DNA of 64,000 bases from Nitrospirota bacterium (GCA_963754875.1 CAVWHO010000016.1:128001-192000); one strand, 5' to 3'. Positions 1 to 64,000 are shown, counted from the stretch's first letter. The notes: generated by a model from the letters alone, not told the origin. Numbers and translations are program-made.

Positions 1-303
1 GGTCCTTACGATCATGAAGCAGTCGAACAAACCCTTGTCCGAGCTGGCGACGTGCATGAAGACCTATCCCCAGATCCTTGTGAACGTGAAAGGTAAAACA
101 ACGGCAGCGACCTCTTATCGATTCCCGAAATTTCGAAGCACATGGCCGAGATCGAGAAGAAGCTTGACGACACCGGACGTCTGCTCGTGCGGTACTCCGG
201 TACGGAACCCAAGGTCCGCGTCATGATCGAAGGAGAAAATCAGCAGGAGATCAAGGTGCTTGCCGAGGACCTGGCCGGGCTTATCAAGGAAAAGCTCGGC
301 TGA
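1..303 (+). CDS. glmM: Phosphoglucosamine mutase, 3' end (partial; two apparent 1-nt insertions at ~90-107)
   Basis: Joining frames gives ...PQILVNVK.VKQRQ.DLLSIPEISKHMAEIEKKLDDTGRLLVRYSGTEPKVRVMIEG...KLG*. RYSGTEP is the GlmM C-terminal motif. Confidence 0.9.
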
Positions 304-416
304 GAATCGGATCCAGGCTTAAAATGTAGATACCGTTTCGCGCGTCTCGTTGATAATGCGGATAGGGAATAGATGGGATACGTGTCATTCAGTACTCGCA
401 GGTTTCTACTCTCTCT

Positions 417-2949
417 ATGCACAAACCCGTCATCACTATCGCGCTCGCTTACCTCGCAGGCCTTCTGCTCGGGCACGGGTTTCTGTACTTCCCTCTTTCC
501 CATCAGCATCATTTTTGTTCTCAGCCTGCTGGCATTAGGCATTGCCACCTGGTCTCGTAAATGCACTCTCCGCCAGTATCTGATCCTCACCATCCCGGGT
601 GTCATCGGCATGGCAGCATATATCTATGCCGCAGCCTGGCTTCCTTCGGACCACTATACCCGGGTTTTCCAGCCTGACAGGAATGTCGCGGCTCATTACG
701 GGCATGGTCGCTTCGCCGCTCGATCGTAACCCGGGCCGAACTGCATTCGATTTGAGCCTGCTCGATATTGACGGAACCCGCGTCAGCGGCAGGGTCCGCG
801 TGAACGTACGCGAGGAACTGACGGCCTTGGGCTACGGCGACCGCATCCGCGTCTCCGGCATGCTGTCCGAACCGAGAGGGTCCAATAACCTGGGCGGCTT
901 TGATTACCCTGCATACCTGGCCCAGAACGGCATCTATTTCACGGTGAATGTAAAGAACGCCGAGAAAATCGACATCCTCAGCCGCGGCACGGGCATTTTC
1001 AGGACGATCCAGGACTGGCGCGAGCGAATCCGCCAGGCGTTCCTCGCGTCAACGACCGGTCAAGGCTCTGCCATCATCCAGGCCATGGTGCTGGGAGAAG
1101 AGGGCGGGCTGACGGACGAAGTGCGCGACCGGTTCATGGCAGCGGGGGTCACGCACATCATCTCCATCTCCGGGTCTCACCTCGGCATGGTGGCGGTCCT
1201 TTGCTTCGGCCTGATCAGGGGCCTGCTGTTCCTGATGCCGGAACGGCTTCTACCACCGTTTGACCCTCTTCACCGACCCGAAAAAAATTGCCGCATGGCT
1301 TACCTTGCCGCTCGTGATTTTTTACACGCTCCTCGCAGGCGGACAGGTCGCCACGGTCCGCTCGCTCGTCATGATAGCGGCCGGGCTGGCCGCGCTCATC
1401 CTGGACCGCGAACATGCGCTCATGCAGTCCCTCGCGCTTGCGGCCCTCCTCATCCTGGGAACAAACCCGCAGGCCATCTTCGACATCTCCTTCCAGCTTT
1501 CCTTTCTCTCGGTTTTCGTCATCGGCGCCGCTGTTGACCTCTGGAATGAACTGCAGATCGAGGCGAAGACTACGCCTGCAAAAAATCAGGAATACACTGG
1601 TTCTTCTCATCATCATTTCTCTGTCCACCAGCCTTGCGACAGGGCCGCTCGTGGCTCATTATTTCAACCAGATCTCGTTCGCCGGTCTCCTATCGAATAT
1701 CGTCGTGGTGCCGTTTGCCGGCATGGTCGTCGTGCCGCTGGGACTTTTCTCGGGCATTCTTTCCCTCTTTACCCATCATCTGCCCCTCGCCGGTCTTAAC
1801 CAAACCGTGGCCGACGTCTTTATCGCCGTCGTTGCCTTTTTCGCGGATTTCCCGTTCGCTGAATTTCATCCTCCTTCGCCCAACATTCTGTGGTTGATGT
1901 TTGCAGCAATCTTTCTTTTCTCTTTGTTTGGAGTAGTCAGAGCGTGGCTGCTTTTCCGGTTCAACCCTTTTGAAAACACGTCCCGGATATCAAGAGGTTC
2001 CCTGCTTGGGATGGCAATCGCAGGCGGTACCCTTCTCTTCCTCTCAGTACATGCCGCCCTGCCGAGCGGAAGAACGGAGGTCGCCTTTCCTGACGTCGGC
2101 CAGGGAGACTGCGCGCTCGTAGAACTGGCGACAGGCAAGAGGGTCCTGATAGATTCCGGCGGCACGCGCGACAACAGATTTGATATGGGGAGACACGTGG
2201 TGGCCCCGTATCTCTGGAATAGGGGTGTGTATAAGCTTGATCTTGTCGTGTTGTCTCATCCCCATCCGGACCATATGAACGGGCTCTTGTTTATTCTGAA
2301 GAAGTTCAGGGTGGGAGAGGTCTGGACCACAGGCCGTGATACAGAATTGCCCGGTTACGCCGAATTGTTACGCATTGCCGTAGAAAAAGGGATCGCCACA
2401 CACATTGTATCGGCTGACGACCCTCCGGTCATGCTCGGCGGAGCGGAACTACGTGTCCTCCATCCGGCCGCAACATTTAAGCCCCGGACGAAAAAAGCGT
2501 ACGATGCCGAGAACAACGATTCCCTGGTCCTGCGCATCGCTGATGATCAGAAAGTATTTTTATTTCCCGGGGACATCGGGGCGCCGGCGGAGAGCTACCT
2601 GGTACAGCATGCGTCCGGGCTTGCATGCGACCTGCTCAAGGTCCCGCACCATGGAAGCAAAAGTTCGAGCACCGAAGGCTTTGTTGCACTCAGCCGGCCG
2701 AAGATCGTTGTGGTGACCGTGGGCAGAGGCAACCTCTATCATCATCCCGCGGATGATGTCCTCGCGCGGTACGAGAGCATAGGGAGCCGGATCTTCCGGA
2801 CGGACAATGACGGCGAAGTCATGATAAGAAATCTCTCAGGCAAGCTCGAGGTAGAATCGTGGAACACGCTGGTTCTGAGAAAAATAGACTTGAGGCGATC
2901 GGGCGTCCTGGAGAGAGCGGGAACGAGGAGAACTGGAGGAGGCTGGTGA
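417..2949 (+). CDS. comEC: DNA internalization competence protein ComEC/Rec2 (split by ~4 apparent +1 frameshifts)
   Basis: NLGGFDY OB-domain motif, GVTHIISISGSHLG competence domain, SFQLSF, and metallo-beta-lactamase motifs DVGQGD, SHPHPDH, KVPHHGS spread over successive frames. Confidence 0.9.
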
Positions 2950-3859
2950 TCAGGACAGCGGGGACTTGATGGGATAGACCTTCAGAAAATTCAGAAACTC
3001 CTTGGCAGTATGGGTGCAGTAATTGCGCTTCGGCGAAATGATGCTGAAATTTCTATGGAACTTGACGTCCTTAAAGGTCAGTGCCTTGAGGGTGCCGTGC
3101 TTGAGCGCCGGGCGCGCCGCCCAGGCTGACACGATCGAGACGCCCATCCCCTCTTCCACGGCGCTTTTGATCGCTTCGATGCTGCCGAGTACAAGGGCTA
3201 TCTTGAGGTGGTCCAGCTTGATGCCGTGGTCTTCGAGGTGTTTCAGGATGATCTGGCGCGTGCCGGACCCCTCTTCCCGGAGAATGAGCGGTTCCTTGAT
3301 CAGGTCCATGCCCGGGAATGTTGCGGCGATCGGCCCAGGGGTGGGCAGGCGACACGATCACCACCAGTTCATCGGACAATAGTGTGTCGACGGTAAAGCG
3401 CTGTTTGCTCACGTCGCCTTCCACCAGGGCCATGTCGATCTCGCCTGCATTCAGTTTCTCGGTTATGATCTTCGTATTGTTTATGACCAGCGAAATATTG
3501 ACCTGGGGGACCTTTTTCTTGAAGGCGGCAATGATCGACGGGAGAAGATAGTTGCCGATCGTCATGCTGGCGCCGACGGAGAGCGAGCCTTTGATGGCGC
3601 CGGTGATCTCACTGATGTTTTTCTGAGCCTCGGCGTAAAGTGCGAGGATTTCTTTCGCCCGCTTATAGAGGATCTCGCCGGCCGGCGTCAGGTTGATGGT
3701 ATTCCCCGACCGGTCGAACAGCCGCGTCTCATACAGTTCTTCCATGGCTTGCACCTGCAAGCTCACAGCCGGCTGGGTCAGATGAATCAGCTCCGAAGCC
3801 TTGGAAAAGCTTTTGGTGTCTGCGACAGCGCAGAATACTCTCAGTTTATGGTCTTCCAT
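2950..3859 (-). CDS. LysR-family regulator, CysL-like (one apparent +1 frameshift at ~3310)
   Basis: N-terminal HTH SFSKASELIHLTQPAVSLQV. The C-terminal frame carries LILREEGSGTR and SIEAIKSAVEEGMG, typical of the CysL-like substrate-binding domain. Confidence 0.9.
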
Positions 3860-4101
3860 AATTTAACAAGATTGTTCGAACTAGTTATGTACTCCGATGA
3901 TGAGTTGCTATGAGAACAGCCCGGATGTGGCACTTCGTTTATTATTTATAAATCAAACCCCTAGCGAAGTCAAGGAGTTTATAGACGCGAGGCCGTGCGA
4001 GCCAGCGTGTAAAAAAGTGCAACGCTAAATTTAGCTTGACATTTTCCCCTGGATGGTTAAAATGCACAGGTTTTCCTGATATTAATGGAGGTGAAGTTAC
4101 C

Positions 4102-4275
4102 ATGGCAGAAATGAGCAAAACCGCAAAAGCAGCCACCAAGAAGGCTGTTGTCAATCTCAACGTGCCACAGTGCTGCGGCAAACCCATGCAGGCGGCGAAG
4201 ATGATGACGACGACCGGAAAGGTCCGCGGTATGATGTGGTTGTGTGACAAGTGTTGGAAAGAAAAGGCGATTTAG
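4102..4275 (+). CDS. Small Cys-rich zinc-ribbon-like protein (57 aa)
   Basis: GGAGGTG RBS, CCGKPM...CDKC motif, followed by a terminator. Confidence 0.7.
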   Translation: MAEMSKTAKAATKKAVVNLNVPQCCGKPMQAAKMMTTTGKVRGMMWLCDKCWKEKAI

Positions 4276-4302
4276 ACTAATCGTCGAATTTGAGGTTTAA
4301 TC

Positions 4303-4332
4303 AAGGCGGTGAGCATCTCACCGCCTTTTTTT
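4303..4332 (+). terminator. Rho-independent terminator
   Basis: aaggcggtgag-cat-ctcaccgcctt followed by a T-tract. Confidence 0.85.
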
Positions 4333-4725
4333 GCGCTAACTGGTTTCTTCCTGTTTTGAGCTTTGAACCGGCAATACTGCAAGCAGCGCCAGGTCGTGCT
4401 TCAGCACATCTCATGCTTCCATATCTTGATCTTGGCAAAGTCGTGCAACGCTCACTGGTGTGGTGATTCCTCGCCCGTACTTCGGACAATTCATTTCATT
4501 CTCCCTATTTCACGCTTCCGTCTTCGTCCCGGCCTGACCAGTTCAACAGATAAAGTTCTTCAGTCATATCATAAAGATCCGCCTCTTGTGAAGGCAGGAG
4601 TTCCCTGTTGCAAATACGTGCCGTTTGTGATATTTTAGGGTCGTTTCAAAAATGGCGACGAGCACCAGTATCCCGATTCGTGCATCATCAATTCATCCTG
4701 CCCCGAAGGAGCGTTACCGAAACCC

Positions 4726-5352
4726 ATGGCCCTTTTCCCGAAAAAAATAGACTTTTTTGAAATGTTCGACCGCGCCCTTGAAAATCTGACGCGGGCAGCA
4801 GACGTGCTCGTCGACATGTTCAGTAACTTCGAAAGTTTTGAAAAATTCGAAAAAAGGGCAAAATCGATCTACGAATTCGAGCAGGAAGGCGACATGCTCA
4901 CGCATGACATCATGAAGGAACTGAACAAAACGTTTCTCACGCCCATCGACCGCGAGGACATTCACGCATTAGCGTCCCGGATCGACGATGTGCTCGACCT
5001 GATCTGGGCCGCTGTGGACAGGATGGTCGTGTACCGGATCGACAAGCCTACAGCCGAGGTCATTTCCATAGCCGAAGATCTGCAGATGACGGCAGACGTT
5101 CTGAAGAAGTCACTCCGCGAACTCCGTACGAAACAGTACTCCCATGTGCAGGAACACTGCATCGAAGTCAACCGGCTCGAGAACAGGATCGACCGCAAGT
5201 ATCGCGACGCTCTCGGCAAACTACTGAACGACCACAGCGATCCCATCTATATCATCAAATGGAAGGACATCTACCAGCTCTTCGAAGACGCCTCGGACCG
5301 GGCGGAAGACATCGCCAACATCCTCGAAACCATAGTCCTCAAACATGCATGA
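4726..5352 (+). CDS. DUF47/PhoU-like phosphate transport regulator
   Basis: EQEGD, TFLTPIDREDI, LENRID and IIKWKDIY motifs; overlaps the pit start. Confidence 0.93.
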   Translation: MALFPKKIDFFEMFDRALENLTRAADVLVDMFSNFESFEKFEKRAKSIYEFEQEGDMLTHDIMKELNKTFLTPIDREDIHALASRIDDVLDLIWAAVDRMVVYRIDKPTAEVISIAEDLQMTADVLKKSLRELRTKQYSHVQEHCIEVNRLENRIDRKYRDALGKLLNDHSDPIYIIKWKDIYQLFEDASDRAEDIANILETIVLKHA

Positions 5353-6334
5353 AATCCTGGTTCTGATCATAGTTCTCGCGGTATTTTTCGATATCGCGAA
5401 TGGATGGCATGACAGTGCAAACGCCATCGCCACCGTCGTATCGACCAAGGTGCTCTCGCCAATGACGGCCGTAGTCATGGCCGCCGGCATGAACATCCTG
5501 GGCGCCTTCCTCTCGACTGCCGTGGCGAAAACCATCGGCTCGGGCATCGTCGACCCCCTGGCGGTCACGGACCTGGTAATCATCTCCGCGCTGCTTTCTG
5601 CCATACTGTGGAACCTCATAACGATCCTCATGGGCCTTCCCGTCAGTTCCTCACACGCACTCTTTGGTGGGCTCGCAGGAGCCGCCATGGCGCACGGCGG
5701 TGCCGGCATCCTGAACGGCGGCGGGATCATCAAGATCCTCACCTCGCTCCTCATCTCTCCAATCTTCGGGCTCGTGTTCGGCTATCTCTTCATGAAGCTG
5801 ATTCTGTATTTGTTCGGGCAGCTCTCTCCCGGCGTGATCAGCAAGTACTTCGGCAGACTCCAGATAGTATCCTCGGCATTCATGGCCTTCGGCCACGGCT
5901 CCAATGACGCACAGAAAGCCATGGGCATCATTACCATGGCCCTTATGAGTGGCGGCGTAATCACGACCCTCGACGTGCCGAAGTGGGTCATCCTGATCTG
6001 TGCCCTGGCCATGGGCTTCGGTACGCTCTTTGGTGGGTGGAAGATCATCAAGACCCTCGGCGTGAAAATGTTGAAACTCGAACCCATTCACGGGTTCGCT
6101 GCGGAAACGTCCTCGACGGCGATAATCATTGCAGCAAGCCATATCGGTATGCCGGTAAGCACCACCCATGTTGTTTCCGCGGCCATCCTCGGCGTCGGCG
6201 CAACAAAACGTCTCTCAGCCGTCCGCTGGGGCATCGCCGGTAAAATCGTCATGGCCTGGGTGCTTACGCTGCCGGCCTGCATCGCCATGGCCTGGGCCAT
6301 TCAGAAACTCCTGTCCTTTTACTACGCAGGGTAG
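5345..6334 (+). CDS. pit: Inorganic phosphate transporter, PiT family
   Basis: NGWHDSANAIAT and GHGSNDAQKAMG signatures; PVSSSH and PVSTTH. Confidence 0.95.
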   Translation: MHEILVLIIVLAVFFDIANGWHDSANAIATVVSTKVLSPMTAVVMAAGMNILGAFLSTAVAKTIGSGIVDPLAVTDLVIISALLSAILWNLITILMGLPVSSSHALFGGLAGAAMAHGGAGILNGGGIIKILTSLLISPIFGLVFGYLFMKLILYLFGQLSPGVISKYFGRLQIVSSAFMAFGHGSNDAQKAMGIITMALMSGGVITTLDVPKWVILICALAMGFGTLFGGWKIIKTLGVKMLKLEPIHGFAAETSSTAIIIAASHIGMPVSTTHVVSAAILGVGATKRLSAVRWGIAGKIVMAWVLTLPACIAMAWAIQKLLSFYYAG

Positions 6335-6498
6335 CACAAACAGTCCATGCCCTTTTTGCCTCCCTTGCAGAACGGGGTAAATCCTGACGCCTGTTCCGAG
6401 AATCCTTCCGGCCGATCCTCTAAAATCTACCCGTCATTTCCACGAATCGTTCGCCAATGGATTCACCTGTCAGGTAACCGCAAATATCTGCCGATACC

Positions 6499-6750
6499 AG
6501 CGGAGCCCCCCTCCGGCAGGAGCCGGAGGATTACAAGTCGCGGATTCACTTTATGATATGGTTTTGAATAACAGGCCTATCCTATCCACGGCAGTTGCAT
6601 GATTTTAAAATTGTAGAATACATCCGGAAGTTCTTATCGTCTGCCCATCCCGCGACTTGGCATCCCTCGGTTACCGCCGGGATTGCGTCGTAATCCGCGT
6701 GACGTCGCGTTGTTATAAGGAGCCGGAGGCTTCTGCCGGAAGGCTCCACT
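6499..6750. repeat. Nested imperfect inverted repeats (MITE- or ncRNA-like)
   Basis: 6499-6524 pairs with 6728-6750; caagtcgcg (6534-6542) pairs with cgcgacttg (6651-6659); ggagccggagg occurs twice as a direct repeat. Confidence 0.45.
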
Positions 6751-7112
6751 AGAATTCTTATCACCATTGTTGACAACATTTCGGAGCAAGCATAAAGTAG
6801 TTACAAAATATTGCAATAACGCACGTTAAACTCAATAAGTCAGAGTGAGGCTTGCGGGTTGCAGTTTCATCACCAGACAGGGTCTCGCGTTTTTAGGCTC
6901 ATAGCCGTCGTGATATAATAAGACCATCCCCTCTGTTGGCAATAGTTTTCAGAATGAGTATTCTAAGAAGCAATCGATACACTTTCCTTCAGGGGAAGCT
7001 GGAATTGACGGGTAGGTTTTTACTCGTACGACAAAGCCTATCACTATCTTATCCTCTCCTTGAAGAGGAGGAAACTGCTTTAAATTTTTTGGTCATCATT
7101 GAGGAGGCTTCT

Positions 7113-7535
7113 ATGCTAAGCAAGTTACTCATTGCATTTGACGGTTCCGAGCAGTCCTACAGGGCTTTTGACTTCGCCCTGAACATGTACCGGATCTGCG
7201 GCGCGTCTCCAGAGATTACCGTTCTCTCCGTGGCGCAGCCGCCCGAGCCTGAGGGCATGGTCAAGATGGGCTCCTTCTTTGAAAGTGCTAGCAAGCTCTA
7301 TGAGCATCTATTCAAGGGGCTTCGAGATAAAGCGAGCAAAGAAAACCTTGAAATACAAACTGAAGTCATCGTCGGCCATCCGGCGCATGAGATCATAAAA
7401 TACGCAACAGAGAGGAAAATCGACATAATCATTGTGGGTCAGCGAGGCAGGTCTAAAGTCGAGAAATGGCTGCTGGGTTCCGTGTCGAAGAGGATATCGA
7501 CGCATGCCCCGTGCACGGTTGCGATTGTGAAATAA
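7113..7535 (+). CDS. Universal stress protein
   Basis: KLLIAFDGSEQS...GHPAHEII...DIIIVGQRG...LLGSVS; GAGGAGG RBS before ATG 7113. Confidence 0.93.
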   Translation: MLSKLLIAFDGSEQSYRAFDFALNMYRICGASPEITVLSVAQPPEPEGMVKMGSFFESASKLYEHLFKGLRDKASKENLEIQTEVIVGHPAHEIIKYATERKIDIIIVGQRGRSKVEKWLLGSVSKRISTHAPCTVAIVK

Positions 7536-8214
7536 TTATTCAATTGAGCTCGCCATCGGATAAAAAATAAAAGTTCACTCGTAGTAGCTTTCCAATGGGT
7601 GCGCATTTTATTTTTCCGAAAATGCTCAGTTTGAGCTGGGGGGACGCCTTTCGCAATTTTCAGAATTATCTACGAGCATGACATCGTCTTTTCGCAGCTA
7701 TTGATCCGGATAATGAGATTAGAGGTCACTTTCATCTCAAACAAGCAGCATCAATGGTTATTTCCTCTCGCATCTTCGATGCTGCCTTAATTGCCCATCC
7801 ACGTGCTGGTTCCGTTATCGTAACAAAGTAGATACTGGCAACATCTATTCTCAGTGGTTGGAGAGGCAGAGCCATTCTTACTATAAAGTGGCGCTAAAAC
7901 GTCTGCTGGATAGTGTTCATGCCAAAAAATACCACTTTTGCCCTATTTACAATATATTCATCATCTGTTATTCATAGCTCATATAATCCAATCGCGTCGC
8001 TCAAGCCTTTTTTGCGAAAAATGGCAACCTCTTTTGTGAGGAGTGCATGAAGAAGGGATAAATAAACTTTCTGCAGAAAGGTGATGAAAATCGTCGGAAC
8101 AAAACTGAAAAAAGTTGAATGCGATCCCCAATATTGCTTTATGATACAGATCCATGACAAAAAAAAATCGTACAGATTACGATGCAGTATGCAAAGACGA
8201 GGTGGAGTTAAGAG

Positions 8215-8517
8215 GTGCTTTTTTTGAATCCAAGCGCTAGGGGTGTAAGCTCAGGGGCATCTACCATGACGACAAAAATAGCTTTACAAGTATCAATCTA
8301 TTCGCCGCGGCAGTGCGCCACCGACCTGGAAAAGGGCTTGATAATCAACGGAGAGACCGGCAGGATTGAACAGATAGGAGAGAAGAGCGATGCCATTGAA
8401 AAGCGCTTTTACACTGACGACTTATTGAAAAGAGCGGATGAGGTCATCGATGCTGTTACGATTGTTCATCGTCAGACCCATTTGTTGCCTTCCCCTGACC
8501 TGCCAAAGGTTGCTTAA
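8215..8517 (+). pseudogene. Possible remnant of a Gfo/Idh/MocA oxidoreductase N-terminus
   Basis: FYTDDLLK...IDAVTIV...TH resembles the Gfo/Idh Rossmann segment; short and degenerate. Confidence 0.3.
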
Positions 8518-9041
8518 ATACATCATTTACCCTCTCCGAAGCACTGCATCATACAAAAAGATGCCGACAAAAAAACGCATGAGGGACCCGGTAAAAAACT
8601 TCGGCCATTAGCTTCGTTTTCGAATTTCAACTGGTTCTGGATCTCCGATTAATCGGTCACAGTTGCACACTGGCACTGGGCTGCAGGTGCCCCGAGGAAC
8701 TGTTCGCGCCCATCGACTGCAGGACCGGCGTTTTTCCGTAAGGCCGTGTGGCGCTCGACGTTTCCTGATCGTCGGCAACCGCTTCCTCGTTTACGTGGCT
8801 GGAGTCTTGGGAAAGGTCCGGGAGCTGCTCCCGGTCCTGGTATCAGCGGGAAAGAAGGAGCACGAAGAACCGGGCCTGAACTGGTTCAGGCTCGTAGTCA
8901 TGGTGATGACAAGGAGGAGCGGAAAGCGCTGTAGGATTCCTTTGTAGCAAGGGGGAAAGAGCCGAAAACGCCCACCTCCACGTATTCAGCAAAAAGGAGA
9001 ATAATTTTTTATACGTAGGTGGGCGAAGCCTGTCCGAACGG

Positions 9042-9677
9042 TTACCGAGGCTTGATCGTCATTCTTGATATCTTTCTCACGTCCACTCCCCGGTACCTGC
9101 CTGATTTGAGCACCGCGATAAAGTTGGAAGCGGTCACGGTGTCTCCGAACTCCGTATAGCAGGAGCCCACCTCGGAGAACTGGTGAGCGTCGGAACCTCC
9201 CGTATAGGGGAGGTTCCGCATTTCCGCGGCCTCAACGGCCATCTCGTTATAAGTATGCATGTTGCATCCGTTATATCCCTCGAGTGCACAAATATTTCCC
9301 ACGCTCCTCACCAGATCCCCCAGACTATTTACCGTGCGATAGGGATGGGAAGGAATTACTACGCCGCCAGCCGCGTGAACAAGAGGAACAACTTCTTTTA
9401 TTGGCGCGTATTTCATCGACAGTCTGTCCGTGTCCACACCGAAAATCAGGCAGTGGCCTTCATGAGTGGAAAACTCCACTCCGCGGAGGATCAGGATCCG
9501 GTCTCCATAGTTCTCTTTCAGGACCTCGGCATGCTCCGATGCGGCGTACGAGTAGTGCTCGGTGAAAGCAACACCGTGCAGGCCGCGCTCGATGGCGCGA
9601 ATTATTATTTCTTCGGGCTCGGCATCGTTATCACCGCTGTATTTTGAGTGAACATGCAGGTCGATCTTAAATTTCAT
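9042..9677 (-). CDS. PHP-domain metal-dependent phosphoesterase
   Basis: DLHVHS, TEH, GVE, SHPYR and GGSDAH motifs. Confidence 0.92.
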   Translation of the reverse strand: MKFKIDLHVHSKYSGDNDAEPEEIIIRAIERGLHGVAFTEHYSYAASEHAEVLKENYGDRILILRGVEFSTHEGHCLIFGVDTDRLSMKYAPIKEVVPLVHAAGGVVIPSHPYRTVNSLGDLVRSVGNICALEGYNGCNMHTYNEMAVEAAEMRNLPYTGGSDAHQFSEVGSCYTEFGDTVTASNFIAVLKSGRYRGVDVRKISRMTIKPR

Positions 9678-9749
9678 AATCCTGATAATAACAGATGAAC
9701 TCGTACAGTAAAACTTGCAAATCCGTATTTTATCTGCGTGTATCCGCGG

Positions 9750-10436
9750 TTAATCATCCTTCTTTCCTTCCTTGCAGTTTCCGCCGCAGGCACAGGCAAA
9801 TGAACCTCCCCTCGCCTTCTCGAGGGCTTCTTTCCCTTCCCGGTAGCACAGGCCGCCGATGAGCAGCGCGCCGACAGAGTCGATTCCTCCGATGCCGGTG
9901 AGCTTATATCCAGTGCTGGCAATCAACAACACGACCGAAAGCTGCAGACATGCCCGCGTACACGCAGCATCGGCAAGGATCGCCTCGGAATTCAACTGTT
10001 TGCCAACACGCACCTTTGCCCGGATGAGCAGCCACATGGAGAAGAGAGAGAGGAGCGATATCACGATCCCCCAGAAAGTGCTCTCCGGCTTATGGCCGCG
10101 ATAGAGGTCCACGAGCGCCGTGCCTGCCAGTCCTAAGGTGAGGACGTAAAAGGCGCTGCCGGTGATTCTAAGCGCACTCTGCTCGAATTGGTCGGGACGT
10201 TCTCCGTCGTTTTGCCTGATCCTGCGGACCATGTGCCAGATGCCAATGCCTGAAACCACTTCCACGAAAGAATCAAGGCCAAACCCGAAAAGCGACATGC
10301 TTCCGTCCTCAAAACCAAATGCTACCGAGACCATTCCTTCGACGATATTGTAGAAGATTGTCACCAGCGCCAGGGCCGACGCCGCTGCATAGATTTTTTT
10401 GTTCTTCTGTACGAACTTGACGGATATCTCGGCCAT
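9750..10436 (-). CDS. Cation-efflux (CDF-like) membrane protein with Cys-rich tail
   Basis: YNIVEG, FGLDSFVEV and ILADA transmembrane motifs; C-terminal CACGGNC. Confidence 0.85.
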   Translation of the reverse strand: MAEISVKFVQKNKKIYAAASALALVTIFYNIVEGMVSVAFGFEDGSMSLFGFGLDSFVEVVSGIGIWHMVRRIRQNDGERPDQFEQSALRITGSAFYVLTLGLAGTALVDLYRGHKPESTFWGIVISLLSLFSMWLLIRAKVRVGKQLNSEAILADAACTRACLQLSVVLLIASTGYKLTGIGGIDSVGALLIGGLCYREGKEALEKARGGSFACACGGNCKEGKKDD

Positions 10437-10837
10437 TTTCTTTCCAGGGGTCTGCTTGAAAAATCTGCTTTTTATCCGGCTTTGGTCATGTTTTCAATAC
10501 CATGCCAGTGGCGTCTCAACTCATGTTCGCCATTATACAATTAATTATGTCATAAGAAAATAGATTTTGTCAAAACAATATACAGTTACTTTTTCAAAGA
10601 AGCCACAAGGTATTGCGTAGTGCTCTGACGGCTGTTTATTTTAAGAATAAAATTATAATTTTACGTTGATTTTATTTATATTTAGTGCTACAAAATGCCT
10701 ACATCGAAGCAAATTGGTCCGTCCTCTTGAATACGCCTAAAGATCATGAATGGCTTTACATTTTCACCATACCAGTAAGCCGGCATTACCGTTTGCGACA
10801 AAAGAGGCAATTGCTGCAGTTCAGTCCGGGGGGAAAG

Positions 10838-11092
10838 ATGCATGATATCGGCCGTATATTAAAAGAAAGACGTATGGCTTGTGGTCTCGAAATTGGCGAC
10901 GTGGCAAAAAGGACTTGTATCAGCGCCTATTACGTGAAAGCCATGGAAGAGGGACGCTTTCATATCATTCCGAAAGTGTTCGACAAGGGGTATCTGAAGA
11001 TCTACGCAAACCTCCTCGACATGGAAACGCAGCCGTTACTGACGCTGTATGAACAAAAGAAATGCGTCAAAACGGTTCACGCCGTGGCTTGA
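10838..11092 (+). CDS. Stand-alone XRE/RodZ-type helix-turn-helix protein
   Basis: IGRILKERR...VAKRTCI...AMEEG...KGYLKIYANLL matches the RodZ N-terminal HTH. Confidence 0.8.
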   Translation: MHDIGRILKERRMACGLEIGDVAKRTCISAYYVKAMEEGRFHIIPKVFDKGYLKIYANLLDMETQPLLTLYEQKKCVKTVHAVA

Positions 11093-11156
11093 CAGGCGCG
11101 TAACGTAACAGCATTTCCCCGCCGGGAGCCATCTACTCGTTCCCTGAACCGTCCAG

Positions 11157-12836
11157 CTATATTCTCCGTCCTCCCGACCCGCTTTTTCCCTGTTTCCGCT
11201 CAATTTCTCTGCTCCGCAACACGGTCCGCTTGATCTTTCCGCTAACGGTCTTCGGCAGCTCGTCCATGAATTCGATCTCGCGCGGGTACTTGTACGGCGC
11301 GGTCCTGGCCTTCACAAAGTCCTGTATCTCCTGCCCAAGCTTATCGGACGCCCTATGGCCGGGTGCAAGCACGATAAAGGCCTTGATGATCTCGCCGCGG
11401 ACCGGATCAGGGCTTGCGACCACCGCATTTTCCGCCACCGACGGATGCTCCTGGATCACGCTTTCCACCTCGAAGGGGCCGATGCGATAACCGGACGCCT
11501 TGATGATATCGTCTCCCCTGCCCACGAACGTAAAGTACCCTTCCTCATCCATGGTTGCTTTATCACCCGTATTGTACCAGCCGTGCTGAAAGACCTTTTC
11601 GTTCTCTTCCGGATCTTCGAGATAGCTTTCGAATATGCCGACGGGTTTTTTCGGGTTCATCTTGACGCAGATATACCCTGCTTCATGCGCAGGGACCGGT
11701 TTGAAATCCTCGTCCAGAATGTCGATATGCAGGTCCGGCAGAGGCTTTCCCATGGAGCCGGGCTTGACTGGCATAAAGGGATAATTCGCCACGAGCACCG
11801 TGGTCTCGGTCTGGCCATAGCCTTCATGGATAGTCTTGCCGGTAGCTTCTTTCCAGACCTTTATGACCTCCGGATTGAGCGGTTCACCCGCTGACGTGAA
11901 GTGTTTGATCGCCGAGTAGTCATATTTTGTAAGATCTTCAAGGACTAGCATGCGGTATACTGTGGGAGGGCCGCAAAACGCCGTGACGCCCTTGGTTGTC
12001 ATAAGTTCGAGCGTGAGCCTGGCATTGAACCTTCCCTCGGCATTATGGACGAACAATCCCGCTCCGATGATCCACTGTCCATAGAGCCCCCAGGCGGACT
12101 TTGCCCAGCCCGTATCCGATACAACCCATATCAGGTCCCTGTCGGAAAGACTATGCCACAGCCCGGCGGTGCGCAGATGGCCGAGGGGATAAGAGCACAG
12201 ATGGTGCACCATCTTCGGGTACTTGGTTGTGCCGGACGTAAAATAGATAAGGAAGGAGTCATTGGCCGAAGTCGGCTCCACGTCCGACCGCTTCAAGACA
12301 GGAGAGGCCGAGTTCATTGCAGTCTGAAAGTCATGCCAGTCCGCAACATCGCCATCGACAAGCAGCTTATGCCTCAGGAACGGCGCGCTGATCTTGTTGA
12401 CTGCTGCGTCCACTTTGGCGTGATTCGCCTTGTTCGTGATCACGACGTTCGCCTGGCCCTTCCTGACCCGGTATTCGATGTCCGAAGGCAGGAGGATGAC
12501 TGGCGCAGGCATGATGACCGCCCCGAGCTTGTGGCAGGCCACGAGGATGAAGTACCACTCCGGGACGCGGCCCAGCATAATGAAGATCCGGTCGCCTTTT
12601 TTAACGCCGATGCTCTTGAGCGCGTTCGCGGCCTGGTTCGAGAGCCGGGAGATGTCACGGAACGTATACTCTTTTAGGTCTTTGCCGTCCGGCCCTGTCC
12701 AAACAAGTGCCCGCTTTTTTTCATCTTCGGCATGCTTGTCGATCACGTCGAAGCCGAAGTTGAATTGTTCGGGTACGGTGATAGAGAACGTTTTTTTTGC
12801 CGACTCGAAGTCTTTTGCATCAAAGGATAACGCCAT
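11157..12836 (-). CDS. Acyl-CoA synthetase (AMP-forming, ACSM/acetate-CoA ligase-like)
   Basis: YFTSGTTKYPK, SAGEPLN, YGQTET, GYRIGPFEVES and LPKTVSGKI motifs. Confidence 0.95.
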   Translation of the reverse strand: MALSFDAKDFESAKKTFSITVPEQFNFGFDVIDKHAEDEKKRALVWTGPDGKDLKEYTFRDISRLSNQAANALKSIGVKKGDRIFIMLGRVPEWYFILVACHKLGAVIMPAPVILLPSDIEYRVRKGQANVVITNKANHAKVDAAVNKISAPFLRHKLLVDGDVADWHDFQTAMNSASPVLKRSDVEPTSANDSFLIYFTSGTTKYPKMVHHLCSYPLGHLRTAGLWHSLSDRDLIWVVSDTGWAKSAWGLYGQWIIGAGLFVHNAEGRFNARLTLELMTTKGVTAFCGPPTVYRMLVLEDLTKYDYSAIKHFTSAGEPLNPEVIKVWKEATGKTIHEGYGQTETTVLVANYPFMPVKPGSMGKPLPDLHIDILDEDFKPVPAHEAGYICVKMNPKKPVGIFESYLEDPEENEKVFQHGWYNTGDKATMDEEGYFTFVGRGDDIIKASGYRIGPFEVESVIQEHPSVAENAVVASPDPVRGEIIKAFIVLAPGHRASDKLGQEIQDFVKARTAPYKYPREIEFMDELPKTVSGKIKRTVLRSREIERKQGKSGSGGRRI

Positions 12837-12940
12837 AGCCCCCCCAAAAAATAAATTATGAATAGCTGGTATGAACGCCGGTGACAGCGTTCCTGCCGTG
12901 CCTCAAAATCCGAAACCTGCTGCCCACAATGCCGAATGCT

Positions 12941-14143
12941 TCAATCGACGACTTTGTTCGTCTCCCGCAGCCGCTCGGCCATTTCGCGCAGTATCTCGAC
13001 AACGAACTCGGGAAATTCGTTCATGAGGTTGCTGATATTCTCGTTGTTGATGATGACCAGTTCGACATCTTCAAGCGCCACGGCCCGAGCCACCCGGGAG
13101 GACGAGAGGAGGAACGACATGCCGCCGAAGCATCTTCCCGAGGTGATGACGGCGATCTCCTTCTCGCCTTTCATAATCGCCACTTTGCCCCTCAGCACGG
13201 AGAACATCTCATCTCCCCGGTCTCCCTCGGCAAAGATCGTGCTTCCTTGATTATACGTCACGACGTATTTGCCGATCACCCCTGCGGGGACGTTCCTCTT
13301 GCCTTCCATCAGTTTCTTAAGGTAGACGGTCTCGTCCCTCCCCAGGCTCGCGGCGATTTCCGCGCCGAAGAGTAGTGCGAGCAGGGAGAAATAGATCCAG
13401 ATAATGACGACGAACAGCGACTTGAACGACCCGAAGGCAAAACCGTAGCCGGGATTGTACATGAGAAAAAGATGGAATGCAGGCCGCATCGTAAACCACA
13501 GGAGCGATGTGCTCAGAGAGCCGATCAGGAGGTGGAACAGCCGCATCCGCTTCGAAAACATATAATAGAGCGAAAAGACGATTGCGGTCACAAAGAGAAC
13601 AGGCCCGACTCTTTCGAAATAGGTCAAGGTCAGGTGCAAATGGTTCCTGCGCTCAATCAGCGTGAATAGAATGCCCGCTATGGCGATGGCAGACAAACCC
13701 AGGAGAAAAACGATGCTGATTGCCACGTCGAAGAGCTTTTCCAGAAGAAAAGGCCTGGTCGGTTTCTTCCGGAAGATTGTCCCGAGCGATATGCGCAAGT
13801 CAGCTATCAACGGCGTGACGCTCCAGAGCAGCACGAGTCCGTTCACGACGCTGATGGCGCCCACGTGGGAAGAGATGAATTGTACTTCGCGGAGGATGTC
13901 CTGGCTGTACGCGGGGATCACCTGCGTGAGCATGTCCTGTGTCTTCGCCAGCACCCGGCCGGACGACCCGATCACGGCGCCGAGTACAAAGGTGAGCAGA
14001 AAGAGCGACGGGATGAGCGCAAGCGTCGCGGAAAAGGCGAGAGACGATGCCAAGGACAGATCGTTGTTCCTCTGGAAGGATGAGAAGGTTTCAAACAAGA
14101 CAATCTTGATTTTTTTTAAACCGTCTCCGGCGATATTCGTCAT
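12941..14143 (-). CDS. YihY/BrkB-family membrane protein fused to a C-terminal cNMP-binding domain
   Basis: ASSLAF...; FGSFKS...IWIY...LFGAEI (YihY); IFAEGDRGDEMF...G.CFGGMS...RVARAVA (cNMP). Confidence 0.85.
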   Translation of the reverse strand: MTNIAGDGLKKIKIVLFETFSSFQRNNDLSLASSLAFSATLALIPSLFLLTFVLGAVIGSSGRVLAKTQDMLTQVIPAYSQDILREVQFISSHVGAISVVNGLVLLWSVTPLIADLRISLGTIFRKKPTRPFLLEKLFDVAISIVFLLGLSAIAIAGILFTLIERRNHLHLTLTYFERVGPVLFVTAIVFSLYYMFSKRMRLFHLLIGSLSTSLLWFTMRPAFHLFLMYNPGYGFAFGSFKSLFVVIIWIYFSLLALLFGAEIAASLGRDETVYLKKLMEGKRNVPAGVIGKYVVTYNQGSTIFAEGDRGDEMFSVLRGKVAIMKGEKEIAVITSGRCFGGMSFLLSSSRVARAVALEDVELVIINNENISNLMNEFPEFVVEILREMAERLRETNKVVD

Positions 14144-14330
14144 AGCTCCTCAGGAAGAACCGGCTGCCGGTCTTCGAGATGTCGTAACATCAGAATCAAG
14201 TAGAGGCCATTATAGTGGGTTATTTGAGAAATATCAAGATTCTCCCGCTCGGAGGAGAATCGCCGGACATCCGTCTCCCCTGCCACCCAGAAGGCATTGC
14301 GTGGCAATTGGGGCCAAGCAGGATTTCTCC

Positions 14331-17300
14331 TTAAGCGGCCGTTCCTGTGTCCGCTTTCAGCTGGAAACAGAGGCCTGAGAACACAAGGCCGTTTGCTCCG
14401 TCAATGCTGATCGATGATCCTTCCCGTATGTGCGTAGGCCCGATTATCCCATACGCTCCTTGATCATCGCCTTCTATTTTCAAATCCGCACAAGACACAA
14501 CTGCCGAGATGCCAAATTTTTGCGCAAGAACGGCCGCGTGCGACGTGACCCCGCCTTCTGCCGTGACAATGCCCTTGATGGACGGCATGAGGGAAATATC
14601 GTCCGTGTTCGCTGTCTCGCGTAGCAGGATAACCGGTAAACCGGTTTTCTTTTTCAGCATCTCGATGTGATCGCGCGATGCAGCAAACGATGCCACACCG
14701 CTCAGCGCTCCCCCACTTGCACCGATGCCGCGTCCGATCACCTGTGACTCCATGCCGCAGATCTCGTCAAATTTCTGAAAGAATGTCTCACCCAGCTCCA
14801 TTCGCCGTGTCTGGAGAACAGAAAGAAGGTATCCGCCGCTTGTGTCCCGGGTGTAGGTCGCCTCCACTTCCTGCGGAAGACCACTAAAAGCATCCTCGAC
14901 CGAACGGGCGGCGTTCTGGTACTGACGAAAGAGTGCAGGATCAATTTCTTCCACGCTTGTTTGTCCCGCTGCCGCCTGCGCTCGCGACAGCGGCCGGCCG
15001 TTTTTTCTGCCGGAAGCAAGATCATCGCCGCTGGCATTTTCCTGCGTCTCACCAAAAACGTCTTGCACGAGCGTATGAGGGTTTCTGGTGAAGAAAACGG
15101 CAGCACCTGCTCCTGTCTCGTTGCCGGAAACCATCTCCATCAATGTCACCGATGTGCCCCACTCATCTGACGTCCCGGTTGCGTTGCGAAACTGCCTGGC
15201 ACGGTCGCTGTACCATGAGGCATAGACAGCGCGGGCACAGAGCCTCAGCTGTTCGTAGACATCGGAAGGTATCGTTATGCCTCTCGATCCGAGCCGCGAA
15301 AGATACTGACCCACGATCGATTTCAGATGCGGGGGGGCCTGCATTTCCTCCGGACGGGAGGAAGTGACGCTCCAATAGTCTTTCTTGATCTGTTCAAAAA
15401 AATCTCTCTCCAGCCCCAGTACTGACGCGCCAAAATGCTCGATGAATTTCCGGTAGGAGTCCCAGCCCAGCCCTGGGTTCTCGGTCGTCTGTATGAACGC
15501 TTCCAGCGTTTCCTCGTTCATGCCGCAGTAAAGAATTGAGGACAAAATACCGGGCATGGACGGGTACGAGCCGCTTCGCACGGAAAGAAAAAGCGGCCTG
15601 CTGGTCCCGCCAAACGACTTATGTGTTCCCGCTTCAATCACGCTCACGGCTTGTTTGAGTATGTCCATAAACTCTCTTTGAGAGGTAAAAAGATCATAGC
15701 TCTTCGTATGACGCGCAGGCAGAGCCGCTCCGGCGGGTACGGTGAGCCCGTTGTCTCTGAGGTAAACAAGATTTTTTGCTTTGCTGCCCAAGTCCGGCGC
15801 CGACCTCCTTGCATCCTTGAGACTGATCGAATTGATGTCGTAAATGTCCCGGTTTGGAAACACCTCTTTGACCTCACGAACGCTGTCATTGTTGGATCGT
15901 GCATGTGAAGAGAGCGCGTTCTCCAGCGCTGCCAGAAGCCGGTCAGTCTCGACAAGGCCGGGGATGTTGCTGAAGATGTCGCGCATGACGACATCTGCGG
16001 CCTTGTCCCTAAAATCCGGCGAACCGGCGTCCAGGCTCATGAGATGCTCGGGGAGATCGTCATGAGGAAATTTCCCGAGGACCTCCCTGAGCGGCTCGTG
16101 AAAGGTCTTGGTGAGCGATGACACCATCCATGCCAGTTCCTTCTGCCACATCTTAAGGATGTCGCTAATCTGCGAAAGATGAAGCCGATTGTGTTCCAAG
16201 ACTTCCACATACTCGTCAACGAGTACGTTCTGCAAACCGAATACTTTCAGGATTTCCCATGCTGCGGAAAGCGCAGCGAGCCAATTTTGAAGATCAATTT
16301 GTTCCGCTGCGGGTCCCCTTTTTTCAATTTCAGAAATAATCGACTCTAAGAGAACAGGGACATCTTCAGCGCGCGCCATCATCTCTTTCAAGGCATCGAA
16401 TTTAGCCTCATGGTACGTCCCAAGCACCGAGGGGATGCCGAATGCAATATGACGCTTGAAATACAGGGATTCCTGTGGTTCCGTCTTTTCCAAGGACAGC
16501 ACGACGAGTTTTCGCTCGCGAAGCTCGGCAAGTGCAGTGTGCAGGAGGCCATGGACATCGCCGACTGCCGCATCCCTGCTCAGCAAGGAGTACTTTCTCA
16601 CGACTTCCTTGTACAATTTGCACAAGAGCCTCACTTTCTCTTGCGCCTCAGCATCGCCGTCATCTGCCTTTCGGAGCTCGGCGTCTATCGCTTCATCGGG
16701 GATCGACAGGAGCCTGTCCAGATGCAGTCCTCCTGCGTCCTTTACTCCTGATGCAGAAAAATAGCGGTCGATTACTGAAGCATATCTCGCCATGAGAAGC
16801 GGATTTGTCTGAACATAGATATCCGACGGCACGACTTCCTTCAGGACCGAAGGATCATTCTGGGTCCACGATCGCAGAACAGAGTCGATCAACCGGATGT
16901 TATGACTGCTCGCGTTCACATGGACCTGTTTGCGGACAAAATAGATGACAGCGTCATTTCCCCAGGAGTCGATCTCCGTGGAATAATCCCGGAGCCTGTT
17001 TGTTGCGCCCACTTCGTTGAAATATACGGGAAACCGTTCCAGCAACAGGTAATGGAGAAGAAACTGTTCCTTCATTGCTGAAGAGTTCAAATAGGCCGAT
17101 ACCTGCCGCTGGAACAGCCGGTCATCGGGGATCAGCACGCTGCTCACTGCCAGGTTTGCTATCACGTGTATGAGGACACTTGTAAGCTGATCGTCTCTTA
17201 TCATGAGAAGTTCCATGAATTTGTTCAGTCGTTCGAGATGCAGCGGGTTTACGATTTCCGCCCACGTCTCAGGCGATATTTCCTGCACTCGTGCGGCAGG

Positions 17301-18728
17301 GATGGTGATCTGTTGTAAATCGAGAATGTACTGTGTGATGAGCGCGTCCTGGCCGGAATTTAGTACTGGTCGTGCAAAGCGGGGATCGAGCATGATCTGG
17401 TCATAGAGGGCCGGTCCCACATCCCGCATTCTGCGCAGAAGAAGAGCGCATACATCGGGCCGGCCATTGGCGATGAGCCTCTTTATGATCCAGGGAGTCT
17501 TCATTTTCAAGGATGCCAAAGCCCGGTCGGACAATTGGTGAGCGGAAGAAAGATAAACTGTCATGGCCTCGGCAAACGTATCGGCTGATGCCGGCGTCAG
17601 GTCCTTCTCCGCTATGTCAAAGAACACGGAGACGGATTTTTCGTCGTCGAGAATATCGAAGTCAATATCTTTGATTATCTCAAGCACCTGGTCTATCTTC
17701 CCCTGCTTTAGCCATTGCCCGGCCTCTGCCAGCTTCTGCGTCATCCGAAGTTGTCCCCGCTCTCCAAAGAGCGACAAGAACCTGCGATCCTCCGCTGAAA
17801 TGAAAATACTAAGAGCAGACAGGAGCCGGCTGCTAAAGACCGTCAACGAAGCGTTCTTTTTCGCGAGCGATCCGATGAGCGACGACAAGACCCCCCTCGT
17901 GTCGATCTCAGGAAGTTTCTTGTGGAGGTCTTGCAGCAAGGCCACGGTGCGCTTTGCCTGCGAAGAAAGGTCGACTGAAGATCGGGAGAGCGCCCCTATC
18001 CATGTCGCGGCAAGAGATTGCAAGCGCACGGAATCGCGCTCCTGTTCGAGCGGCAGCTCCAGGAGGTCGAAATAGTTGGAAACGGTTTTACTCGCGTCTG
18101 TGCTGCTTGCGCGTTCGGCAGCCTGGAGTGCAAAATGGGTGAGGATGTCGAAAGCCCGGGCAAAGCCTTCCAAAGCACTCCAATAAAAATCAATGGAAAA
18201 TCCGTTTAACGCCTCGGAAAAAGCGGCCCAATTCTTCTTCGTGGAATGGATCTGCGAGACGATTTCCTCTGCTTTCTGCAAGAGCCCGACCTTGCCGCGC
18301 AAAGGCGCCGTTAACTTCGTAAGATCAAAAGAGGCGAGCTCTTCCGAAAGTTCGACAGCAGATAGGTAGAAACCGCCGGCAGTTTCTTTCTTTAATACAA
18401 ACGTTCCGATATGTCTGCCGGACTGGATAATATCGATTTGCAAATACCGCGCTTCGGCAATGCGACTGCTCTCAGCCAAGAATTCGAAATACCCCTGCTG
18501 GAGATCAACGCGCGAAAGCTCCACGCCGCTCTTATTCAGTGAAGCCTCATAATTTCCAGGGGGCATGGCGAGGACCGCTCCTTTGACCATTGTAGTTGCG
18601 CCGCTGTCGGTTATACAGAAATCTTTAACTACCAGTGATTTGATGACTCCCTTATACGCCGTAGCGAGCGTTCCGACGAGGTAGTTCAAATGACAGATAT
18701 CCTGAGTTGTGTGGGTAACATTTATCAT
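14331..18728 (-). CDS. Large PPDK-like protein: long N-terminal region, ATP-grasp domain and phospho-His swivel domain, no pyruvate-binding domain
   Basis: LGSKAKNL, LSVRSGSYPSMPG, DSYRKFI, LQTR and GGVTSHAAV motifs; ends after IDGANG. Start uncertain. Confidence 0.85.
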   Translation of the reverse strand: MINVTHTTQDICHLNYLVGTLATAYKGVIKSLVVKDFCITDSGATTMVKGAVLAMPPGNYEASLNKSGVELSRVDLQQGYFEFLAESSRIAEARYLQIDIIQSGRHIGTFVLKKETAGGFYLSAVELSEELASFDLTKLTAPLRGKVGLLQKAEEIVSQIHSTKKNWAAFSEALNGFSIDFYWSALEGFARAFDILTHFALQAAERASSTDASKTVSNYFDLLELPLEQERDSVRLQSLAATWIGALSRSSVDLSSQAKRTVALLQDLHKKLPEIDTRGVLSSLIGSLAKKNASLTVFSSRLLSALSIFISAEDRRFLSLFGERGQLRMTQKLAEAGQWLKQGKIDQVLEIIKDIDFDILDDEKSVSVFFDIAEKDLTPASADTFAEAMTVYLSSAHQLSDRALASLKMKTPWIIKRLIANGRPDVCALLLRRMRDVGPALYDQIMLDPRFARPVLNSGQDALITQYILDLQQITIPAARVQEISPETWAEIVNPLHLERLNKFMELLMIRDDQLTSVLIHVIANLAVSSVLIPDDRLFQRQVSAYLNSSAMKEQFLLHYLLLERFPVYFNEVGATNRLRDYSTEIDSWGNDAVIYFVRKQVHVNASSHNIRLIDSVLRSWTQNDPSVLKEVVPSDIYVQTNPLLMARYASVIDRYFSASGVKDAGGLHLDRLLSIPDEAIDAELRKADDGDAEAQEKVRLLCKLYKEVVRKYSLLSRDAAVGDVHGLLHTALAELRERKLVVLSLEKTEPQESLYFKRHIAFGIPSVLGTYHEAKFDALKEMMARAEDVPVLLESIISEIEKRGPAAEQIDLQNWLAALSAAWEILKVFGLQNVLVDEYVEVLEHNRLHLSQISDILKMWQKELAWMVSSLTKTFHEPLREVLGKFPHDDLPEHLMSLDAGSPDFRDKAADVVMRDIFSNIPGLVETDRLLAALENALSSHARSNNDSVREVKEVFPNRDIYDINSISLKDARRSAPDLGSKAKNLVYLRDNGLTVPAGAALPARHTKSYDLFTSQREFMDILKQAVSVIEAGTHKSFGGTSRPLFLSVRSGSYPSMPGILSSILYCGMNEETLEAFIQTTENPGLGWDSYRKFIEHFGASVLGLERDFFEQIKKDYWSVTSSRPEEMQAPPHLKSIVGQYLSRLGSRGITIPSDVYEQLRLCARAVYASWYSDRARQFRNATGTSDEWGTSVTLMEMVSGNETGAGAAVFFTRNPHTLVQDVFGETQENASGDDLASGRKNGRPLSRAQAAAGQTSVEEIDPALFRQYQNAARSVEDAFSGLPQEVEATYTRDTSGGYLLSVLQTRRMELGETFFQKFDEICGMESQVIGRGIGASGGALSGVASFAASRDHIEMLKKKTGLPVILLRETANTDDISLMPSIKGIVTAEGGVTSHAAVLAQKFGISAVVSCADLKIEGDDQGAYGIIGPTHIREGSSISIDGANGLVFSGLCFQLKADTGTAA

Positions 18729-19253
18729 AGCTTCACGATCCTTGAAACGACCCTCAATGTCACTTCTGATTGATCAAGGTCTAGGTCGTTCGTTGCGATC
18801 ATGCAGGTTCAACCCTGCTTCAAAAAAGGGCACTATTCTCTATTACTAGGATAGCACCGGAGAAATGAAACCTGGAATACTGACTAGTACAGGCAGGAAA
18901 AAGTATTACAAAAACGGACCTATTTCTGATCTTGGCTGCTAAAATATGTTTGAGATACTGTCGTTCGCCAGGATAATCCGTATGTTGCCAACCAGGGGGG
19001 AGCGTTGCGCAAACATGATGCAATGAAAAGAGCTGGAGATGTGCCTAATTGAAGGCGACGGCAAATAAAAAGAGGGGGCGCAAAAAAAGAGGTTTAAATT
19101 AAAATCTCTCAACGGGCAACTGTCGTTTACACGAAATTACTGTATCATAGTAAATGTTAAGTGTGTCCAATCCTCAAACCCGCAGTTGTCTTCATAAATT
19201 TCTCCTTTGACGAGCGATTATACCATTTTGGGGCTAATAATGGAGATCGGCAC

Positions 19254-22223
19254 TCAGACTATCCGATTTTTGTCCAGAACTTCACGCACCTTGCGAAGGA
19301 AGGCATTCGGAGAGAATGGTTTAGAGATGAATTCCGTCCCACGGTCCAGGATACCCTTTTTGTGGATGATATTGGCTGTATATCCGCTCATGAAAAGCGC
19401 TTTGATGCCCGGCTTCAAGCCTCTGATCTTCTCATATACCACTTTTCCGTTTATACCGGGCATGACGACATCGAGAATGAGAAGCTCAACATGGGGGTTG
19501 GCTTTATACTCTTTGACGGCATCCTCGCCATTTTCAGCAAGTACAACGCGGTAGCCAAATTCCTCTAGGACCTTCTTCGCCAGGTTGCGCACCGCCTCAG
19601 CATCCTCTGCAAGGAGTATGGTCTCTGTGCCTCTGGTCACGGGCGGCATAACCGCGATATCGAGTTTTTCTGCATCACGCTCGATGGCCGGTAGATATAT
19701 TTTGAAGGTCGTGCCTTTCCCCGGCTCGCTGTAAACATTGATGTAGCCGTTGTGCTGTTTGACAATCCCGTACACTATGGAAAGCCCCAGACCCGTGCCT
19801 TTCCCCACGCCCTTCGTGGTGAAGAATGGCTCGAACATCTTTTCCTGGGTCTTTGCATCTATTCCTAGTCCCGTATCCGTCACTGATATACGCATGTATT
19901 TCCCGGGCTGTGCAAAGACATGCCGCCGGACATAGTCTTCATCAAATTCCTCGAGCTCGGTCTCAATGATCAGCATCCCGCCGTTCGGCATGGCGTCCCT
20001 CGCATTCGTGGCGAGGTTCATGAGCACCTGATCGATCTGGCCGGTGTCGGACAAGACCGTGGCTTCCTGAGAAGAAAGAACCGTCCTCAGTTCAATGTCC
20101 TCGCCGATGACCTTGGTTAGGATATTCTCGAGCTGCTTGATGACACCGTTCAAACGGGCAGGTTTGGGGTTTATGATTTGCTTTCTGCTGAATGCAAGGA
20201 GCCCCTGAGTAAGGCTCGTCGCCCGCTCTGCGGATGCGAGCACCTGTTCGACATGGCCATGGGCTGTGCTGTCGAGTGTAGTCTTCATAAGCAGAAGATT
20301 TCCGTAGCCGACGATGGCGGTGAGGATATTATTAAAATCATGCGCCACCCCGCCGGCAAGGAGACCCACCGCCTCCATCTTCTGTGCCTGAAAAAGCTGG
20401 GCTTCGAGGCTTTTCTTCTCCGAGATGTCGCGAAGGATGGTGTCGGACATCAGGACTCCTCCCTCTTTGTCATAGATTGCCTTGGATCTGGCGAATACAG
20501 GAATGTGCCTGCCGTCTCTTGCAAGAAGGGTTAGCGCGCCCTCAAAAAAGCCGGTGGTCCTCAGAGTTTCCATTTTACCCAAGACAACGTCCCTTTCCTC
20601 GGGTACAATGATATCTTTCAGAAGGCGTCCGGCGAGTTCCTCGAATTCGTATCCCAGGGTTTTCGCCTCAGTCTGGTTGCACATGATGATGTGCCCGCTC
20701 CGGTCGACTGAGTGCATCATATCCGGTGCATCGTCATAGAGCTTCCGATACCGCTCCTTGACCTCATCAAGCTGCTTTTCCAGAGTCACGAGGCCTGTCA
20801 CGTCCATGAGCGTTTCAATGACGGCGGTGATCGCGCCGGACGAACTCTTAAGGGGATATGCATTCGTTTCAAAATAGAGGGGCTTCCCGTCCTTGTCGGT
20901 GTGGGTATGGAGCGACCGGTGGCGTTCACCGGTTTCAAAGCATTTCTGCACTGTGCAGTCACATCCCCCTGCCTGCTTAAAACAGGGCTGGTCTATGTGG
21001 TGGGATATCTCATAGCAGTGTTTCCCGATGATTGAGTCACAGGACGTTTTCACCTGGTTGCAGTAGCCCTGATTCGCAGAAAGGATCCGGTAGTCCTTTC
21101 CGATAACCACCACACCTTCTCCGACGCCATCGAGCACCGCAGCACGGAAGGATTCCGACTCCCGCAATTTCTGCTCTGCTTCCTTTCTTTTACTCGCCAT
21201 GCGGTCAAAGGATTCTGCGACATCCTGGAGTTCGTCGTGGCCTGACAGTTTAAGAGTAACGGAGAGGTTGCCGAGCTCCATTTCCTTTAGACCAGCCTTA
21301 AGCAACTTGATATTGCCCGTTATCTTATTTGATAGGAGGAATGACAGAATAAGTGAAAATAAACTAACGATCAACAGGACAAGAATATAGCGCTTGCCGA
21401 ATGCGTAGGCTGGATGATAGGCAAGCTCTTTCGGCACCCCGACGATAACCGTCCAGCCTGTTCTGGTCAGCTTTTTGTAGCTGTAGAGTCGCTCTATGCC
21501 GTCCCCTCCTCTCTCTTTCAAGCTGCCATTGCTCCCGGCGATCAGTTGTATCACGCGTTGAGGGATTTTTCTACACGTGCTGATATTCTGCTCAGAGCCG
21601 GTACAAACCAGAATGTTGGCCTTGGAATCGACGATCGCGATGGAGTATCCTGCCTGCTCGGGCTGCGACTTCATGATCATAGCGCGGACAACTGCAAGGT
21701 TCAGTGGCATTCCAATTACTCCCACCTGCCTCTTACTGTTGTCGAACACAGGTATGGCAATCATGGTGGAAGGTATCTTGAATAGTTTCGAGACATGCAG
21801 ATCACCAACCACATCAACGCCCTTCCGTGCCCTCACAAACCAGTCCTTGTCGTTGTAGTTCAGTTTTCTCACACCCTGAGTAAACACGCCGCTTCCATAA
21901 TTATTACCATCCATATCAGCGGCGAGGATATTGAGATGAGCGGGATAGGAGGGAAGCAGTTCGCTGAATAGCCGATCGCAAGCCCTGGTGTCTTTGCTGA
22001 TGACAGCAGGGTACTTTGAAAGTGACCGGAGGGCTGAGAATGATGCATCAATGAGGTGATCGATATTTGTTGCAACGCTGCTCGCAATAATAAGATTACT
22101 GGTTTTGATGTCCTCTTTTTCGTATTTATACATCGAATAAACGTTGTAGCTGGAAAAGATAAGCAGGGGGACAAAAATCAAGAGGACAATGGATGCAAGC
22201 TTGTATTTAATCGGGATTCTCAT
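19254..22223 (-). CDS. Hybrid sensor histidine kinase (Cache-HAMP-PAS-PAS-HisKA-HATPase-REC)
   Basis: AGGVAHDFNNIL H-box, NARDAM, FFTTKGVGKGTGLGL and a C-terminal receiver domain. Confidence 0.95.
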   Translation of the reverse strand: MRIPIKYKLASIVLLIFVPLLIFSSYNVYSMYKYEKEDIKTSNLIIASSVATNIDHLIDASFSALRSLSKYPAVISKDTRACDRLFSELLPSYPAHLNILAADMDGNNYGSGVFTQGVRKLNYNDKDWFVRARKGVDVVGDLHVSKLFKIPSTMIAIPVFDNSKRQVGVIGMPLNLAVVRAMIMKSQPEQAGYSIAIVDSKANILVCTGSEQNISTCRKIPQRVIQLIAGSNGSLKERGGDGIERLYSYKKLTRTGWTVIVGVPKELAYHPAYAFGKRYILVLLIVSLFSLILSFLLSNKITGNIKLLKAGLKEMELGNLSVTLKLSGHDELQDVAESFDRMASKRKEAEQKLRESESFRAAVLDGVGEGVVVIGKDYRILSANQGYCNQVKTSCDSIIGKHCYEISHHIDQPCFKQAGGCDCTVQKCFETGERHRSLHTHTDKDGKPLYFETNAYPLKSSSGAITAVIETLMDVTGLVTLEKQLDEVKERYRKLYDDAPDMMHSVDRSGHIIMCNQTEAKTLGYEFEELAGRLLKDIIVPEERDVVLGKMETLRTTGFFEGALTLLARDGRHIPVFARSKAIYDKEGGVLMSDTILRDISEKKSLEAQLFQAQKMEAVGLLAGGVAHDFNNILTAIVGYGNLLLMKTTLDSTAHGHVEQVLASAERATSLTQGLLAFSRKQIINPKPARLNGVIKQLENILTKVIGEDIELRTVLSSQEATVLSDTGQIDQVLMNLATNARDAMPNGGMLIIETELEEFDEDYVRRHVFAQPGKYMRISVTDTGLGIDAKTQEKMFEPFFTTKGVGKGTGLGLSIVYGIVKQHNGYINVYSEPGKGTTFKIYLPAIERDAEKLDIAVMPPVTRGTETILLAEDAEAVRNLAKKVLEEFGYRVVLAENGEDAVKEYKANPHVELLILDVVMPGINGKVVYEKIRGLKPGIKALFMSGYTANIIHKKGILDRGTEFISKPFSPNAFLRKVREVLDKNRIV

Positions 22224-22421
22224 AATGATTATTTTCAGTTAACAATGTTCATTATATCATTAGTATCCGATTGTTACACGAATAATTTCAACTGGTTCCG
22301 TCATGAGTATCGGTTTCGTGATCAATCGCATTGTGAACTATTTTGAGAAATGGACTTTTTCTCAACAAGGTTGGCCTCGCCTCCAAAATCTATAAAATTG
22401 TATAGAGAATGCCGGGAATAT

Positions 22422-24023
22422 TTAGCTCCTGACAGTTTTAATATCAGCTGTGGCTTTGCCCAGCTCCACGGCGATATCCGAAAGATGCCACACTTCGCTA
22501 GTAACGTTGTCTGCCATTTTCTCCATGTCCCGTGAAATGCTTGAGGTGGATTCAATATTTTTCGCTATTTCCGCTGCCGTTGCCGACTGCTGCTCGACTG
22601 CCGTCGCAATCTGATTAATCTGGTCCTTCACCTTCGTGATCGACTCCGTGATGGTCTTGAGAACATTATTCAAGTTCTTGATATGCCCTGCGGCCTTCGT
22701 AACTCCCTTTGCAGATGCCGCCATCGAGGCCGCGGTCTGGCTGGACTCTGACTGGATCGCGCCGATTTCCGTCGAAATCTCCGCGGTCGCCTGAATGGTT
22801 CTTTCTGCCAATTTTCTTATCTCGTCAGCCACGACGGCAAACCCGACTCCCTGTTCTCCGGCCCGTGCAGCCTCTATTGCAGCATTCAAGGCAAGGAGAT
22901 TCGTTTGATCCGCGATACCCTTGATGACCGTCACGATGTTTCCGATCTCCGACGCCCTTTTGTTCAGCTTTTCGATCGTATTTGACAACTCCTGTGTCGA
23001 ACCGTTGAGTTCATTGATCGTATCCACGGAGATATTCGTTATCTGTTTCGCGTTCTCCGCTATTTCCATGGCATCCTTTGAGGTGTCGGCGGATTCACCG
23101 GCGTTTTTTGCTATGTCCGCGATGGTCTGGTTCATCTCCTCGGCAGCCACCGCGATCATGTGCGCCTGACCCGCCTGTTTTTTCGACCCTTCCGAGGTGG
23201 TTTCGGCGTGGCCTCTGACGATATCTACCGCGGGCATTATTTTGGCGGAAGCCTGAATAATAGTATTAAGCATGCGCGAAAAATGTTTGATGACCATGTC
23301 CACATTCTGCGACATTTGGGCTATTTCGTCTTTGCCTTCCCGGAAGAGCGAGGTATCGGTATATCCTTCCCCAACTCGCCTCACCTTTGCGATCAAGTCC
23401 TTCATGGGAGAATGGGTCAGGTGGACGAGACTCAGGACAATGATCGTCATAGCGATGATGCCGCATAGTCCAAGTACGCCGTAAAGAAATTGCATCGCCC
23501 GTATCCTGCCAAAGGATTCCCTGAGCGGCACTTTGATGCTGATGGCCCCTAGAACCGTTCCTTCCTTCACATTGTGGCAGGACAGACAGTTCTTGCCCAT
23601 AAATTTTTCTTTAGCGATATAGGGATATACCCCCCGGATGGAATCTCCTTCCATGATAATCCGTTCCACTCCTTTTTCGATAACCTCCCGGTCCAGGGCA
23701 TCGACGGCATACTCTTCGGCATTCCCTTTCCCAAAATCTCTATCCACGCTTTCCGACCGGATGACCCTCAAATCAACAATGGTCCGCATCTGTTCCAGGA
23801 AGGGCCCTTTGGTTTCCTTGATGTTGTTTGCCAGCATCATAGTCGTGAGGGTATTCAGGATAGTATCCCTGTATCCCGAAAGCGTCGAACGCTCTACCTC
23901 GTGAAGGACAATGGACTCTGTTTTATACCCCGTAACCACAGTTATAATAACTACCCCCAAGGTAATAAAAAAGAGGATCGGTGCGGCAAGCTTCCATTTT
24001 ATTGAGATATCCCTAATTTTCAT
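22422..24023 (-). CDS. Methyl-accepting chemotaxis protein with periplasmic heme-c motif
   Basis: [21 protein letters not shown] signalling domain; CLSCH lies between two TM segments. Confidence 0.93.
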
Positions 24024-24314
24024 GGCGTCCCTTCTATGACCAACATCTTCGGTTGATTGCGCGATAGAACGCTTCTTCACACAGCGTAGCTACTTACACT
24101 TACAAACGGCGCTTTCGGGAAAGATCTCTTCCAAAGTCTTTTGAGTGCTGGAACGTCCCATTGCCGGTTGCCGAATCATAATTGAGCCCCAAGGTACGGA
24201 AATCGTATAATGCCAGAGTAAAGCAAGACGTTTGGTTCTGTATAACAGCAGCAATGTAGCCAAGGCAAATTTTCTTGTCAGTAAACGTACAACCATTCGA
24301 TAGACTGATCAGCG

Positions 24315-27074
24315 TTATGAATTTAGCACCTTTTCCAATACATTTTGTAGGTTATCAATACTGTAGGGTTTTTTGAGGAACGCCTTGAATCCCTGCTCTT
24401 TGTGTTTCGCTACAACGGAATCATCAGAGTATCCACTCGAAACAACAGCATTAGCTCCCGGATCGATTTCCAATAGTTTGTGAATTGTTTCAGCGCCTCC
24501 CATCCCGTCCCGGATCGTAAGATCCAGGATGACAACATCGAAAGGTTTCCCCAATTGCTTCGCCAATTGGTATTTATAAATCGCCTCCTCGCCATTCGCC
24601 GCGACTTGCACCTCATGCCCGAGAGCCCTAAGCAATTCCCCGCCGACATCACGGATAACCGGTTCATCGTCCATAAGAAGTACTTTACCAGTACGAACTG
24701 GTGAAGCTACTGCCGTCAGTTGCAAAGGCTCGGCTTGTTGTCTTGCAGCAACGGCTGGAAGATAAATAAAAAAGGTGCTTCCTTTGCCTGCCTCAGAATT
24801 TACATCAATCAGCCCGCCATGGTTTTTAACAATGGAATAGGACGTCGCTAGGCCTAAACCATTCCCTTTTTTCTTGGTCGTGAAATAGGGATCGAATATC
24901 CTAGCCAAGTGATGTTCCGGGATTCCAACGCCGCTATCCTTGATGGTAATCTCAATATATTTTCCTTTATACAAGCTCTGGGGCAGGACCTTATCAAACG
25001 ATTGGACGTTCCTCGCAGTTATCTCCACCAGACCTCCCTCTGTCATGGACTGATCCGCATTCATGACGAGGTTCTGAATCACCTGCCCAATCTGGCCCTC
25101 GTCCGCTTCAACCTGCCACAGGCCTCTATCAGCAACTATGTGGTAATCCGAGCGTGACCCACTCATCGCAAACTTAGCAGCATTATCAATTATCGGCAGG
25201 AGATCAAGCTGTTCTTTTACCGGCTTACCTCCCTTCGAAAAAGTCAAAAGCTGGTTTGTCAAAGTTACTGACATGTGCAGTGCCATCTCAGCCTGTTCGA
25301 GCGCAGCAAGGCACTTGGTTTGCTGGTCTACAGTAAGTCTTGCAAGGGAAATATAGCCAAACACACCCTGCAAAAGGTTGTTGAAGTCATGAGCAATGCC
25401 GCCAGCCAAGATCCCCATGGATTCAAGCTTCTGAACCCTCAGAGATTGCTCTTCCACCTTCTTGCGTTCGGAGATGTTGCTCACGATTCCCCGAAGTCCG
25501 ACAGATCGGTTATCTCGTACAATAGGGCTCGAAACGATGCTGATCGGAAATGTGGTTCCATCCTTCCGGAGCCCCTTAAAATCTCTGTACCCAGGTCGAA
25601 CTCCTTTATATCGGAGGGAAATAAGCTCCCCTGCCCTTTCGCGGTCGTCTGGGGCCACCACTTGCATTACATTCACGCCAGCATCGACATCTTGCTGCTG
25701 ATATCCGAAAACATCCAGACCGGCCCTGTTAATGTAAGTAATGCGCCCCTGCGGATCCGTTTCAAAGATCGTAAGTGGAAGAGATGCAGCCAGGTCTCGG
25801 AAACGCTCCTCGCTCTCCCGTAACGCCCCTTCCACCTTCTTTCTTTCGGTAATATCCCGTGTTACGCCAAGCAAAGCGACTATTTCGTCATTCCCATTTC
25901 GAAAAGGGACGGCATGGGTCTCCAGCCACAGATGCCTGCCTTTTATGCCAATTATCTCAAAAACCAGAATCCCGGACTCTCCTTTGAATACCTGTTTTGT
26001 CAGTTCCATGAAGTCTTTTTTATATTCTTCGGCGACCAAGGGGAGGACACTTTTGTCCTTAACCTGATCCAGTGAATCCACCTGGAGCATTGATAAGCCT
26101 CCCTTGTTCATCATGATAAGTTTTGCATCTGCATCAAGGAGTTTTACACATTCCGGCTCAGCGTCGATAATCGCCTGAAGCATATCTTCACTTTTCTTGA
26201 GTGCGATCTCTGCCTCTTTTCGTTCCTGAAGTTCACGTTCGAGGAGATTCTTGTCCACAGCAACATTCTGGATCCTTTTGACAAAGTTATCTATATCTAG
26301 CAGCATATTGTTGAATTCAACAAAACCGACATTGCTGCTGTTCGTTTCGAGTTTTGCCAAATCCCCAATACTACTGATATCCTGAATCTTCTGGTGAAAC
26401 AGCTCAGTAGCTTTGATAATCCGTGCATTTAAAAGCTTAGAGATAACGCTTGTCAAAATGAAGGGAACTGGAGACAAGAAAAAGAAATAAAGAATAAACT
26501 TCTTTTCAAGGTTTTTAATTGTTGGTCCTATGTCCTGCTGCACGCTCACTGCAGCTAATATGTTCCCTAGTCTCTCCTTACGGTGACACTCCAAACAAAC
26601 CCTTTTTGCCTCGACCGGATAAATATCGATCAGACGGAAACCCTTGCTATTATTAACAACAACGCCTCGTTTCAAAACGTTTTTTATATCATTATCCGTA
26701 TCCGTTCCATCGTTTCTGTAAAGTTTGATTTGATATTCAGTATCCCCTCTTATCCCGGCTGTGGAGGCAAGGAGTTCATCCAGGTCTTTGCTTGTCCAGC
26801 CTTTCTGCATAAGTAAATAGAGAGTGTTAAATGCCTGCCGGGAGACGGAGCGCGACATCTCTCTGGCCCTCTGTTCGATAACTTGCTGATAAACAGTAAA
26901 TGCTATAATGAAGGCGAGGCTGAAACTAATAAAAGAAATGATAAAAGTAGATATGCAGACAAAAGATTTCAGTCTATACTGCTTGCGGAGGATGGTTTGT
27001 AAGAACGGAGCTCTGGCGAGTAATCTTAGCATTAAGTTGTAGATCCTTATCAAAAACTTTATTAACGAATCCAC
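24315..27074 (-). CDS. Hybrid sensor histidine kinase with periplasmic heme-c motif and two PAS domains
   Basis: CLECH, AGGIAHDFNNLL, YFTTKKKGNGLGL and a receiver domain. Confidence 0.93.
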   Translation of the reverse strand: MDSLIKFLIRIYNLMLRLLARAPFLQTILRKQYRLKSFVCISTFIISFISFSLAFIIAFTVYQQVIEQRAREMSRSVSRQAFNTLYLLMQKGWTSKDLDELLASTAGIRGDTEYQIKLYRNDGTDTDNDIKNVLKRGVVVNNSKGFRLIDIYPVEAKRVCLECHRKERLGNILAAVSVQQDIGPTIKNLEKKFILYFFFLSPVPFILTSVISKLLNARIIKATELFHQKIQDISSIGDLAKLETNSSNVGFVEFNNMLLDIDNFVKRIQNVAVDKNLLERELQERKEAEIALKKSEDMLQAIIDAEPECVKLLDADAKLIMMNKGGLSMLQVDSLDQVKDKSVLPLVAEEYKKDFMELTKQVFKGESGILVFEIIGIKGRHLWLETHAVPFRNGNDEIVALLGVTRDITERKKVEGALRESEERFRDLAASLPLTIFETDPQGRITYINRAGLDVFGYQQQDVDAGVNVMQVVAPDDRERAGELISLRYKGVRPGYRDFKGLRKDGTTFPISIVSSPIVRDNRSVGLRGIVSNISERKKVEEQSLRVQKLESMGILAGGIAHDFNNLLQGVFGYISLARLTVDQQTKCLAALEQAEMALHMSVTLTNQLLTFSKGGKPVKEQLDLLPIIDNAAKFAMSGSRSDYHIVADRGLWQVEADEGQIGQVIQNLVMNADQSMTEGGLVEITARNVQSFDKVLPQSLYKGKYIEITIKDSGVGIPEHHLARIFDPYFTTKKKGNGLGLATSYSIVKNHGGLIDVNSEAGKGSTFFIYLPAVAARQQAEPLQLTAVASPVRTGKVLLMDDEPVIRDVGGELLRALGHEVQVAANGEEAIYKYQLAKQLGKPFDVVILDLTIRDGMGGAETIHKLLEIDPGANAVVSSGYSDDSVVAKHKEQGFKAFLKKPYSIDNLQNVLEKVLNS

Positions 27075-27202
27075 TCTAAGCCTTCTTTTTGGACACCTTA
27101 AAGAATGGCCGAAGCTAAATCACTGCACAGATTGTCAACGTCTTGAGGTGAAGGCAGGCATGCTCATAAGAATCAGAGATCATTGAAAAGATGTGACACA
27201 CC

Positions 27203-27853
27203 TTATTTTTTAAGCTGTGACAAAAGAGGATGGAAGTAATTTTTTATTTGCAGTGTTATCCCCCTGAATATCGTTTTGACAAGAACCTTAGTTGCACGCC
27301 GCCTTTTATCATCTGCGATGGCATCAATTACCCACAGTTCATCAACAAGATCGTCCTTGCATAAGCGTTTACTTGCCTGAAGCATGGATATATTCGGACA
27401 GAAGCTCGTAATTCCAATAAGCATCGATATATAGAAAGAGTCAATCTGCTGGTTATCCTCCGCACTTTTTTTTGCCTTTTCATAAGCGTATTCAAACACT
27501 GTAGGTTCTTTAGCGTTATTATCTATTCGTGCCTCATTAATCTTCTTATAAAGGACAGACACCTTCTTGTAATTCTTCTTCTCTTCCTTAACCACAAGCT
27601 CATGAAAATCACATGCCACGCAGTCCCTGAGTTTTAGGGCGTATATACCCCTAGGGGACCCGCCGCAGTAAGTGCCGGCGATCGCCCAACAGGCTCTACC
27701 AGCATTCATCCCGTCGTTAAAACCGTCGACACGTTCATCAACAGCCGCTGGGCAAGGGCCGTGTATTTTTGCTTTTTCCCCTCCGGGCTGCATATCGCAT
27801 TTTTTATATTCCCAGCAATTAAGCTTTGCTTGACCTATCATGATGTTGCTCAT
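27203..27853 (-). CDS. Two-CW-domain protein with C-terminal extension
   Basis: NCWEYKKC...CPA...GRACWAIAGTYC...CVACDF. Confidence 0.8.
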   Translation of the reverse strand: MSNIMIGQAKLNCWEYKKCDMQPGGEKAKIHGPCPAAVDERVDGFNDGMNAGRACWAIAGTYCGGSPRGIYALKLRDCVACDFHELVVKEEKKNYKKVSVLYKKINEARIDNNAKEPTVFEYAYEKAKKSAEDNQQIDSFYISMLIGITSFCPNISMLQASKRLCKDDLVDELWVIDAIADDKRRRATKVLVKTIFRGITLQIKNYFHPLLSQLKK

Positions 27854-27975
27854 AGAATTATAATGGCCTTTCCAGTGATCTAGTAACCCGGTTGTTCAAC
27901 TGTTGCAAGGATATTGTCACGGTCTTTAATGGAGCAGTTTAATTAGAATCGTGTAATTATAACACTATTTCGCGA

Positions 27976-28608
27976 TCAAGAGGCCTTTCTCAGCACATAT
28001 ATTTTGAAACCCGGCGCCTTTGAGGAAAGCTTCTTATTGACTGTAACCCGCTGACCTTCAATAATTTCCTCAAAGACCCTCGCAATGCTGGTAAATGTAA
28101 CTTTCATGAATGCGTCGATAGTCTTTAGTAATGGCGTGGGAATCGTTCCTTGCTTAACGAAATGATCAAAAACCAGGATTTCACCACCAGGCTTTACCAC
28201 CCTCACAGCCTCTGAAAATACCTTTTTAGGGTCAAAGGCCACCGTTAAAAAGAGCGTAAGCACGGCCTTATCGAAGTGATTATCCGGGTACTCCAATTCC
28301 TCGGCATCCATGACCCTCAGCTCCACATTATCAAGATGCAAATTCTTGGCTCGCAATGATGCTCCAGACAACATAACGTCACTCACATCAATCCCGACAA
28401 TACGATTGACAGTACTCGCAATGTATGGAAGATCGTTCCCCATGCCTATGCCAGGGATGAAGACAGTATCAGTCTGCTTAAACGACATGGCCTCAAGCGC
28501 CCTTTGCCGCTCCTTCTTGATCAAATACATAATGGGATCGTATACCAACGGGATAAAAGTATTGTAAGACAGGAGTTTGAGGGAATTTTTAAACAGATTG
28601 TTCTTCAT
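27976..28608 (-). CDS. Class I SAM methyltransferase, PmtA (phospholipid N-methyltransferase)-like
   Basis: YD...ER; PGIGMGND motif I; VGIDVSDVML, MDAEEL, RVVKPGG and FDHF. Confidence 0.75.
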   Translation of the reverse strand: MKNNLFKNSLKLLSYNTFIPLVYDPIMYLIKKERQRALEAMSFKQTDTVFIPGIGMGNDLPYIASTVNRIVGIDVSDVMLSGASLRAKNLHLDNVELRVMDAEELEYPDNHFDKAVLTLFLTVAFDPKKVFSEAVRVVKPGGEILVFDHFVKQGTIPTPLLKTIDAFMKVTFTSIARVFEEIIEGQRVTVNKKLSSKAPGFKIYVLRKAS

Positions 28609-28658
28609 AGATCCAACCTTTACCGATATCGTTTTATGAGCCCAGATCTGACTTGGTG

Positions 28659-29408
28659 CTATTTCTTACCAGAATTTTTTAACTTAGAAAACGCGTTATT
28701 AAACCGGCTAAAATAGGATGATACGTCCCTCGTACTGGTCGCAGCTGTTTCTTCCAAACCTACAAAAACTTCGTCAAGATAATTCAACGATCTTCCAAAA
28801 AGACCCAGGAACCAGTCAAACATGGTCGAACTTATATTAAACATGAGCATCATAATCACAAGTGGAATGATAATAAGCCAATGGTTCACTCCCAACAGAT
28901 CGGCAAACGTCACACGACCGAGATCGCCGATTTTCAGGAATGTATCCTTCCACTTGTCGTTGAAAAACTCTGCATAAACGATACTTCCTGCAATCATGCC
29001 TCCGATGGCCGGTATACCATCCAGCACTCCTTCGCCGACGGCAACAGTCGCAGTCCCTGGGCAATATCCCATGATGGCAATTCCGGCGCCAAACAGAAGA
29101 CCACCTAGAAGTTGGGGCAGAATGACAGTTTTCGGTATAGCCAGCTCTATGACATTGAGATCCTTAAAAAAATATATGAATATCATCCCTGCCATCAACA
29201 CGACGGAGCCGACCCTGAATACCGTAAAATCACGGAACCTGAATAATGATGTCACCACGTCGTATTTACAAACTCTGCTTTTCGACAACACGACGCCCCA
29301 TATTAAGCCAACAAGGAACCCGCCGTACAGACTTGCGGGACCCGCAATACTCTTGATTGTCTCAGGGTCGAATGTATTTTTTGCTCTTAAGACAAGTTCT
29401 GACCACAT
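28659..29408 (-). CDS. YeeE/YedE sulfur-compound transporter half-protein
   Basis: FRDFT, LGGLLFGAGIAIMGYCPGT. Confidence 0.9.
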   Translation of the reverse strand: MWSELVLRAKNTFDPETIKSIAGPASLYGGFLVGLIWGVVLSKSRVCKYDVVTSLFRFRDFTVFRVGSVVLMAGMIFIYFFKDLNVIELAIPKTVILPQLLGGLLFGAGIAIMGYCPGTATVAVGEGVLDGIPAIGGMIAGSIVYAEFFNDKWKDTFLKIGDLGRVTFADLLGVNHWLIIIPLVIMMLMFNISSTMFDWFLGLFGRSLNYLDEVFVGLEETAATSTRDVSSYFSRFNNAFSKLKNSGKK

Positions 29409-29412
29409 ATCG

Positions 29413-29952
29413 CTACCTCTTTAGTGAATAACCTTTGCTGCCATAGAATGCCGCCGTTGTAACCACAGCGCCGATCCACAATGCTATCATGAAGATATAT
29501 CCTCCGGGTGATAGCTGTATCGCGGCCGATATCAGCAGTCCGCTCACGCATCCACCGGTAAGCCTGGCTGCAAATCCCATCATGACCCCAGCAACAAATG
29601 CCCATGCCCATCTACGCACTACCGACGCTCCATGAGTCGACTTCCACAACTCGGGCACCAATTTGATCTTGAAGTCACCTGAGGATTTCGCGGATATAAA
29701 TCCGCCGACCAGTAAGCCGAGAAGAAGTGTAAATGACCAGTCGATAACCGGCGTATATGCTTCCCAGTAACTGATCTTTTCAGAATGCGTTGGTGACATG
29801 AGGTATTCAATGATTGAACCTGCTACGGTAAAGCCCCTCGTAACGCCAAGCGGCCTCTCGGACATCGTAAAGGAGAGGAGCTCAACAAGAGCAAAAGAAA
29901 TCCCGGCAACTACAGGCCACCATCTTTTCTTTTTCAAAAATAGCATGGGCAC
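29413..29952 (-). CDS. YeeE/YedE sulfur-compound transporter half-protein
   Basis: PLGVT, IDW...GLLVGGFISA, FAARLTGGCVSG. Confidence 0.9.
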   Translation of the reverse strand: MPMLFLKKKRWWPVVAGISFALVELLSFTMSERPLGVTRGFTVAGSIIEYLMSPTHSEKISYWEAYTPVIDWSFTLLLGLLVGGFISAKSSGDFKIKLVPELWKSTHGASVVRRWAWAFVAGVMMGFAARLTGGCVSGLLISAAIQLSPGGYIFMIALWIGAVVTTAAFYGSKGYSLKR

Positions 29953-30194
29953 TCACCTCTTTATAGAAATATTTCAGAAACCGTCTACCACATTTGCCAG
30001 GTTCTTGTTGTTTCCCGCAGTCAACACGGGCAAAACAACGTCAGGTTTAAGCTAACCGTCATGTACCGCATGCAATCGCTTGTGAAAAAGCGCTCTAGCA
30101 GCGATAAATGGCTCAAGGCAAAACTTTTTTGCATGATCAGTTTAATTGTATTTCCGGCTTGTAATACATCATAAATGATACGACGCGTGCTGTC

Positions 30195-30210
30195 TGTATC
30201 CTATGATACA
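30195..30210 (-). promoter_or_regulatory. TGTATC-N4-GATACA box upstream of the yeeE/yedE-methyltransferase operon
   Basis: tgtatcctatgataca; minus-strand -10 TATGAT at 30173-30168 (22-nt spacer). Confidence 0.75.
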
Positions 30211-30286
30211 TAGCAAGGGGAGAAGGACCACAAAGGGAGGGAAGTTTCAATATTCGATTTGCATTATAAATTGCGGTTTGGAAAGG

Positions 30287-30736
30287 CTAAGATCCGTCTT
30301 GGTTTTCTCTAAGCATCACGCGACCATGTTCATATGACGACATTTCAATGTTTGTTCTGCTGTCAAGAATCTTTACCTCGGGCTTAAGCCCGAGGGCTGA
30401 TCTAACACTTGCGATGTTACGCAGATACGACTTCCTATCCTTGAATGGCAACTGCTTCCATAAACGGCCATCTACCTTTATTTCCATAAGGTCATCAGTG
30501 CTCTGATATTCATAGATAAAATGATATGTTTCTTGATCTAAAAGCCGCGCTAATGTATTTTCGGCACTCCTTCTATCTTCGAGATTGGAGTTCGTTGTAA
30601 CAGTGGCTGTTGTTCTATCTCCTCTAAGTGATTTATAGGATTTATAAACAAGCAAAGATAAGGATATAATTAACAGTATTCCCAGAATCAACAAAACAAC
30701 AAGCTTCAAGCCTGTTTTAATGCTTACGACATGCAT
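30287..30736 (-). CDS. Hypothetical membrane-anchored protein
   Basis: 149-aa ORF with an N-terminal TM helix and GGAG RBS. Confidence 0.7.
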   Translation of the reverse strand: MHVVSIKTGLKLVVLLILGILLIISLSLLVYKSYKSLRGDRTTATVTTNSNLEDRRSAENTLARLLDQETYHFIYEYQSTDDLMEIKVDGRLWKQLPFKDRKSYLRNIASVRSALGLKPEVKILDSRTNIEMSSYEHGRVMLRENQDGS

Positions 30737-30798
30737 TATGTCTCCCTCTTATTTTACACTTGTCATATCCGGCTGCACTAGTCAGCCAGGTTCCGAGA

Positions 30799-30987
30799 CT
30801 ATAAAACCTTAGTGCCTTTTCGTTCATTGAGGAGTCCAATATATTTGTTTTTGAGCTCTTCCAACTCGAGACGTTCATTATGGATTGTTTCCCTGATGAA
30901 ACTGTGCGCCTCTTTGGCTTTCTTGATTTGTTTATCAATTACTAACGATGCCGCTGCGGCAGCTGAACCAAATAACAAATGAATCAT
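30799..30987 (-). CDS. Small hydrophobic-N-terminus/coiled-coil protein
   Basis: GAGGAG RBS; LLFGSAAAAASLVI followed by a helical charged segment. Confidence 0.55.
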   Translation of the reverse strand: MIHLLFGSAAAAASLVIDKQIKKAKEAHSFIRETIHNERLELEELKNKYIGLLNERKGTKVL

Positions 30988-31097
30988 AACCAACTCCTCC
31001 TCTCCGATCGTTAGTGACTATACTTCATTTTCAACTATGATTTAATTATTAAAAACCCCATCAGCTGCGCACCTGAGTAGCTGCGAACAATTAGGTA

Positions 31098-31418
31098 TTA
31101 GGCCCGTTTAACATATTTGGCTTTTGCATTTTCAAACGAGCTCTGGAAGCTGTTTTTAGCGATCTGTAAAAGCACGACAATGTCGGCTTTTTTTATCTTT
31201 GAATTCATGAGCGCACTTTCCTCAATTATTTTAGCGGTTGCGATGTGGAAATGCTCACCGATATTCGCCTGCATGTTTTTGACCACATGGTTGACCTTCT
31301 CCGTTAATCTCTTTCCCGGTTCTGATATTGTGACCAACGATATGCCCTCGGAGATGAGAGTGCCTGCAAATACTGATACGAATAAGACGGATCTAGATAG
31401 CTCTTTTTTTATCGGCAT
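31098..31418 (-). CDS. Hypothetical protein, YtxH-like
   Basis: FAGTLI..GISLV...PGKRLTEKV resembles the YtxH N-terminal pattern. Confidence 0.5.
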   Translation of the reverse strand: MPIKKELSRSVLFVSVFAGTLISEGISLVTISEPGKRLTEKVNHVVKNMQANIGEHFHIATAKIIEESALMNSKIKKADIVVLLQIAKNSFQSSFENAKAKYVKRA

Positions 31419-31471
31419 AATTTCCTCTTTTTTTGCGAATTGTTATACTCTGTTCCTGGTCGAAGCGAATG

Positions 31472-31903
31472 TCACCGATACAGCGGCACCCTCTGCTTTG
31501 AAATCAAGAAAAACGCCAGGTCCTGATCAAATGTTTGAATGTGCTTTATCAACCAATTGAGATACTCAAATTCAATGACTACCATCATTAGAGAAGGTGT
31601 TCTTTCCTCTGAAAACAGTTTTTTTAACATTACGAAATTCTTGAGAAATTTCATATGTTCCTCTTTGTGGTCGTCATATTTCGGGTAGTCATTTTTCGAC
31701 ATATACTCTTCTTGTAATTGAAAATTGTCAATTACATGTCCCCCGAAAAACCGGATAATGCGATCTATCTCCGCTTCATCAAGATTGTTTGAATCAAGAT
31801 CGCGAATAACATTTATTCTGTTAATAATTACTTCCAGGCCTTCATCAATTTTGTCTATGCCTGTCGCTAATTTTGCATTCCATTCCATTATTGTAGGCTC
31901 CAT
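31472..31903 (-). CDS. Bacteriohemerythrin-like protein with degenerate iron ligands
   Basis: W...LATGIDKID, EEYM...YP, HKEEH and WLIKHIQTFD present; first His and HxxxE replaced. Confidence 0.8.
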   Translation of the reverse strand: MEPTIMEWNAKLATGIDKIDEGLEVIINRINVIRDLDSNNLDEAEIDRIIRFFGGHVIDNFQLQEEYMSKNDYPKYDDHKEEHMKFLKNFVMLKKLFSEERTPSLMMVVIEFEYLNWLIKHIQTFDQDLAFFLISKQRVPLYR

Positions 31904-32222
31904 CAACTCTACCTCATACATAGTTAAGGCGATGCTGATAAATAATTTCCCCAATGCATCCCGATGTTGTTGTTTATGATAATCTTTACGGCATACTAAG
32001 GCAACATTGATCTTACTTCGGGGCCTGTGTTAAGGTGGTCTTAATTCTGGAGTTTGGATAGTGGATTTACAGCATTTCAATCCCTATCCACTTCTCCGCC
32101 CGCTCGATCCGGTCGTCGTTTTCGATGAGCTATCGAATGGCGACTTATTAACTGTCCAGTCCCTGATCGCATGCCACCCGCCCACCAATGGGTTCTCACA
32201 CCAGGATCTGTAATAGTAAACG

Positions 32223-32597
32223 TTATTTTCGCAATTCCGCAAAAGATGATTTTACTACTCCTGCGAAATCAATAAGGTAGTATGTTCCTTGCTGAACAGT
32301 CGTGCTGAATCTCTCGTCGGCCTGTTGCATAATTTCCTCAATCTTATGAACTGCCTTCTCAGGCAATTGTTTTAGCTCGGATGATACATTTTCCAGAATT
32401 TCCGCGCTCTTTACTTCTATTTTATTGAGCGCACAGTCCACACGATCCACAGTTTTCGTGAAGGTAGAGCGAACCTTTTCCTGCACACTTTCCTGTGGCA
32501 TCTTTGTCGAAATATAACCCGCAACGCTACCCAATTTCTCTCCGAATAAAGCTGCAATACTCTCGACTTTGTCTTTATTGCTTTTTTGGAAAGCCAT
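32223..32597 (-). CDS. Hypothetical amphipathic helical protein
   Basis: 124-aa ORF, GGAGG RBS, directly downstream of a TM2 gene. Confidence 0.7.
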   Translation of the reverse strand: MAFQKSNKDKVESIAALFGEKLGSVAGYISTKMPQESVQEKVRSTFTKTVDRVDCALNKIEVKSAEILENVSSELKQLPEKAVHKIEEIMQQADERFSTTVQQGTYYLIDFAGVVKSSFAELRK

Positions 32598-32644
32598 CTT
32601 AACCTCCTTTTGTTTTCAACACTCAGACACTTGAAAGCCAGAGC

Positions 32645-32920
32645 TTATTTTGTCCATTGTGAGATCGGATGCTCATTCTTGTCTCTAAAATTCCCCGATG
32701 CTATCATGACAAGATCAAGAAACCACCACAAACCGAAACCACCCATGCTAAACAACATGATCAGAGCAGTGCCTGTTTTCCCCGAGTAAAATCGATGCCC
32801 CCCGGCCCATCCAAAAAAGAAGCACAACAGCAATGCGACCAAACGACTCTTGCTTGATGCGGCAGCCTCCTCTTTCGTCTCGGAAATTTTTGCAGCTTCT
32901 ACTGTTGCGTCCTCCATCAT
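32645..32920 (-). CDS. TM2-domain membrane protein (copy 1)
   Basis: KSRLVALLLCFFFGWAGGHRFYSGKTGT...GGFGLWWFLD. Confidence 0.92.
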   Translation of the reverse strand: MMEDATVEAAKISETKEEAAASSKSRLVALLLCFFFGWAGGHRFYSGKTGTALIMLFSMGGFGLWWFLDLVMIASGNFRDKNEHPISQWTK

Positions 32921-33018
32921 AACACATCCTTTCCTCCCGGTTAAACGGGAATTGATGTTTGCTCCTATGAGCATTGATTTTCTTTGCTCGTAACTTACAC
33001 GCTAAATAATTAGTTGTC

Positions 33019-33034
33019 TGTATCATAAGATACA
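33019..33034 (-). promoter_or_regulatory. TGTATC-N4-GATACA box upstream of TM2 copy 1
   Basis: tgtatcataagataca; -10 TAAGTT at 32997-32992 (22-nt spacer). Confidence 0.75.
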
Positions 33035-33295
33035 TATAATAAATTGCATTTATGTGATAAAGTGCTTACAAGGTTTAATCGATGAGAAGAAGATGGGCCG
33101 CTCGCGCCATATTGGGATACCTCAGGTAGTGCGTTTTTGGGAAAGCGGGCACATGAATTGTAGTGCGAAATAAATGAATTACTGTGAATTTTATCCTCAT
33201 ATTCAATATGTTTCGCTACCACGAAGAATGCTGTAAGTTGTGGACAATAAAATCGTGATCACATTAACAAAAAGCGTCTGAAGGAAGGGGTATGG

Positions 33296-34282
33296 ATGAT
33301 GAAACAGAAAGTAACGTTCCTGTTTGTTGTTTTGTTTTTGCTACTTGCGACGTCAAGTTTTGCGAATGATTATGGTGTATATGTAAAGGTTATCGAGGGA
33401 GCACCTGGAAGCTATGCAGATGTAAGCTCGAAAATCGAAACAGCCTTAAAAAGTTCCGGGTGGAATATTCTTGCAATGTATGACACCGGTGTACCTGATT
33501 ATTGTCCCTATAATTCCAGGGTAATAATTTTTACTTCTCCGTCCTATGCAGAATCCATAATTGACCATGGAATACAAGCTGTCTTCGCGATTCCGCTCAA
33601 AGTCGGAATCTACGAGGATAAAGCAGGAGTAAATGTGGTTCTGTTAAACCCTGTATCCATAAATAGAACCATCATCAACAAAAAGAAATTTGAAGTACAA
33701 TCGCTTGCGACGCTCAATTCTATCAGTGAGATCGTATCAAAAGCGGTACCATCAGCCATCATTGTAAATAAGCAACTGGGGGAAATCCGGAAAAGCGGCA
33801 GCGTAGGCGGGATAGGCGGAGGTGACTTCGCAGATAAAATAGTAACTTTGTTTACTTCCCGCGACGATTCAGATACCAACTTCAAAAAGATAGCAAAAAA
33901 AGTTAAGCTTGGCATCCTGCATAATCAGACGGGCTGGAAGCTGATTTACACGCTGGATCTTTCGAGTAATGGTGCAGTGATCTACGGAGTTACTGAAGAA
34001 AGAATGGAAGGCTCTGCATTCGCTATAGCGCGTGCGCAAGGTTCAAAGTTGTATAAACAGGTCGTATTGCATCATAATACGGCCTTTCCAATAGAGGTGG
34101 TTGTTTACAAAGAAGAAGGCAAGGTCAAGGTCGTCACGCTGGATGAAATGTACAGAATGGAACTTTATTTTCAGGATGTCGGTACCTGGCCGTTCATCAT
34201 GTATATAAGAAAGCCAAACCAGATCCAGGAGGACATTGTTGAAATGGCGATCGACGGCCTTATGCAGGGAAACGAGAACTAA
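33296..34282 (+). CDS. Secreted protein, possibly tandem DUF302-like domains
   Basis: Signal peptide; two repeats of ...W.I/L...PL/IxVxI/VYxxxxxVxV. Confidence 0.6.
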   Translation: MMKQKVTFLFVVLFLLLATSSFANDYGVYVKVIEGAPGSYADVSSKIETALKSSGWNILAMYDTGVPDYCPYNSRVIIFTSPSYAESIIDHGIQAVFAIPLKVGIYEDKAGVNVVLLNPVSINRTIINKKKFEVQSLATLNSISEIVSKAVPSAIIVNKQLGEIRKSGSVGGIGGGDFADKIVTLFTSRDDSDTNFKKIAKKVKLGILHNQTGWKLIYTLDLSSNGAVIYGVTEERMEGSAFAIARAQGSKLYKQVVLHHNTAFPIEVVVYKEEGKVKVVTLDEMYRMELYFQDVGTWPFIMYIRKPNQIQEDIVEMAIDGLMQGNEN

Positions 34283-34348
34283 TGCTCTGAGCTTGAGGTT
34301 CCTGACGTCTTACCTTAATGGCAAACAGGCTGTAAGTTGATAAATCAT

Positions 34349-34792
34349 ATGAAAGCGACCGACGAAATCATTTTGGTAGCGCCGTGTGGAGCGCATTGCG
34401 GAGATTGTTGGGCATATAAATTAAAAGACGATCCTTCTTCGTGTGAAAATCTCATTGCCATGAACACCATGAACATATATTGGAGCGGCGCACCCTGCCC
34501 GGGATGTCGGCCTAGCGGAGGGAATTGCCAGTTCATCAATGGTGTATGCGAAACCTATACTTGTATTGAAAAACGAGGGTTGGTTTTTTGCTTTGAGTGT
34601 GTTGAATTCCCCTGCGATAAACTGAACCCGGCGGCAGAGATGGCAGATATCCTCCCGCATAATATTAAAATATTCAACTTGTGCTGCATCAAACAACATG
34701 GTGTAGCAAAATGGCTGCGTAAGGCTGCTGAAATTAATGCCAAATATTTTCACGGAAAAATGAGGATTGGGCGAGGACCGCAGCTTGACTAG
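34349..34792 (+). CDS. DUF3795 Cys-rich protein
   Basis: APCGAHCGDC, CPGCR, C...CFECVEFPC. Confidence 0.85.
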   Translation: MKATDEIILVAPCGAHCGDCWAYKLKDDPSSCENLIAMNTMNIYWSGAPCPGCRPSGGNCQFINGVCETYTCIEKRGLVFCFECVEFPCDKLNPAAEMADILPHNIKIFNLCCIKQHGVAKWLRKAAEINAKYFHGKMRIGRGPQLD

Positions 34793-35123
34793 TTGACCCG
34801 TCGGCGGATTATTATGTCGTTGCAAATAGAATTATTTCGATTCGTAATAATATCAATATTTGCATGCATTACCGGGTGGCAATTTCCATAGGGATGAAAA
34901 CTCTTTAATTCAGTCTTTAAAACAAATAGCCCTGAAAATCCGGATCTTCATCGATAGTTGCTTAAGGGAACCAACGGCACAGGGGAAGAGTCGCCCCACA
35001 TTTAACCAAGAAACGGACTTATGAAGGGAAAATGCATTCATAATGGATGTCAAGTGTATGAGCAGAATGCCAAATGCGTTGCTGGGGCACAATGTGCAGG
35101 GGGGAAGTGCAGGCAATCAATAA

Positions 35124-35750
35124 TTATTTTTGCGCTGGTTCTTTTTCCGGCGTCAACACGATGTTGATTCTTCGATTCTTTGCCCTTCCTGCCTCAGTAT
35201 CGTTTGATGCGATTGGTCTATATGACGAGTAGCCTGTTGCGGCGAGGAGTTTGGGATCGATACCTTTCATCTGCAGATATCGAGCGACTGTTGTCGCGCG
35301 TGACGTTGAAAGCTCCCAGTTCGATGCGAACTTTGCCTTGATCCGTTTGCTTAATTGAACATTGTCTGTGTAGCCTTCGATGCGGATTTGCTTGCCAGTT
35401 GTTTTTTTCAAGATCACCGCGACACGGTCAAGGACCTTTTTCCCCTCCTTCTTTATATCCGCGCTGCCGGACTCAAACATGATCTGCTCAACAAGGTTGA
35501 CCGATAGCTGGTCCTTGAGCTGCGTGATGGTGATCTCGCCTTTTTTAATCTCCTGGCTCATCTCTCCCATGAGATTGTCATAGGTATTCTTTATCTCTTT
35601 GAGGGATCGCTCTTTCCCCTCGATTGTGGCATCTTTTTCCTCAACCAAGGTGGTGACTTGCTTTTTAAGAGAATCAATCTCCTTGTTCTTTCCATGGATG
35701 GTCGCAAAAACGATGATAAGCACCACAGTTGCCAAGATTAATCGCCACAC
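35124..35750 (-). CDS. OmpA/MotB-family peptidoglycan-binding protein with TM anchor and coiled coil
   Basis: FESGSA, IEGYTDN, NWELSTSRA and GRAKNRRI motifs; GTG start after GAGGAGG. Confidence 0.9.
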   Translation of the reverse strand: MWRLILATVVLIIVFATIHGKNKEIDSLKKQVTTLVEEKDATIEGKERSLKEIKNTYDNLMGEMSQEIKKGEITITQLKDQLSVNLVEQIMFESGSADIKKEGKKVLDRVAVILKKTTGKQIRIEGYTDNVQLSKRIKAKFASNWELSTSRATTVARYLQMKGIDPKLLAATGYSSYRPIASNDTEAGRAKNRRINIVLTPEKEPAQK

Positions 35751-35832
35751 TCTGCGAGTCCTCCTCAAAAGACCGATCTACGAATGGTAATTATTTTTAT
35801 ACGGCCCGTCTTATCCGTCAGATACAAAAATA

Positions 35833-35860
35833 GGGTCGATAGCGCAATGTCTATCCACCC
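35833..35860 (-). terminator. Terminator-like hairpin after TM2 copy 2
   Basis: gggtcgatag/ctatccaccc, paralogous to the hairpin at 37794. Confidence 0.6.
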
Positions 35861-35880
35861 CAGTGCTTCACCGATGGGTA

Positions 35881-36141
35881 TTATGCCAGTTTCCAATTTG
35901 TGAGAGGAAGTTCATCGCGGTCCTTGTATTTCCCCGTGGTGACCATAATGAGATCGATGAACCACCACATGCCGAAGCCCCCCATCGTAAACAGCATCAT
36001 GAGGCCGGTGCCGATCTTGCCCGTATAATAACGATGCGCTCCAGCCCAGCCGAAAAGGAAACACAACAGTGCTGCTATCCCACGGCTTTTATCCGATACT
36101 TTAAAATCCTTTTTTACATCCTGTGTCATTTCTTCCGACAT
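35881..36141 (-). CDS. TM2-domain membrane protein (copy 2)
   Basis: KSRGIAALLCFLFGWAGAHRYYTGK...GGFGMWWFID; ends WKLA. Confidence 0.92.
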   Translation of the reverse strand: MSEEMTQDVKKDFKVSDKSRGIAALLCFLFGWAGAHRYYTGKIGTGLMMLFTMGGFGMWWFIDLIMVTTGKYKDRDELPLTNWKLA

Positions 36142-36248
36142 TATTTGATCCTCCGTAATACGCACTGGCAAGTGCCTAGTTTATAGTATTCTACGGCTAT
36201 CGATAGTGCAACAGTCCGCCCTCTTAGCATCGATATCTTCTGTTCATT

Positions 36249-36480
36249 CTACTCCTCGGCAAGGATAGTGCACTTTGCATAGATCCCTAAGATGCTGAGG
36301 ACCTCCTTTTCGACTTTGAGTTTTTTTAATTGCGCTTTTTTCATTGCTGTTCCAATGCTGCCATCGCAGACTGACATGAAACCAAAAAATGATGCTACAC
36401 GCGCAGTTCCTTTCTTTGCCCCTCTCCTTGCTGTACCCGTTGTTACCGCCGTCTTGGAAACAAACGTATGAAGAATGCCC
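36249..36480 (-). pseudogene. 5'-truncated, decayed TRL-like lipoprotein
   Basis: SKTAVTTG...GAKKGTA...FFGF...DGSIGTAMK...LSILGIY..CTILAEE aligns to the 38196 and 44021 copies; no signal peptide, first conserved Cys lost. Confidence 0.8.
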
Positions 36481-36954
36481 TTAAATGAACAGATTGATCT
36501 GCGAATCTGCTGCTGCATCCAACCATGAGGCTGCACCGCCGAACTCGACACCTTTAATGATGTCCGCCTGTTTATATCCCATCACGTCCATCGTCATCTG
36601 GCACGCAATGAGTTTCACACCAGAATCTTTGGCAAGCTCAAGAAGCTGGCCGATCGTGGCTACGCCATGTTTTTTAAACATAGACTTCATCATGGCCGTG
36701 GCCACGGCCTCCATGCCGGGCATCGATGAAATCCACGTCGGTATCGGTACCGGCATCGGCATGGCCGGATTGCCTAGGGGAGAAACCATCAGCTTTTCGG
36801 TGTTGCCCTTCTTAATAATCTCAAGACCGTAAAAAGTGAAGAAGATCGTTGTATCCACATCCATAGTCGAAGCTGTAGTTGCGAGAATCAGCGGAGGATA
36901 TGCCATATCCAGTGATCCCTTGGACGCGATAATTGTCATTTTTTTATTTGCCAT
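36481..36954 (-). CDS. DsrE/DsrF/DsrH-like (DsrE2-type) sulfurtransferase
   Basis: KGSLDMAYPPLILA, FFTFYGL, LIACQMTMD, INLFI. Confidence 0.9.
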   Translation of the reverse strand: MANKKMTIIASKGSLDMAYPPLILATTASTMDVDTTIFFTFYGLEIIKKGNTEKLMVSPLGNPAMPMPVPIPTWISSMPGMEAVATAMMKSMFKKHGVATIGQLLELAKDSGVKLIACQMTMDVMGYKQADIIKGVEFGGAASWLDAAADSQINLFI

Positions 36955-36955
36955 A

Positions 36956-37204
36956 TTATTCTCCTGCCATCTTTTTGATATAGAAGGTGAACGTCCCGGA
37001 GCCCTCTTACATCTTTACGATTGCATTGCCCGGTCGATTTGCCCAGGATGCCATATCCTTCTTTGATCCCGCATCCGTCGTCTCTACTCTCAGAACCTGA
37101 CATTGAGAAAGCGTTTCCATTTCTTTTTTTGTTTTCAAAATCGGGAGCGGACAACTCATGCCCTTTGCATCGAGTAGCTGGTCAAACTTTGTATCTGCTG
37201 GCAT
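36956..37204 (-). pseudogene. tusA: TusA/SirA sulfur carrier with in-frame TAA
   Basis: LDAKGMSCPLP motif; reading continues past the stop at 37007-37009 as KM*EGSGTFTFYIKK. Confidence 0.8.
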
Positions 37205-37385
37205 ATTGCTATCTCCTATCAATAGCCATGTATTAAGATGGAAACCACTATTTTTTTAAAACACTCAGTAGTAAGACACTTACTTTCGATAAAATGGGAA
37301 GCACGATGCCTGGAAAATTAGAGGATACAAGATCATTGAACTATTTTTTCAACTTGTCGCCTTCTCAGCTATCCTCCGTGCCTCC

Positions 37386-37658
37386 TCAAAAACGCCCGGT
37401 GATGGCCGGAGCGATTGAAATGGTGTCGCCGTTTTTGAGTGTGGTGTCTTCCTTGTTTAAAAATAGAATGCCTTCATTATTTAAGTAAATATTAATGAAA
37501 TAACGTACTTTCCCGTTATCGGATAGCCGCTCCTTCATCCTCGGGTAACTCTCCTCAAGCGTCTTAAGACCAGCAATGTTCTTCACCATGCATTCGACCT
37601 CTACGTTCCCGTTAGTCAACTTCTGTAGCGGTGTTGGTATTCTCACTTTTATAGACAG
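37386..37658 (-). pseudogene. MoaD/ThiS/CysO ubiquitin-like sulfur carrier, degenerate
   Basis: IKVRIPTPL...FINIYLN...GDTISIAPAI; CTG at the start position; C-terminal Gly-Gly replaced by TGRF. Confidence 0.75.
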
Positions 37659-37793
37659 GTTGCTATCCTCCGAATAGTGGGATATCGCACCTCGCAGCTG
37701 TCATACAAATATTTGCTGTCCGATCTCTTGATCTCCGCGCATGTATTTCTCTTTCGTGGTCTCAAACGGTTGGTTGCACGATAAATAAAAAGA

Positions 37794-37819
37794 GGTGGAT
37801 AGACTTACGCCTATCCACC
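37794..37819 (-). terminator. Rho-independent terminator after TM2 copy 3
   Basis: ggtggatag-N8-ctatccacc, followed by a T-rich tract on the minus strand. Confidence 0.7.
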
Positions 37820-37840
37820 CGGTAGGCCAGTGCTCCCGTT

Positions 37841-38113
37841 TTAAGCCAGCTTCCATTCAGCGATCACAGAATTGTTATTGTCCTTAAATTTCCCTATCAG
37901 GAGCATGACGAAATCATAGAACCACACCAATCCAAATCCACCCATCGTGAACAGCATGATGAGACCCATTTTCGTCTGCTTGGCATAGAAACGGTGTGCA
38001 CCTGCCCACCCAAAAAACATACACAATGCCAAAGCAATTGAACGACTCTTGCTGGAAACCTGCACTTCTTTTGCTGACTTTTCTTCCGCAACTTCCTTAT
38101 TTTCTTCTGACAT
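37841..38113 (-). CDS. TM2-domain membrane protein (copy 3)
   Basis: KSRSIALALCMFFGWAGAHRFYA...GGFGLVWFYD; ends WKLA. Confidence 0.92.
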   Translation of the reverse strand: MSEENKEVAEEKSAKEVQVSSKSRSIALALCMFFGWAGAHRFYAKQTKMGLIMLFTMGGFGLVWFYDFVMLLIGKFKDNNNSVIAEWKLA

Positions 38114-38195
38114 TTCACGTCTCCTTATCGTTTGGTTTGATCTTTATACATAAAACTACTCTTAATCTGGTACCTAAGCCCTTATGTTTAGGCAA

Positions 38196-38516
38196 CTACT
38201 CTCCTGCAACAATGGTGCACTGTTTTGTGTAGATGCCGAAGATGCTGAGATTGTCTTTGTCCACACTGAATATTTCCTTAATTCCGCCGTTCTTCATTGC
38301 GGCTCCAATGCTGCCATCTCCGATTGACGTAAATCCAAAAAGGCCTTTTATACATGCGGTTCCCTTCTTTGCCCCTGTCTTTGCCGGGCCCGTTGATACT
38401 GCTGTCTTCGACGCCGTATATCCCCAGCCAAAAGGTCCGTCCGCGACAAAACCGCACCCAGTGATTCCCACTGCCAATAACGCCAGAACTGCTACCGCAA
38501 CTAGTGTCCTCTTCAT
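38196..38516 (-). CDS. TRL-like family lipoprotein
   Basis: Lipobox ITGC; KKGTAC...FG...GDGSI.AAMKNGGI..I.SVD...IFGIY.KQCTIV.GE. Confidence 0.9.
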   Translation of the reverse strand: MKRTLVAVAVLALLAVGITGCGFVADGPFGWGYTASKTAVSTGPAKTGAKKGTACIKGLFGFTSIGDGSIGAAMKNGGIKEIFSVDKDNLSIFGIYTKQCTIVAGE

Positions 38517-38610
38517 TCCTGCTACCTCCCTTTGATTGAAATAATTGGATTATTGAAAATCCTTTGTACAAGCTTGAAACCGATGCTACACCAGATGCCG
38601 TACTGTTGTC

Positions 38611-38626
38611 TGTGCCTTTTGATACA
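38611..38626 (-). promoter_or_regulatory. Variant box TGTGCC-N4-GATACA upstream of the TRL-TM2 unit
   Basis: tgtgccttttgataca with the same GTC flank; -10 TAGCAT at 38588-38583 (23-nt spacer). Confidence 0.6.
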
Positions 38627-38652
38627 TGCGGCACTGAATTCTTAGTAGAACC

Positions 38653-38892
38653 TTACATCCAGTTAGAAATTTCGTTGTTGTCTTTGTCTAATAATTGGCC
38701 TGAGGCGGTTAAGATGCAATCAATGAACCACCAGAGGCCAAAACCGCCTAAGGTAAACAGCATGATGAGGCCAGTGCCCGTCTTTCGCGCATAAAAACGA
38801 TGCGCGCCCGCCCATCCCAGAAAAAAACACAACAGTGTGGCGATCATGCGGCTCCTCTGAGATGCTTGAACGATATTCTTTTTCTCGGCCAT
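38653..38892 (-). CDS. TM2-domain membrane protein (copy 4)
   Basis: RSRMIATLLCFFLGWAGAHRFYARKTGT...GGFGLWWFID; GAGGAGG RBS. Confidence 0.92.
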   Translation of the reverse strand: MAEKKNIVQASQRSRMIATLLCFFLGWAGAHRFYARKTGTGLIMLFTLGGFGLWWFIDCILTASGQLLDKDNNEISNWM

Positions 38893-38998
38893 GTTGCCTC
38901 CTCTATTTATACAAATTGTTTCTGAACAACGTTGATTGATTGAATACCAATAATCTCGATCATCGCTGATAGAAATATCACTTCTATGATGAATAGTC

Positions 38999-39014
38999 GG
39001 TATCCGACGATACA
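38999..39014 (-). promoter_or_regulatory. Box GGTATC-N4-GATACA upstream of TM2 copy 4
   Basis: gtc-ggtatccgacgataca; GTA-N8-TAC intact, but the -10 match is only partial (TATTTC). Confidence 0.6.
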
Positions 39015-39316
39015 TGTTTCTAATATTTTTTGGCTTATTTTGGACGGTACTTATGATCTGTCCGCGGTCTGTTAGACGGCTCTCGGAAAAACCGGGCTGA
39101 GCCATAAGAAACATCATCCGGAGAGATTAAAGGCGAGGCTGCTCATGACATCGAGCAGAGCGGTCGTAGTCGATCAGTTCCATGATTGTCGGTCTTTCAC
39201 CACACAGTGGGCATTCATGATTGCTGACGCCTTTATGGTACGATGCCCCTGTTCAACGCGTACCAAAATTAGGTTTCCTTTAAGTACAAAATTAAACTGC
39301 TTAGTCAGAATTAGTT

Positions 39317-40480
39317 TTATTTGCAGCTGTCGCTCAGAAAGCAGAATCTTCCAATACTGTGCTGCCAAAGCGGAGCCACGTTATTCTCCCACCAGTTTGC
39401 CCCGTTTTTTTTCTGTGAAGCCTCAACAAGCATGGTTATTTCGGTCTGATCGGTTAAAGCTTCTATTTTAAACTTATCCCTTACTTTATTGCTGGAATGG
39501 CCTAACGTTATCTTTGAGCCGACTGATACGACTTCCCCGTCGTCATATATAATTGTACAATTTGGCTCAGAGGAAGATACGGTATAGTTAACATATTCAC
39601 CCTCGGGAAAAGAAATCCAGTGAGGTGTTTGCTCGTTGGCCTGAAGCTGAAAAGAGTACTCCCCGGGCTGATAGATAATTTCGCCGGGCATATCGGATTC
39701 CACTGCAGCTTCACCGAGGTATTTTATTGCCAGAGCCCTGTTCTCGTTGGTTGCATTTTCATGACCGACTTTTCTGCCCAATTTTTTGGCTTCCTCAAGA
39801 TGATATCTGCCGAGCGTCTGCTTATTTTCTTCGTACTCTCTGGAATATTTTGCGTTGTTGAACCGGACGGCCTTTTCGAGCATGTCAACCCGTTCTTCGC
39901 TGGTTGATGCCGCTTGGCTCAGTGAATAATAATAGCCAGATATGGCCGGGTTAAGCTCAAGATCGATTTTGCCGGCCATATACAACAACAGGTCGGAAGA
40001 TGCCTTTGTATTACTGGCTTGCTTTCCTCTCCGGAGCAGGCTTGCGGCAACCTTTTTAGACAGGATGGGATCATAAAGAAAGGCTTCCCGGTAAAGCTCC
40101 TCCGCTTTTTGCAAATCGCCGGCATTGAGTTTCGCATAGGCTCGTTGTGCGTAAAGGATTGCAATCCTTTTCCCGTACTTAGTCTTAACTACACCAGCGC
40201 TGAACCGATCCTTGGCGCATCGCAAGTTGCCCTGGTTCAAGCAAAATTTCCCTTTTAGGAAGTGAAGTTTTGCATCTGTCGGATTTTGGATTATCAGTCG
40301 GTCAAAGCAGTCGCTTGCCTTGTCCGGCAGATTGAATTTCAGATAGTTTTCCGCATCAACCGAGGACTTACATTTGAGCGCGCTCGCGGCAGATACGGTC
40401 GCTGAGGATAGCAATGCCGCAAGAAGGAGTGTGATTATTTTTTTCAACAGAGACCTCATATTATACTGAAAATGACCCAT
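39317..40480 (-). CDS. Secreted TPR-repeat protein
   Basis: Signal peptide; TPR-like helices (NPTDAKLHFLKG, AEELYREAFLYDP). Confidence 0.75.
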   Translation of the reverse strand: MGHFQYNMRSLLKKIITLLLAALLSSATVSAASALKCKSSVDAENYLKFNLPDKASDCFDRLIIQNPTDAKLHFLKGKFCLNQGNLRCAKDRFSAGVVKTKYGKRIAILYAQRAYAKLNAGDLQKAEELYREAFLYDPILSKKVAASLLRRGKQASNTKASSDLLLYMAGKIDLELNPAISGYYYSLSQAASTSEERVDMLEKAVRFNNAKYSREYEENKQTLGRYHLEEAKKLGRKVGHENATNENRALAIKYLGEAAVESDMPGEIIYQPGEYSFQLQANEQTPHWISFPEGEYVNYTVSSSEPNCTIIYDDGEVVSVGSKITLGHSSNKVRDKFKIEALTDQTEITMLVEASQKKNGANWWENNVAPLWQHSIGRFCFLSDSCK

Positions 40481-40557
40481 GTTTACCCCTGAATTACGTT
40501 ATACGGCTGAGTTGAGATCCGCAGATTTTCGTTTGAAAAAGCTTTAGATTGGATCAG

Positions 40558-41232
40558 TTATTCATATCCAGCAGAATATTTTATTTGATCCAGCAATTTT
40601 ACTTCGTCGATTAGTTTGATCTGCTCGCTCGTCGTTTGGATTAAGCCATCTTTTCTCAATTTAGAAAAACACCTTGACACGGACACCCTTGTTGAACCTG
40701 TTAAATCCGCTATCTCCTGATGGGTCAACGGTATTTTGACAATTTTATTGTCTGCATATTTCAGCAACAGGGCTATTACTCTTGCGGGAATTTCCATGAA
40801 TGCCATGTCTTGAAGCAGATTTTCCATCGCTAGCCGTCTGTCCCCGATGAGTTTGATCAGTGTAAGGGCAAAATCGGGTCTTTTCTGCATAAAACCTTCG
40901 AAATGGACTTTGTCTATCTCGCAGCAGACAGAGTCCATCATGGCTTCTGCAAAGGATCTCCGCTCTTTTTCACCGGCGAGGCACAATTCTCCGAAAAATT
41001 GACCTGGTTCAATCAGGTCAATGGTAAGTTTCCTTCCATCCGTATTGACTCTTGATATTTTGATTATTCCTTGTTGCAGAATATATATAGCGTCTGAGGG
41101 ATCGCCCTGCATGAATACGGCATCTCCCTTAGCAATCTTCAAATGCCTGGAGAATTGCGACAGGCTTTCAATTTCTTGCTTCGACAAGTCAGAAAAGAGC
41201 GTGGCGCCATGAAGACATTGTTCTTTGAACAT
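40558..41232 (-). CDS. Crp/Fnr-family regulator (paralogue 1)
   Basis: FMQGD, G.IKI, FFGELCL; HTH LTHQEIADLTGSTRVSVSR. Confidence 0.95.
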   Translation of the reverse strand: MFKEQCLHGATLFSDLSKQEIESLSQFSRHLKIAKGDAVFMQGDPSDAIYILQQGIIKISRVNTDGRKLTIDLIEPGQFFGELCLAGEKERRSFAEAMMDSVCCEIDKVHFEGFMQKRPDFALTLIKLIGDRRLAMENLLQDMAFMEIPARVIALLLKYADNKIVKIPLTHQEIADLTGSTRVSVSRCFSKLRKDGLIQTTSEQIKLIDEVKLLDQIKYSAGYE

Positions 41233-41292
41233 AGCACATCTCGATCTTTTTGCATTCAGCCGCGTTGAAAGCCGATACCCCTTGAATATTCT

Positions 41293-41691
41293 TTATTCAT
41301 TTGGCCTAATGTCTCCGCCATCAAGCATCATTACAAGTCTGTAAGGAATAAAAGGTTTTTGGAGGAAGTCATTCGCACCAGCGCACAAGAATTCCATGCC
41401 TTTATCCTCTTCGCTCAGGACTATTATGATGGCTGCGGGGCATAGCTCGCCGAGCTGTTCTATGAGTTCAAAACCATTTATATCGGGCATATTATGATCT
41501 AGGATAATGTAATCGACATCATCAGTTGCTAATAATAACGGCGCATCTTTACTAAGTTCAGGGAATGATATATCAATGCCGTGTGCGTCCAAAGCATAAT
41601 TCAGAATGTCTTTGAGATCTCTATCGTACGAGAACATCATTACTCTCTGCTTGTATCGTGACGATCCTTTTTTTCGCAATGTAAAGCTCAA
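41293..41691 (-). CDS. Single-domain response regulator
   Basis: IILDHNMPDINGFELI...GANDFLQKPF; the N-terminal acidic pocket is divergent. Confidence 0.85.
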   Translation of the reverse strand: MSFTLRKKGSSRYKQRVMMFSYDRDLKDILNYALDAHGIDISFPELSKDAPLLLATDDVDYIILDHNMPDINGFELIEQLGELCPAAIIIVLSEEDKGMEFLCAGANDFLQKPFIPYRLVMMLDGGDIRPNE

Positions 41692-41796
41692 TTGTATATC
41701 CTACATTGCATTATAAGCATCCTTGGGGGTTGTATCGATTGGCTTTAGCGCGGGTTAATTTACTTTTTTCGGTTAGTTTATTAATACATGTCCATC

Positions 41797-41839
41797 GAAT
41801 CAGCAAGGGAATCGCTTTCGCAGAATCCCTTGCTGATTC
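41797..41839 (-). terminator. Strong hairpin closing the TRL-propeller gene run
   Basis: gaatcagcaaggga...tcccttgctgattc, 14-bp stem. Confidence 0.7.
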
Positions 41840-41848
41840 GTACCTGGA

Positions 41849-42139
41849 CTAACAACCGACTGCGGCTTTGCGTTTTTCAGCTGCAGGTTTTACCTGCTTG
41901 AGCGTATCGTTTTCCACCGAGACTTCAACCTTTTCTCCAGCTTTTATATTGCTCATGTTGGCGTGCTTATCAACCTTGAGTGTGACATCTTCTGTGCTAC
42001 CCTCAGGACAGAAAACTACAGTTCCGGCTTTTGTGTCAATACTCTTGACAGTGCCGACCTTTGATTCTGCTGCGAAAACCAGCGACGAAATAAGAGCTAC
42101 CGAAGCAATTACGGCCAAGACCCATACGAACTTCTTCAT
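41849..42139 (-). CDS. Small secreted OB-fold-like protein ending in Gly-Cys
   Basis: Signal peptide; GTVKSID...IKAGEKVEV; basic tail KRKAAVGC-COOH. Confidence 0.8.
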   Translation of the reverse strand: MKKFVWVLAVIASVALISSLVFAAESKVGTVKSIDTKAGTVVFCPEGSTEDVTLKVDKHANMSNIKAGEKVEVSVENDTLKQVKPAAEKRKAAVGC

Positions 42140-42417
42140 CCGATTGAACCTCCTCATGTGAATTTGACTGCAAAATATTATAGTTATTTTTTGATCTTTG
42201 ATTTTTTACGAGGCGCTACGTAGAAACGATGTTTTGAACGAACGCTTTCTGAACCAGTTAACATTGCAATGCCTTGGATCTCCCAAAGTGCCGTTGCATA
42301 AGCGGTCGACTTTATGCACCATATCGTAATGCACCATCGCGCTTGCCTAATATCGTCTTACCGCATCACCTCCAAGTGTGCGGTTATATTGGTCGTTTCC
42401 TCTATCCGCCACGGGTT

Positions 42418-42729
42418 TTACGGTGAATTGGAGCCCGAGGATATCCTCTGCACGATGACAAAATCGTGTGTCTTCTCAATTTTGACTTTTTCGCCTCTCT
42501 CAAGCTTAGTTCCTGGCGCAGCTTTGCACTCAATCGCAGACGCCGTCTCGCAGCTGACCGTAATTATCTGCCCATCCTGATTTTCAGCTGCGATAAAGAG
42601 GGCGGCAATTTTCCCGTTCTTCATCGCGACATCATAAATCCTGCCAACAACGACATCTGCCCCCATGGCAGGAAACGTATAGGTAGCAACAAATGCTGCG
42701 ACGATAGCCACGACAGTTTTATTTTTCAT
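42418..42729 (-). CDS. Small secreted hypothetical protein
   Basis: Signal peptide, two Cys, GEKVKI beta-rich pattern. Confidence 0.65.
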   Translation of the reverse strand: MKNKTVVAIVAAFVATYTFPAMGADVVVGRIYDVAMKNGKIAALFIAAENQDGQIITVSCETASAIECKAAPGTKLERGEKVKIEKTHDFVIVQRISSGSNSP

Positions 42730-42843
42730 CGTAGTCGCTCTTTCCTTATTCACGCTTTCGGCTTAAGAAATAAAGAAACGGCCGGAGGAGCAGGGGAGAG
42801 AGTTGGACCTCCGGCCGGAGGAACATATTTCAGACTCGATACA

Positions 42844-43932
42844 TTAATGCCAGTTGATTTCTATTCCGCAGAGTTGAGGAGATCCGCCGTCTATGCCTAC
42901 GGTAATGCCATTTGCCTTATGACAGGATCCGCATGCTGATACCTTGCCTACGATATTGTAGTTGCTCCTGTCCATGATATGCATGAGGCTATCATCTTTG
43001 CCATTCGTTCTTGCGGAGAGAAAGGCATACTTGCCGTCTTTGGTAAAGGCGAAGTCATGAATCACCACATCGTCTGGTAGATTGATGCGCTTTACAATCT
43101 CATCCTTGGCAGTATCAATGATGATCACCTGAGGTTTCATTGTGCGAGAAGAAAGCCCCGGTCCGAATTCATTCGCAGCTGCCACCCAAAGCTCTTTTCC
43201 GTCAGGAGACATCCTCATCTGGTGGATAAACGTCATCCCGTCAGCACTTTTGATTTCCTTGATCTTCTTCTTTGTTTTCCAGTCGTATACGTAGACGACA
43301 GCCGTGGGCATGTCAGATATGTATGCCTTGGCATTATTCTTGGTCCACGCTATGCCACAGACCGCTTTGCCTACAGGCATTTTATCAACTGTTTTCAGGC
43401 TCTTCGGGTTCCATACGTATACATGCCCATCTGCCATATCTTCAAGATAGATATTGCCATCTGCCCCGAGGATGGTACCACAGAACTTATTGCCGACTTT
43501 GAAGGGCCCTTCTTTTTTTCCACTCTTTAAATTTATTTTATAGACATTGCCGGCAAGCGTGCTGGCAACTAATACGTCTTTGCTGATTAAGGCCTGGCCG
43601 TGAGAGCCGCCGGCCTTTTTTACTTGTTCGAAGTCCATACCCGCAATTTTGCCCTCCATTTCGGAGCCTGCTTCTGTAAGAACAATCCTGTCTTTTTCAG
43701 GATCGGTTGGCGCCTTCATCGTATTCATATCGATGATCGCCAAGTGGCCGCCGTGTCCCGCAATGTAGGCAGTTGCGTTGAATGTCGGTATCTTCGGCGC
43801 CAGTACTTCTTTTGCGTCAATGACAGTTTCGGTGGCCGCTTCGATTGGCGTACGGAATGTGAGCCCAATTAAAAGAACAAGAGCAACAAATGCAAAAAGA
43901 CCAATTGCGACACTCTTTTTCACAAAACTCAT
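42844..43932 (-). CDS. Secreted YVTN-type beta-propeller with CxxCH heme-c motif
   Basis: Blade repeats (..SPDGKELWV, FTKDGKYAF); CGSCH near the C-terminus; N-terminal signal/anchor. Confidence 0.85.
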   Translation of the reverse strand: MSFVKKSVAIGLFAFVALVLLIGLTFRTPIEAATETVIDAKEVLAPKIPTFNATAYIAGHGGHLAIIDMNTMKAPTDPEKDRIVLTEAGSEMEGKIAGMDFEQVKKAGGSHGQALISKDVLVASTLAGNVYKINLKSGKKEGPFKVGNKFCGTILGADGNIYLEDMADGHVYVWNPKSLKTVDKMPVGKAVCGIAWTKNNAKAYISDMPTAVVYVYDWKTKKKIKEIKSADGMTFIHQMRMSPDGKELWVAAANEFGPGLSSRTMKPQVIIIDTAKDEIVKRINLPDDVVIHDFAFTKDGKYAFLSARTNGKDDSLMHIMDRSNYNIVGKVSACGSCHKANGITVGIDGGSPQLCGIEINWH

Positions 43933-44020
43933 AACAACCTCCTCATTGCGCATAATTTAGAAAATACATTCCTATTTGCAAATTGAATTGTATGACCTTA
44001 CAACTGCTCTCGTGCTGATA

Positions 44021-44341
44021 TTATTCGCCGGCAACTAGAGTGCACTGCTTGGTGAAAATGCCCAGGATGCTCAGGTTATCCCGGTTGACACTGAAGATTT
44101 GTTTTATTCCTCCGTTCTTCATTGCAGCCTCAATGCTGGCATCACCGATTGATATAAAACCAAAAAAGGCCGTTACACAAGCGTCTCCCTTTTTTGCCCC
44201 TGTCTTAGCCGGACCTGTTGATACTGCTGTTTTGGTAGCGGTATATCCCCAGCCAAAAGGCCCGTCAGCGACAAAACCGCACCCCGTTGTACCGAACGCA
44301 ACAGCTGCGACCACTGCCGCCAATACTGCGAACTTTTTCAT
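44021..44341 (-). CDS. TRL-like family lipoprotein (paralogue of 38196-38516)
   Basis: Lipobox TTGC; the segment GCGFVADGPFGWGYTA is identical in both copies. Confidence 0.9.
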   Translation of the reverse strand: MKKFAVLAAVVAAVAFGTTGCGFVADGPFGWGYTATKTAVSTGPAKTGAKKGDACVTAFFGFISIGDASIEAAMKNGGIKQIFSVNRDNLSILGIFTKQCTLVAGE

Positions 44342-44439
44342 TCTGCCTCCCCCGTGTTTGAATTTTCAATGCGTGTTGTATGATATCCTAGGTAGTTTAA
44401 GCTTGGTGACAACTATATACCGATCAATACAGCGTAGTC

Positions 44440-44455
44440 TGTATCTTTTGATACA
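44440..44455 (-). promoter_or_regulatory. TGTATC-N4-GATACA box upstream of the TRL-propeller operon
   Basis: tgtatcttttgataca; -10 TATAGT at 44417-44412 (23-nt spacer). Confidence 0.75.
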
Positions 44456-44680
44456 GGAACGGCAAAAAAATGATATTTTTAAAAGGGAAAGTTTAGGAAT
44501 AGAGTTCGTCATCTCACTTTGTCAAAAATGCGATTCCTGGTATCTCCAAGTCTTGTATAATGACTTCCAGGGTCGGAGCGTAGGCATCCAACCTTCAAAG
44601 CACTTCAAATGGAATTACAAATGGATTTTACACTGGTTTCTGCGTTGTTCACCAATCAGCCTATCTGATAGCTGACATAT

Positions 44681-45112
44681 TTATCGATCACACACAAATG
44701 GTCCTTTTCGTTCCTTCGATGTAAAGTTATCAATGTAGGGCGACAAATACGTGTCTATAATCGTACGCCTGCTTACAACGCCCATGTATCGATTATTATT
44801 CATGATTGGAATCACCATATAGTTTTCGAGAAGCATCGTACGGATTAGATCATTGATGGAGGCAGTTATGTCTGCAGTTTTAGGATTTGTGGTCATAATC
44901 TGCTCAGCATTAATTTCATCAAAATCAATGCCGTTTTGCATGGCTTCAAGAACATGAGCTTCCGTGATAACTCCCACAACCTCCATCTTGTCATTAACGA
45001 CAGGAAGACCGGATTGCCCAGATGAGATAATCTTATTCGCCACTTCCCTCATCGTCATAAACCATCTAACGTATATCTTTTCACGCATGATATGCCTTGC
45101 ACAAAGTTCCAT
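44681..45112 (-). CDS. CBS-pair protein
   Basis: SGLPVVND...VVGVITE; AEQIMT; IPIM...GVVSR. Confidence 0.9.
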   Translation of the reverse strand: MELCARHIMREKIYVRWFMTMREVANKIISSGQSGLPVVNDKMEVVGVITEAHVLEAMQNGIDFDEINAEQIMTTNPKTADITASINDLIRTMLLENYMVIPIMNNNRYMGVVSRRTIIDTYLSPYIDNFTSKERKGPFVCDR

Positions 45113-45154
45113 GATATTATCCTCCGGGAGGCCGTGTTGCGATTTTACGATTTA

Positions 45155-45835
45155 TTAGGAATAACTTGCAGATAGCCGCACGTGATCAGCCACGTGATCA
45201 GTCATATTATCGATCACTCTAATACGCTCACCAGCCGTTTCAATTAATCCGTCTTTTCTCAATTTGGCAATGCACCTTGACACTGATACCCGAGTCGATC
45301 CTGTTAAGTCCGCTATCTCCTGGTGGGTCAGGGGAATTTTGACAATACTCTTTACCGCATATTTTAACAGTAGTGCAACGACTCTCGCTGCGACGTCCAT
45401 GAACGCCATGTCTTCAAGAAGGTTTTCCATGGCAAGCCGCCTGTCTCCGATATGTTTGATCAACTTAAGGGCAAAATCAGGCTTTTTATGCATAAATTCC
45501 TTGAGATCATTTTTCCCAAGTTCGCAGAAAGAAGAATCCACCATAGCTTCTGCAAATGAACGGCGTTCTTTTTCGCCAGCCAGGCATAATTCTCCGAAAA
45601 ATTGTCCGGGCTCAATCAGGTCAATGGTGAGCTTTCTTCCGTCCGTATTGACCCGGGAAATTTTGATTATTCCCTCATGTAGAATGAAAATGGAGGACGC
45701 AGGATCACCTTGCATGAATACAGCATCACCTTTGGCAATCCTTGATCGTCGGGATGTCTTTGCCAAGACATCAATTTCATGCCCTGATACATCGGAAAAA
45801 AGTGCGGATCTCGAGTAACATTGATGTTGATCCAT
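45155..45835 (-). CDS. Crp/Fnr-family regulator (paralogue 2)
   Basis: Shares long identical stretches with 40558-41232, including the HTH. Confidence 0.95.
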   Translation of the reverse strand: MDQHQCYSRSALFSDVSGHEIDVLAKTSRRSRIAKGDAVFMQGDPASSIFILHEGIIKISRVNTDGRKLTIDLIEPGQFFGELCLAGEKERRSFAEAMVDSSFCELGKNDLKEFMHKKPDFALKLIKHIGDRRLAMENLLEDMAFMDVAARVVALLLKYAVKSIVKIPLTHQEIADLTGSTRVSVSRCIAKLRKDGLIETAGERIRVIDNMTDHVADHVRLSASYS

Positions 45836-46004
45836 GGCCGTCTTCCTCCTTCTTCGTAATATAACGACAAATCATGCTACCAGAAGCATAAGCGTCTGAC
45901 GGGAGATACCATTGCCAGAAGCCTCTCCTTTTGATAGATGAAAATTCGAGGAAACGTTCCAAAGACTATTGAAGGTTTCTAAACTCAATAACTAATAATG
46001 TATT

Positions 46005-46020
46005 ATCAAGAATCATGCCA
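46005..46020 (-). promoter_or_regulatory. Putative sigma-54 -24/-12 promoter for crp-cbs
   Basis: Minus strand TGGCATG-ATTC-TTGAT: correct spacing, with GA instead of GC at -12. Confidence 0.45.
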
Positions 46021-46260
46021 TATAGAGTTCTTGTTGAAAAACAGTATGTTATGCTGATGGATACTTAATATGACGGGGAATTAAGAGAAACCTGGAAGGT
46101 ATTTCAGCACATTGCAACATATTTGCAGCATTTCACACGAATTTGCATCAAGCACTACGGCAAATCGCCCAGCTTATGCAAAGGAATAGAAACCACTTTG
46201 CCGTAGTATTTTAATAAAGAACTCCGTTTTACAATTAGGACTGCGTTCCATATGAGTATT

Positions 46261-46372
46261 CTGCTCCAATTCAGGCAGCCATTCCACTGCAATTCAGGCA
46301 CCTGTTCTGCTCCAATTCAGGCACCCATTCCACTGCAATTCGGGCCGGTGTTCCGCTCCAATTCAGGCACCC
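46261..46372 (+). repeat. IS21 left-end sub-terminal repeats (5 copies, 23-bp period)
   Basis: caattc(a/g)ggc at 46267, 46290, 46313, 46336 and 46359. Confidence 0.85.
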
Positions 46373-46453
46373 TCTAACGCATTAAACGACGCTGGGTAAA
46401 TTCTACAAATTCGTATATCCTGCTCCTTAAAATTCGCTTCTAAGGAGAGCTGG

Positions 46454-47995
46454 ATGACGAGAGAAAGAATACCCGTGCGAACAATTAAAGAAGTTTTACG
46501 CCTCAAATGGTCCTGCGGCCTAGACCGCCGCGCTATATCCAAAAGCTGTGGAATAGCCAGAAGCACCGTTGACGAGTATACGAAACGAGCCAGACAGGCC
46601 GGGCTATCATGGCCCCTGCCGGCAGACCTGGACGATACCGCCCTCGAGCATCTTCTCTACCCGCCGGTCATTGTCTCCACATCTCCACGTCCGCTCCCTG
46701 TATGGGAGGATGTTCACCGCGAGCTTGCGCGTAAAAGTGTTACCCTGATGCTCCTGTGGGACGAGTACAAAGCGCAATATCCTGAAGGATATCAGTACGC
46801 ACATTTTTGTGACCTCTATCGCGCCTATGCAAAAAAGCTCGATATCTCCATGCGACAGGTTCATCTTGCAGGAGAAAAGCTGTTTGTTGATTACTGTGGC
46901 CAAACAGTCTCGGTAATCGACAAATCCACCGGAGAGGTACACAACTGTCAGATCTTCGTCGCCGTCCTAGGCGCCAGCAACTTTACATATGCCGAAGCAA
47001 CGTTTACGCAGGGTCTGCCAGACTGGATCGGTTCCCATGTCCGGACCCTTAAGTTCATCGACGGTGTGCCCGAGATCCTGATCCCTGATAATCTTCTCTC
47101 CGGCATCACCAAGGTCTGTCGCTATGAGCCAGGCGTCAATCGCACCTATCAAGAGCTTGCAGTTCATTACGGTGCTGCGGTCATTCCTGCCCGCGTCAGG
47201 AAGCCTAAAGACAAAGCGAAAGTTGAAGCCGGAGTCCTTCTGGTGCAGCGTTGGATCCTGGCAGCCCTCAGGAACCGTACCTTCTTCAGCCTCGCAGAAC
47301 TCAATGCCGCTATCCGGGAACTGCTGGATAGACTCAATAACCGGCCCTTCAAGAAGCTCTCCGGCAGCCGTATGAGCCGTTTTCTGGAGATCGATAAGCC
47401 TGCATTACAACCGCTGCCTGCTGTGGCCTTCGAGTACGCAGAATGGAAGATAAAAAAACGTTCCGGCATCGATTACCACGTCGAAGTCAATGACCACTAT
47501 TACAGCGTACCCTACCAACTCCGCAATGAATACCTGGACGTACGGCTAACGGAATCGATTGTAGAAGTCTTCTTTCACAACAAACGCATCGCCTCACATA
47601 TCCGGTCCTATGCCAAGGGAAGACATACGACACTTGCCGAGCACATGCCGAAGTCCCATCGGGACTATGCTGACTGGACCCCAGAGCGCCTGATACGCTG
47701 GGCATCGGAAACCGGCAAATCAACGGCAGAGCTGGTTACGGCCATTCTCGCAAAGAAGCTTCACCCACAACAAGGCTTTCGTTCCTGTATGGGGATCATC
47801 ACTCTTTCCAAGAAGTTTGGCAAAGAACGCGTCGAGGCTGCCTGCAAGCGAGCACTCGCCATCGGGGGCATCAGTTTCGGAAGCGTCAAGTCCATCCTTG
47901 AAACAAATTTAGACAAAAAACCGTTACCAGAGCCAAAAGCCGCATCACAGGCGATCACTCACAGCAACATCCGTGGCAGCGAATACTATAACTAA
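46454..47995 (+). CDS. istA: IS21 transposase
   Basis: GEKLFVDYCG, PDNL, KPKDKAKVE (DDE), HSNIRG. Confidence 0.97.
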   Translation: MTRERIPVRTIKEVLRLKWSCGLDRRAISKSCGIARSTVDEYTKRARQAGLSWPLPADLDDTALEHLLYPPVIVSTSPRPLPVWEDVHRELARKSVTLMLLWDEYKAQYPEGYQYAHFCDLYRAYAKKLDISMRQVHLAGEKLFVDYCGQTVSVIDKSTGEVHNCQIFVAVLGASNFTYAEATFTQGLPDWIGSHVRTLKFIDGVPEILIPDNLLSGITKVCRYEPGVNRTYQELAVHYGAAVIPARVRKPKDKAKVEAGVLLVQRWILAALRNRTFFSLAELNAAIRELLDRLNNRPFKKLSGSRMSRFLEIDKPALQPLPAVAFEYAEWKIKKRSGIDYHVEVNDHYYSVPYQLRNEYLDVRLTESIVEVFFHNKRIASHIRSYAKGRHTTLAEHMPKSHRDYADWTPERLIRWASETGKSTAELVTAILAKKLHPQQGFRSCMGIITLSKKFGKERVEAACKRALAIGGISFGSVKSILETNLDKKPLPEPKAASQAITHSNIRGSEYYN

Positions 47996-48013
47996 CTGCA
48001 AAAGGAGACTATT

Positions 48014-48754
48014 ATGTTAGCGCATCCCACACTCGACAAGATCGAACAACTCCGTCTTTTTGGCATGGCAAAAGCCCTGCGTGAACAACTGCAGAATCAA
48101 AAAGCGACTTCACTAAGCTTTGAGGAGCGGCTTGGGCTCCTTATTGACCGAGAACTGACAGAACGAGAGAACAGACGGCTTGTTACGCGCTTACGGGTTG
48201 CAAAACTACGAATCTCTGCCTCTGTCGAAGACATCGACTTCCGTCAGCCCCGAGGGCTGGACAAATCGCTCATTCTGTCGCTTGCGTCGAACCAGTGGAT
48301 TATCGAGCATCACAATCTGCTTATCATCGGCCCGACCGGCGTGGGAAAGAGCTATCTTGCCTGCGCCCTGTCCCACAAAGCCTGCCGTGATGGTCATGCC
48401 GTCGTGTATCAGAGGCTGCCGAGGCTTCTTGAAGATCTGGCCCTATCGCATCACGACGGACGGTATCGGAAACTGATGAAGTCACTTCTCAAGGCAGACC
48501 TGCTTGTCCTCGACGACTTCGGACTTGCTCCGCTCACGACGGAACAGCAAAGAGATCTTCTGGAAATCATCGAGGACCGTTATGATCGCCGGTCGACCCT
48601 CATAACTACCCAAATGCCGGTTAAGCACTGGCATGATATCCTGGCCGACCCGACCTTGGCTGACGCTATCATGGACCGTCTGGTGCATAACGCCTACAAA
48701 ATAGACCTGAAAGGAGAATCAATGAGAAAGAGCAAATCAAAGATCAATCGTTGA
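48014..48754 (+). CDS. istB: IS21 helper ATPase
   Basis: GPTGVGKS, LLVLDDFG, DRLVHNA. Confidence 0.97.
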   Translation: MLAHPTLDKIEQLRLFGMAKALREQLQNQKATSLSFEERLGLLIDRELTERENRRLVTRLRVAKLRISASVEDIDFRQPRGLDKSLILSLASNQWIIEHHNLLIIGPTGVGKSYLACALSHKACRDGHAVVYQRLPRLLEDLALSHHDGRYRKLMKSLLKADLLVLDDFGLAPLTTEQQRDLLEIIEDRYDRRSTLITTQMPVKHWHDILADPTLADAIMDRLVHNAYKIDLKGESMRKSKSKINR

Positions 48755-49181
48755 CAAGTCAAAATCCCTATGAGATAGTAGCTTTAACCCAGCAATCGGT
48801 TATCCCGTTGGAGAGTGCCCGAATTGAATCGGAATGCGTGCCCGAAACGAAACCGAATGCCTGCCTGAATTCACCAGAATACACATTCCATAGTCGGTTC
48901 TCAAAAAAGGCACGGCTAGGTGCACTCAAAGCTCATCACACACAGTCTGGAGCAAAATACTAACAAGAAAGTTTGGGTATCAAAACGATGAAGACAAATA
49001 TCAACGGATAGTTGGGCGGGACAGACCAAATCATCAGGAAACTCTGTGAGCACTGAGGAGTGGGCATGGTAGAAGTGAAAAATATTTCGACCAGAGCAGC
49101 TTATCTGTGCTTTTCCACCCCACTCAAGTATAGGATGGGGATGTCCTTTTGTGGCGTCGGCGCTAGCCAGTGGTCATAACT

Positions 49182-50513
49182 TCAAGTTAGTTTGCGATGC
49201 AGTGTAGTTCTGTCAATACCGAGGGTTCGCGCTGCCATGGCCTTGTTGCCACCACATTCCTTCAGGACTCGGCGGCATTCTTCGACAGTGATCTTCTTAT
49301 ATAATTTTTTGGTTACTTTTGGTGCGGTTTTTTTGAACTCACTTACGGACATCTCATGCGGATTCAATTCTCGTTGTTTTTGCTTCCACATTTCCTTTAT
49401 GTCAAATGGCATACTATCGATAGTTATATAATCATCTTTCGTGCAAACGAGCGCATGCTCTAAGGCGTTCTCCAGTTCCCTGATATTACCCGGCCAATCA
49501 TATGCAATAAAGGCGTTCATAGCCTTTGACGAAACGGCGCGTATAGCCTTATAACCCTTTTTTTTGAACTCACCAAGAAAATGGTTGATCAGGCCCGGAA
49601 TATCTTCCTTCCTCTCTCTCAAAGGCGGCAGATATATCGGAACGACATTAAGACGGTAAAACAGATCTTCTCTGAAAGTGCCGTTTTTAATTGCTTCTTT
49701 AAGGTTCCTGTTTGTTGCGGCTAGTATTCTAACATCAACGGTAATAGTTTTATTGCTGCCAAGCCGCTCAAAACTCCGGGATTGAAGCACTCTTAGAAGC
49801 TTGACCTGCAGATGCGTGCTCAGCTCTCCAATTTCATCCAGAAAAACAGTTCCTCCGTCAGCTATCTCGAAACGGCCGGGCTTATCCATAAATGCACCCG
49901 AATATGCGCCCTTCACATGCCCGAAAAGTTCTCCTTCGAGGAGTGTTTCAGGAAAGGCCGCACAGTTAAGCTTCACAAAAGGAAAGCCCTTTCTCACGCT
50001 CTTTTGGTGAATGAGGTGTGCAACCAACTCCTTACCTGTCCCCGACTCACCCTGAATCAATGCGGTGACATTGCTCGACGCGACACTTAGGCAGAGGTCG
50101 ATGACCTCTAGCATCTTGCTGTTTTTCGTAACCATCGAGACCTCACTTTTTTGCATCCGTAATGCGTCTTCGAGGTCTTTGATCATACTTATGTCCCTGA
50201 ATAGGAATGCCTTCCATATGCATCCAGATATATCGCGTAGAGGTACATAGGTAAATGTTATATAGATGGACTTGTCTTCGTCACCGGGAAGTTTGAGGCT
50301 TGTAAGAGTTTCATCAATAAGAGTAACTTCGGTGCTTTTGATGAAAAAATTGTCGATATGACCGCCTATCATTTTCACAGCATCTTTGCCCAATATCTCC
50401 ATTCCGGGCGAGCTTATCCACCTGATGATATCAGCCACATCCGCGAGTATTATCCCCTCATCGAGGTGGTTGAATATCCTGTAAAGGTCAACTTTGTCTT
50501 TTGGAAAATCCAT
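49182..50513 (-). CDS. Sigma-54-dependent Fis-family activator with PAS domain
   Basis: GESGTGKE, ELFGH, GAYSGA, FLDEIG, FREDLFYRLNV, WPGNIREL and a Fis HTH. Confidence 0.95.
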   Translation of the reverse strand: MDFPKDKVDLYRIFNHLDEGIILADVADIIRWISSPGMEILGKDAVKMIGGHIDNFFIKSTEVTLIDETLTSLKLPGDEDKSIYITFTYVPLRDISGCIWKAFLFRDISMIKDLEDALRMQKSEVSMVTKNSKMLEVIDLCLSVASSNVTALIQGESGTGKELVAHLIHQKSVRKGFPFVKLNCAAFPETLLEGELFGHVKGAYSGAFMDKPGRFEIADGGTVFLDEIGELSTHLQVKLLRVLQSRSFERLGSNKTITVDVRILAATNRNLKEAIKNGTFREDLFYRLNVVPIYLPPLRERKEDIPGLINHFLGEFKKKGYKAIRAVSSKAMNAFIAYDWPGNIRELENALEHALVCTKDDYITIDSMPFDIKEMWKQKQRELNPHEMSVSEFKKTAPKVTKKLYKKITVEECRRVLKECGGNKAMAARTLGIDRTTLHRKLT

Positions 50514-51252
50514 AGTCTAATGTCAACTCTTCACGTGGAGGCTGCCTTTATCGATGACACTTGATTTAGCTCTGCAATGCTTTCTGTATAATTGCGAGAG
50601 GTGTCTGCCTTCTTAACTTGCTCTAAGTAAAATATATTAGTGGCGACATAGTTCAGTTGTTTATCTTTGCTATTATAACTCAGCCTTAACCCTTTGAGGA
50701 AGTTTTTATTGGGGTCTATTTTAATTGGATAATTGTTTCGTAGTTCGTGCTGCTAAGTTCTTAGAAGCAGTTCCGGTATTTTTTCTCGATGTCTTCCTGT
50801 ATCTATCCGCAGCAAAGGGCATCGACCTTGAGCCAACAAAACCAGTTCGCGTCACGGAAGGGGGGGCAACTCGCCTGTTATTATGATTTCACAATACTAT
50901 TTCCTGTCCAGCACAGCCCTGATTTATTTCGACAGTTCTTTCGGAAAAACGGGCTTTTGCAGGAGTGACAAGCCGTTATCCATACGTCGTTGCGGCAATC
51001 GTCCAGCAAAGCTCATCTATTTTTTAACACTGCGCGACATTTCTTTGCTATTTTCCTATCGCGCTTCCTAAACTCGTAGCACCAAATAATGCTCATGTTC
51101 TACCTTTTATTACAGCGCTGTTTTTTGTAGCCCACAAATAATTCCTTTACGGAAGCAGAATCCTATATCTTTTCAGCCTAAGCTTTCGTGCCAATCCCAT
51201 TATTATTATTTCTGCCATGAACCGACTATAAGCTATGTAATATAATGGAGTC

Positions 51253-51268
51253 TGTATCATGTGATACA
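51253..51268 (-). promoter_or_regulatory. TGTATC-N4-GATACA box at the island right end
   Basis: tgtatcatgtgataca; -10 TATAGT at 51230-51225 (23-nt spacer). Confidence 0.7.
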
Positions 51269-51430
51269 TGCCGGTTATTCTGTCCGCACGCTGACCAATT
51301 CACCAAACCGTGAGAACCCCTTTCATTGCCATACCACCGCCTATCCGTATAACTTCGATGATCCCCAAAAGATGGTTAATCTCTTCGAGGTGCTTCGGTT
51401 CTATATAACAATTATTGGGTCCCGTTTAAA
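51267..51430 (+). pseudogene. Fragment of NAD(P)-binding epimerase/dehydratase (SDR-like)
   Basis: AGYSVRTLTNSPNRENPF...YNFDDPQKMV, then frameshifted SLRGASVLYNNYWV. Confidence 0.6.
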
Positions 51431-51706
51431 AGAGGTGGCTTCAAAGGTAAAAAAGCGGGAACTATACCGTAAAAAAACAACGCAATACAAGGCGTTTGAT
51501 TATTTTTACCATACGCGGTTATGCTGCGGACGTACACAGCGAAAGAGATATCGAGAGGATGCTCGGGCAGAGTACGCCAGGAATGTCGAGGAAATATTTA
51601 AAGCGGTCGGAAGAAATGTTACGCGGGATGCATCGATCATGTACTGCCCAACTACTGCCCAAAGAGGAAAAGCGCGAGGCTAACTGATGAAATTACAAAA
51701 TAAATT

Positions 51707-51784
51707 TGGCGTCCCCAAGGGGATTCGAACCCCTGTTATCGCCGTGAAAGGGCGGTGTCCTGGGCCGGGCTAGACGATGGGGAC
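51707..51784 (-). tRNA. tRNA-Glu(TTC)
   Basis: GTCCCCA...anticodon loop CTTTCAC, GGTTCGAATCC, encoded CCA. Confidence 0.97.
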
Positions 51785-51857
51785 AATGATTCAGTTTTTA
51801 GTTTTAAGTTCTTAGTCACTCAGCACTAAAAACTCACAACTCATGACTGCGCATAAC

Positions 51858-51933
51858 TGGTGAGCCGGCTGGGATTCGAACCCAGGACACCCGCCTTAAA
51901 AGGGCGGTGCTCTACCAACTGAGCTACCGGCCC
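51858..51933 (-). tRNA. tRNA-Lys(TTT)
   Basis: GGGCCGGTAGCTCAGTTGGTAGAGC, loop CTTTTAA, GGTTCGAATCC, encoded CCA. Confidence 0.97.
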
Positions 51934-52001
51934 GCTCACGCGGTCTTCGCTAAAGCTGCATATAATAACAAAGAACCTCTGTCTTTGTCAATAGTAAATA
52001 C

Positions 52002-53358
<1,357 letters not shown>

Positions 53359-53443
53359 TTAAATTGAAGAATGTTAAGAAAATCCGACAAATTTTTTCTT
53401 TCCAATTTCCAATCTTCAATTCGTTCCGTCTTTTTCGGAACAA

Positions 53444-55021
53444 TCAAATTTTAACCTGCTTCACCGACAGTACGTTCGGGAGCTTCTTGATCTTTCCCAT
53501 GAGGTCATCGGACACAATGTTGTCGATGCTGACCACCGACATTGCAAGGCCGCCCTGTTTCTCGCGGCCGAACTGCATGCGTGCGATGTTGACCCCGTTC
53601 TGGCCCAAAAGCATGCCGATGCCGCCGATGACGCCGGGCTTGTCGTTGTTCATCAGCACGAGCATATCGCCCTCGGGTACCGTCTCCATCGGGAAATTGT
53701 CTACCTGAATGATGCGGGGCTCTTTTTTGCTGTTCAGCGTTCCCGAAGCGGACACGTCCTTGCCGCCTGCCTTGATCCTGAGCGTGATGAGGCTCGTGTA
53801 CTCCGTCGCTTCGCTCGATTTGGACACCTTGACGTCTATGCCGCGGTCCTTAGCGATGAGCGGAGCGTTCACGTAGTTCACATTCTCCTGGAGCGTCGGC
53901 GTAAGCAGCCCCTTGAGCGCTGCCAGCGTGATCGGTTCCTGCTTGAGGTTCGTCACCTCACCGCTGTATTCCACCGTCACCCGGGTGAGTCCCCCCTCGT
54001 AGAGCTGCGCAATGAACAGGCCCATACGCTCCGCAAGGTTGATGTAGGGCGAGAGCGTCGGGAGCTGGTCAGCGGGTACCGACGGCACGTTCACGGCATT
54101 CCGCACGGTCCCGGCAATGAGATAATCCACAACCTGTTCGGCCACGGCCACGGCCACGTTCTCCTGCGCCTCCAGCGTCGATGCGCCCAAGTGGGGTGTG
54201 GCGATAAAATTATCGAGCGTGAGAAGCGGGTGGTTCTCCGGCGGCTCCTTCTCGAACACGTCAAAGGCCGCTGCGGCGACTTTGCCGCTCTTCAGTGCCT
54301 CGTAAAGGTCCTGCTCGTTCACGATGCCGCCACGGGCGCAGTTGATGATGCGCACGCTGTCCTTCATCTGGCCGATCGTGTCCTTGTTGATAAGGTTCGC
54401 CGTTTCCTTGGTCTTGGGCGTGTGGACGGTGATGAAATCAGACCGTTTGTAGATCGTCGGGAGGTCTGCAAGCTCTATCCCGAGGCTCTTTGCCTTTTCC
54501 GTAGAAATGAACGGATCATAAGCCAGGACCTTCATGCCGAGACCGATGGCCCGGCTCGCAACGACGCCGCCGATGGCACCCAAGCCGACGATGCCGAGGG
54601 TCTTGTCGTAAAGCTCGACGCCCTCGAACTTTTTCTTTTCCCACTTGCCGGCCTTGAGCGAGGCATAGGCCTGCGGGATCATGCGGGCGCAGGCGAAGAT
54701 CATGCCGATGGTGTGTTCCGCTGTGGTGACCGTGTTCCCACCGGGCGTGTTCATGACTACAACACCTTTTTTTGTAGCGGCCGGGATGTCCACGTTGTCC
54801 AGACCGCTGCCCGCGCGGCCCACGACCTTAAGCTTCGTTGCTTTCTCGAGGAGTCCTGCCGTGACCTTCGTGGCCGAACGGATGATCAGGGCGTCATAAT
54901 CGCCGATGATCTTCTCGATCTCTTCGACCGAGGTCTTGCTCCGGGCATCCACGTCGAGCCCGGCCTTTTTCAGAATCTCCACCCCGATCGGGGAGAGGTT
55001 ATCGCTGATGAGAACCTTCAT
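53444..55021 (-). CDS. serA: D-3-phosphoglycerate dehydrogenase
   Basis: GRAGSGLDNVD, GLGAIG, NCARGG, TPHLGAST and C-terminal ASB/ACT domains. Confidence 0.96.
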   Translation of the reverse strand: MKVLISDNLSPIGVEILKKAGLDVDARSKTSVEEIEKIIGDYDALIIRSATKVTAGLLEKATKLKVVGRAGSGLDNVDIPAATKKGVVVMNTPGGNTVTTAEHTIGMIFACARMIPQAYASLKAGKWEKKKFEGVELYDKTLGIVGLGAIGGVVASRAIGLGMKVLAYDPFISTEKAKSLGIELADLPTIYKRSDFITVHTPKTKETANLINKDTIGQMKDSVRIINCARGGIVNEQDLYEALKSGKVAAAAFDVFEKEPPENHPLLTLDNFIATPHLGASTLEAQENVAVAVAEQVVDYLIAGTVRNAVNVPSVPADQLPTLSPYINLAERMGLFIAQLYEGGLTRVTVEYSGEVTNLKQEPITLAALKGLLTPTLQENVNYVNAPLIAKDRGIDVKVSKSSEATEYTSLITLRIKAGGKDVSASGTLNSKKEPRIIQVDNFPMETVPEGDMLVLMNNDKPGVIGGIGMLLGQNGVNIARMQFGREKQGGLAMSVVSIDNIVSDDLMGKIKKLPNVLSVKQVKI

Positions 55022-55157
55022 GAATCCTCCTGAATGCGATGTAACCACAGATGAACACGGTACGGCAACACTGATAAAAAAAAGTTTCTTTAAATTTGCT
55101 TTTTATCTGTGATCATCCGTGTGTCCGGTGCAGCCGGACCCGTGGTCCCAACCGCCA

Positions 55158-56294
55158 TTATTTCATCAATATTTCCTGGGCCGCGCCCACGCCGGTACCG
55201 AGTTTCACCGGATGGCCCAGGCCCTTAAGCACCATCTCGATGCCGGCGATAGCCGTGATCACGTCGAAGGTATCGGCATAGCCCAAGTGCGCGATACGGA
55301 AAATTTTGCCTTTGAGCTTGTCCTGCCCGCCTGCGCCGGTGATGCCGTACTTCACGCGCAAATCTTTGTAGATCGCCTGGCCGTCAACGCCCGCCGGCGC
55401 CTCGATTGCCGTCAGCGCATTGCTCGGGTTTTCTTTGGGGAACAGTTTGAGGCCCAGGGCCGTTGCTCCCGCTCTCGTCGCCTTTGCAAGCCTCGCATGG
55501 CGCGCCAGCACGTTTTCAAGCCCTTCATCCTGCAGCATCTTGATGCAGGAGTTGAGCCCGATGATGAGCGTCACTGCCGACGTGAAGAGGGTCTGGTTTT
55601 TGGCAAGATTTTCCCGTTCTTTCTTAAAGTTGAAGTAGAACTTCGGCGACTTGGCCGTATCAGCCATCTTCCAGGCTTTGTCGCTCACGGAAACGAAGGC
55701 GAGTCCCGGCGGGAGCATAACACCCTTCTGGGAACCGCCGACCATGACGTCGATACCCCATTCATCGGTCTTGAGATCGTGGGCCACGAGGGCCGAAATG
55801 GCGTCGACGACGAACAAGGCGTCGGTCTTTTTCACGACCGAGGCAACGGCCTTAATATCGTGGTACACGCCGGTCGATGTTTCGTTTGCTTGAATGAACA
55901 CGGCCTTGATCTTGGGATTTTTCTTGAGGCTGGCCTCGACCTGCTCGGGTTTCACGGCATAGCCCCATTCCACCACAATTTCCTCGACCTTCATGCCGTA
56001 GGCCTGGCAGATTTTGGTCCAGCGTTCGCCGAACTTACCGCCGTTCACGACGAGCACATCGTCACCGGGATTCAGAAAATTGTTCACCGAGCCGACCATG
56101 CCGCCGGTGCCGGTCGAACAAAGAATGAGCACGTCATTTTTGGTCTGGTAGAGCCACTGCAGGCCTTTCTTGGCTGAATCAAGAACGGGAAGAAAATCCG
56201 GTGCCCGATGGTGGATAATGGGCATGGCCATGGCCAGAAGCGCCTCTGGCGGTACCGGGGTCGGGCCAGGGGCCAAGAGATATTTTTTTTGCAT
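55158..56294 (-). CDS. Class V aminotransferase (serine/alanine-glyoxylate type; probable phosphoserine aminotransferase by context)
   Basis: PGPTPVP, NETSTGV, VDAIS, GSQKG (PLP Lys) and FRIAHLG; lies upstream of serA. Confidence 0.92.
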   Translation of the reverse strand: MQKKYLLAPGPTPVPPEALLAMAMPIIHHRAPDFLPVLDSAKKGLQWLYQTKNDVLILCSTGTGGMVGSVNNFLNPGDDVLVVNGGKFGERWTKICQAYGMKVEEIVVEWGYAVKPEQVEASLKKNPKIKAVFIQANETSTGVYHDIKAVASVVKKTDALFVVDAISALVAHDLKTDEWGIDVMVGGSQKGVMLPPGLAFVSVSDKAWKMADTAKSPKFYFNFKKERENLAKNQTLFTSAVTLIIGLNSCIKMLQDEGLENVLARHARLAKATRAGATALGLKLFPKENPSNALTAIEAPAGVDGQAIYKDLRVKYGITGAGGQDKLKGKIFRIAHLGYADTFDVITAIAGIEMVLKGLGHPVKLGTGVGAAQEILMK

Positions 56295-56551
56295 GAGTGT
56301 ATCCTCCAAAAGTAATGTAAGCAAAATCGATCGTCAGATTTTTATTAGGAACAATCGCGAAAACGGAGCTGAATTATGCTCTGAAGTAAATTAGCGTCCC
56401 GTCGGGGCGGGACCTATGCCCGGGGTTGGCATGTCGATGGGATAGAGTGGATGTCTGTGCTGTATCAAGGTAATGCTGCCTCTCTTTGGATAATTCAGGT
56501 GAAACATATTGACAGTAACATAAGCCGATGAAAATTGTCAAGAAAATAGTT

Positions 56552-56582
56552 AAGCCCGCAACCGTAAGAGCGTTGCGGGCTT
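56552..56582. terminator. Hairpin after the DUF1573 gene
   Basis: aagcccgcaac-N9-gttgcgggctt. Confidence 0.7.
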
Positions 56583-56600
56583 TCAGGGTATCCCCGAACC

Positions 56601-56996
56601 TTATTTTTGCACGACGTCCAGGATCAAGCTCAAGGTCAACACCGGACTCTTTCGGTCGTTTGAATAGAGGCTGACATGTTTTACCAGATGTCCGTTCTTT
56701 CCGGCTGTGTTCACATCTGCCTTTATCTGTCCCACGGTCCCCGGGTCAAGGTGATTAGAACTAATCACCGCAGCAGTGCAGCCTCAGGACGGCACGACCC
56801 GCTCAATATCCAGAGTCTCGTTCCCGCCGTTTCTGATTTCAAATACGTGACTTGCCAGGGTCCCCTCGACGACTTTACCGAAATCATATTGCACTTCCTT
56901 GGCGATGATCCTGGGCCCTTTTGACTCCTGCGCGGGCAGCACCCCCGCGAACCCGATCACAAGCACAACGACAATGACTGCGATGATCTTCTTCAT
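56601..56996 (-). CDS. DUF1573 Ig-like secreted protein, predicted selenoprotein (UGA at 56784-56786)
   Basis: YDFGKV...HVFEIRN.G...L.I..VVPS-UGA-GCTAA...LDPG...IKA.VNT...KHVSLYSND; the frame stays open for a further 60 codons to TAA. Confidence 0.85.
56750..56769 (-). promoter_or_regulatory. SECIS-like hairpin
   Basis: GGTGATTA-GTTC-TAATCACC begins 14 nt after the UGA; G is the first loop base. Confidence 0.7.
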
Positions 56997-57059
56997 GCCA
57001 AACGTCCCTCCACGCGGGTGCTTCATTCCGCATTCTCCCTCCCGCAATCCGCTTTCGTA

Positions 57060-57770
57060 TCAGAGCCCCATCTTTTTCTGGTAAATCATGCTGACCAGCT
57101 CGTCTCGGCTAATCAGCCCCTTCTCAATGAGGAGCGTCGTGAGCGCCTCCATCCGTATTTTTGTGTCCTGAAGTGCCTGCTGAGCCGATTCATCCTTGGA
57201 CAGGATAGGCGATGCCGCATCGTTCTCAGTCTGTTTCTGCATGCTGAGATCACTTCCGCGGATGATTTCCATCTTTCCGCCCGAAGAGTACGCTGCTCCC
57301 TGATAAAAAGGCTCGTTCTTTTGTTTGCGCGCGAACTCTTCGCCGTCGTAGTACTTTTTAATGGCGTCCCTGATCTCGGATTCAAGGGCCAGCGACGGTT
57401 TGATGTTCAGCCCTGTGATAAACCGGATCTCATCGATCGCCTCAATGTCGAGGGGATCCAGCATTGCCAGCGTGAGGTTACTCTTGTCCCGCCTAGCCGG
57501 GATCACGTGATATTTCTTCGCGACATCGGGCTTGATGAGCTTGATCACGTTCTCGGGAATTTCAGGCTCGAACAGGTTGACATAAGGGGTATGCAATTGT
57601 TCTGCGATCACCCTGGCCAGGTCTTCTTCTCTTATGAATTCCAGTTCAATAAAAATGGAACCGAGTTTTCCTCCCCAGTTCCGTTGGTGCGACAGGGCGG
57701 ACTGGAGCTGAAACTCATCGATAAGACCGGCTTCTTTGAGCATGTCGCCGAGTTTCTTTACCTCGGCCAT
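57060..57770 (-). CDS. MshEN/GSPII-E N-terminal domain protein (no ATPase)
   Basis: KLGDMLKEAGLI...QLQSAL..Q...KLGSI; AKKYHVIP; LAMLDPLD. Confidence 0.85.
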   Translation of the reverse strand: MAEVKKLGDMLKEAGLIDEFQLQSALSHQRNWGGKLGSIFIELEFIREEDLARVIAEQLHTPYVNLFEPEIPENVIKLIKPDVAKKYHVIPARRDKSNLTLAMLDPLDIEAIDEIRFITGLNIKPSLALESEIRDAIKKYYDGEEFARKQKNEPFYQGAAYSSGGKMEIIRGSDLSMQKQTENDAASPILSKDESAQQALQDTKIRMEALTTLLIEKGLISRDELVSMIYQKKMGL

Positions 57771-58021
57771 CGGATAAGCCCTCCTTGTACGAATACCAAT
57801 CGTCACTTCAATTAGGTTAAATTATATGCCGCGGGAACGGTGACTGTCAATGTTTTTTTGGACAAATATTTGAAGTTTCCCGTGCAGGGTTGTACGACGG
57901 TCACGGATAATAAAAAAATACAAGAGGGAAAAAGTGGGGAAAAAGAGCAAAAAGATCAGTCAAAACCATTTTTTGGATTTTCAGGTCACCTGATTCTCCA
58001 CCTCCTTATTGCTATCGGATA

Positions 58022-58807
58022 TTACGAATGATTAGGGCTTGCGTTTCGTATTGTATCTTCCGACTTCACCAGCAAATGCCTCAGATCAACGTCCGCAAGC
58101 GCGGCAAGCAGGCTTGCTTTGATGCCGGGGTGCTCCTGTTCAAGCCCAGAAAGCATTTTTTTTATCTTCACCCTTTTTTGGTCCTCGTCTCCGCAAGCGG
58201 GACAGGCGCAGCAGGCGATCGGGAAACCCGCTTCTGATGCGTAGCGGATGATATCATCCTCCGGTACATATACCAGGGGCCGGATGACCACATTCCGTCC
58301 ATCATCGGCACGCAGGAGCGGGGCCATTGCCTTTATGGCGCCATTATAGAATTGATTGAGCAATAGCGTCTCGATGAAGTCGTCCCGGTGGTGGCCGAGA
58401 GCCACCTTCGTGCATTCAAGTTCCCGGGCTTGCGTGTACAGCACGCCTCGTTTGATCCGGGAACAGAGAGCGCACGGCGTATCGTCGGGAGTTAGTTTCT
58501 CGAGCAGAAGCCGATGAATAGGCGCGGAAACAACATGATATTCAAAGTCGTGCGCCCGAAGATAATCTTCCATCAGCCCGGTTTGGAAGCCGGGAAAGCC
58601 GGGATGAACAGTAAGTGCGACGAGCGAAAAGGTGATTGGGGCACGCTGCCTGAGGCTGTCCAATATGTGGAGTAGTGTCCAGCTGTCTTTACCGCCCGAG
58701 AGCGCGACGAGGATCCGATCGTGGTTGTCGATCAGGCCGAAATCGCCGATGGCCTTGCCCGCAAGCCGGCGGATGTCATGTTCCCTGCGTTCTACTACGG
58801 TGCGCAT
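58022..58807 (-). CDS. ttcA: tRNA 2-thiocytidine synthase
   Basis: SGGKDS PP-loop, CALCSR, GHHRDD, IRPL, CPAC. Confidence 0.9.
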   Translation of the reverse strand: MRTVVERREHDIRRLAGKAIGDFGLIDNHDRILVALSGGKDSWTLLHILDSLRQRAPITFSLVALTVHPGFPGFQTGLMEDYLRAHDFEYHVVSAPIHRLLLEKLTPDDTPCALCSRIKRGVLYTQARELECTKVALGHHRDDFIETLLLNQFYNGAIKAMAPLLRADDGRNVVIRPLVYVPEDDIIRYASEAGFPIACCACPACGDEDQKRVKIKKMLSGLEQEHPGIKASLLAALADVDLRHLLVKSEDTIRNASPNHS

Positions 58808-58882
58808 GCGAAGAATGCTAATGCCTGCGGCCTCGGAAGTCAACATTTTTATGGGAGAATGTACCCGCTTTTACAAAAATAA

Positions 58883-58919
58883 AGGCCCCCGAATATCCAA
58901 TCCGGGGGCCCGTTTTTTT
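58883..58919. terminator. Terminator-like hairpin
   Basis: ggcccccg...cgggggcc flanked by A/T tracts. Confidence 0.65.
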
Positions 58920-58929
58920 CGATTCTTTT

Positions 58930-59277
58930 TTACCGTCTTCTCTTGGCCGCCTTCTTTTTCGCTTTCTTCTTTGTTGCTTTTTTCTTTGTCGCCTTTTTCT
59001 TCGCTGCCGCCTTCTTTGTCGCTTTCTTCTTCACTGCCTTTTTCTTGGCCGTTTTTTTCTTGGCTGCTTTCTTCGCAGTCTTTTTCTTCGCTTTCTTTTT
59101 TGCCGGTTTGGGCTTTGTTACGGCTGCCGCAGCCGAAGGAGCCGGCGGAACGTTAGCTTCCGTCGCCTCCAGTCCGCAGCAGTACACGGGCTCTTCGTAC
59201 ACATCTCCGGTCCTTGTAACGTCTATCTTTCTGCCGCACACCCTGCACTCATACTGCATGATTCTTTCCATAGCCAT
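58930..59277 (-). CDS. Desulforedoxin-like Cys4 domain fused to a histone H1-like Lys/Ala tail
   Basis: YECRVCG...YCCG followed by repeated KKKA(A/T); GGAGG RBS. Confidence 0.8.
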   Translation of the reverse strand: MAMERIMQYECRVCGRKIDVTRTGDVYEEPVYCCGLEATEANVPPAPSAAAAVTKPKPAKKKAKKKTAKKAAKKKTAKKKAVKKKATKKAAAKKKATKKKATKKKAKKKAAKRRR

Positions 59278-59488
59278 AGGCGTTGCCCTCCTTAGTAAGC
59301 TGATGACCCCGCTGCAGCGGGGCGGTATAACGCTCTGACGCTTTTACATCATGCGAGGATAACCATTTGGGGTCCTGCACAGAAACACCGCATACAGCGC
59401 GGATATTACTCTTATTTGTCAGATGGTACTGTAGAATCATCTACAATAAATGTCAAGCTTTTTCGTGGAATCTGTCATGAAATCGGGC

Positions 59489-59680
59489 CTAACACCACAT
59501 GCGGGGCTGCTTCTTATTCGCGTTGATCATCGCCGTTCTTCTCTTGTCCGCTTCCCTCAGTTCCCAGATCTTCTCCATGCCTTCGAGTGCCGAGGACAAC
59601 GCCTCATCAGTCTTTTTCCCTTCCCATTCCTTCGTCTCGGCGAGCCGATAGAGCTCCATGATAACGTCTTCAAGAGTCAT
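59489..59680 (-). CDS. Small hypothetical protein
   Basis: AAGGAG RBS, 63-aa helical ORF. Confidence 0.6.
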   Translation of the reverse strand: MTLEDVIMELYRLAETKEWEGKKTDEALSSALEGMEKIWELREADKRRTAMINANKKQPRMWC

Positions 59681-59753
59681 GCATAATCTCCTTTAAAAAC
59701 AATATGTTATTACAAATTACCCGGCAATTACCAGCAACCATTCCTTTGCCTAT

Positions 59754-59781
59754 AAAAAAACCGGGAGAAAAGTCTCCCGGT
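59754..59781 (-). terminator. Rho-independent terminator of nrdJ
   Basis: accgggaga-cttt-tctcccggt plus a T-tract on the minus strand. Confidence 0.8.
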
Positions 59782-59888
59782 AATGGTCATTTCATAACGT
59801 CCTCTTCTCTGCTGCAAACTGCAAACATCGAGACAACCGGATTATGCACATGACCTCCATGATCTGAACTTCCTGTCCTTTGATGCGA

Positions 59889-62237
59889 TTAGCCGCACTT
59901 CGAAAACCCGCAACCACGGCAAAAAGCGCAGCCTTCGCCGAACTCCAGGAGCCCGCCGCAGTCCGGGCATTCGGGGCAAAGGCCGAGGTGGTTCGTGTTC
60001 CCGCCTTTTGCGCAATCGGACGAGGTATAACCGACTGTCGGCTGGGCAGAAGAGGTCTTGTGGCGATGGCTCACATGCTCTTTTGTGTAACGTTCAAGCG
60101 CCCTGCCGATGGCATCGGGGCAGGACAGGATAGATCCGCCCTCACCCCAGGCCGGAGACGGGCAGCGAATGCCCTTTACCTGCTTGATGATGGAATCTAT
60201 GGACACTCCCGAGCGGAGCGCCAGCGAGACCATGCGGGAGACGGCCTCGGACTGGCTTGCGGCGCACCCACCGGACTTGCCCATGGTGGAGAAGACCTCG
60301 CAGATGCCTTCCTCGTCTTCGTTGATCGTGATATAAAGGTTGCCGCACCCTGTGGGAAGCTTCTGGGTTACGCCATGGGTGAGCGCGGGACGGCTCCTCG
60401 GCTTCTTCTCCTCGGCCAGCTCGGGCGAGGCCGAGGCGACCGTAACGTGCTGGTTTGTTGCAGCAGCTTTGCGCGCCTTTTCCGTGGCCCCGGTAGACAG
60501 CACCTGCTCGTCGCGGGAGCCGTCCCGGTAGATGGTCACGCCCTTGCAGCCGGTCTTGTACGCCAGCAGGTAGACTTTTTCGACGTCCTTCTTCACGGCG
60601 CTGTGCGGGAAGTTCACGGTCTTGGACACGGCATTATCGGTGTATTTCTGAAACGCCGCCTGCATGCGGATGTGCCACTCCGGGGTGATATCGTGGGCCG
60701 AGACAAAGACTTTCTGCACGTCCTCGGGAACGGTCTTGACGCCCGTGCATCCGCCGTGTTCTGCGATCTCCTTCATCAGGGACTCGGACGCGAACCCGCG
60801 GGCCTTCGCGACCCGCTCGAACACGGGGTTCACTTCGATCATTTCAGTGCCGTCGAGCACCTTGCGCACGAAGGAGAGCCCGAAGAGCGGCTCGATGCCG
60901 CTGGAACAGCCGGCAATGATGGACAGGGTGCCGGTGGGCGCGATGGTCGTAACCGTTGCGTTCCGGAGAGGCGCCATTCCCGGCTTATCGTAGATACTGC
61001 CTTTGAAGTTCGGGAAAGCGCCGCGCTCCTTGGCGAGTTCCTGGCTCATCTTCCGGCCCTCGTCGGTGATAAACTTCATTACGGACTCACCGACCCGCAC
61101 CGCTTCGTCAGAGTTGTAGGGGATGCCCATCTCGAGCAGCATGTCGGCGAAACCCATGACGCCGAGGCCTATCTTGCGGTTGGAGCGGGTCATCTCGCTG
61201 ATCTTGTCGAGGGGGTACCGGTTTGCATCGATCACGTTGTCCAGGAAATGGCAGGCCTGCTGCACCGTGTGCCGGAGCTTGTCGAAATCGATCGCCGTGC
61301 CGTGCTGCGCCAGCATCTTCGCCAGATTGATTGATCCCAGGTTGCAGGACTCGTACGGGAGCAGCGGCTGTTCACCGCAAGGGTTGGTGGACTCCACCAT
61401 GCCCACGTGCGGCGTAGGGTTGTACTGGTTGATGCGGTCCAAAAAGATGATGCCCGGGTCGCCGTTCTTCCAGGCCATGTTCACGATGGTGTCGAAGACC
61501 TTTCGGGCCTGGAGCCGTTTAACCACCGCCTTGCCGCGCGGGGTGACCAGGTCGTATTCGCCGTCCCTATCCACAGCGTCCATAAAGGTGTCGGTCATGG
61601 CAACGGAAATGTTGAAATTATTGAGCCGGTCGTTCTGCTGTTTGCAGGTGATAAAATCGAGGATGTCCGGGTGGTCTATTGACAGGATGCCCATATTGGC
61701 GCCCCGGCGCGTGCCCCCCTGCTTTACCGTCTCGGTGGCCGCATCGAACACGGTCATAAACGAGATCGGGCCCGAAGACACGCCCTTGGTGGACTTGACC
61801 ACGTCGTTCTTCGGACGGATGCGGGAGAAGGAGAAACCCGTACCGCCGCCTGACTTGTGGATAAGCGCAGCGTTCTTCACGGACTCGAAGATCTCGTCCA
61901 TGGAATCGCCCACGGGCAGCACGAAACAGGCCGACAGCTGGCCCAGTTCACGCCCCGCGTTCATGAGCGTGGGGCTGTTCGGCAGGAACTCGAGGGAGGT
62001 CATGAGGCGGTAAAACTCAGTCGCAGTCCGCTCCACATCTGCGTCGGACTTGCCGTAGGCGCGGTCGGCCTCGGCAATGGTTCGCGCCACGCGCGTGAAC
62101 ATGTCAACAGCCGTTTCAATAACAGTCCCGTCTTCGTTCCGCTTAAGATAGCGTTTTTCGAGAACCTTGAGGCAGTTCTCAGAAAGATTGAGGCCTTTGC
62201 CGGAAGCTGTTGTTGAAACAGAAGCTGCGCTCTTCAT
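59889..62237 (-). CDS. nrdJ: Vitamin B12-dependent (class II) ribonucleotide reductase with C-terminal TSCPD/zinc-ribbon
   Basis: PNSPTLMNAG, SACFV, TNPCGEQ, APTGT, LSCPDA and CPDC...CRGC. Confidence 0.95.
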   Translation of the reverse strand: MKSAASVSTTASGKGLNLSENCLKVLEKRYLKRNEDGTVIETAVDMFTRVARTIAEADRAYGKSDADVERTATEFYRLMTSLEFLPNSPTLMNAGRELGQLSACFVLPVGDSMDEIFESVKNAALIHKSGGGTGFSFSRIRPKNDVVKSTKGVSSGPISFMTVFDAATETVKQGGTRRGANMGILSIDHPDILDFITCKQQNDRLNNFNISVAMTDTFMDAVDRDGEYDLVTPRGKAVVKRLQARKVFDTIVNMAWKNGDPGIIFLDRINQYNPTPHVGMVESTNPCGEQPLLPYESCNLGSINLAKMLAQHGTAIDFDKLRHTVQQACHFLDNVIDANRYPLDKISEMTRSNRKIGLGVMGFADMLLEMGIPYNSDEAVRVGESVMKFITDEGRKMSQELAKERGAFPNFKGSIYDKPGMAPLRNATVTTIAPTGTLSIIAGCSSGIEPLFGLSFVRKVLDGTEMIEVNPVFERVAKARGFASESLMKEIAEHGGCTGVKTVPEDVQKVFVSAHDITPEWHIRMQAAFQKYTDNAVSKTVNFPHSAVKKDVEKVYLLAYKTGCKGVTIYRDGSRDEQVLSTGATEKARKAAATNQHVTVASASPELAEEKKPRSRPALTHGVTQKLPTGCGNLYITINEDEEGICEVFSTMGKSGGCAASQSEAVSRMVSLALRSGVSIDSIIKQVKGIRCPSPAWGEGGSILSCPDAIGRALERYTKEHVSHRHKTSSAQPTVGYTSSDCAKGGNTNHLGLCPECPDCGGLLEFGEGCAFCRGCGFSKCG

Positions 62238-62354
62238 AAATCTTCCTCCTCAAAATAGAATAAAATATGCAAACATAAACTCAGAAAGAGCACCCCGAAG
62301 GCTGCTCTAAAATAGTTATTTATGTTTGAAGGTTTTTTTAGGTAAAACGGAATG

Positions 62355-62402
62355 CTACTTTATTTAGTGGATCGAGGTAATTATAGCCACAAGATATTGT
62401 GT
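62355..62402. promoter_or_regulatory. Tandem NrdR boxes
   Basis: ctactttatttagtgg (62355-62370) and ccacaagatattgtgt (62387-62402), 32 bp apart, upstream of nrdJ. Confidence 0.75.
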
Positions 62403-62750
62403 TGTCAAACGATTTATAAAAAAACTTATCCCGGTGAAACATTCGGATTCATCCCGTTTAATGCGGTTTTTTTCAAGCATCTCTTACTTCTCAAGCGCCA
62501 GGCAAGGCCAAAATAAAACCGGGTGTTAAAAATGCAAGCCTGTGGCGGCTATTCTATTCGCGTTCATTTATCAAATAGGATTTTCGAGGAGTAGTTTTAT
62601 CTGGTTTTTCGAAAATGGGCCATACTTTTTGGGGCTGCGGTCCTTTTTTGACCACCGGAGAGACTGGTAATTATAAAATGGTTCTCGCACTGCTTTATTA
62701 GTATATGATGGTCCTTGCACACCCAGTGTCTCAGCGAAAAGGCTCTCATC

Positions 62751-63329
62751 TCATCCCTCTTTTGACAAGATAACTGCTCGACTAAACCGGATCTGCGGAG
62801 CATCGTTGATGCGGAATCCTGACTGCCGCGCGTATCCGAGGATCTCCTTAAACCTTCTATTCGGAACGTGCATTTTCGGTTCCGTGTAAAGGAATTTGCC
62901 CCCCTCTTTCAGGACAGCATGAATCTGACCAAAGAAAAGCGGAATATCCTTCACTTCATGGACCATCCAGAAGGCCAGCACGAAATCAACCGACTCCCGA
63001 AGCACAATGTCGTCATCTTTCGCACAAAGCGTGCGAATGCGGTCGGCTACTCCCGCTTTCCCGGCCCGTCTCTTCAGAAACTCCAGCATCTTCTCCTGAA
63101 GGTCCACTGCAACGACCGAGCCTTTCCCGCCGACCATCTTCGCCATGGCAATCGAAAAATATCCCATACCGCACCCGATGTCCGCAACAATCATTCCTTC
63201 CCGGACATAAGGGTCGACGATTCGTCCGGGGTCCTGGAAAACCCTGCGGAGGGGGTTATCGAAAGTCCAGATCAGCCACCACGGACAGACTCGGTCTTCT
63301 CTGGAAAAAGGGGGTTCGTGATCATTCAT
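62751..63329 (-). CDS. Class I SAM methyltransferase
   Basis: VCPWW, ADIGCGMGYF, VDLQ, AFWMVHEV. Confidence 0.9.
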   Translation of the reverse strand: MNDHEPPFSREDRVCPWWLIWTFDNPLRRVFQDPGRIVDPYVREGMIVADIGCGMGYFSIAMAKMVGGKGSVVAVDLQEKMLEFLKRRAGKAGVADRIRTLCAKDDDIVLRESVDFVLAFWMVHEVKDIPLFFGQIHAVLKEGGKFLYTEPKMHVPNRRFKEILGYARQSGFRINDAPQIRFSRAVILSKEG

Positions 63330-63447
63330 TTTTTGGAGGCACTCCTGCTGAAGTGTTGTATGGTTTAGGTTGGACTATTCACTCTTCCTCTTCTGTTGCT
63401 TATGACATAATAGCATCATTTGTACAAATTTTTTGTATGCCTTTTCA

Positions 63448-63924
63448 TCATTCCACCACCCATACGGCACAGCCTTTTGCCTCGTGGACAAGCCTGCTCG
63501 ACGTACTGCCGAACAGGAACTCCTCGGCCTTTGTCTTATGATGGCGACCCACGACCACAGTGCAGCATGTCAGATCGCACCGGGTCTCAAGGATGGCGTC
63601 GGAAAAAGATTTTGCCTCGCCCACGCATGAGCTGAATCTCACCTTGTCCTCAGGAAACCCGGCCTGTCTAAGGACTTGCTTATAATTTTCAAGCATCTTG
63701 TTTGTCGCATCGAGCTTTTCCCTGATCCATGCATTGAGCTCCGCTGGCGAGTCATAAAAATCCTCTTCAGGATCGGGAATGATGGAGATGAGCGTGACTG
63801 CAAATCCCGGAAACCCACCGAGAAAGTCGGCCACATACAGCACGGCGCGGCGGGAGCTGTCCGACTCATCAACAGCGATCAGGAGCTGTTTGTCTTTCGT
63901 CAGGGCATTATCTTCGGGCTTCAT
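63448..63924 (-). CDS. Universal stress protein
   Basis: LLIAVDESDSS...TVVVGR...FLFGSTS...AVWVVE. Confidence 0.9.
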   Translation of the reverse strand: MKPEDNALTKDKQLLIAVDESDSSRRAVLYVADFLGGFPGFAVTLISIIPDPEEDFYDSPAELNAWIREKLDATNKMLENYKQVLRQAGFPEDKVRFSSCVGEAKSFSDAILETRCDLTCCTVVVGRHHKTKAEEFLFGSTSSRLVHEAKGCAVWVVE

Positions 63925-64000
63925 GGCTGGGCTCCTTTTGACAATGAGAAAGTTTTTATTTTATAGTTTTACGTTCATAGTTAATTCATATCGCTCAACG

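Follow-up and report, generated by a model that had tools for sequence, protein, structure and literature searches.

Two described systems are relevant to the present locus. One consists of the PmpA and PmpB proteins, which, according to PMC11582611, correspond to the C-terminal and N-terminal halves of YeeE, respectively; a heterodimer of the two is proposed there. The other is the regulator NtcA. As described in PMC11850224, NtcA contacts its GTA-N8-TAC box via Arg186, Val187, Thr190, and Arg191; its site in NtcA-activated promoters is placed at about −41.5 (PMC3898017). The window, i.e., the whole 64,000-nucleotide stretch of Nitrospirota DNA that was analyzed, contains an island of ∼25 kb (roughly 26 to 52 kb of the window) that encodes a PmpAB-like pair, two Crp/Fnr-family regulators, and several sulfur-relay proteins; a 12-kb stretch of TM2 and TRL genes forms its core (Table 1). 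There is, in our estimate, about an even chance that this is an acquired, activator-controlled island for sulfur/selenium import and relay, with TRL and TM2 proteins as envelope accessories of the PmpAB-type transporter. The TRL and TM2 families would thereby gain a first testable role, in a sulfur-transport regulon.

Table 1. Features of the island, in order of window coordinates
Feature	Coordinates	Strand	Basis or remarks
PmpB-like half of YeeE/YedE-family transporter	28659..29408	-	PF04143, 70.1 bits, model positions 1-148 (N-terminal half)
PmpA-like half of YeeE/YedE-family transporter	29413..29952	-	PF04143, 73.9 bits, model positions 173-310 (C-terminal half)
Predicted activator box TGTATCATAGGATACA before PmpA/B-like genes	30195..30210	-	Exact; TATGAT 21 nt past box
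TM2 paralogue 1, 91 aa, type ending SQWTK	32645..32920	-	PF05154, 68.8 bits
Predicted activator box TGTATCTTATGATACA, then GACA	33019..33034	-	Exact palindrome; before TM2 paralogue 1
MotB/OmpA_C-like protein, N-terminal TM helix and coiled coil	35124..35768	-	PF00691, 78.1 bits
Intrinsic terminator after TM2 paralogue 2	35833..35859	-	-16.3 kcal/mol, z -2.7
TM2 paralogue 2, ends WKLA	35881..36171	-	PF05154, 66.6 bits
5'-truncated TRL remnant	36249..36479	-	PF13146, 42.5 bits, model positions 10-72
DsrE2-like sulfur carrier	36481..36954	-	PF13686, 182.8 bits
TusA-like sulfurtransferase, CPxP Cys present	37007..37222	-	PF01206, 57.7 bits
ThiS/MoaD/SAMP-like small protein, ends -TGRF, not -GG	37386..37646	-	PF02597, 28.4 bits
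Intrinsic terminator after TM2 paralogue 3	37793..37820	-	12-bp stem and T-run, -21 kcal/mol, z -4.9
TM2 paralogue 3, 90 aa, ends WKLA	37841..38113	-	PF05154, 70.6 bits
TRL lipoprotein copy 2, 106 aa, with GFVADGPFGW after the lipobox ITGC	38196..38516	-	PF13146, 80.5 bits
Degenerate predicted activator box TGTATCAAAAGGCACA before TRL copy 2	38611..38626	-	Repeat family D6
TM2 paralogue 4, 79 aa, ends SNWM	38653..38892	-	PF05154, 71.5 bits
Predicted activator box TGTATCGTCGGATACC before TM2 paralogue 4	38999..39014	-	Exact over 14-mer GTATC-N4-GATAC
Crp/Fnr-family regulator 1, recognition helix TRVSVSR	40558..41232	-	cNMP_binding, HTH_Crp_2, Crp domains
Small exported protein ending ...AAVGC-COOH, candidate periplasmic carrier	41849..42157	-	
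TRL lipoprotein copy 3, sharing 76% identity with copy 2	44021..44341	-	PF13146, 80.9 bits
Predicted activator box TGTATCAAAAGATACA before TRL copy 3	44440..44455	-	Exact
Crp/Fnr-family regulator 2, sharing the helix and 71% identity with regulator 1	45155..45835	-	dN/dS 0.08
IS21-family element istA/istB, inside island	46454..48754	+	Mu-transpos_C_2 and IstB_IS21 (254 bits)
Orphan predicted activator box, island edge	51253..51268	-	Exact
tRNA-Glu and tRNA-Lys	51707..51933	-	ARAGORN; high-coordinate edge of low-GC region (GC profile)

The initial annotation recognized four TM2 genes and three TRL copies, one of them decayed, all on the minus strand, and Pfam searches agree: the four TM2 ORFs match PF05154 at 66.6 to 71.5 bits (cut-off, 27.9) and the three TRL ORFs match PF13146 at 80.5, 80.9, and 42.5 bits (cut-off, 25). 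These 12 kb hold four of the five TM2 matches and three of the five TRL matches in the whole genome. The TM2 proteins, of ∼80 residues, are two-helix hairpins whose HRFY loop and several Gly residues are invariant; helix 2 contains an Asp residue, and there is a C-terminal Trp. The 154-aa ORF 38653-39117 was over-called: the true gene encodes 79 aa, its ATG at 38892 is preceded by the ribosome-binding site GAGGAGG, and its orthologues begin with MAE(K/R)KN. The start of paralogue 1 is most likely position 32920, and that of paralogue 2 is likely the ATG at 36141.

Metagenome contigs that are syntenic with the island contain a separate orthologue for each TM2 paralogue (69 to 88% identity), and the C-terminal signature is retained within each type. 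The orthologues of paralogues 1 and 2 on contig L024 are 77% and 69% identical, respectively (dN/dS of 0.25 for the latter); those of paralogue 3 show 74 to 88% identity (dN/dS, 0.07 to 0.12), those of paralogue 4 78 to 86%, and those of TRL copy 2 79 to 83% (dN/dS, 0.10 to 0.18). Contig L024 contains TRL, TM2 types 3 and 2, OmpA-like, DUF302, TM2 type 1, p124, hemerythrin, p106, p149, and PmpA-like genes that are 50 to 80% identical to those of the island, and contigs L022 and L023 carry TM2 type 4, TRL, and TM2 type 3 with DsrE2 or ThiS behind them. The dN/dS values, which the initial annotation had proposed to compare among the copies, are 0.07 to 0.25 between orthologues and, where computable, 0.12 to 0.26 between paralogues (0.12 between TRL copies 3 and 2), reaching 0.29 between the TRL remnant and the intact copies; the copies are under purifying, not diversifying, selection. 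Given the separate orthologues, these dN/dS values (0.07 to 0.26), and the saturation of synonymous sites between paralogues, the four TM2 genes are variants of long standing, each conserved on its own, and not dosage copies, so that of the two suggested options, high dosage or diversified variants, the second holds. Recent local duplication does not account for the cluster. That two small hitchhiking genes were duplicated locally without any function, as the decay of one copy and the nearby IS element might suggest, is extremely improbable in view of these orthologues on other contigs, the recurrence of the pair elsewhere (see below), and the conserved operators that precede the copies.

The TRL→TM2→hairpin module does occur twice, as repeat families 1950 to 1960 nt apart with 62 to 71% DNA identity; both of its TM2 genes are of the WKLA type, and both related hairpins are intrinsic terminators with a stem and a T-run. 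The one behind paralogue 2 consists of a GGGTGGATAG/CTATCGACCC stem, with one internal mismatch, followed by TATTTTTG, and the GGGTGGATAG/CTATCCACCC stem of the one behind paralogue 3 is retained 3' of the orthologous gene on L022, L023, and L024. The module may have been duplicated long ago, and its TRL would have been truncated later, where the ThiS-TusA-DsrE2 genes abut. Homology of the remnant to TRL opens immediately past the stop codon of DsrE2 (36481), and the two are in different reading frames; the remnant has no start codon, signal peptide, or lipobox of its own, retains only one residue of the conserved Cys pair (C55→R), and is probably a pseudogene. In the mature protein, this pair is also present in TRLs without TM2 or transporter neighbors, and it probably makes a disulfide of structural importance and does not bind sulfur; the AF2 model of TRL copy 2 has a pLDDT of 77.9. 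Coregulation of the module with an OmpA-type anchor, as initially suggested, is doubtful, because a terminator separates TM2 paralogue 2 from the OmpA/MotB-like gene and no activator box was found upstream of the latter. The adjacency of the two genes is nevertheless kept on one contig, L024, where the OmpA-like orthologue is 75% identical and holds its position; NCBIfam models describe this protein as MotD/MotB-like, beneath their cut-offs.

The GC content is 0.40 to 0.46 over 26 to 46 kb of the window versus 0.51 to 0.58 for the contigs. With its low GC content, tRNA genes at the edge, and inner IS21 element, the island was probably acquired horizontally. This foreign origin had been passed over in the initial annotation, as had the shared Crp/Fnr operator and the sulfur-relay context.

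The PmpA-like half of the transporter has a conserved Cys residue in GGCVSG, the PmpB-like half has Cys residues in RVCKYD and GYCPGT, and the two halves score 21.9 to 48.4 bits with the TsuA and YedE models, far under the cut-offs of 200 to 645. The TusA, DsrE2, and ThiS-like genes are located between the two TRL-TM2 modules. The DsrE2-like protein, which scores 199.7 bits with the NCBIfam DsrE2 model (slightly under the cut-off of 210), has a 94% identical orthologue after TM2 on L022, and the ThiS-like protein has a 68% identical one after TM2 on L023. The small exported protein is matched weakly by the ExtJ model (25 bits, under the cut-off) and is 33% identical (pairwise E of 2e-5) to the product of L108:2292-2561, which stands directly before TRL→PmpA→PmpB in genome G261; the same position is occupied by L034:660-932, whose product ends in ...AVAGC. 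In the proposed system, a chalcogen compound, most likely a sulfur species (thiosulfate or (poly)sulfide) and possibly selenium, would be taken up through an inner-membrane channel made of the PmpA-like and PmpB-like proteins, a two-gene, half-size form of the YeeE/YedE family. It would be assisted on the periplasmic side by the TRL lipoprotein of the subfamily defined below, perhaps together with the small exported protein with its C-terminal Cys, and in the membrane by TM2 proteins as small partners, and would be handed on to a cytoplasmic TusA-DsrE2-ThiS-like relay.

A search for TRL and TM2 neighbors in a sample of 301 genomes of the phylum revealed head-to-tail TRL-TM2 pairs in 6 of them, all in one family (f18, with 8 genomes). 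All six pairs, with TRL-TM2 gaps of 27 to 53 nt, continue into the C-half and then the N-half of PF04143, giving a TRL-TM2-PmpA-like-PmpB-like string whose third and fourth products are 55 to 60% and 49 to 54% identical, respectively, to those of the island; the GC content of these loci is 0.36 to 0.46. Among the metagenome loci, 17 have a TRL at least 50% identical to that of the window; TM2 immediately follows TRL in 9 of the 14 that could be assessed downstream. A lack of cooccurrence in other genomes, together with no predicted interaction, had been named initially as the sign of a purely local duplication; the pair does recur. TM2 is either dispensable or can be supplied from elsewhere: in one more f18 genome (G261) and at locus L034 of the metagenomes, the order is TRL→PmpA→PmpB, without TM2, and 5 of the 14 loci lack TM2. 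The linkage to TM2 is limited to one TRL subfamily, in which GFVADGPFGW comes after the lipobox Cys, and does not extend to the TRL family at large: near more distant TRLs, no TM2 (purpose-built HMM, E≤1e-3) and no PmpA/B relative (BLASTP, E≤1e-5) was detected at 63 loci, neither was found within about 4 kb at another 14 TRL loci from the phylum, and TRL-TM2 adjacency was seen in 0 of 40 near relatives.

The flanks of four f18 loci contain unrelated housekeeping genes (for ClpB, DnaJ, TIM, SecG, TilS, VWA, restriction-modification, and other proteins), none of them shared between the loci; the sole conserved partner of the pair is the two-gene transporter. This speaks against the envelope structure or compartment coat and the immunity-like array that had been put forward, both very improbable. 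A link to magnetosomes might be suspected, since the closest named relatives of the TRL come from magnetotactic Nitrospirota (51 to 61% identity); in addition, there are several paralogues, and some phage protein families contain TM2 domains. However, none of the six TM2/TRL proteins matched PADLOC, a toxin-like partner is absent, and the selection is purifying. It is also distinctly unlikely that the TM2 proteins are small homo-oligomeric pores or carriers (for anions, or as a proton leak) whose paralogues differ in specificity, with TRL as an unrelated operon passenger. The invariant polar and charged positions of the hairpin (loop His-Arg, helix-2 Asp) and its Gly residues, the many stand-alone family members, including phage families of unassigned role, and the four conserved, diverged paralogues would fit such a function, whereas the TRL→TM2 order and spacing kept across several genera argue for coupling.

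A 16-bp palindrome, TGTATC-N4-GATACA, lies ∼100 nt upstream of TM2, TRL, and transporter genes, a distance typical of class II activators. Exact GTATC-N4-GATAC sites number seven in the 4.3-Mb genome, five of them within 21 kb at the island; with up to one mismatch, the window contains 8 sites versus 1.15 ± 1.0 in shuffled sequences (0 of 100 shuffles reached 8). The box centers are 92 to 120 nt ahead of the start codons (106.5 nt for TM2 paralogue 1, 101.5 nt for TRL copy 2, 114.5 nt for TM2 paralogue 4, and 106.5 nt for TRL copy 3). In most sites a -10-like hexamer (TATGAT, TATATA, TAGCAT, TATAAT, or TATCAT) follows 21 to 23 nt past the box, e.g., TATATA at 21 nt for TRL copy 3; the two sites of TM2 type 4 are ambiguous. 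The first gene behind four of these island sites is TM2 or TRL, and no convincing gene was found downstream of the orphan box. Exact boxes also precede TM2 type 1 and, by 103.5 nt, the PmpA-like gene on L024, as well as TRL on L025, L027, L029, L030, and L033; the sites on L021-L024 orthologous to the degenerate box have 1 to 2 mismatches.

The operator bears on a further alternative, namely, that TM2 and TRL protect the envelope in a general way: induced by a Crp/Fnr regulator under a toxic condition (e.g., sulfide, selenite/tellurite, or redox stress), they would stabilize or modify membranes independently, their adjacency to the transporter reflecting a common regulon and not a common machine. 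We consider this somewhat unlikely. TM2 is the commonest first gene behind the box even without a nearby transporter: of 10 exact boxes detected across five f18 genomes, 4 stand directly before a solitary TM2 gene (0 for the reversed-pattern control), followed by a gene for a small TM/coiled-coil protein, then SAM synthetase in G125 and G149, and then AdoHcy hydrolase in G125, with no transporter after these genes. The island also encodes a hemerythrin, the MotB/OmpA-like anchor, a UbiE/ArsM-type methyltransferase, and the weakly ExtJ-like protein. The TM2/TRL transcription units of the window are all separate from that of the transporter, which has its own box; no TM2 or TRL gene there adjoins the transporter genes, and TM2 type 1, the closest one, starts ∼3 kb upstream of them, which counts against the import-and-relay reading. 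Against independent envelope protection stands the tight TRL-TM2-PmpA-PmpB string in six of the eight f18 genomes, with unrelated flanks and its own promoter: such an arrangement is the usual mark of parts of one system, not of a stress regulon. As that promoter is of an ordinary TTGACA/TATATC type without a box, function is not tied strictly to regulation.

In the import-and-relay system, the two paralogous Crp/Fnr regulators would bind TGTATC-N4-GATACA(GACA), centered near −41.5, and, upon a presumed signal, activate at least five island promoters. Orthologues of regulator 1, with 49 to 53% identity, are found in four of five f18 genomes, with the TRVSVSR helix in all three that were read. 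The NtcA model yields 75.8 and 85.3 bits for the two regulators, far under its cut-off of 245. The island box, TGTA-N8-TACA, resembles the GTA-N8-TAC box of NtcA, and both regulators possess the NtcA-type recognition helix RVSVSR, which, judging from the sequence, would fit the TGTATC-N4-GATACA box.

All four TM2 open reading frames score above the gathering threshold of the Pfam family PF05154 (66.6 to 71.5 bits versus 27.9), with matches covering positions 2 to 51 of the 51-position model, and all three TRL sequences score above that of PF13146 (80.5, 80.9, and 42.5 bits versus 25), the third match spanning model positions 10 to 72 only. In an alignment of 24 TM2 sequences, the loop G-x-H-R-(F/Y)-Y that joins the two hydrophobic stretches shows little or no variation; in the predicted topology, both the N and the C terminus would be located outside. 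The two intact TRL copies have a hydrophobic N terminus followed by a lipobox, (I/T)TGC as judged by eye, whose Cys residue is invariant in all 40 aligned members of this TRL subfamily and is missing from the TRL remnant. Similarity of the remnant to the intact copies starts directly past the DsrE2 stop codon and in a different reading frame; the remnant has neither a start codon nor a lipobox, has lost one of the two conserved Cys residues, and carries two one-residue deletions. The type 4 TM2 gene had been over-called as 38653 to 39117; a strong ribosome-binding site and an ATG codon at 38892 give a 79-aa protein, and the orthologs share that start. The entire 4.3-Mb assembly contains five TM2 and five TRL matches, of which the fifth TM2 protein has a zinc-ribbon N terminus and the other two TRLs, which are of a different type, lie in tandem, so the clustering in the window is real.

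The TRL-TM2-hairpin module occurs twice, with a repeat spacing of 1,950 to 1,960 nt and DNA identity of 62 to 71%. Both hairpins (-21 and -16.3 kcal/mol) consist of a stem and a T-run, the pattern of rho-independent terminators, the second one with a mismatch and an interrupted T-run, and both are intrinsic terminators. The stem GGGTGGATAG/CTATCCACCC is also retained on three metagenome contigs, again 3' of the orthologous TM2 gene. GC content is 0.40 to 0.46 across 26 to 46 kb of the window, compared to 0.51 to 0.58 in every contig of the genome, and this low-GC stretch looks like an acquired island. Immediately 5' of istA, the first IS21 gene, a 23-nt unit is repeated in tandem four to five times; these repeats probably represent the multiple terminal repeats of the element. 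The split adenylosuccinate synthetase and ComEC genes, each represented by two overlapping reading frames, are frameshifts or assembly errors.

Features of the window, with the minus-strand groups of genes (units 1 to 8) in gene order (box, TGTATC-N4-GATACA palindrome)
Feature	Position	Strand	Unit	Remarks
Crp/Fnr regulator 2	45155-45835	-	1	
CBS protein		-	1	
TRL copy 3	44021-44341	-	2	box
Beta-propeller protein	42844-43953	-	2	first gene past TRL copy 3
Two small exported proteins		-	2	
Receiver domain		-	2	
Crp/Fnr regulator 1	40558-41232	-	2	
TPR lipoprotein		-	2	
TM2 type 4	38653-38892	-	3	box
TRL copy 2	38196-38516	-	4	weak box
TM2 type 3	37841-38113	-	4	followed by terminator
ThiS-like protein	37386-37646	-	5	
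TusA, DsrE2	36481-37222	-	5	
TRL remnant	36249-36479	-	5	
TM2 type 2	35881-36171	-	5	followed by terminator
MotB/OmpA-like protein		-	6	
DUF3795 and DUF302 genes		+		follow unit 6
TM2 type 1	32645-32920	-	7	box
Three unknown proteins		-	7	
Hemerythrin		-	7	
PmpA-like	29413-29952	-	8	box; YeeE/YedE transporter half
PmpB-like	28659-29408	-	8	YeeE/YedE transporter half
Methyltransferase		-	8	
Two-CW protein		-	8	
Exported protein ending in GC-COOH	41849-42157	-		
Tandem 23-nt units	46259-46373			
IS21 element	46.5-48.8 kb			
Edge box	51253-51268			within 50520-51700
tRNA-Glu and tRNA-Lys	51.7-51.9 kb			
Adenylosuccinate synthetase	52002-53322	-		ORFs 52693-53322, 52002-52868
ComEC	599-2949	+		ORFs 599-1537, 1414-2949

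The initial annotation had viewed TRL and TM2 as a pair, and HMM searches and gene-neighborhood comparisons showed that this gene pair recurs in other genomes. No TRL-TM2 adjacency was detected in 40 near relatives, 14 genomes of the same genus among them. In a sample of 301 genomes of the phylum, TRL was found in 98 and TM2 in 27; both are encoded in all eight members of one Nitrospirota family (f18), and in six of these eight genomes they lie side by side on one strand, in the order seen in the window. In each of the six loci, the next two genes code for PF04143 halves that are 49 to 60% identical to the PmpA-like and PmpB-like proteins of the window, and the outer flanks consist of unrelated housekeeping genes. 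Genome G261 has the order small exported protein, TRL, PmpA, PmpB, with TM2 missing, and genome G245 encodes a solitary, more distant TRL. The GC content of the f18 loci (0.36 to 0.46) is as in the island. The closest named homologs of the window TRL, with 51 to 61% identity, come from magnetotactic Nitrospirota, and f18 is probably the magnetotactic family.

In metagenomes, the best 80 of 238 stretches encoding a TRL relative were analyzed, and seventeen of these carry a TRL at least 50% identical to that of the window. Three are cut too near the contig end for the downstream genes to be assessed; among the other 14, TM2 is located directly 3' of TRL in nine (L021 to L025, L027, L029, L030, and L033) and not in five (L026, L028, L031, L034, and L057), one of which, L034, has the order TRL-PmpA-PmpB. 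At the 63 loci with more distant TRLs, the fetched flanks contain neither TM2, as searched with our own HMM, nor a PmpA/B relative, as searched with BLASTP; another 14 TRL loci from the phylum gave the same result. With TM2 and PmpA/B found beside close TRLs and at none of these other loci, the link is restricted to the subfamily with C-GFVADGPFGW at the start of the mature protein. A pattern scan of one genome per species for close TRL relatives returned only a weak partial match (60% identity over 24 residues; L011), and a protein atlas search with TRL returned TRL clusters only.

Some metagenome contigs preserve longer parts of the island. The 8.2-kb contig L024 encodes, at 50 to 80% identity, TRL, TM2 type 3, TM2 type 2, the OmpA-like protein, DUF302 (on the opposite strand), TM2 type 1, p124, hemerythrin, p106, p149, and the PmpA-like protein, and lacks the block from ThiS through TusA and DsrE2 to the TRL remnant. 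Contig L022 has a regulator, TM2 type 4, TRL, TM2 type 3, and a 94% identical DsrE2, and L023 has TM2 type 4, TRL, TM2 type 3, and a ThiS-like gene. The four TM2 types differ in their C-terminal signatures (AEWKLA, WKL(A/S), SQWTK, and S(N/S)WM); each type retains its signature from contig to contig and is 69 to 88% identical to its own ortholog versus 52 to 58% to the paralogs. Synonymous sites are saturated between TM2 paralogs, and dN/dS is 0.07 to 0.25 between orthologs and 0.29 for the TRL remnant. The copies are therefore variants of long standing that have been maintained separately, which, of the two explanations initially offered for the amplification, favors diversified variants and disfavors a need for high dosage. 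The further suggestion of an immunity-like array found no backing in PADLOC, where none of the six TM2 and TRL proteins matched any defense model at an E value of ≤0.01 and the OmpA-like protein alone gave generic ZorB/MotB matches.

The OmpA-type gene codes for a MotB-like protein in which a membrane anchor and a coiled coil are combined with an OmpA_C domain. Its proposed co-regulation with the module agrees with its position directly after TM2 type 2, kept in the window and on L024, but not with the terminator that separates the two genes or with the absence of a box of its own; co-regulation through read-through is possible.

The two adjacent PF04143 halves of the window each contain a Cys residue and score 73.9 bits (model positions 173 to 310) and 70.1 bits (positions 1 to 148) versus a cutoff of 27. 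By these matches, the pair belongs to the YeeE/YedE family and to its half-size PmpA/PmpB type. Against the NCBIfam TsuA/YeeE and YedE equivalogs, the halves reach 21.9 to 48.4 bits (cutoffs of 200 to 645), and these scores do not tell sulfur from selenium as the substrate. The PmpA-like proteins of f18 (L012 to L017) are extended at the N terminus by about 75 aa, which are hydrophobic in the sequences examined; similarity to the window protein, which lacks this extension, begins at KKKRWWP. N-terminal truncation or a frameshift of the window gene is unsupported: the gene is merely without the f18 extension. DsrE2 scores 199.7 bits over its full length against NF047629, for which the cutoff is 210, and clearly matches PF13686 (182.8 bits). 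The ThiS/MoaD/SAMP-like protein ends in -TGRF rather than the usual Gly-Gly and, if it is a sulfur carrier, would need processing or another way of working. The beta-propeller protein has a signal anchor, a heme c motif (CGSCH) at the C terminus, and weak matches of the cytochrome d1 and YVTN types.

Small exported proteins of about 90 to 100 aa with a signal peptide and the C-terminal sequence A(V/A)(A/V)GC-COOH are encoded in the window and on two other contigs (L108:2292-2561 and L034:660-932). The window protein ends in VGC, and its relatives directly precede TRL-PmpA-PmpB in G261 and L034; it is 33% identical to the G261 copy (pairwise E value of 2e-5) and has a weak ExtJ match. A C-terminal Cys residue is a feature of SoxY-type carriers, and these proteins could possibly be periplasmic carriers as well. 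Another window protein (42418 to 42753) gave no alignment with the C-terminal-Cys protein of L034.

A repeat search revealed a 22-nt family with the core palindrome GTATC-N4-GATAC, of which the genome contains seven exact copies, five of them inside 21 kb of the window. With at most one mismatch allowed, the window contains eight box sites, compared to 1.15 ± 1.0 in shuffled sequences. On the gene strand, the box reads TGTATC-N4-GATACA followed by GACA, and its center is located 101 to 115 nt 5' of the start codons of TM2 types 1 and 4 and TRL copies 2 and 3 and 250 nt 5' of the PmpA-like gene. At most sites, a -10-like hexamer starts 21 to 23 nt past the box, with the box center then near -41 to -43; this geometry would fit a class II activator site centered near -41.5. 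Exact boxes are also found about 92 to 120 nt 5' of TRL in L025, L027, L029, L030, and L033 and of TM2 type 1 and the PmpA-like gene on L024, and sites with one or two mismatches are found 5' of TM2 type 4 and TRL on L021 to L024. The box is absent at L026, L031, and L034, the three TM2-less loci checked. A sixth exact box of the same genome, TGTATCATAAGATACA (G000:C20:426374), is located outside the window, in a separate region of lower GC content. Some 200 nt 3' of it is a gene for a glycine-zipper membrane protein, followed by a CxxCH-motif reading frame of NapC/NirT appearance, and the site may mark a further regulon member. The exact box at the island edge, which is followed by about 700 nt of apparently noncoding sequence before the next minus-strand gene, that of a sigma-54 activator, may be a decayed target.

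Both island regulators exceed the cutoffs for PF00027, PF13545, and PF00325 and are thus Crp/Fnr proteins with a cNMP-binding-type sensor and a Crp-type HTH domain. They are 71% identical to each other (dN/dS of 0.08) and share the recognition helix TRVSVSR. According to PMC11850224, NtcA reads GTA-N8-TAC via Arg186, Val187, Thr190, and Arg191, with Val discriminating against CRP. As described there, its recognition helix has the form Arg-Val-x-x-(Thr/Ser)-Arg, as in the island regulators, and the box read by the latter would be TGTA-N8-TACA; a GTA-N8-TAC-type palindrome near -41.5, in place of the -35 element, is likewise what PMC11850224 and PMC3898017 describe for NtcA and class II Crp/Fnr activators. 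Unlike the NtcA site, the box is longer and has a one-sided GACA extension, and the host is not a cyanobacterium. With 75.8 and 85.3 bits against the NtcA equivalog TIGR03697 (cutoff, 244.95), the regulators are not NtcA orthologs, and the resemblance is confined to the DNA-reading residues.

Five f18 genomes contain ten exact 16-mer boxes, versus none for a reversed-pattern control, and four of the ten are located directly 5' of a solitary TM2 gene (in G125, G149, G253, and G261). A regulator 49 to 53% identical to regulator 1 is encoded in four of the five genomes, with the same helix in the three examined. The TRL-TM2-PmpAB operon of f18 itself has no box and a promoter of the TTGACA/TATATC type. 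Downstream of the solitary TM2, genomes G149, G253, and G261 encode a small protein with one transmembrane helix and a coiled coil (in the set of loci L019, L104, L105, and L106); the 88-aa reading frame at this position in G125 aligns poorly. The next gene behind this unit codes for SAM synthetase in G125 and G149, and AdoHcy hydrolase is also encoded there in G125. Homology of these small proteins to the N terminus of the OmpA-like protein was rejected, as BLASTP gave no alignment and only the architecture is similar.

The AlphaFold2 model of TRL (pLDDT of 77.9) shows a beta-sheet of about six strands and one helix. A Foldseek search of PDB with this model returned nothing at an E value of ≤0.001, the best rows being FKBP-like (E value of 0.55); the best Z score that VIA-align found among 48,161 chains was 3.8, with FKBP, DUF74/YbjQ, RcsF, and dodecin rows tied; and the TRL profile found nothing meaningful among PDB sequences (best E value of 0.026, a viral coat protein). 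A complex prediction for mature TRL with TM2, both as alignments, gave a score of 0.00 ("no answer") in a run without controls, which counts neither for nor against contact. The two conserved Cys residues of mature TRL were considered as the mark of a sulfur-binding subfamily, an idea that was rejected because unlinked TRLs carry both.

Three features are established: the conserved gene string TRL-TM2-PmpA-PmpB, the sulfur-relay trio (ThiS-like, TusA, and DsrE2) between the TRL-TM2 modules, and the common predicted activator site. The most likely reading, at about even odds, is that the TRL lipoprotein and the TM2 hairpin serve as envelope-side accessories of this PmpAB-type transporter and that the island represents an inducible import-and-relay unit. 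In its full form, the proposal is that TRLs of the CGFVADGPFGW type and TM2 proteins of about 80 aa are hitherto unrecognized subunits of half-size YeeE/YedE (PmpAB) transporters for chalcogens, the former on the periplasmic side and the latter in the membrane, with the exported C-terminal-Cys protein delivering the substrate; we advance it tentatively and would sooner bet against it. Some operons have no TM2, some box-controlled TM2 genes are solitary with no adjoining transporter, the TRL and TM2 units of the window are separate from the transporter unit, and the TRL Cys pair is not specific to the subfamily.

To our knowledge, no molecular function has been assigned to the widespread families TM2 (PF05154) and TRL (PF13146); TM2 is also present in animal TM2D proteins, which have been studied for Notch signaling and Alzheimer's disease risk. 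If TRL and TM2 are PmpAB subunits, the TM2 domain would gain its first molecular role in any organism, the TRL family would likewise gain its first, and a new NtcA-like regulon would be defined outside cyanobacteria. The conserved operon, in which a single TRL subfamily and TM2 are linked with a transporter of the YeeE/YedE type, provides a concrete, genetically testable hypothesis for both families, as does the shared operator with TM2 heading a regulon in several genera, and candidate periplasmic parts are added to sulfur/selenium import. The transporter, sulfur carriers, regulator class, and terminators are of known kinds. Within the full-text library searched, we found no description of this regulon or of TRL and TM2 being associated with a YeeE/YedE transporter: "TM2 domain-containing protein" never appeared alongside YeeE/YedE, PF13146 was unmentioned, and PF05154 appeared only in work on the SHOCT domain.

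Among known systems, the Leptospira adhesin Lsa14 (NF047877, by model name) matches the TRL domain weakly, with 47.6 bits, far under the cutoff of 120; the host here is free-living and environmental, with no pointer to adhesion. The eukaryotic TM2D proteins, such as almondex/TM2D3 as described in PMC8714088, share the Pfam TM2 domain with its two helices and short conserved loop. Unlike them, the bacterial TM2 proteins are about 80 aa long and have no large N-terminal ectodomain, and a Notch-type function cannot apply. The YTD cluster of sulfur-disproportionating bacteria (YedE, TusA, DsrE2, Chp2, and Chp1), tied in PMC9751629 to inorganic sulfur metabolism, similarly combines YedE-family, TusA, and DsrE2 genes in one locus, and TRL and TM2 are not among its parts as described there. 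In contrast to YTD, the transporter in the window is encoded by two genes, about 7 kb from tusA-dsrE2 with other genes between, and the contiguous order yedE-tusA-dsrE2-chp2-chp1 is not present. Sulfur and selenium import is described in PMC11582611 as poorly understood; according to the same source, thiosulfate or other sulfur species enter the cell through members of the YeeE family, which work with TusA-like acceptors on the inner side and carrier proteins on the outer side, selenium is linked to a YedE-like protein, and PmpA and PmpB represent two YeeE halves of a proposed heterodimeric, half-size transporter. Like these systems, the window and the f18 operons encode a C-terminal half (PmpA-like) followed by an N-terminal half (PmpB-like), with a Cys residue conserved in each, and, as with YeeE and the adjacent YeeD/TsuB, the island also codes for a TusA-like protein. 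Whereas the known YeeE/PmpAB-type systems have neither a lipoprotein nor a TM2 partner, here the transporter genes are preceded by those for a TRL lipoprotein and TM2.
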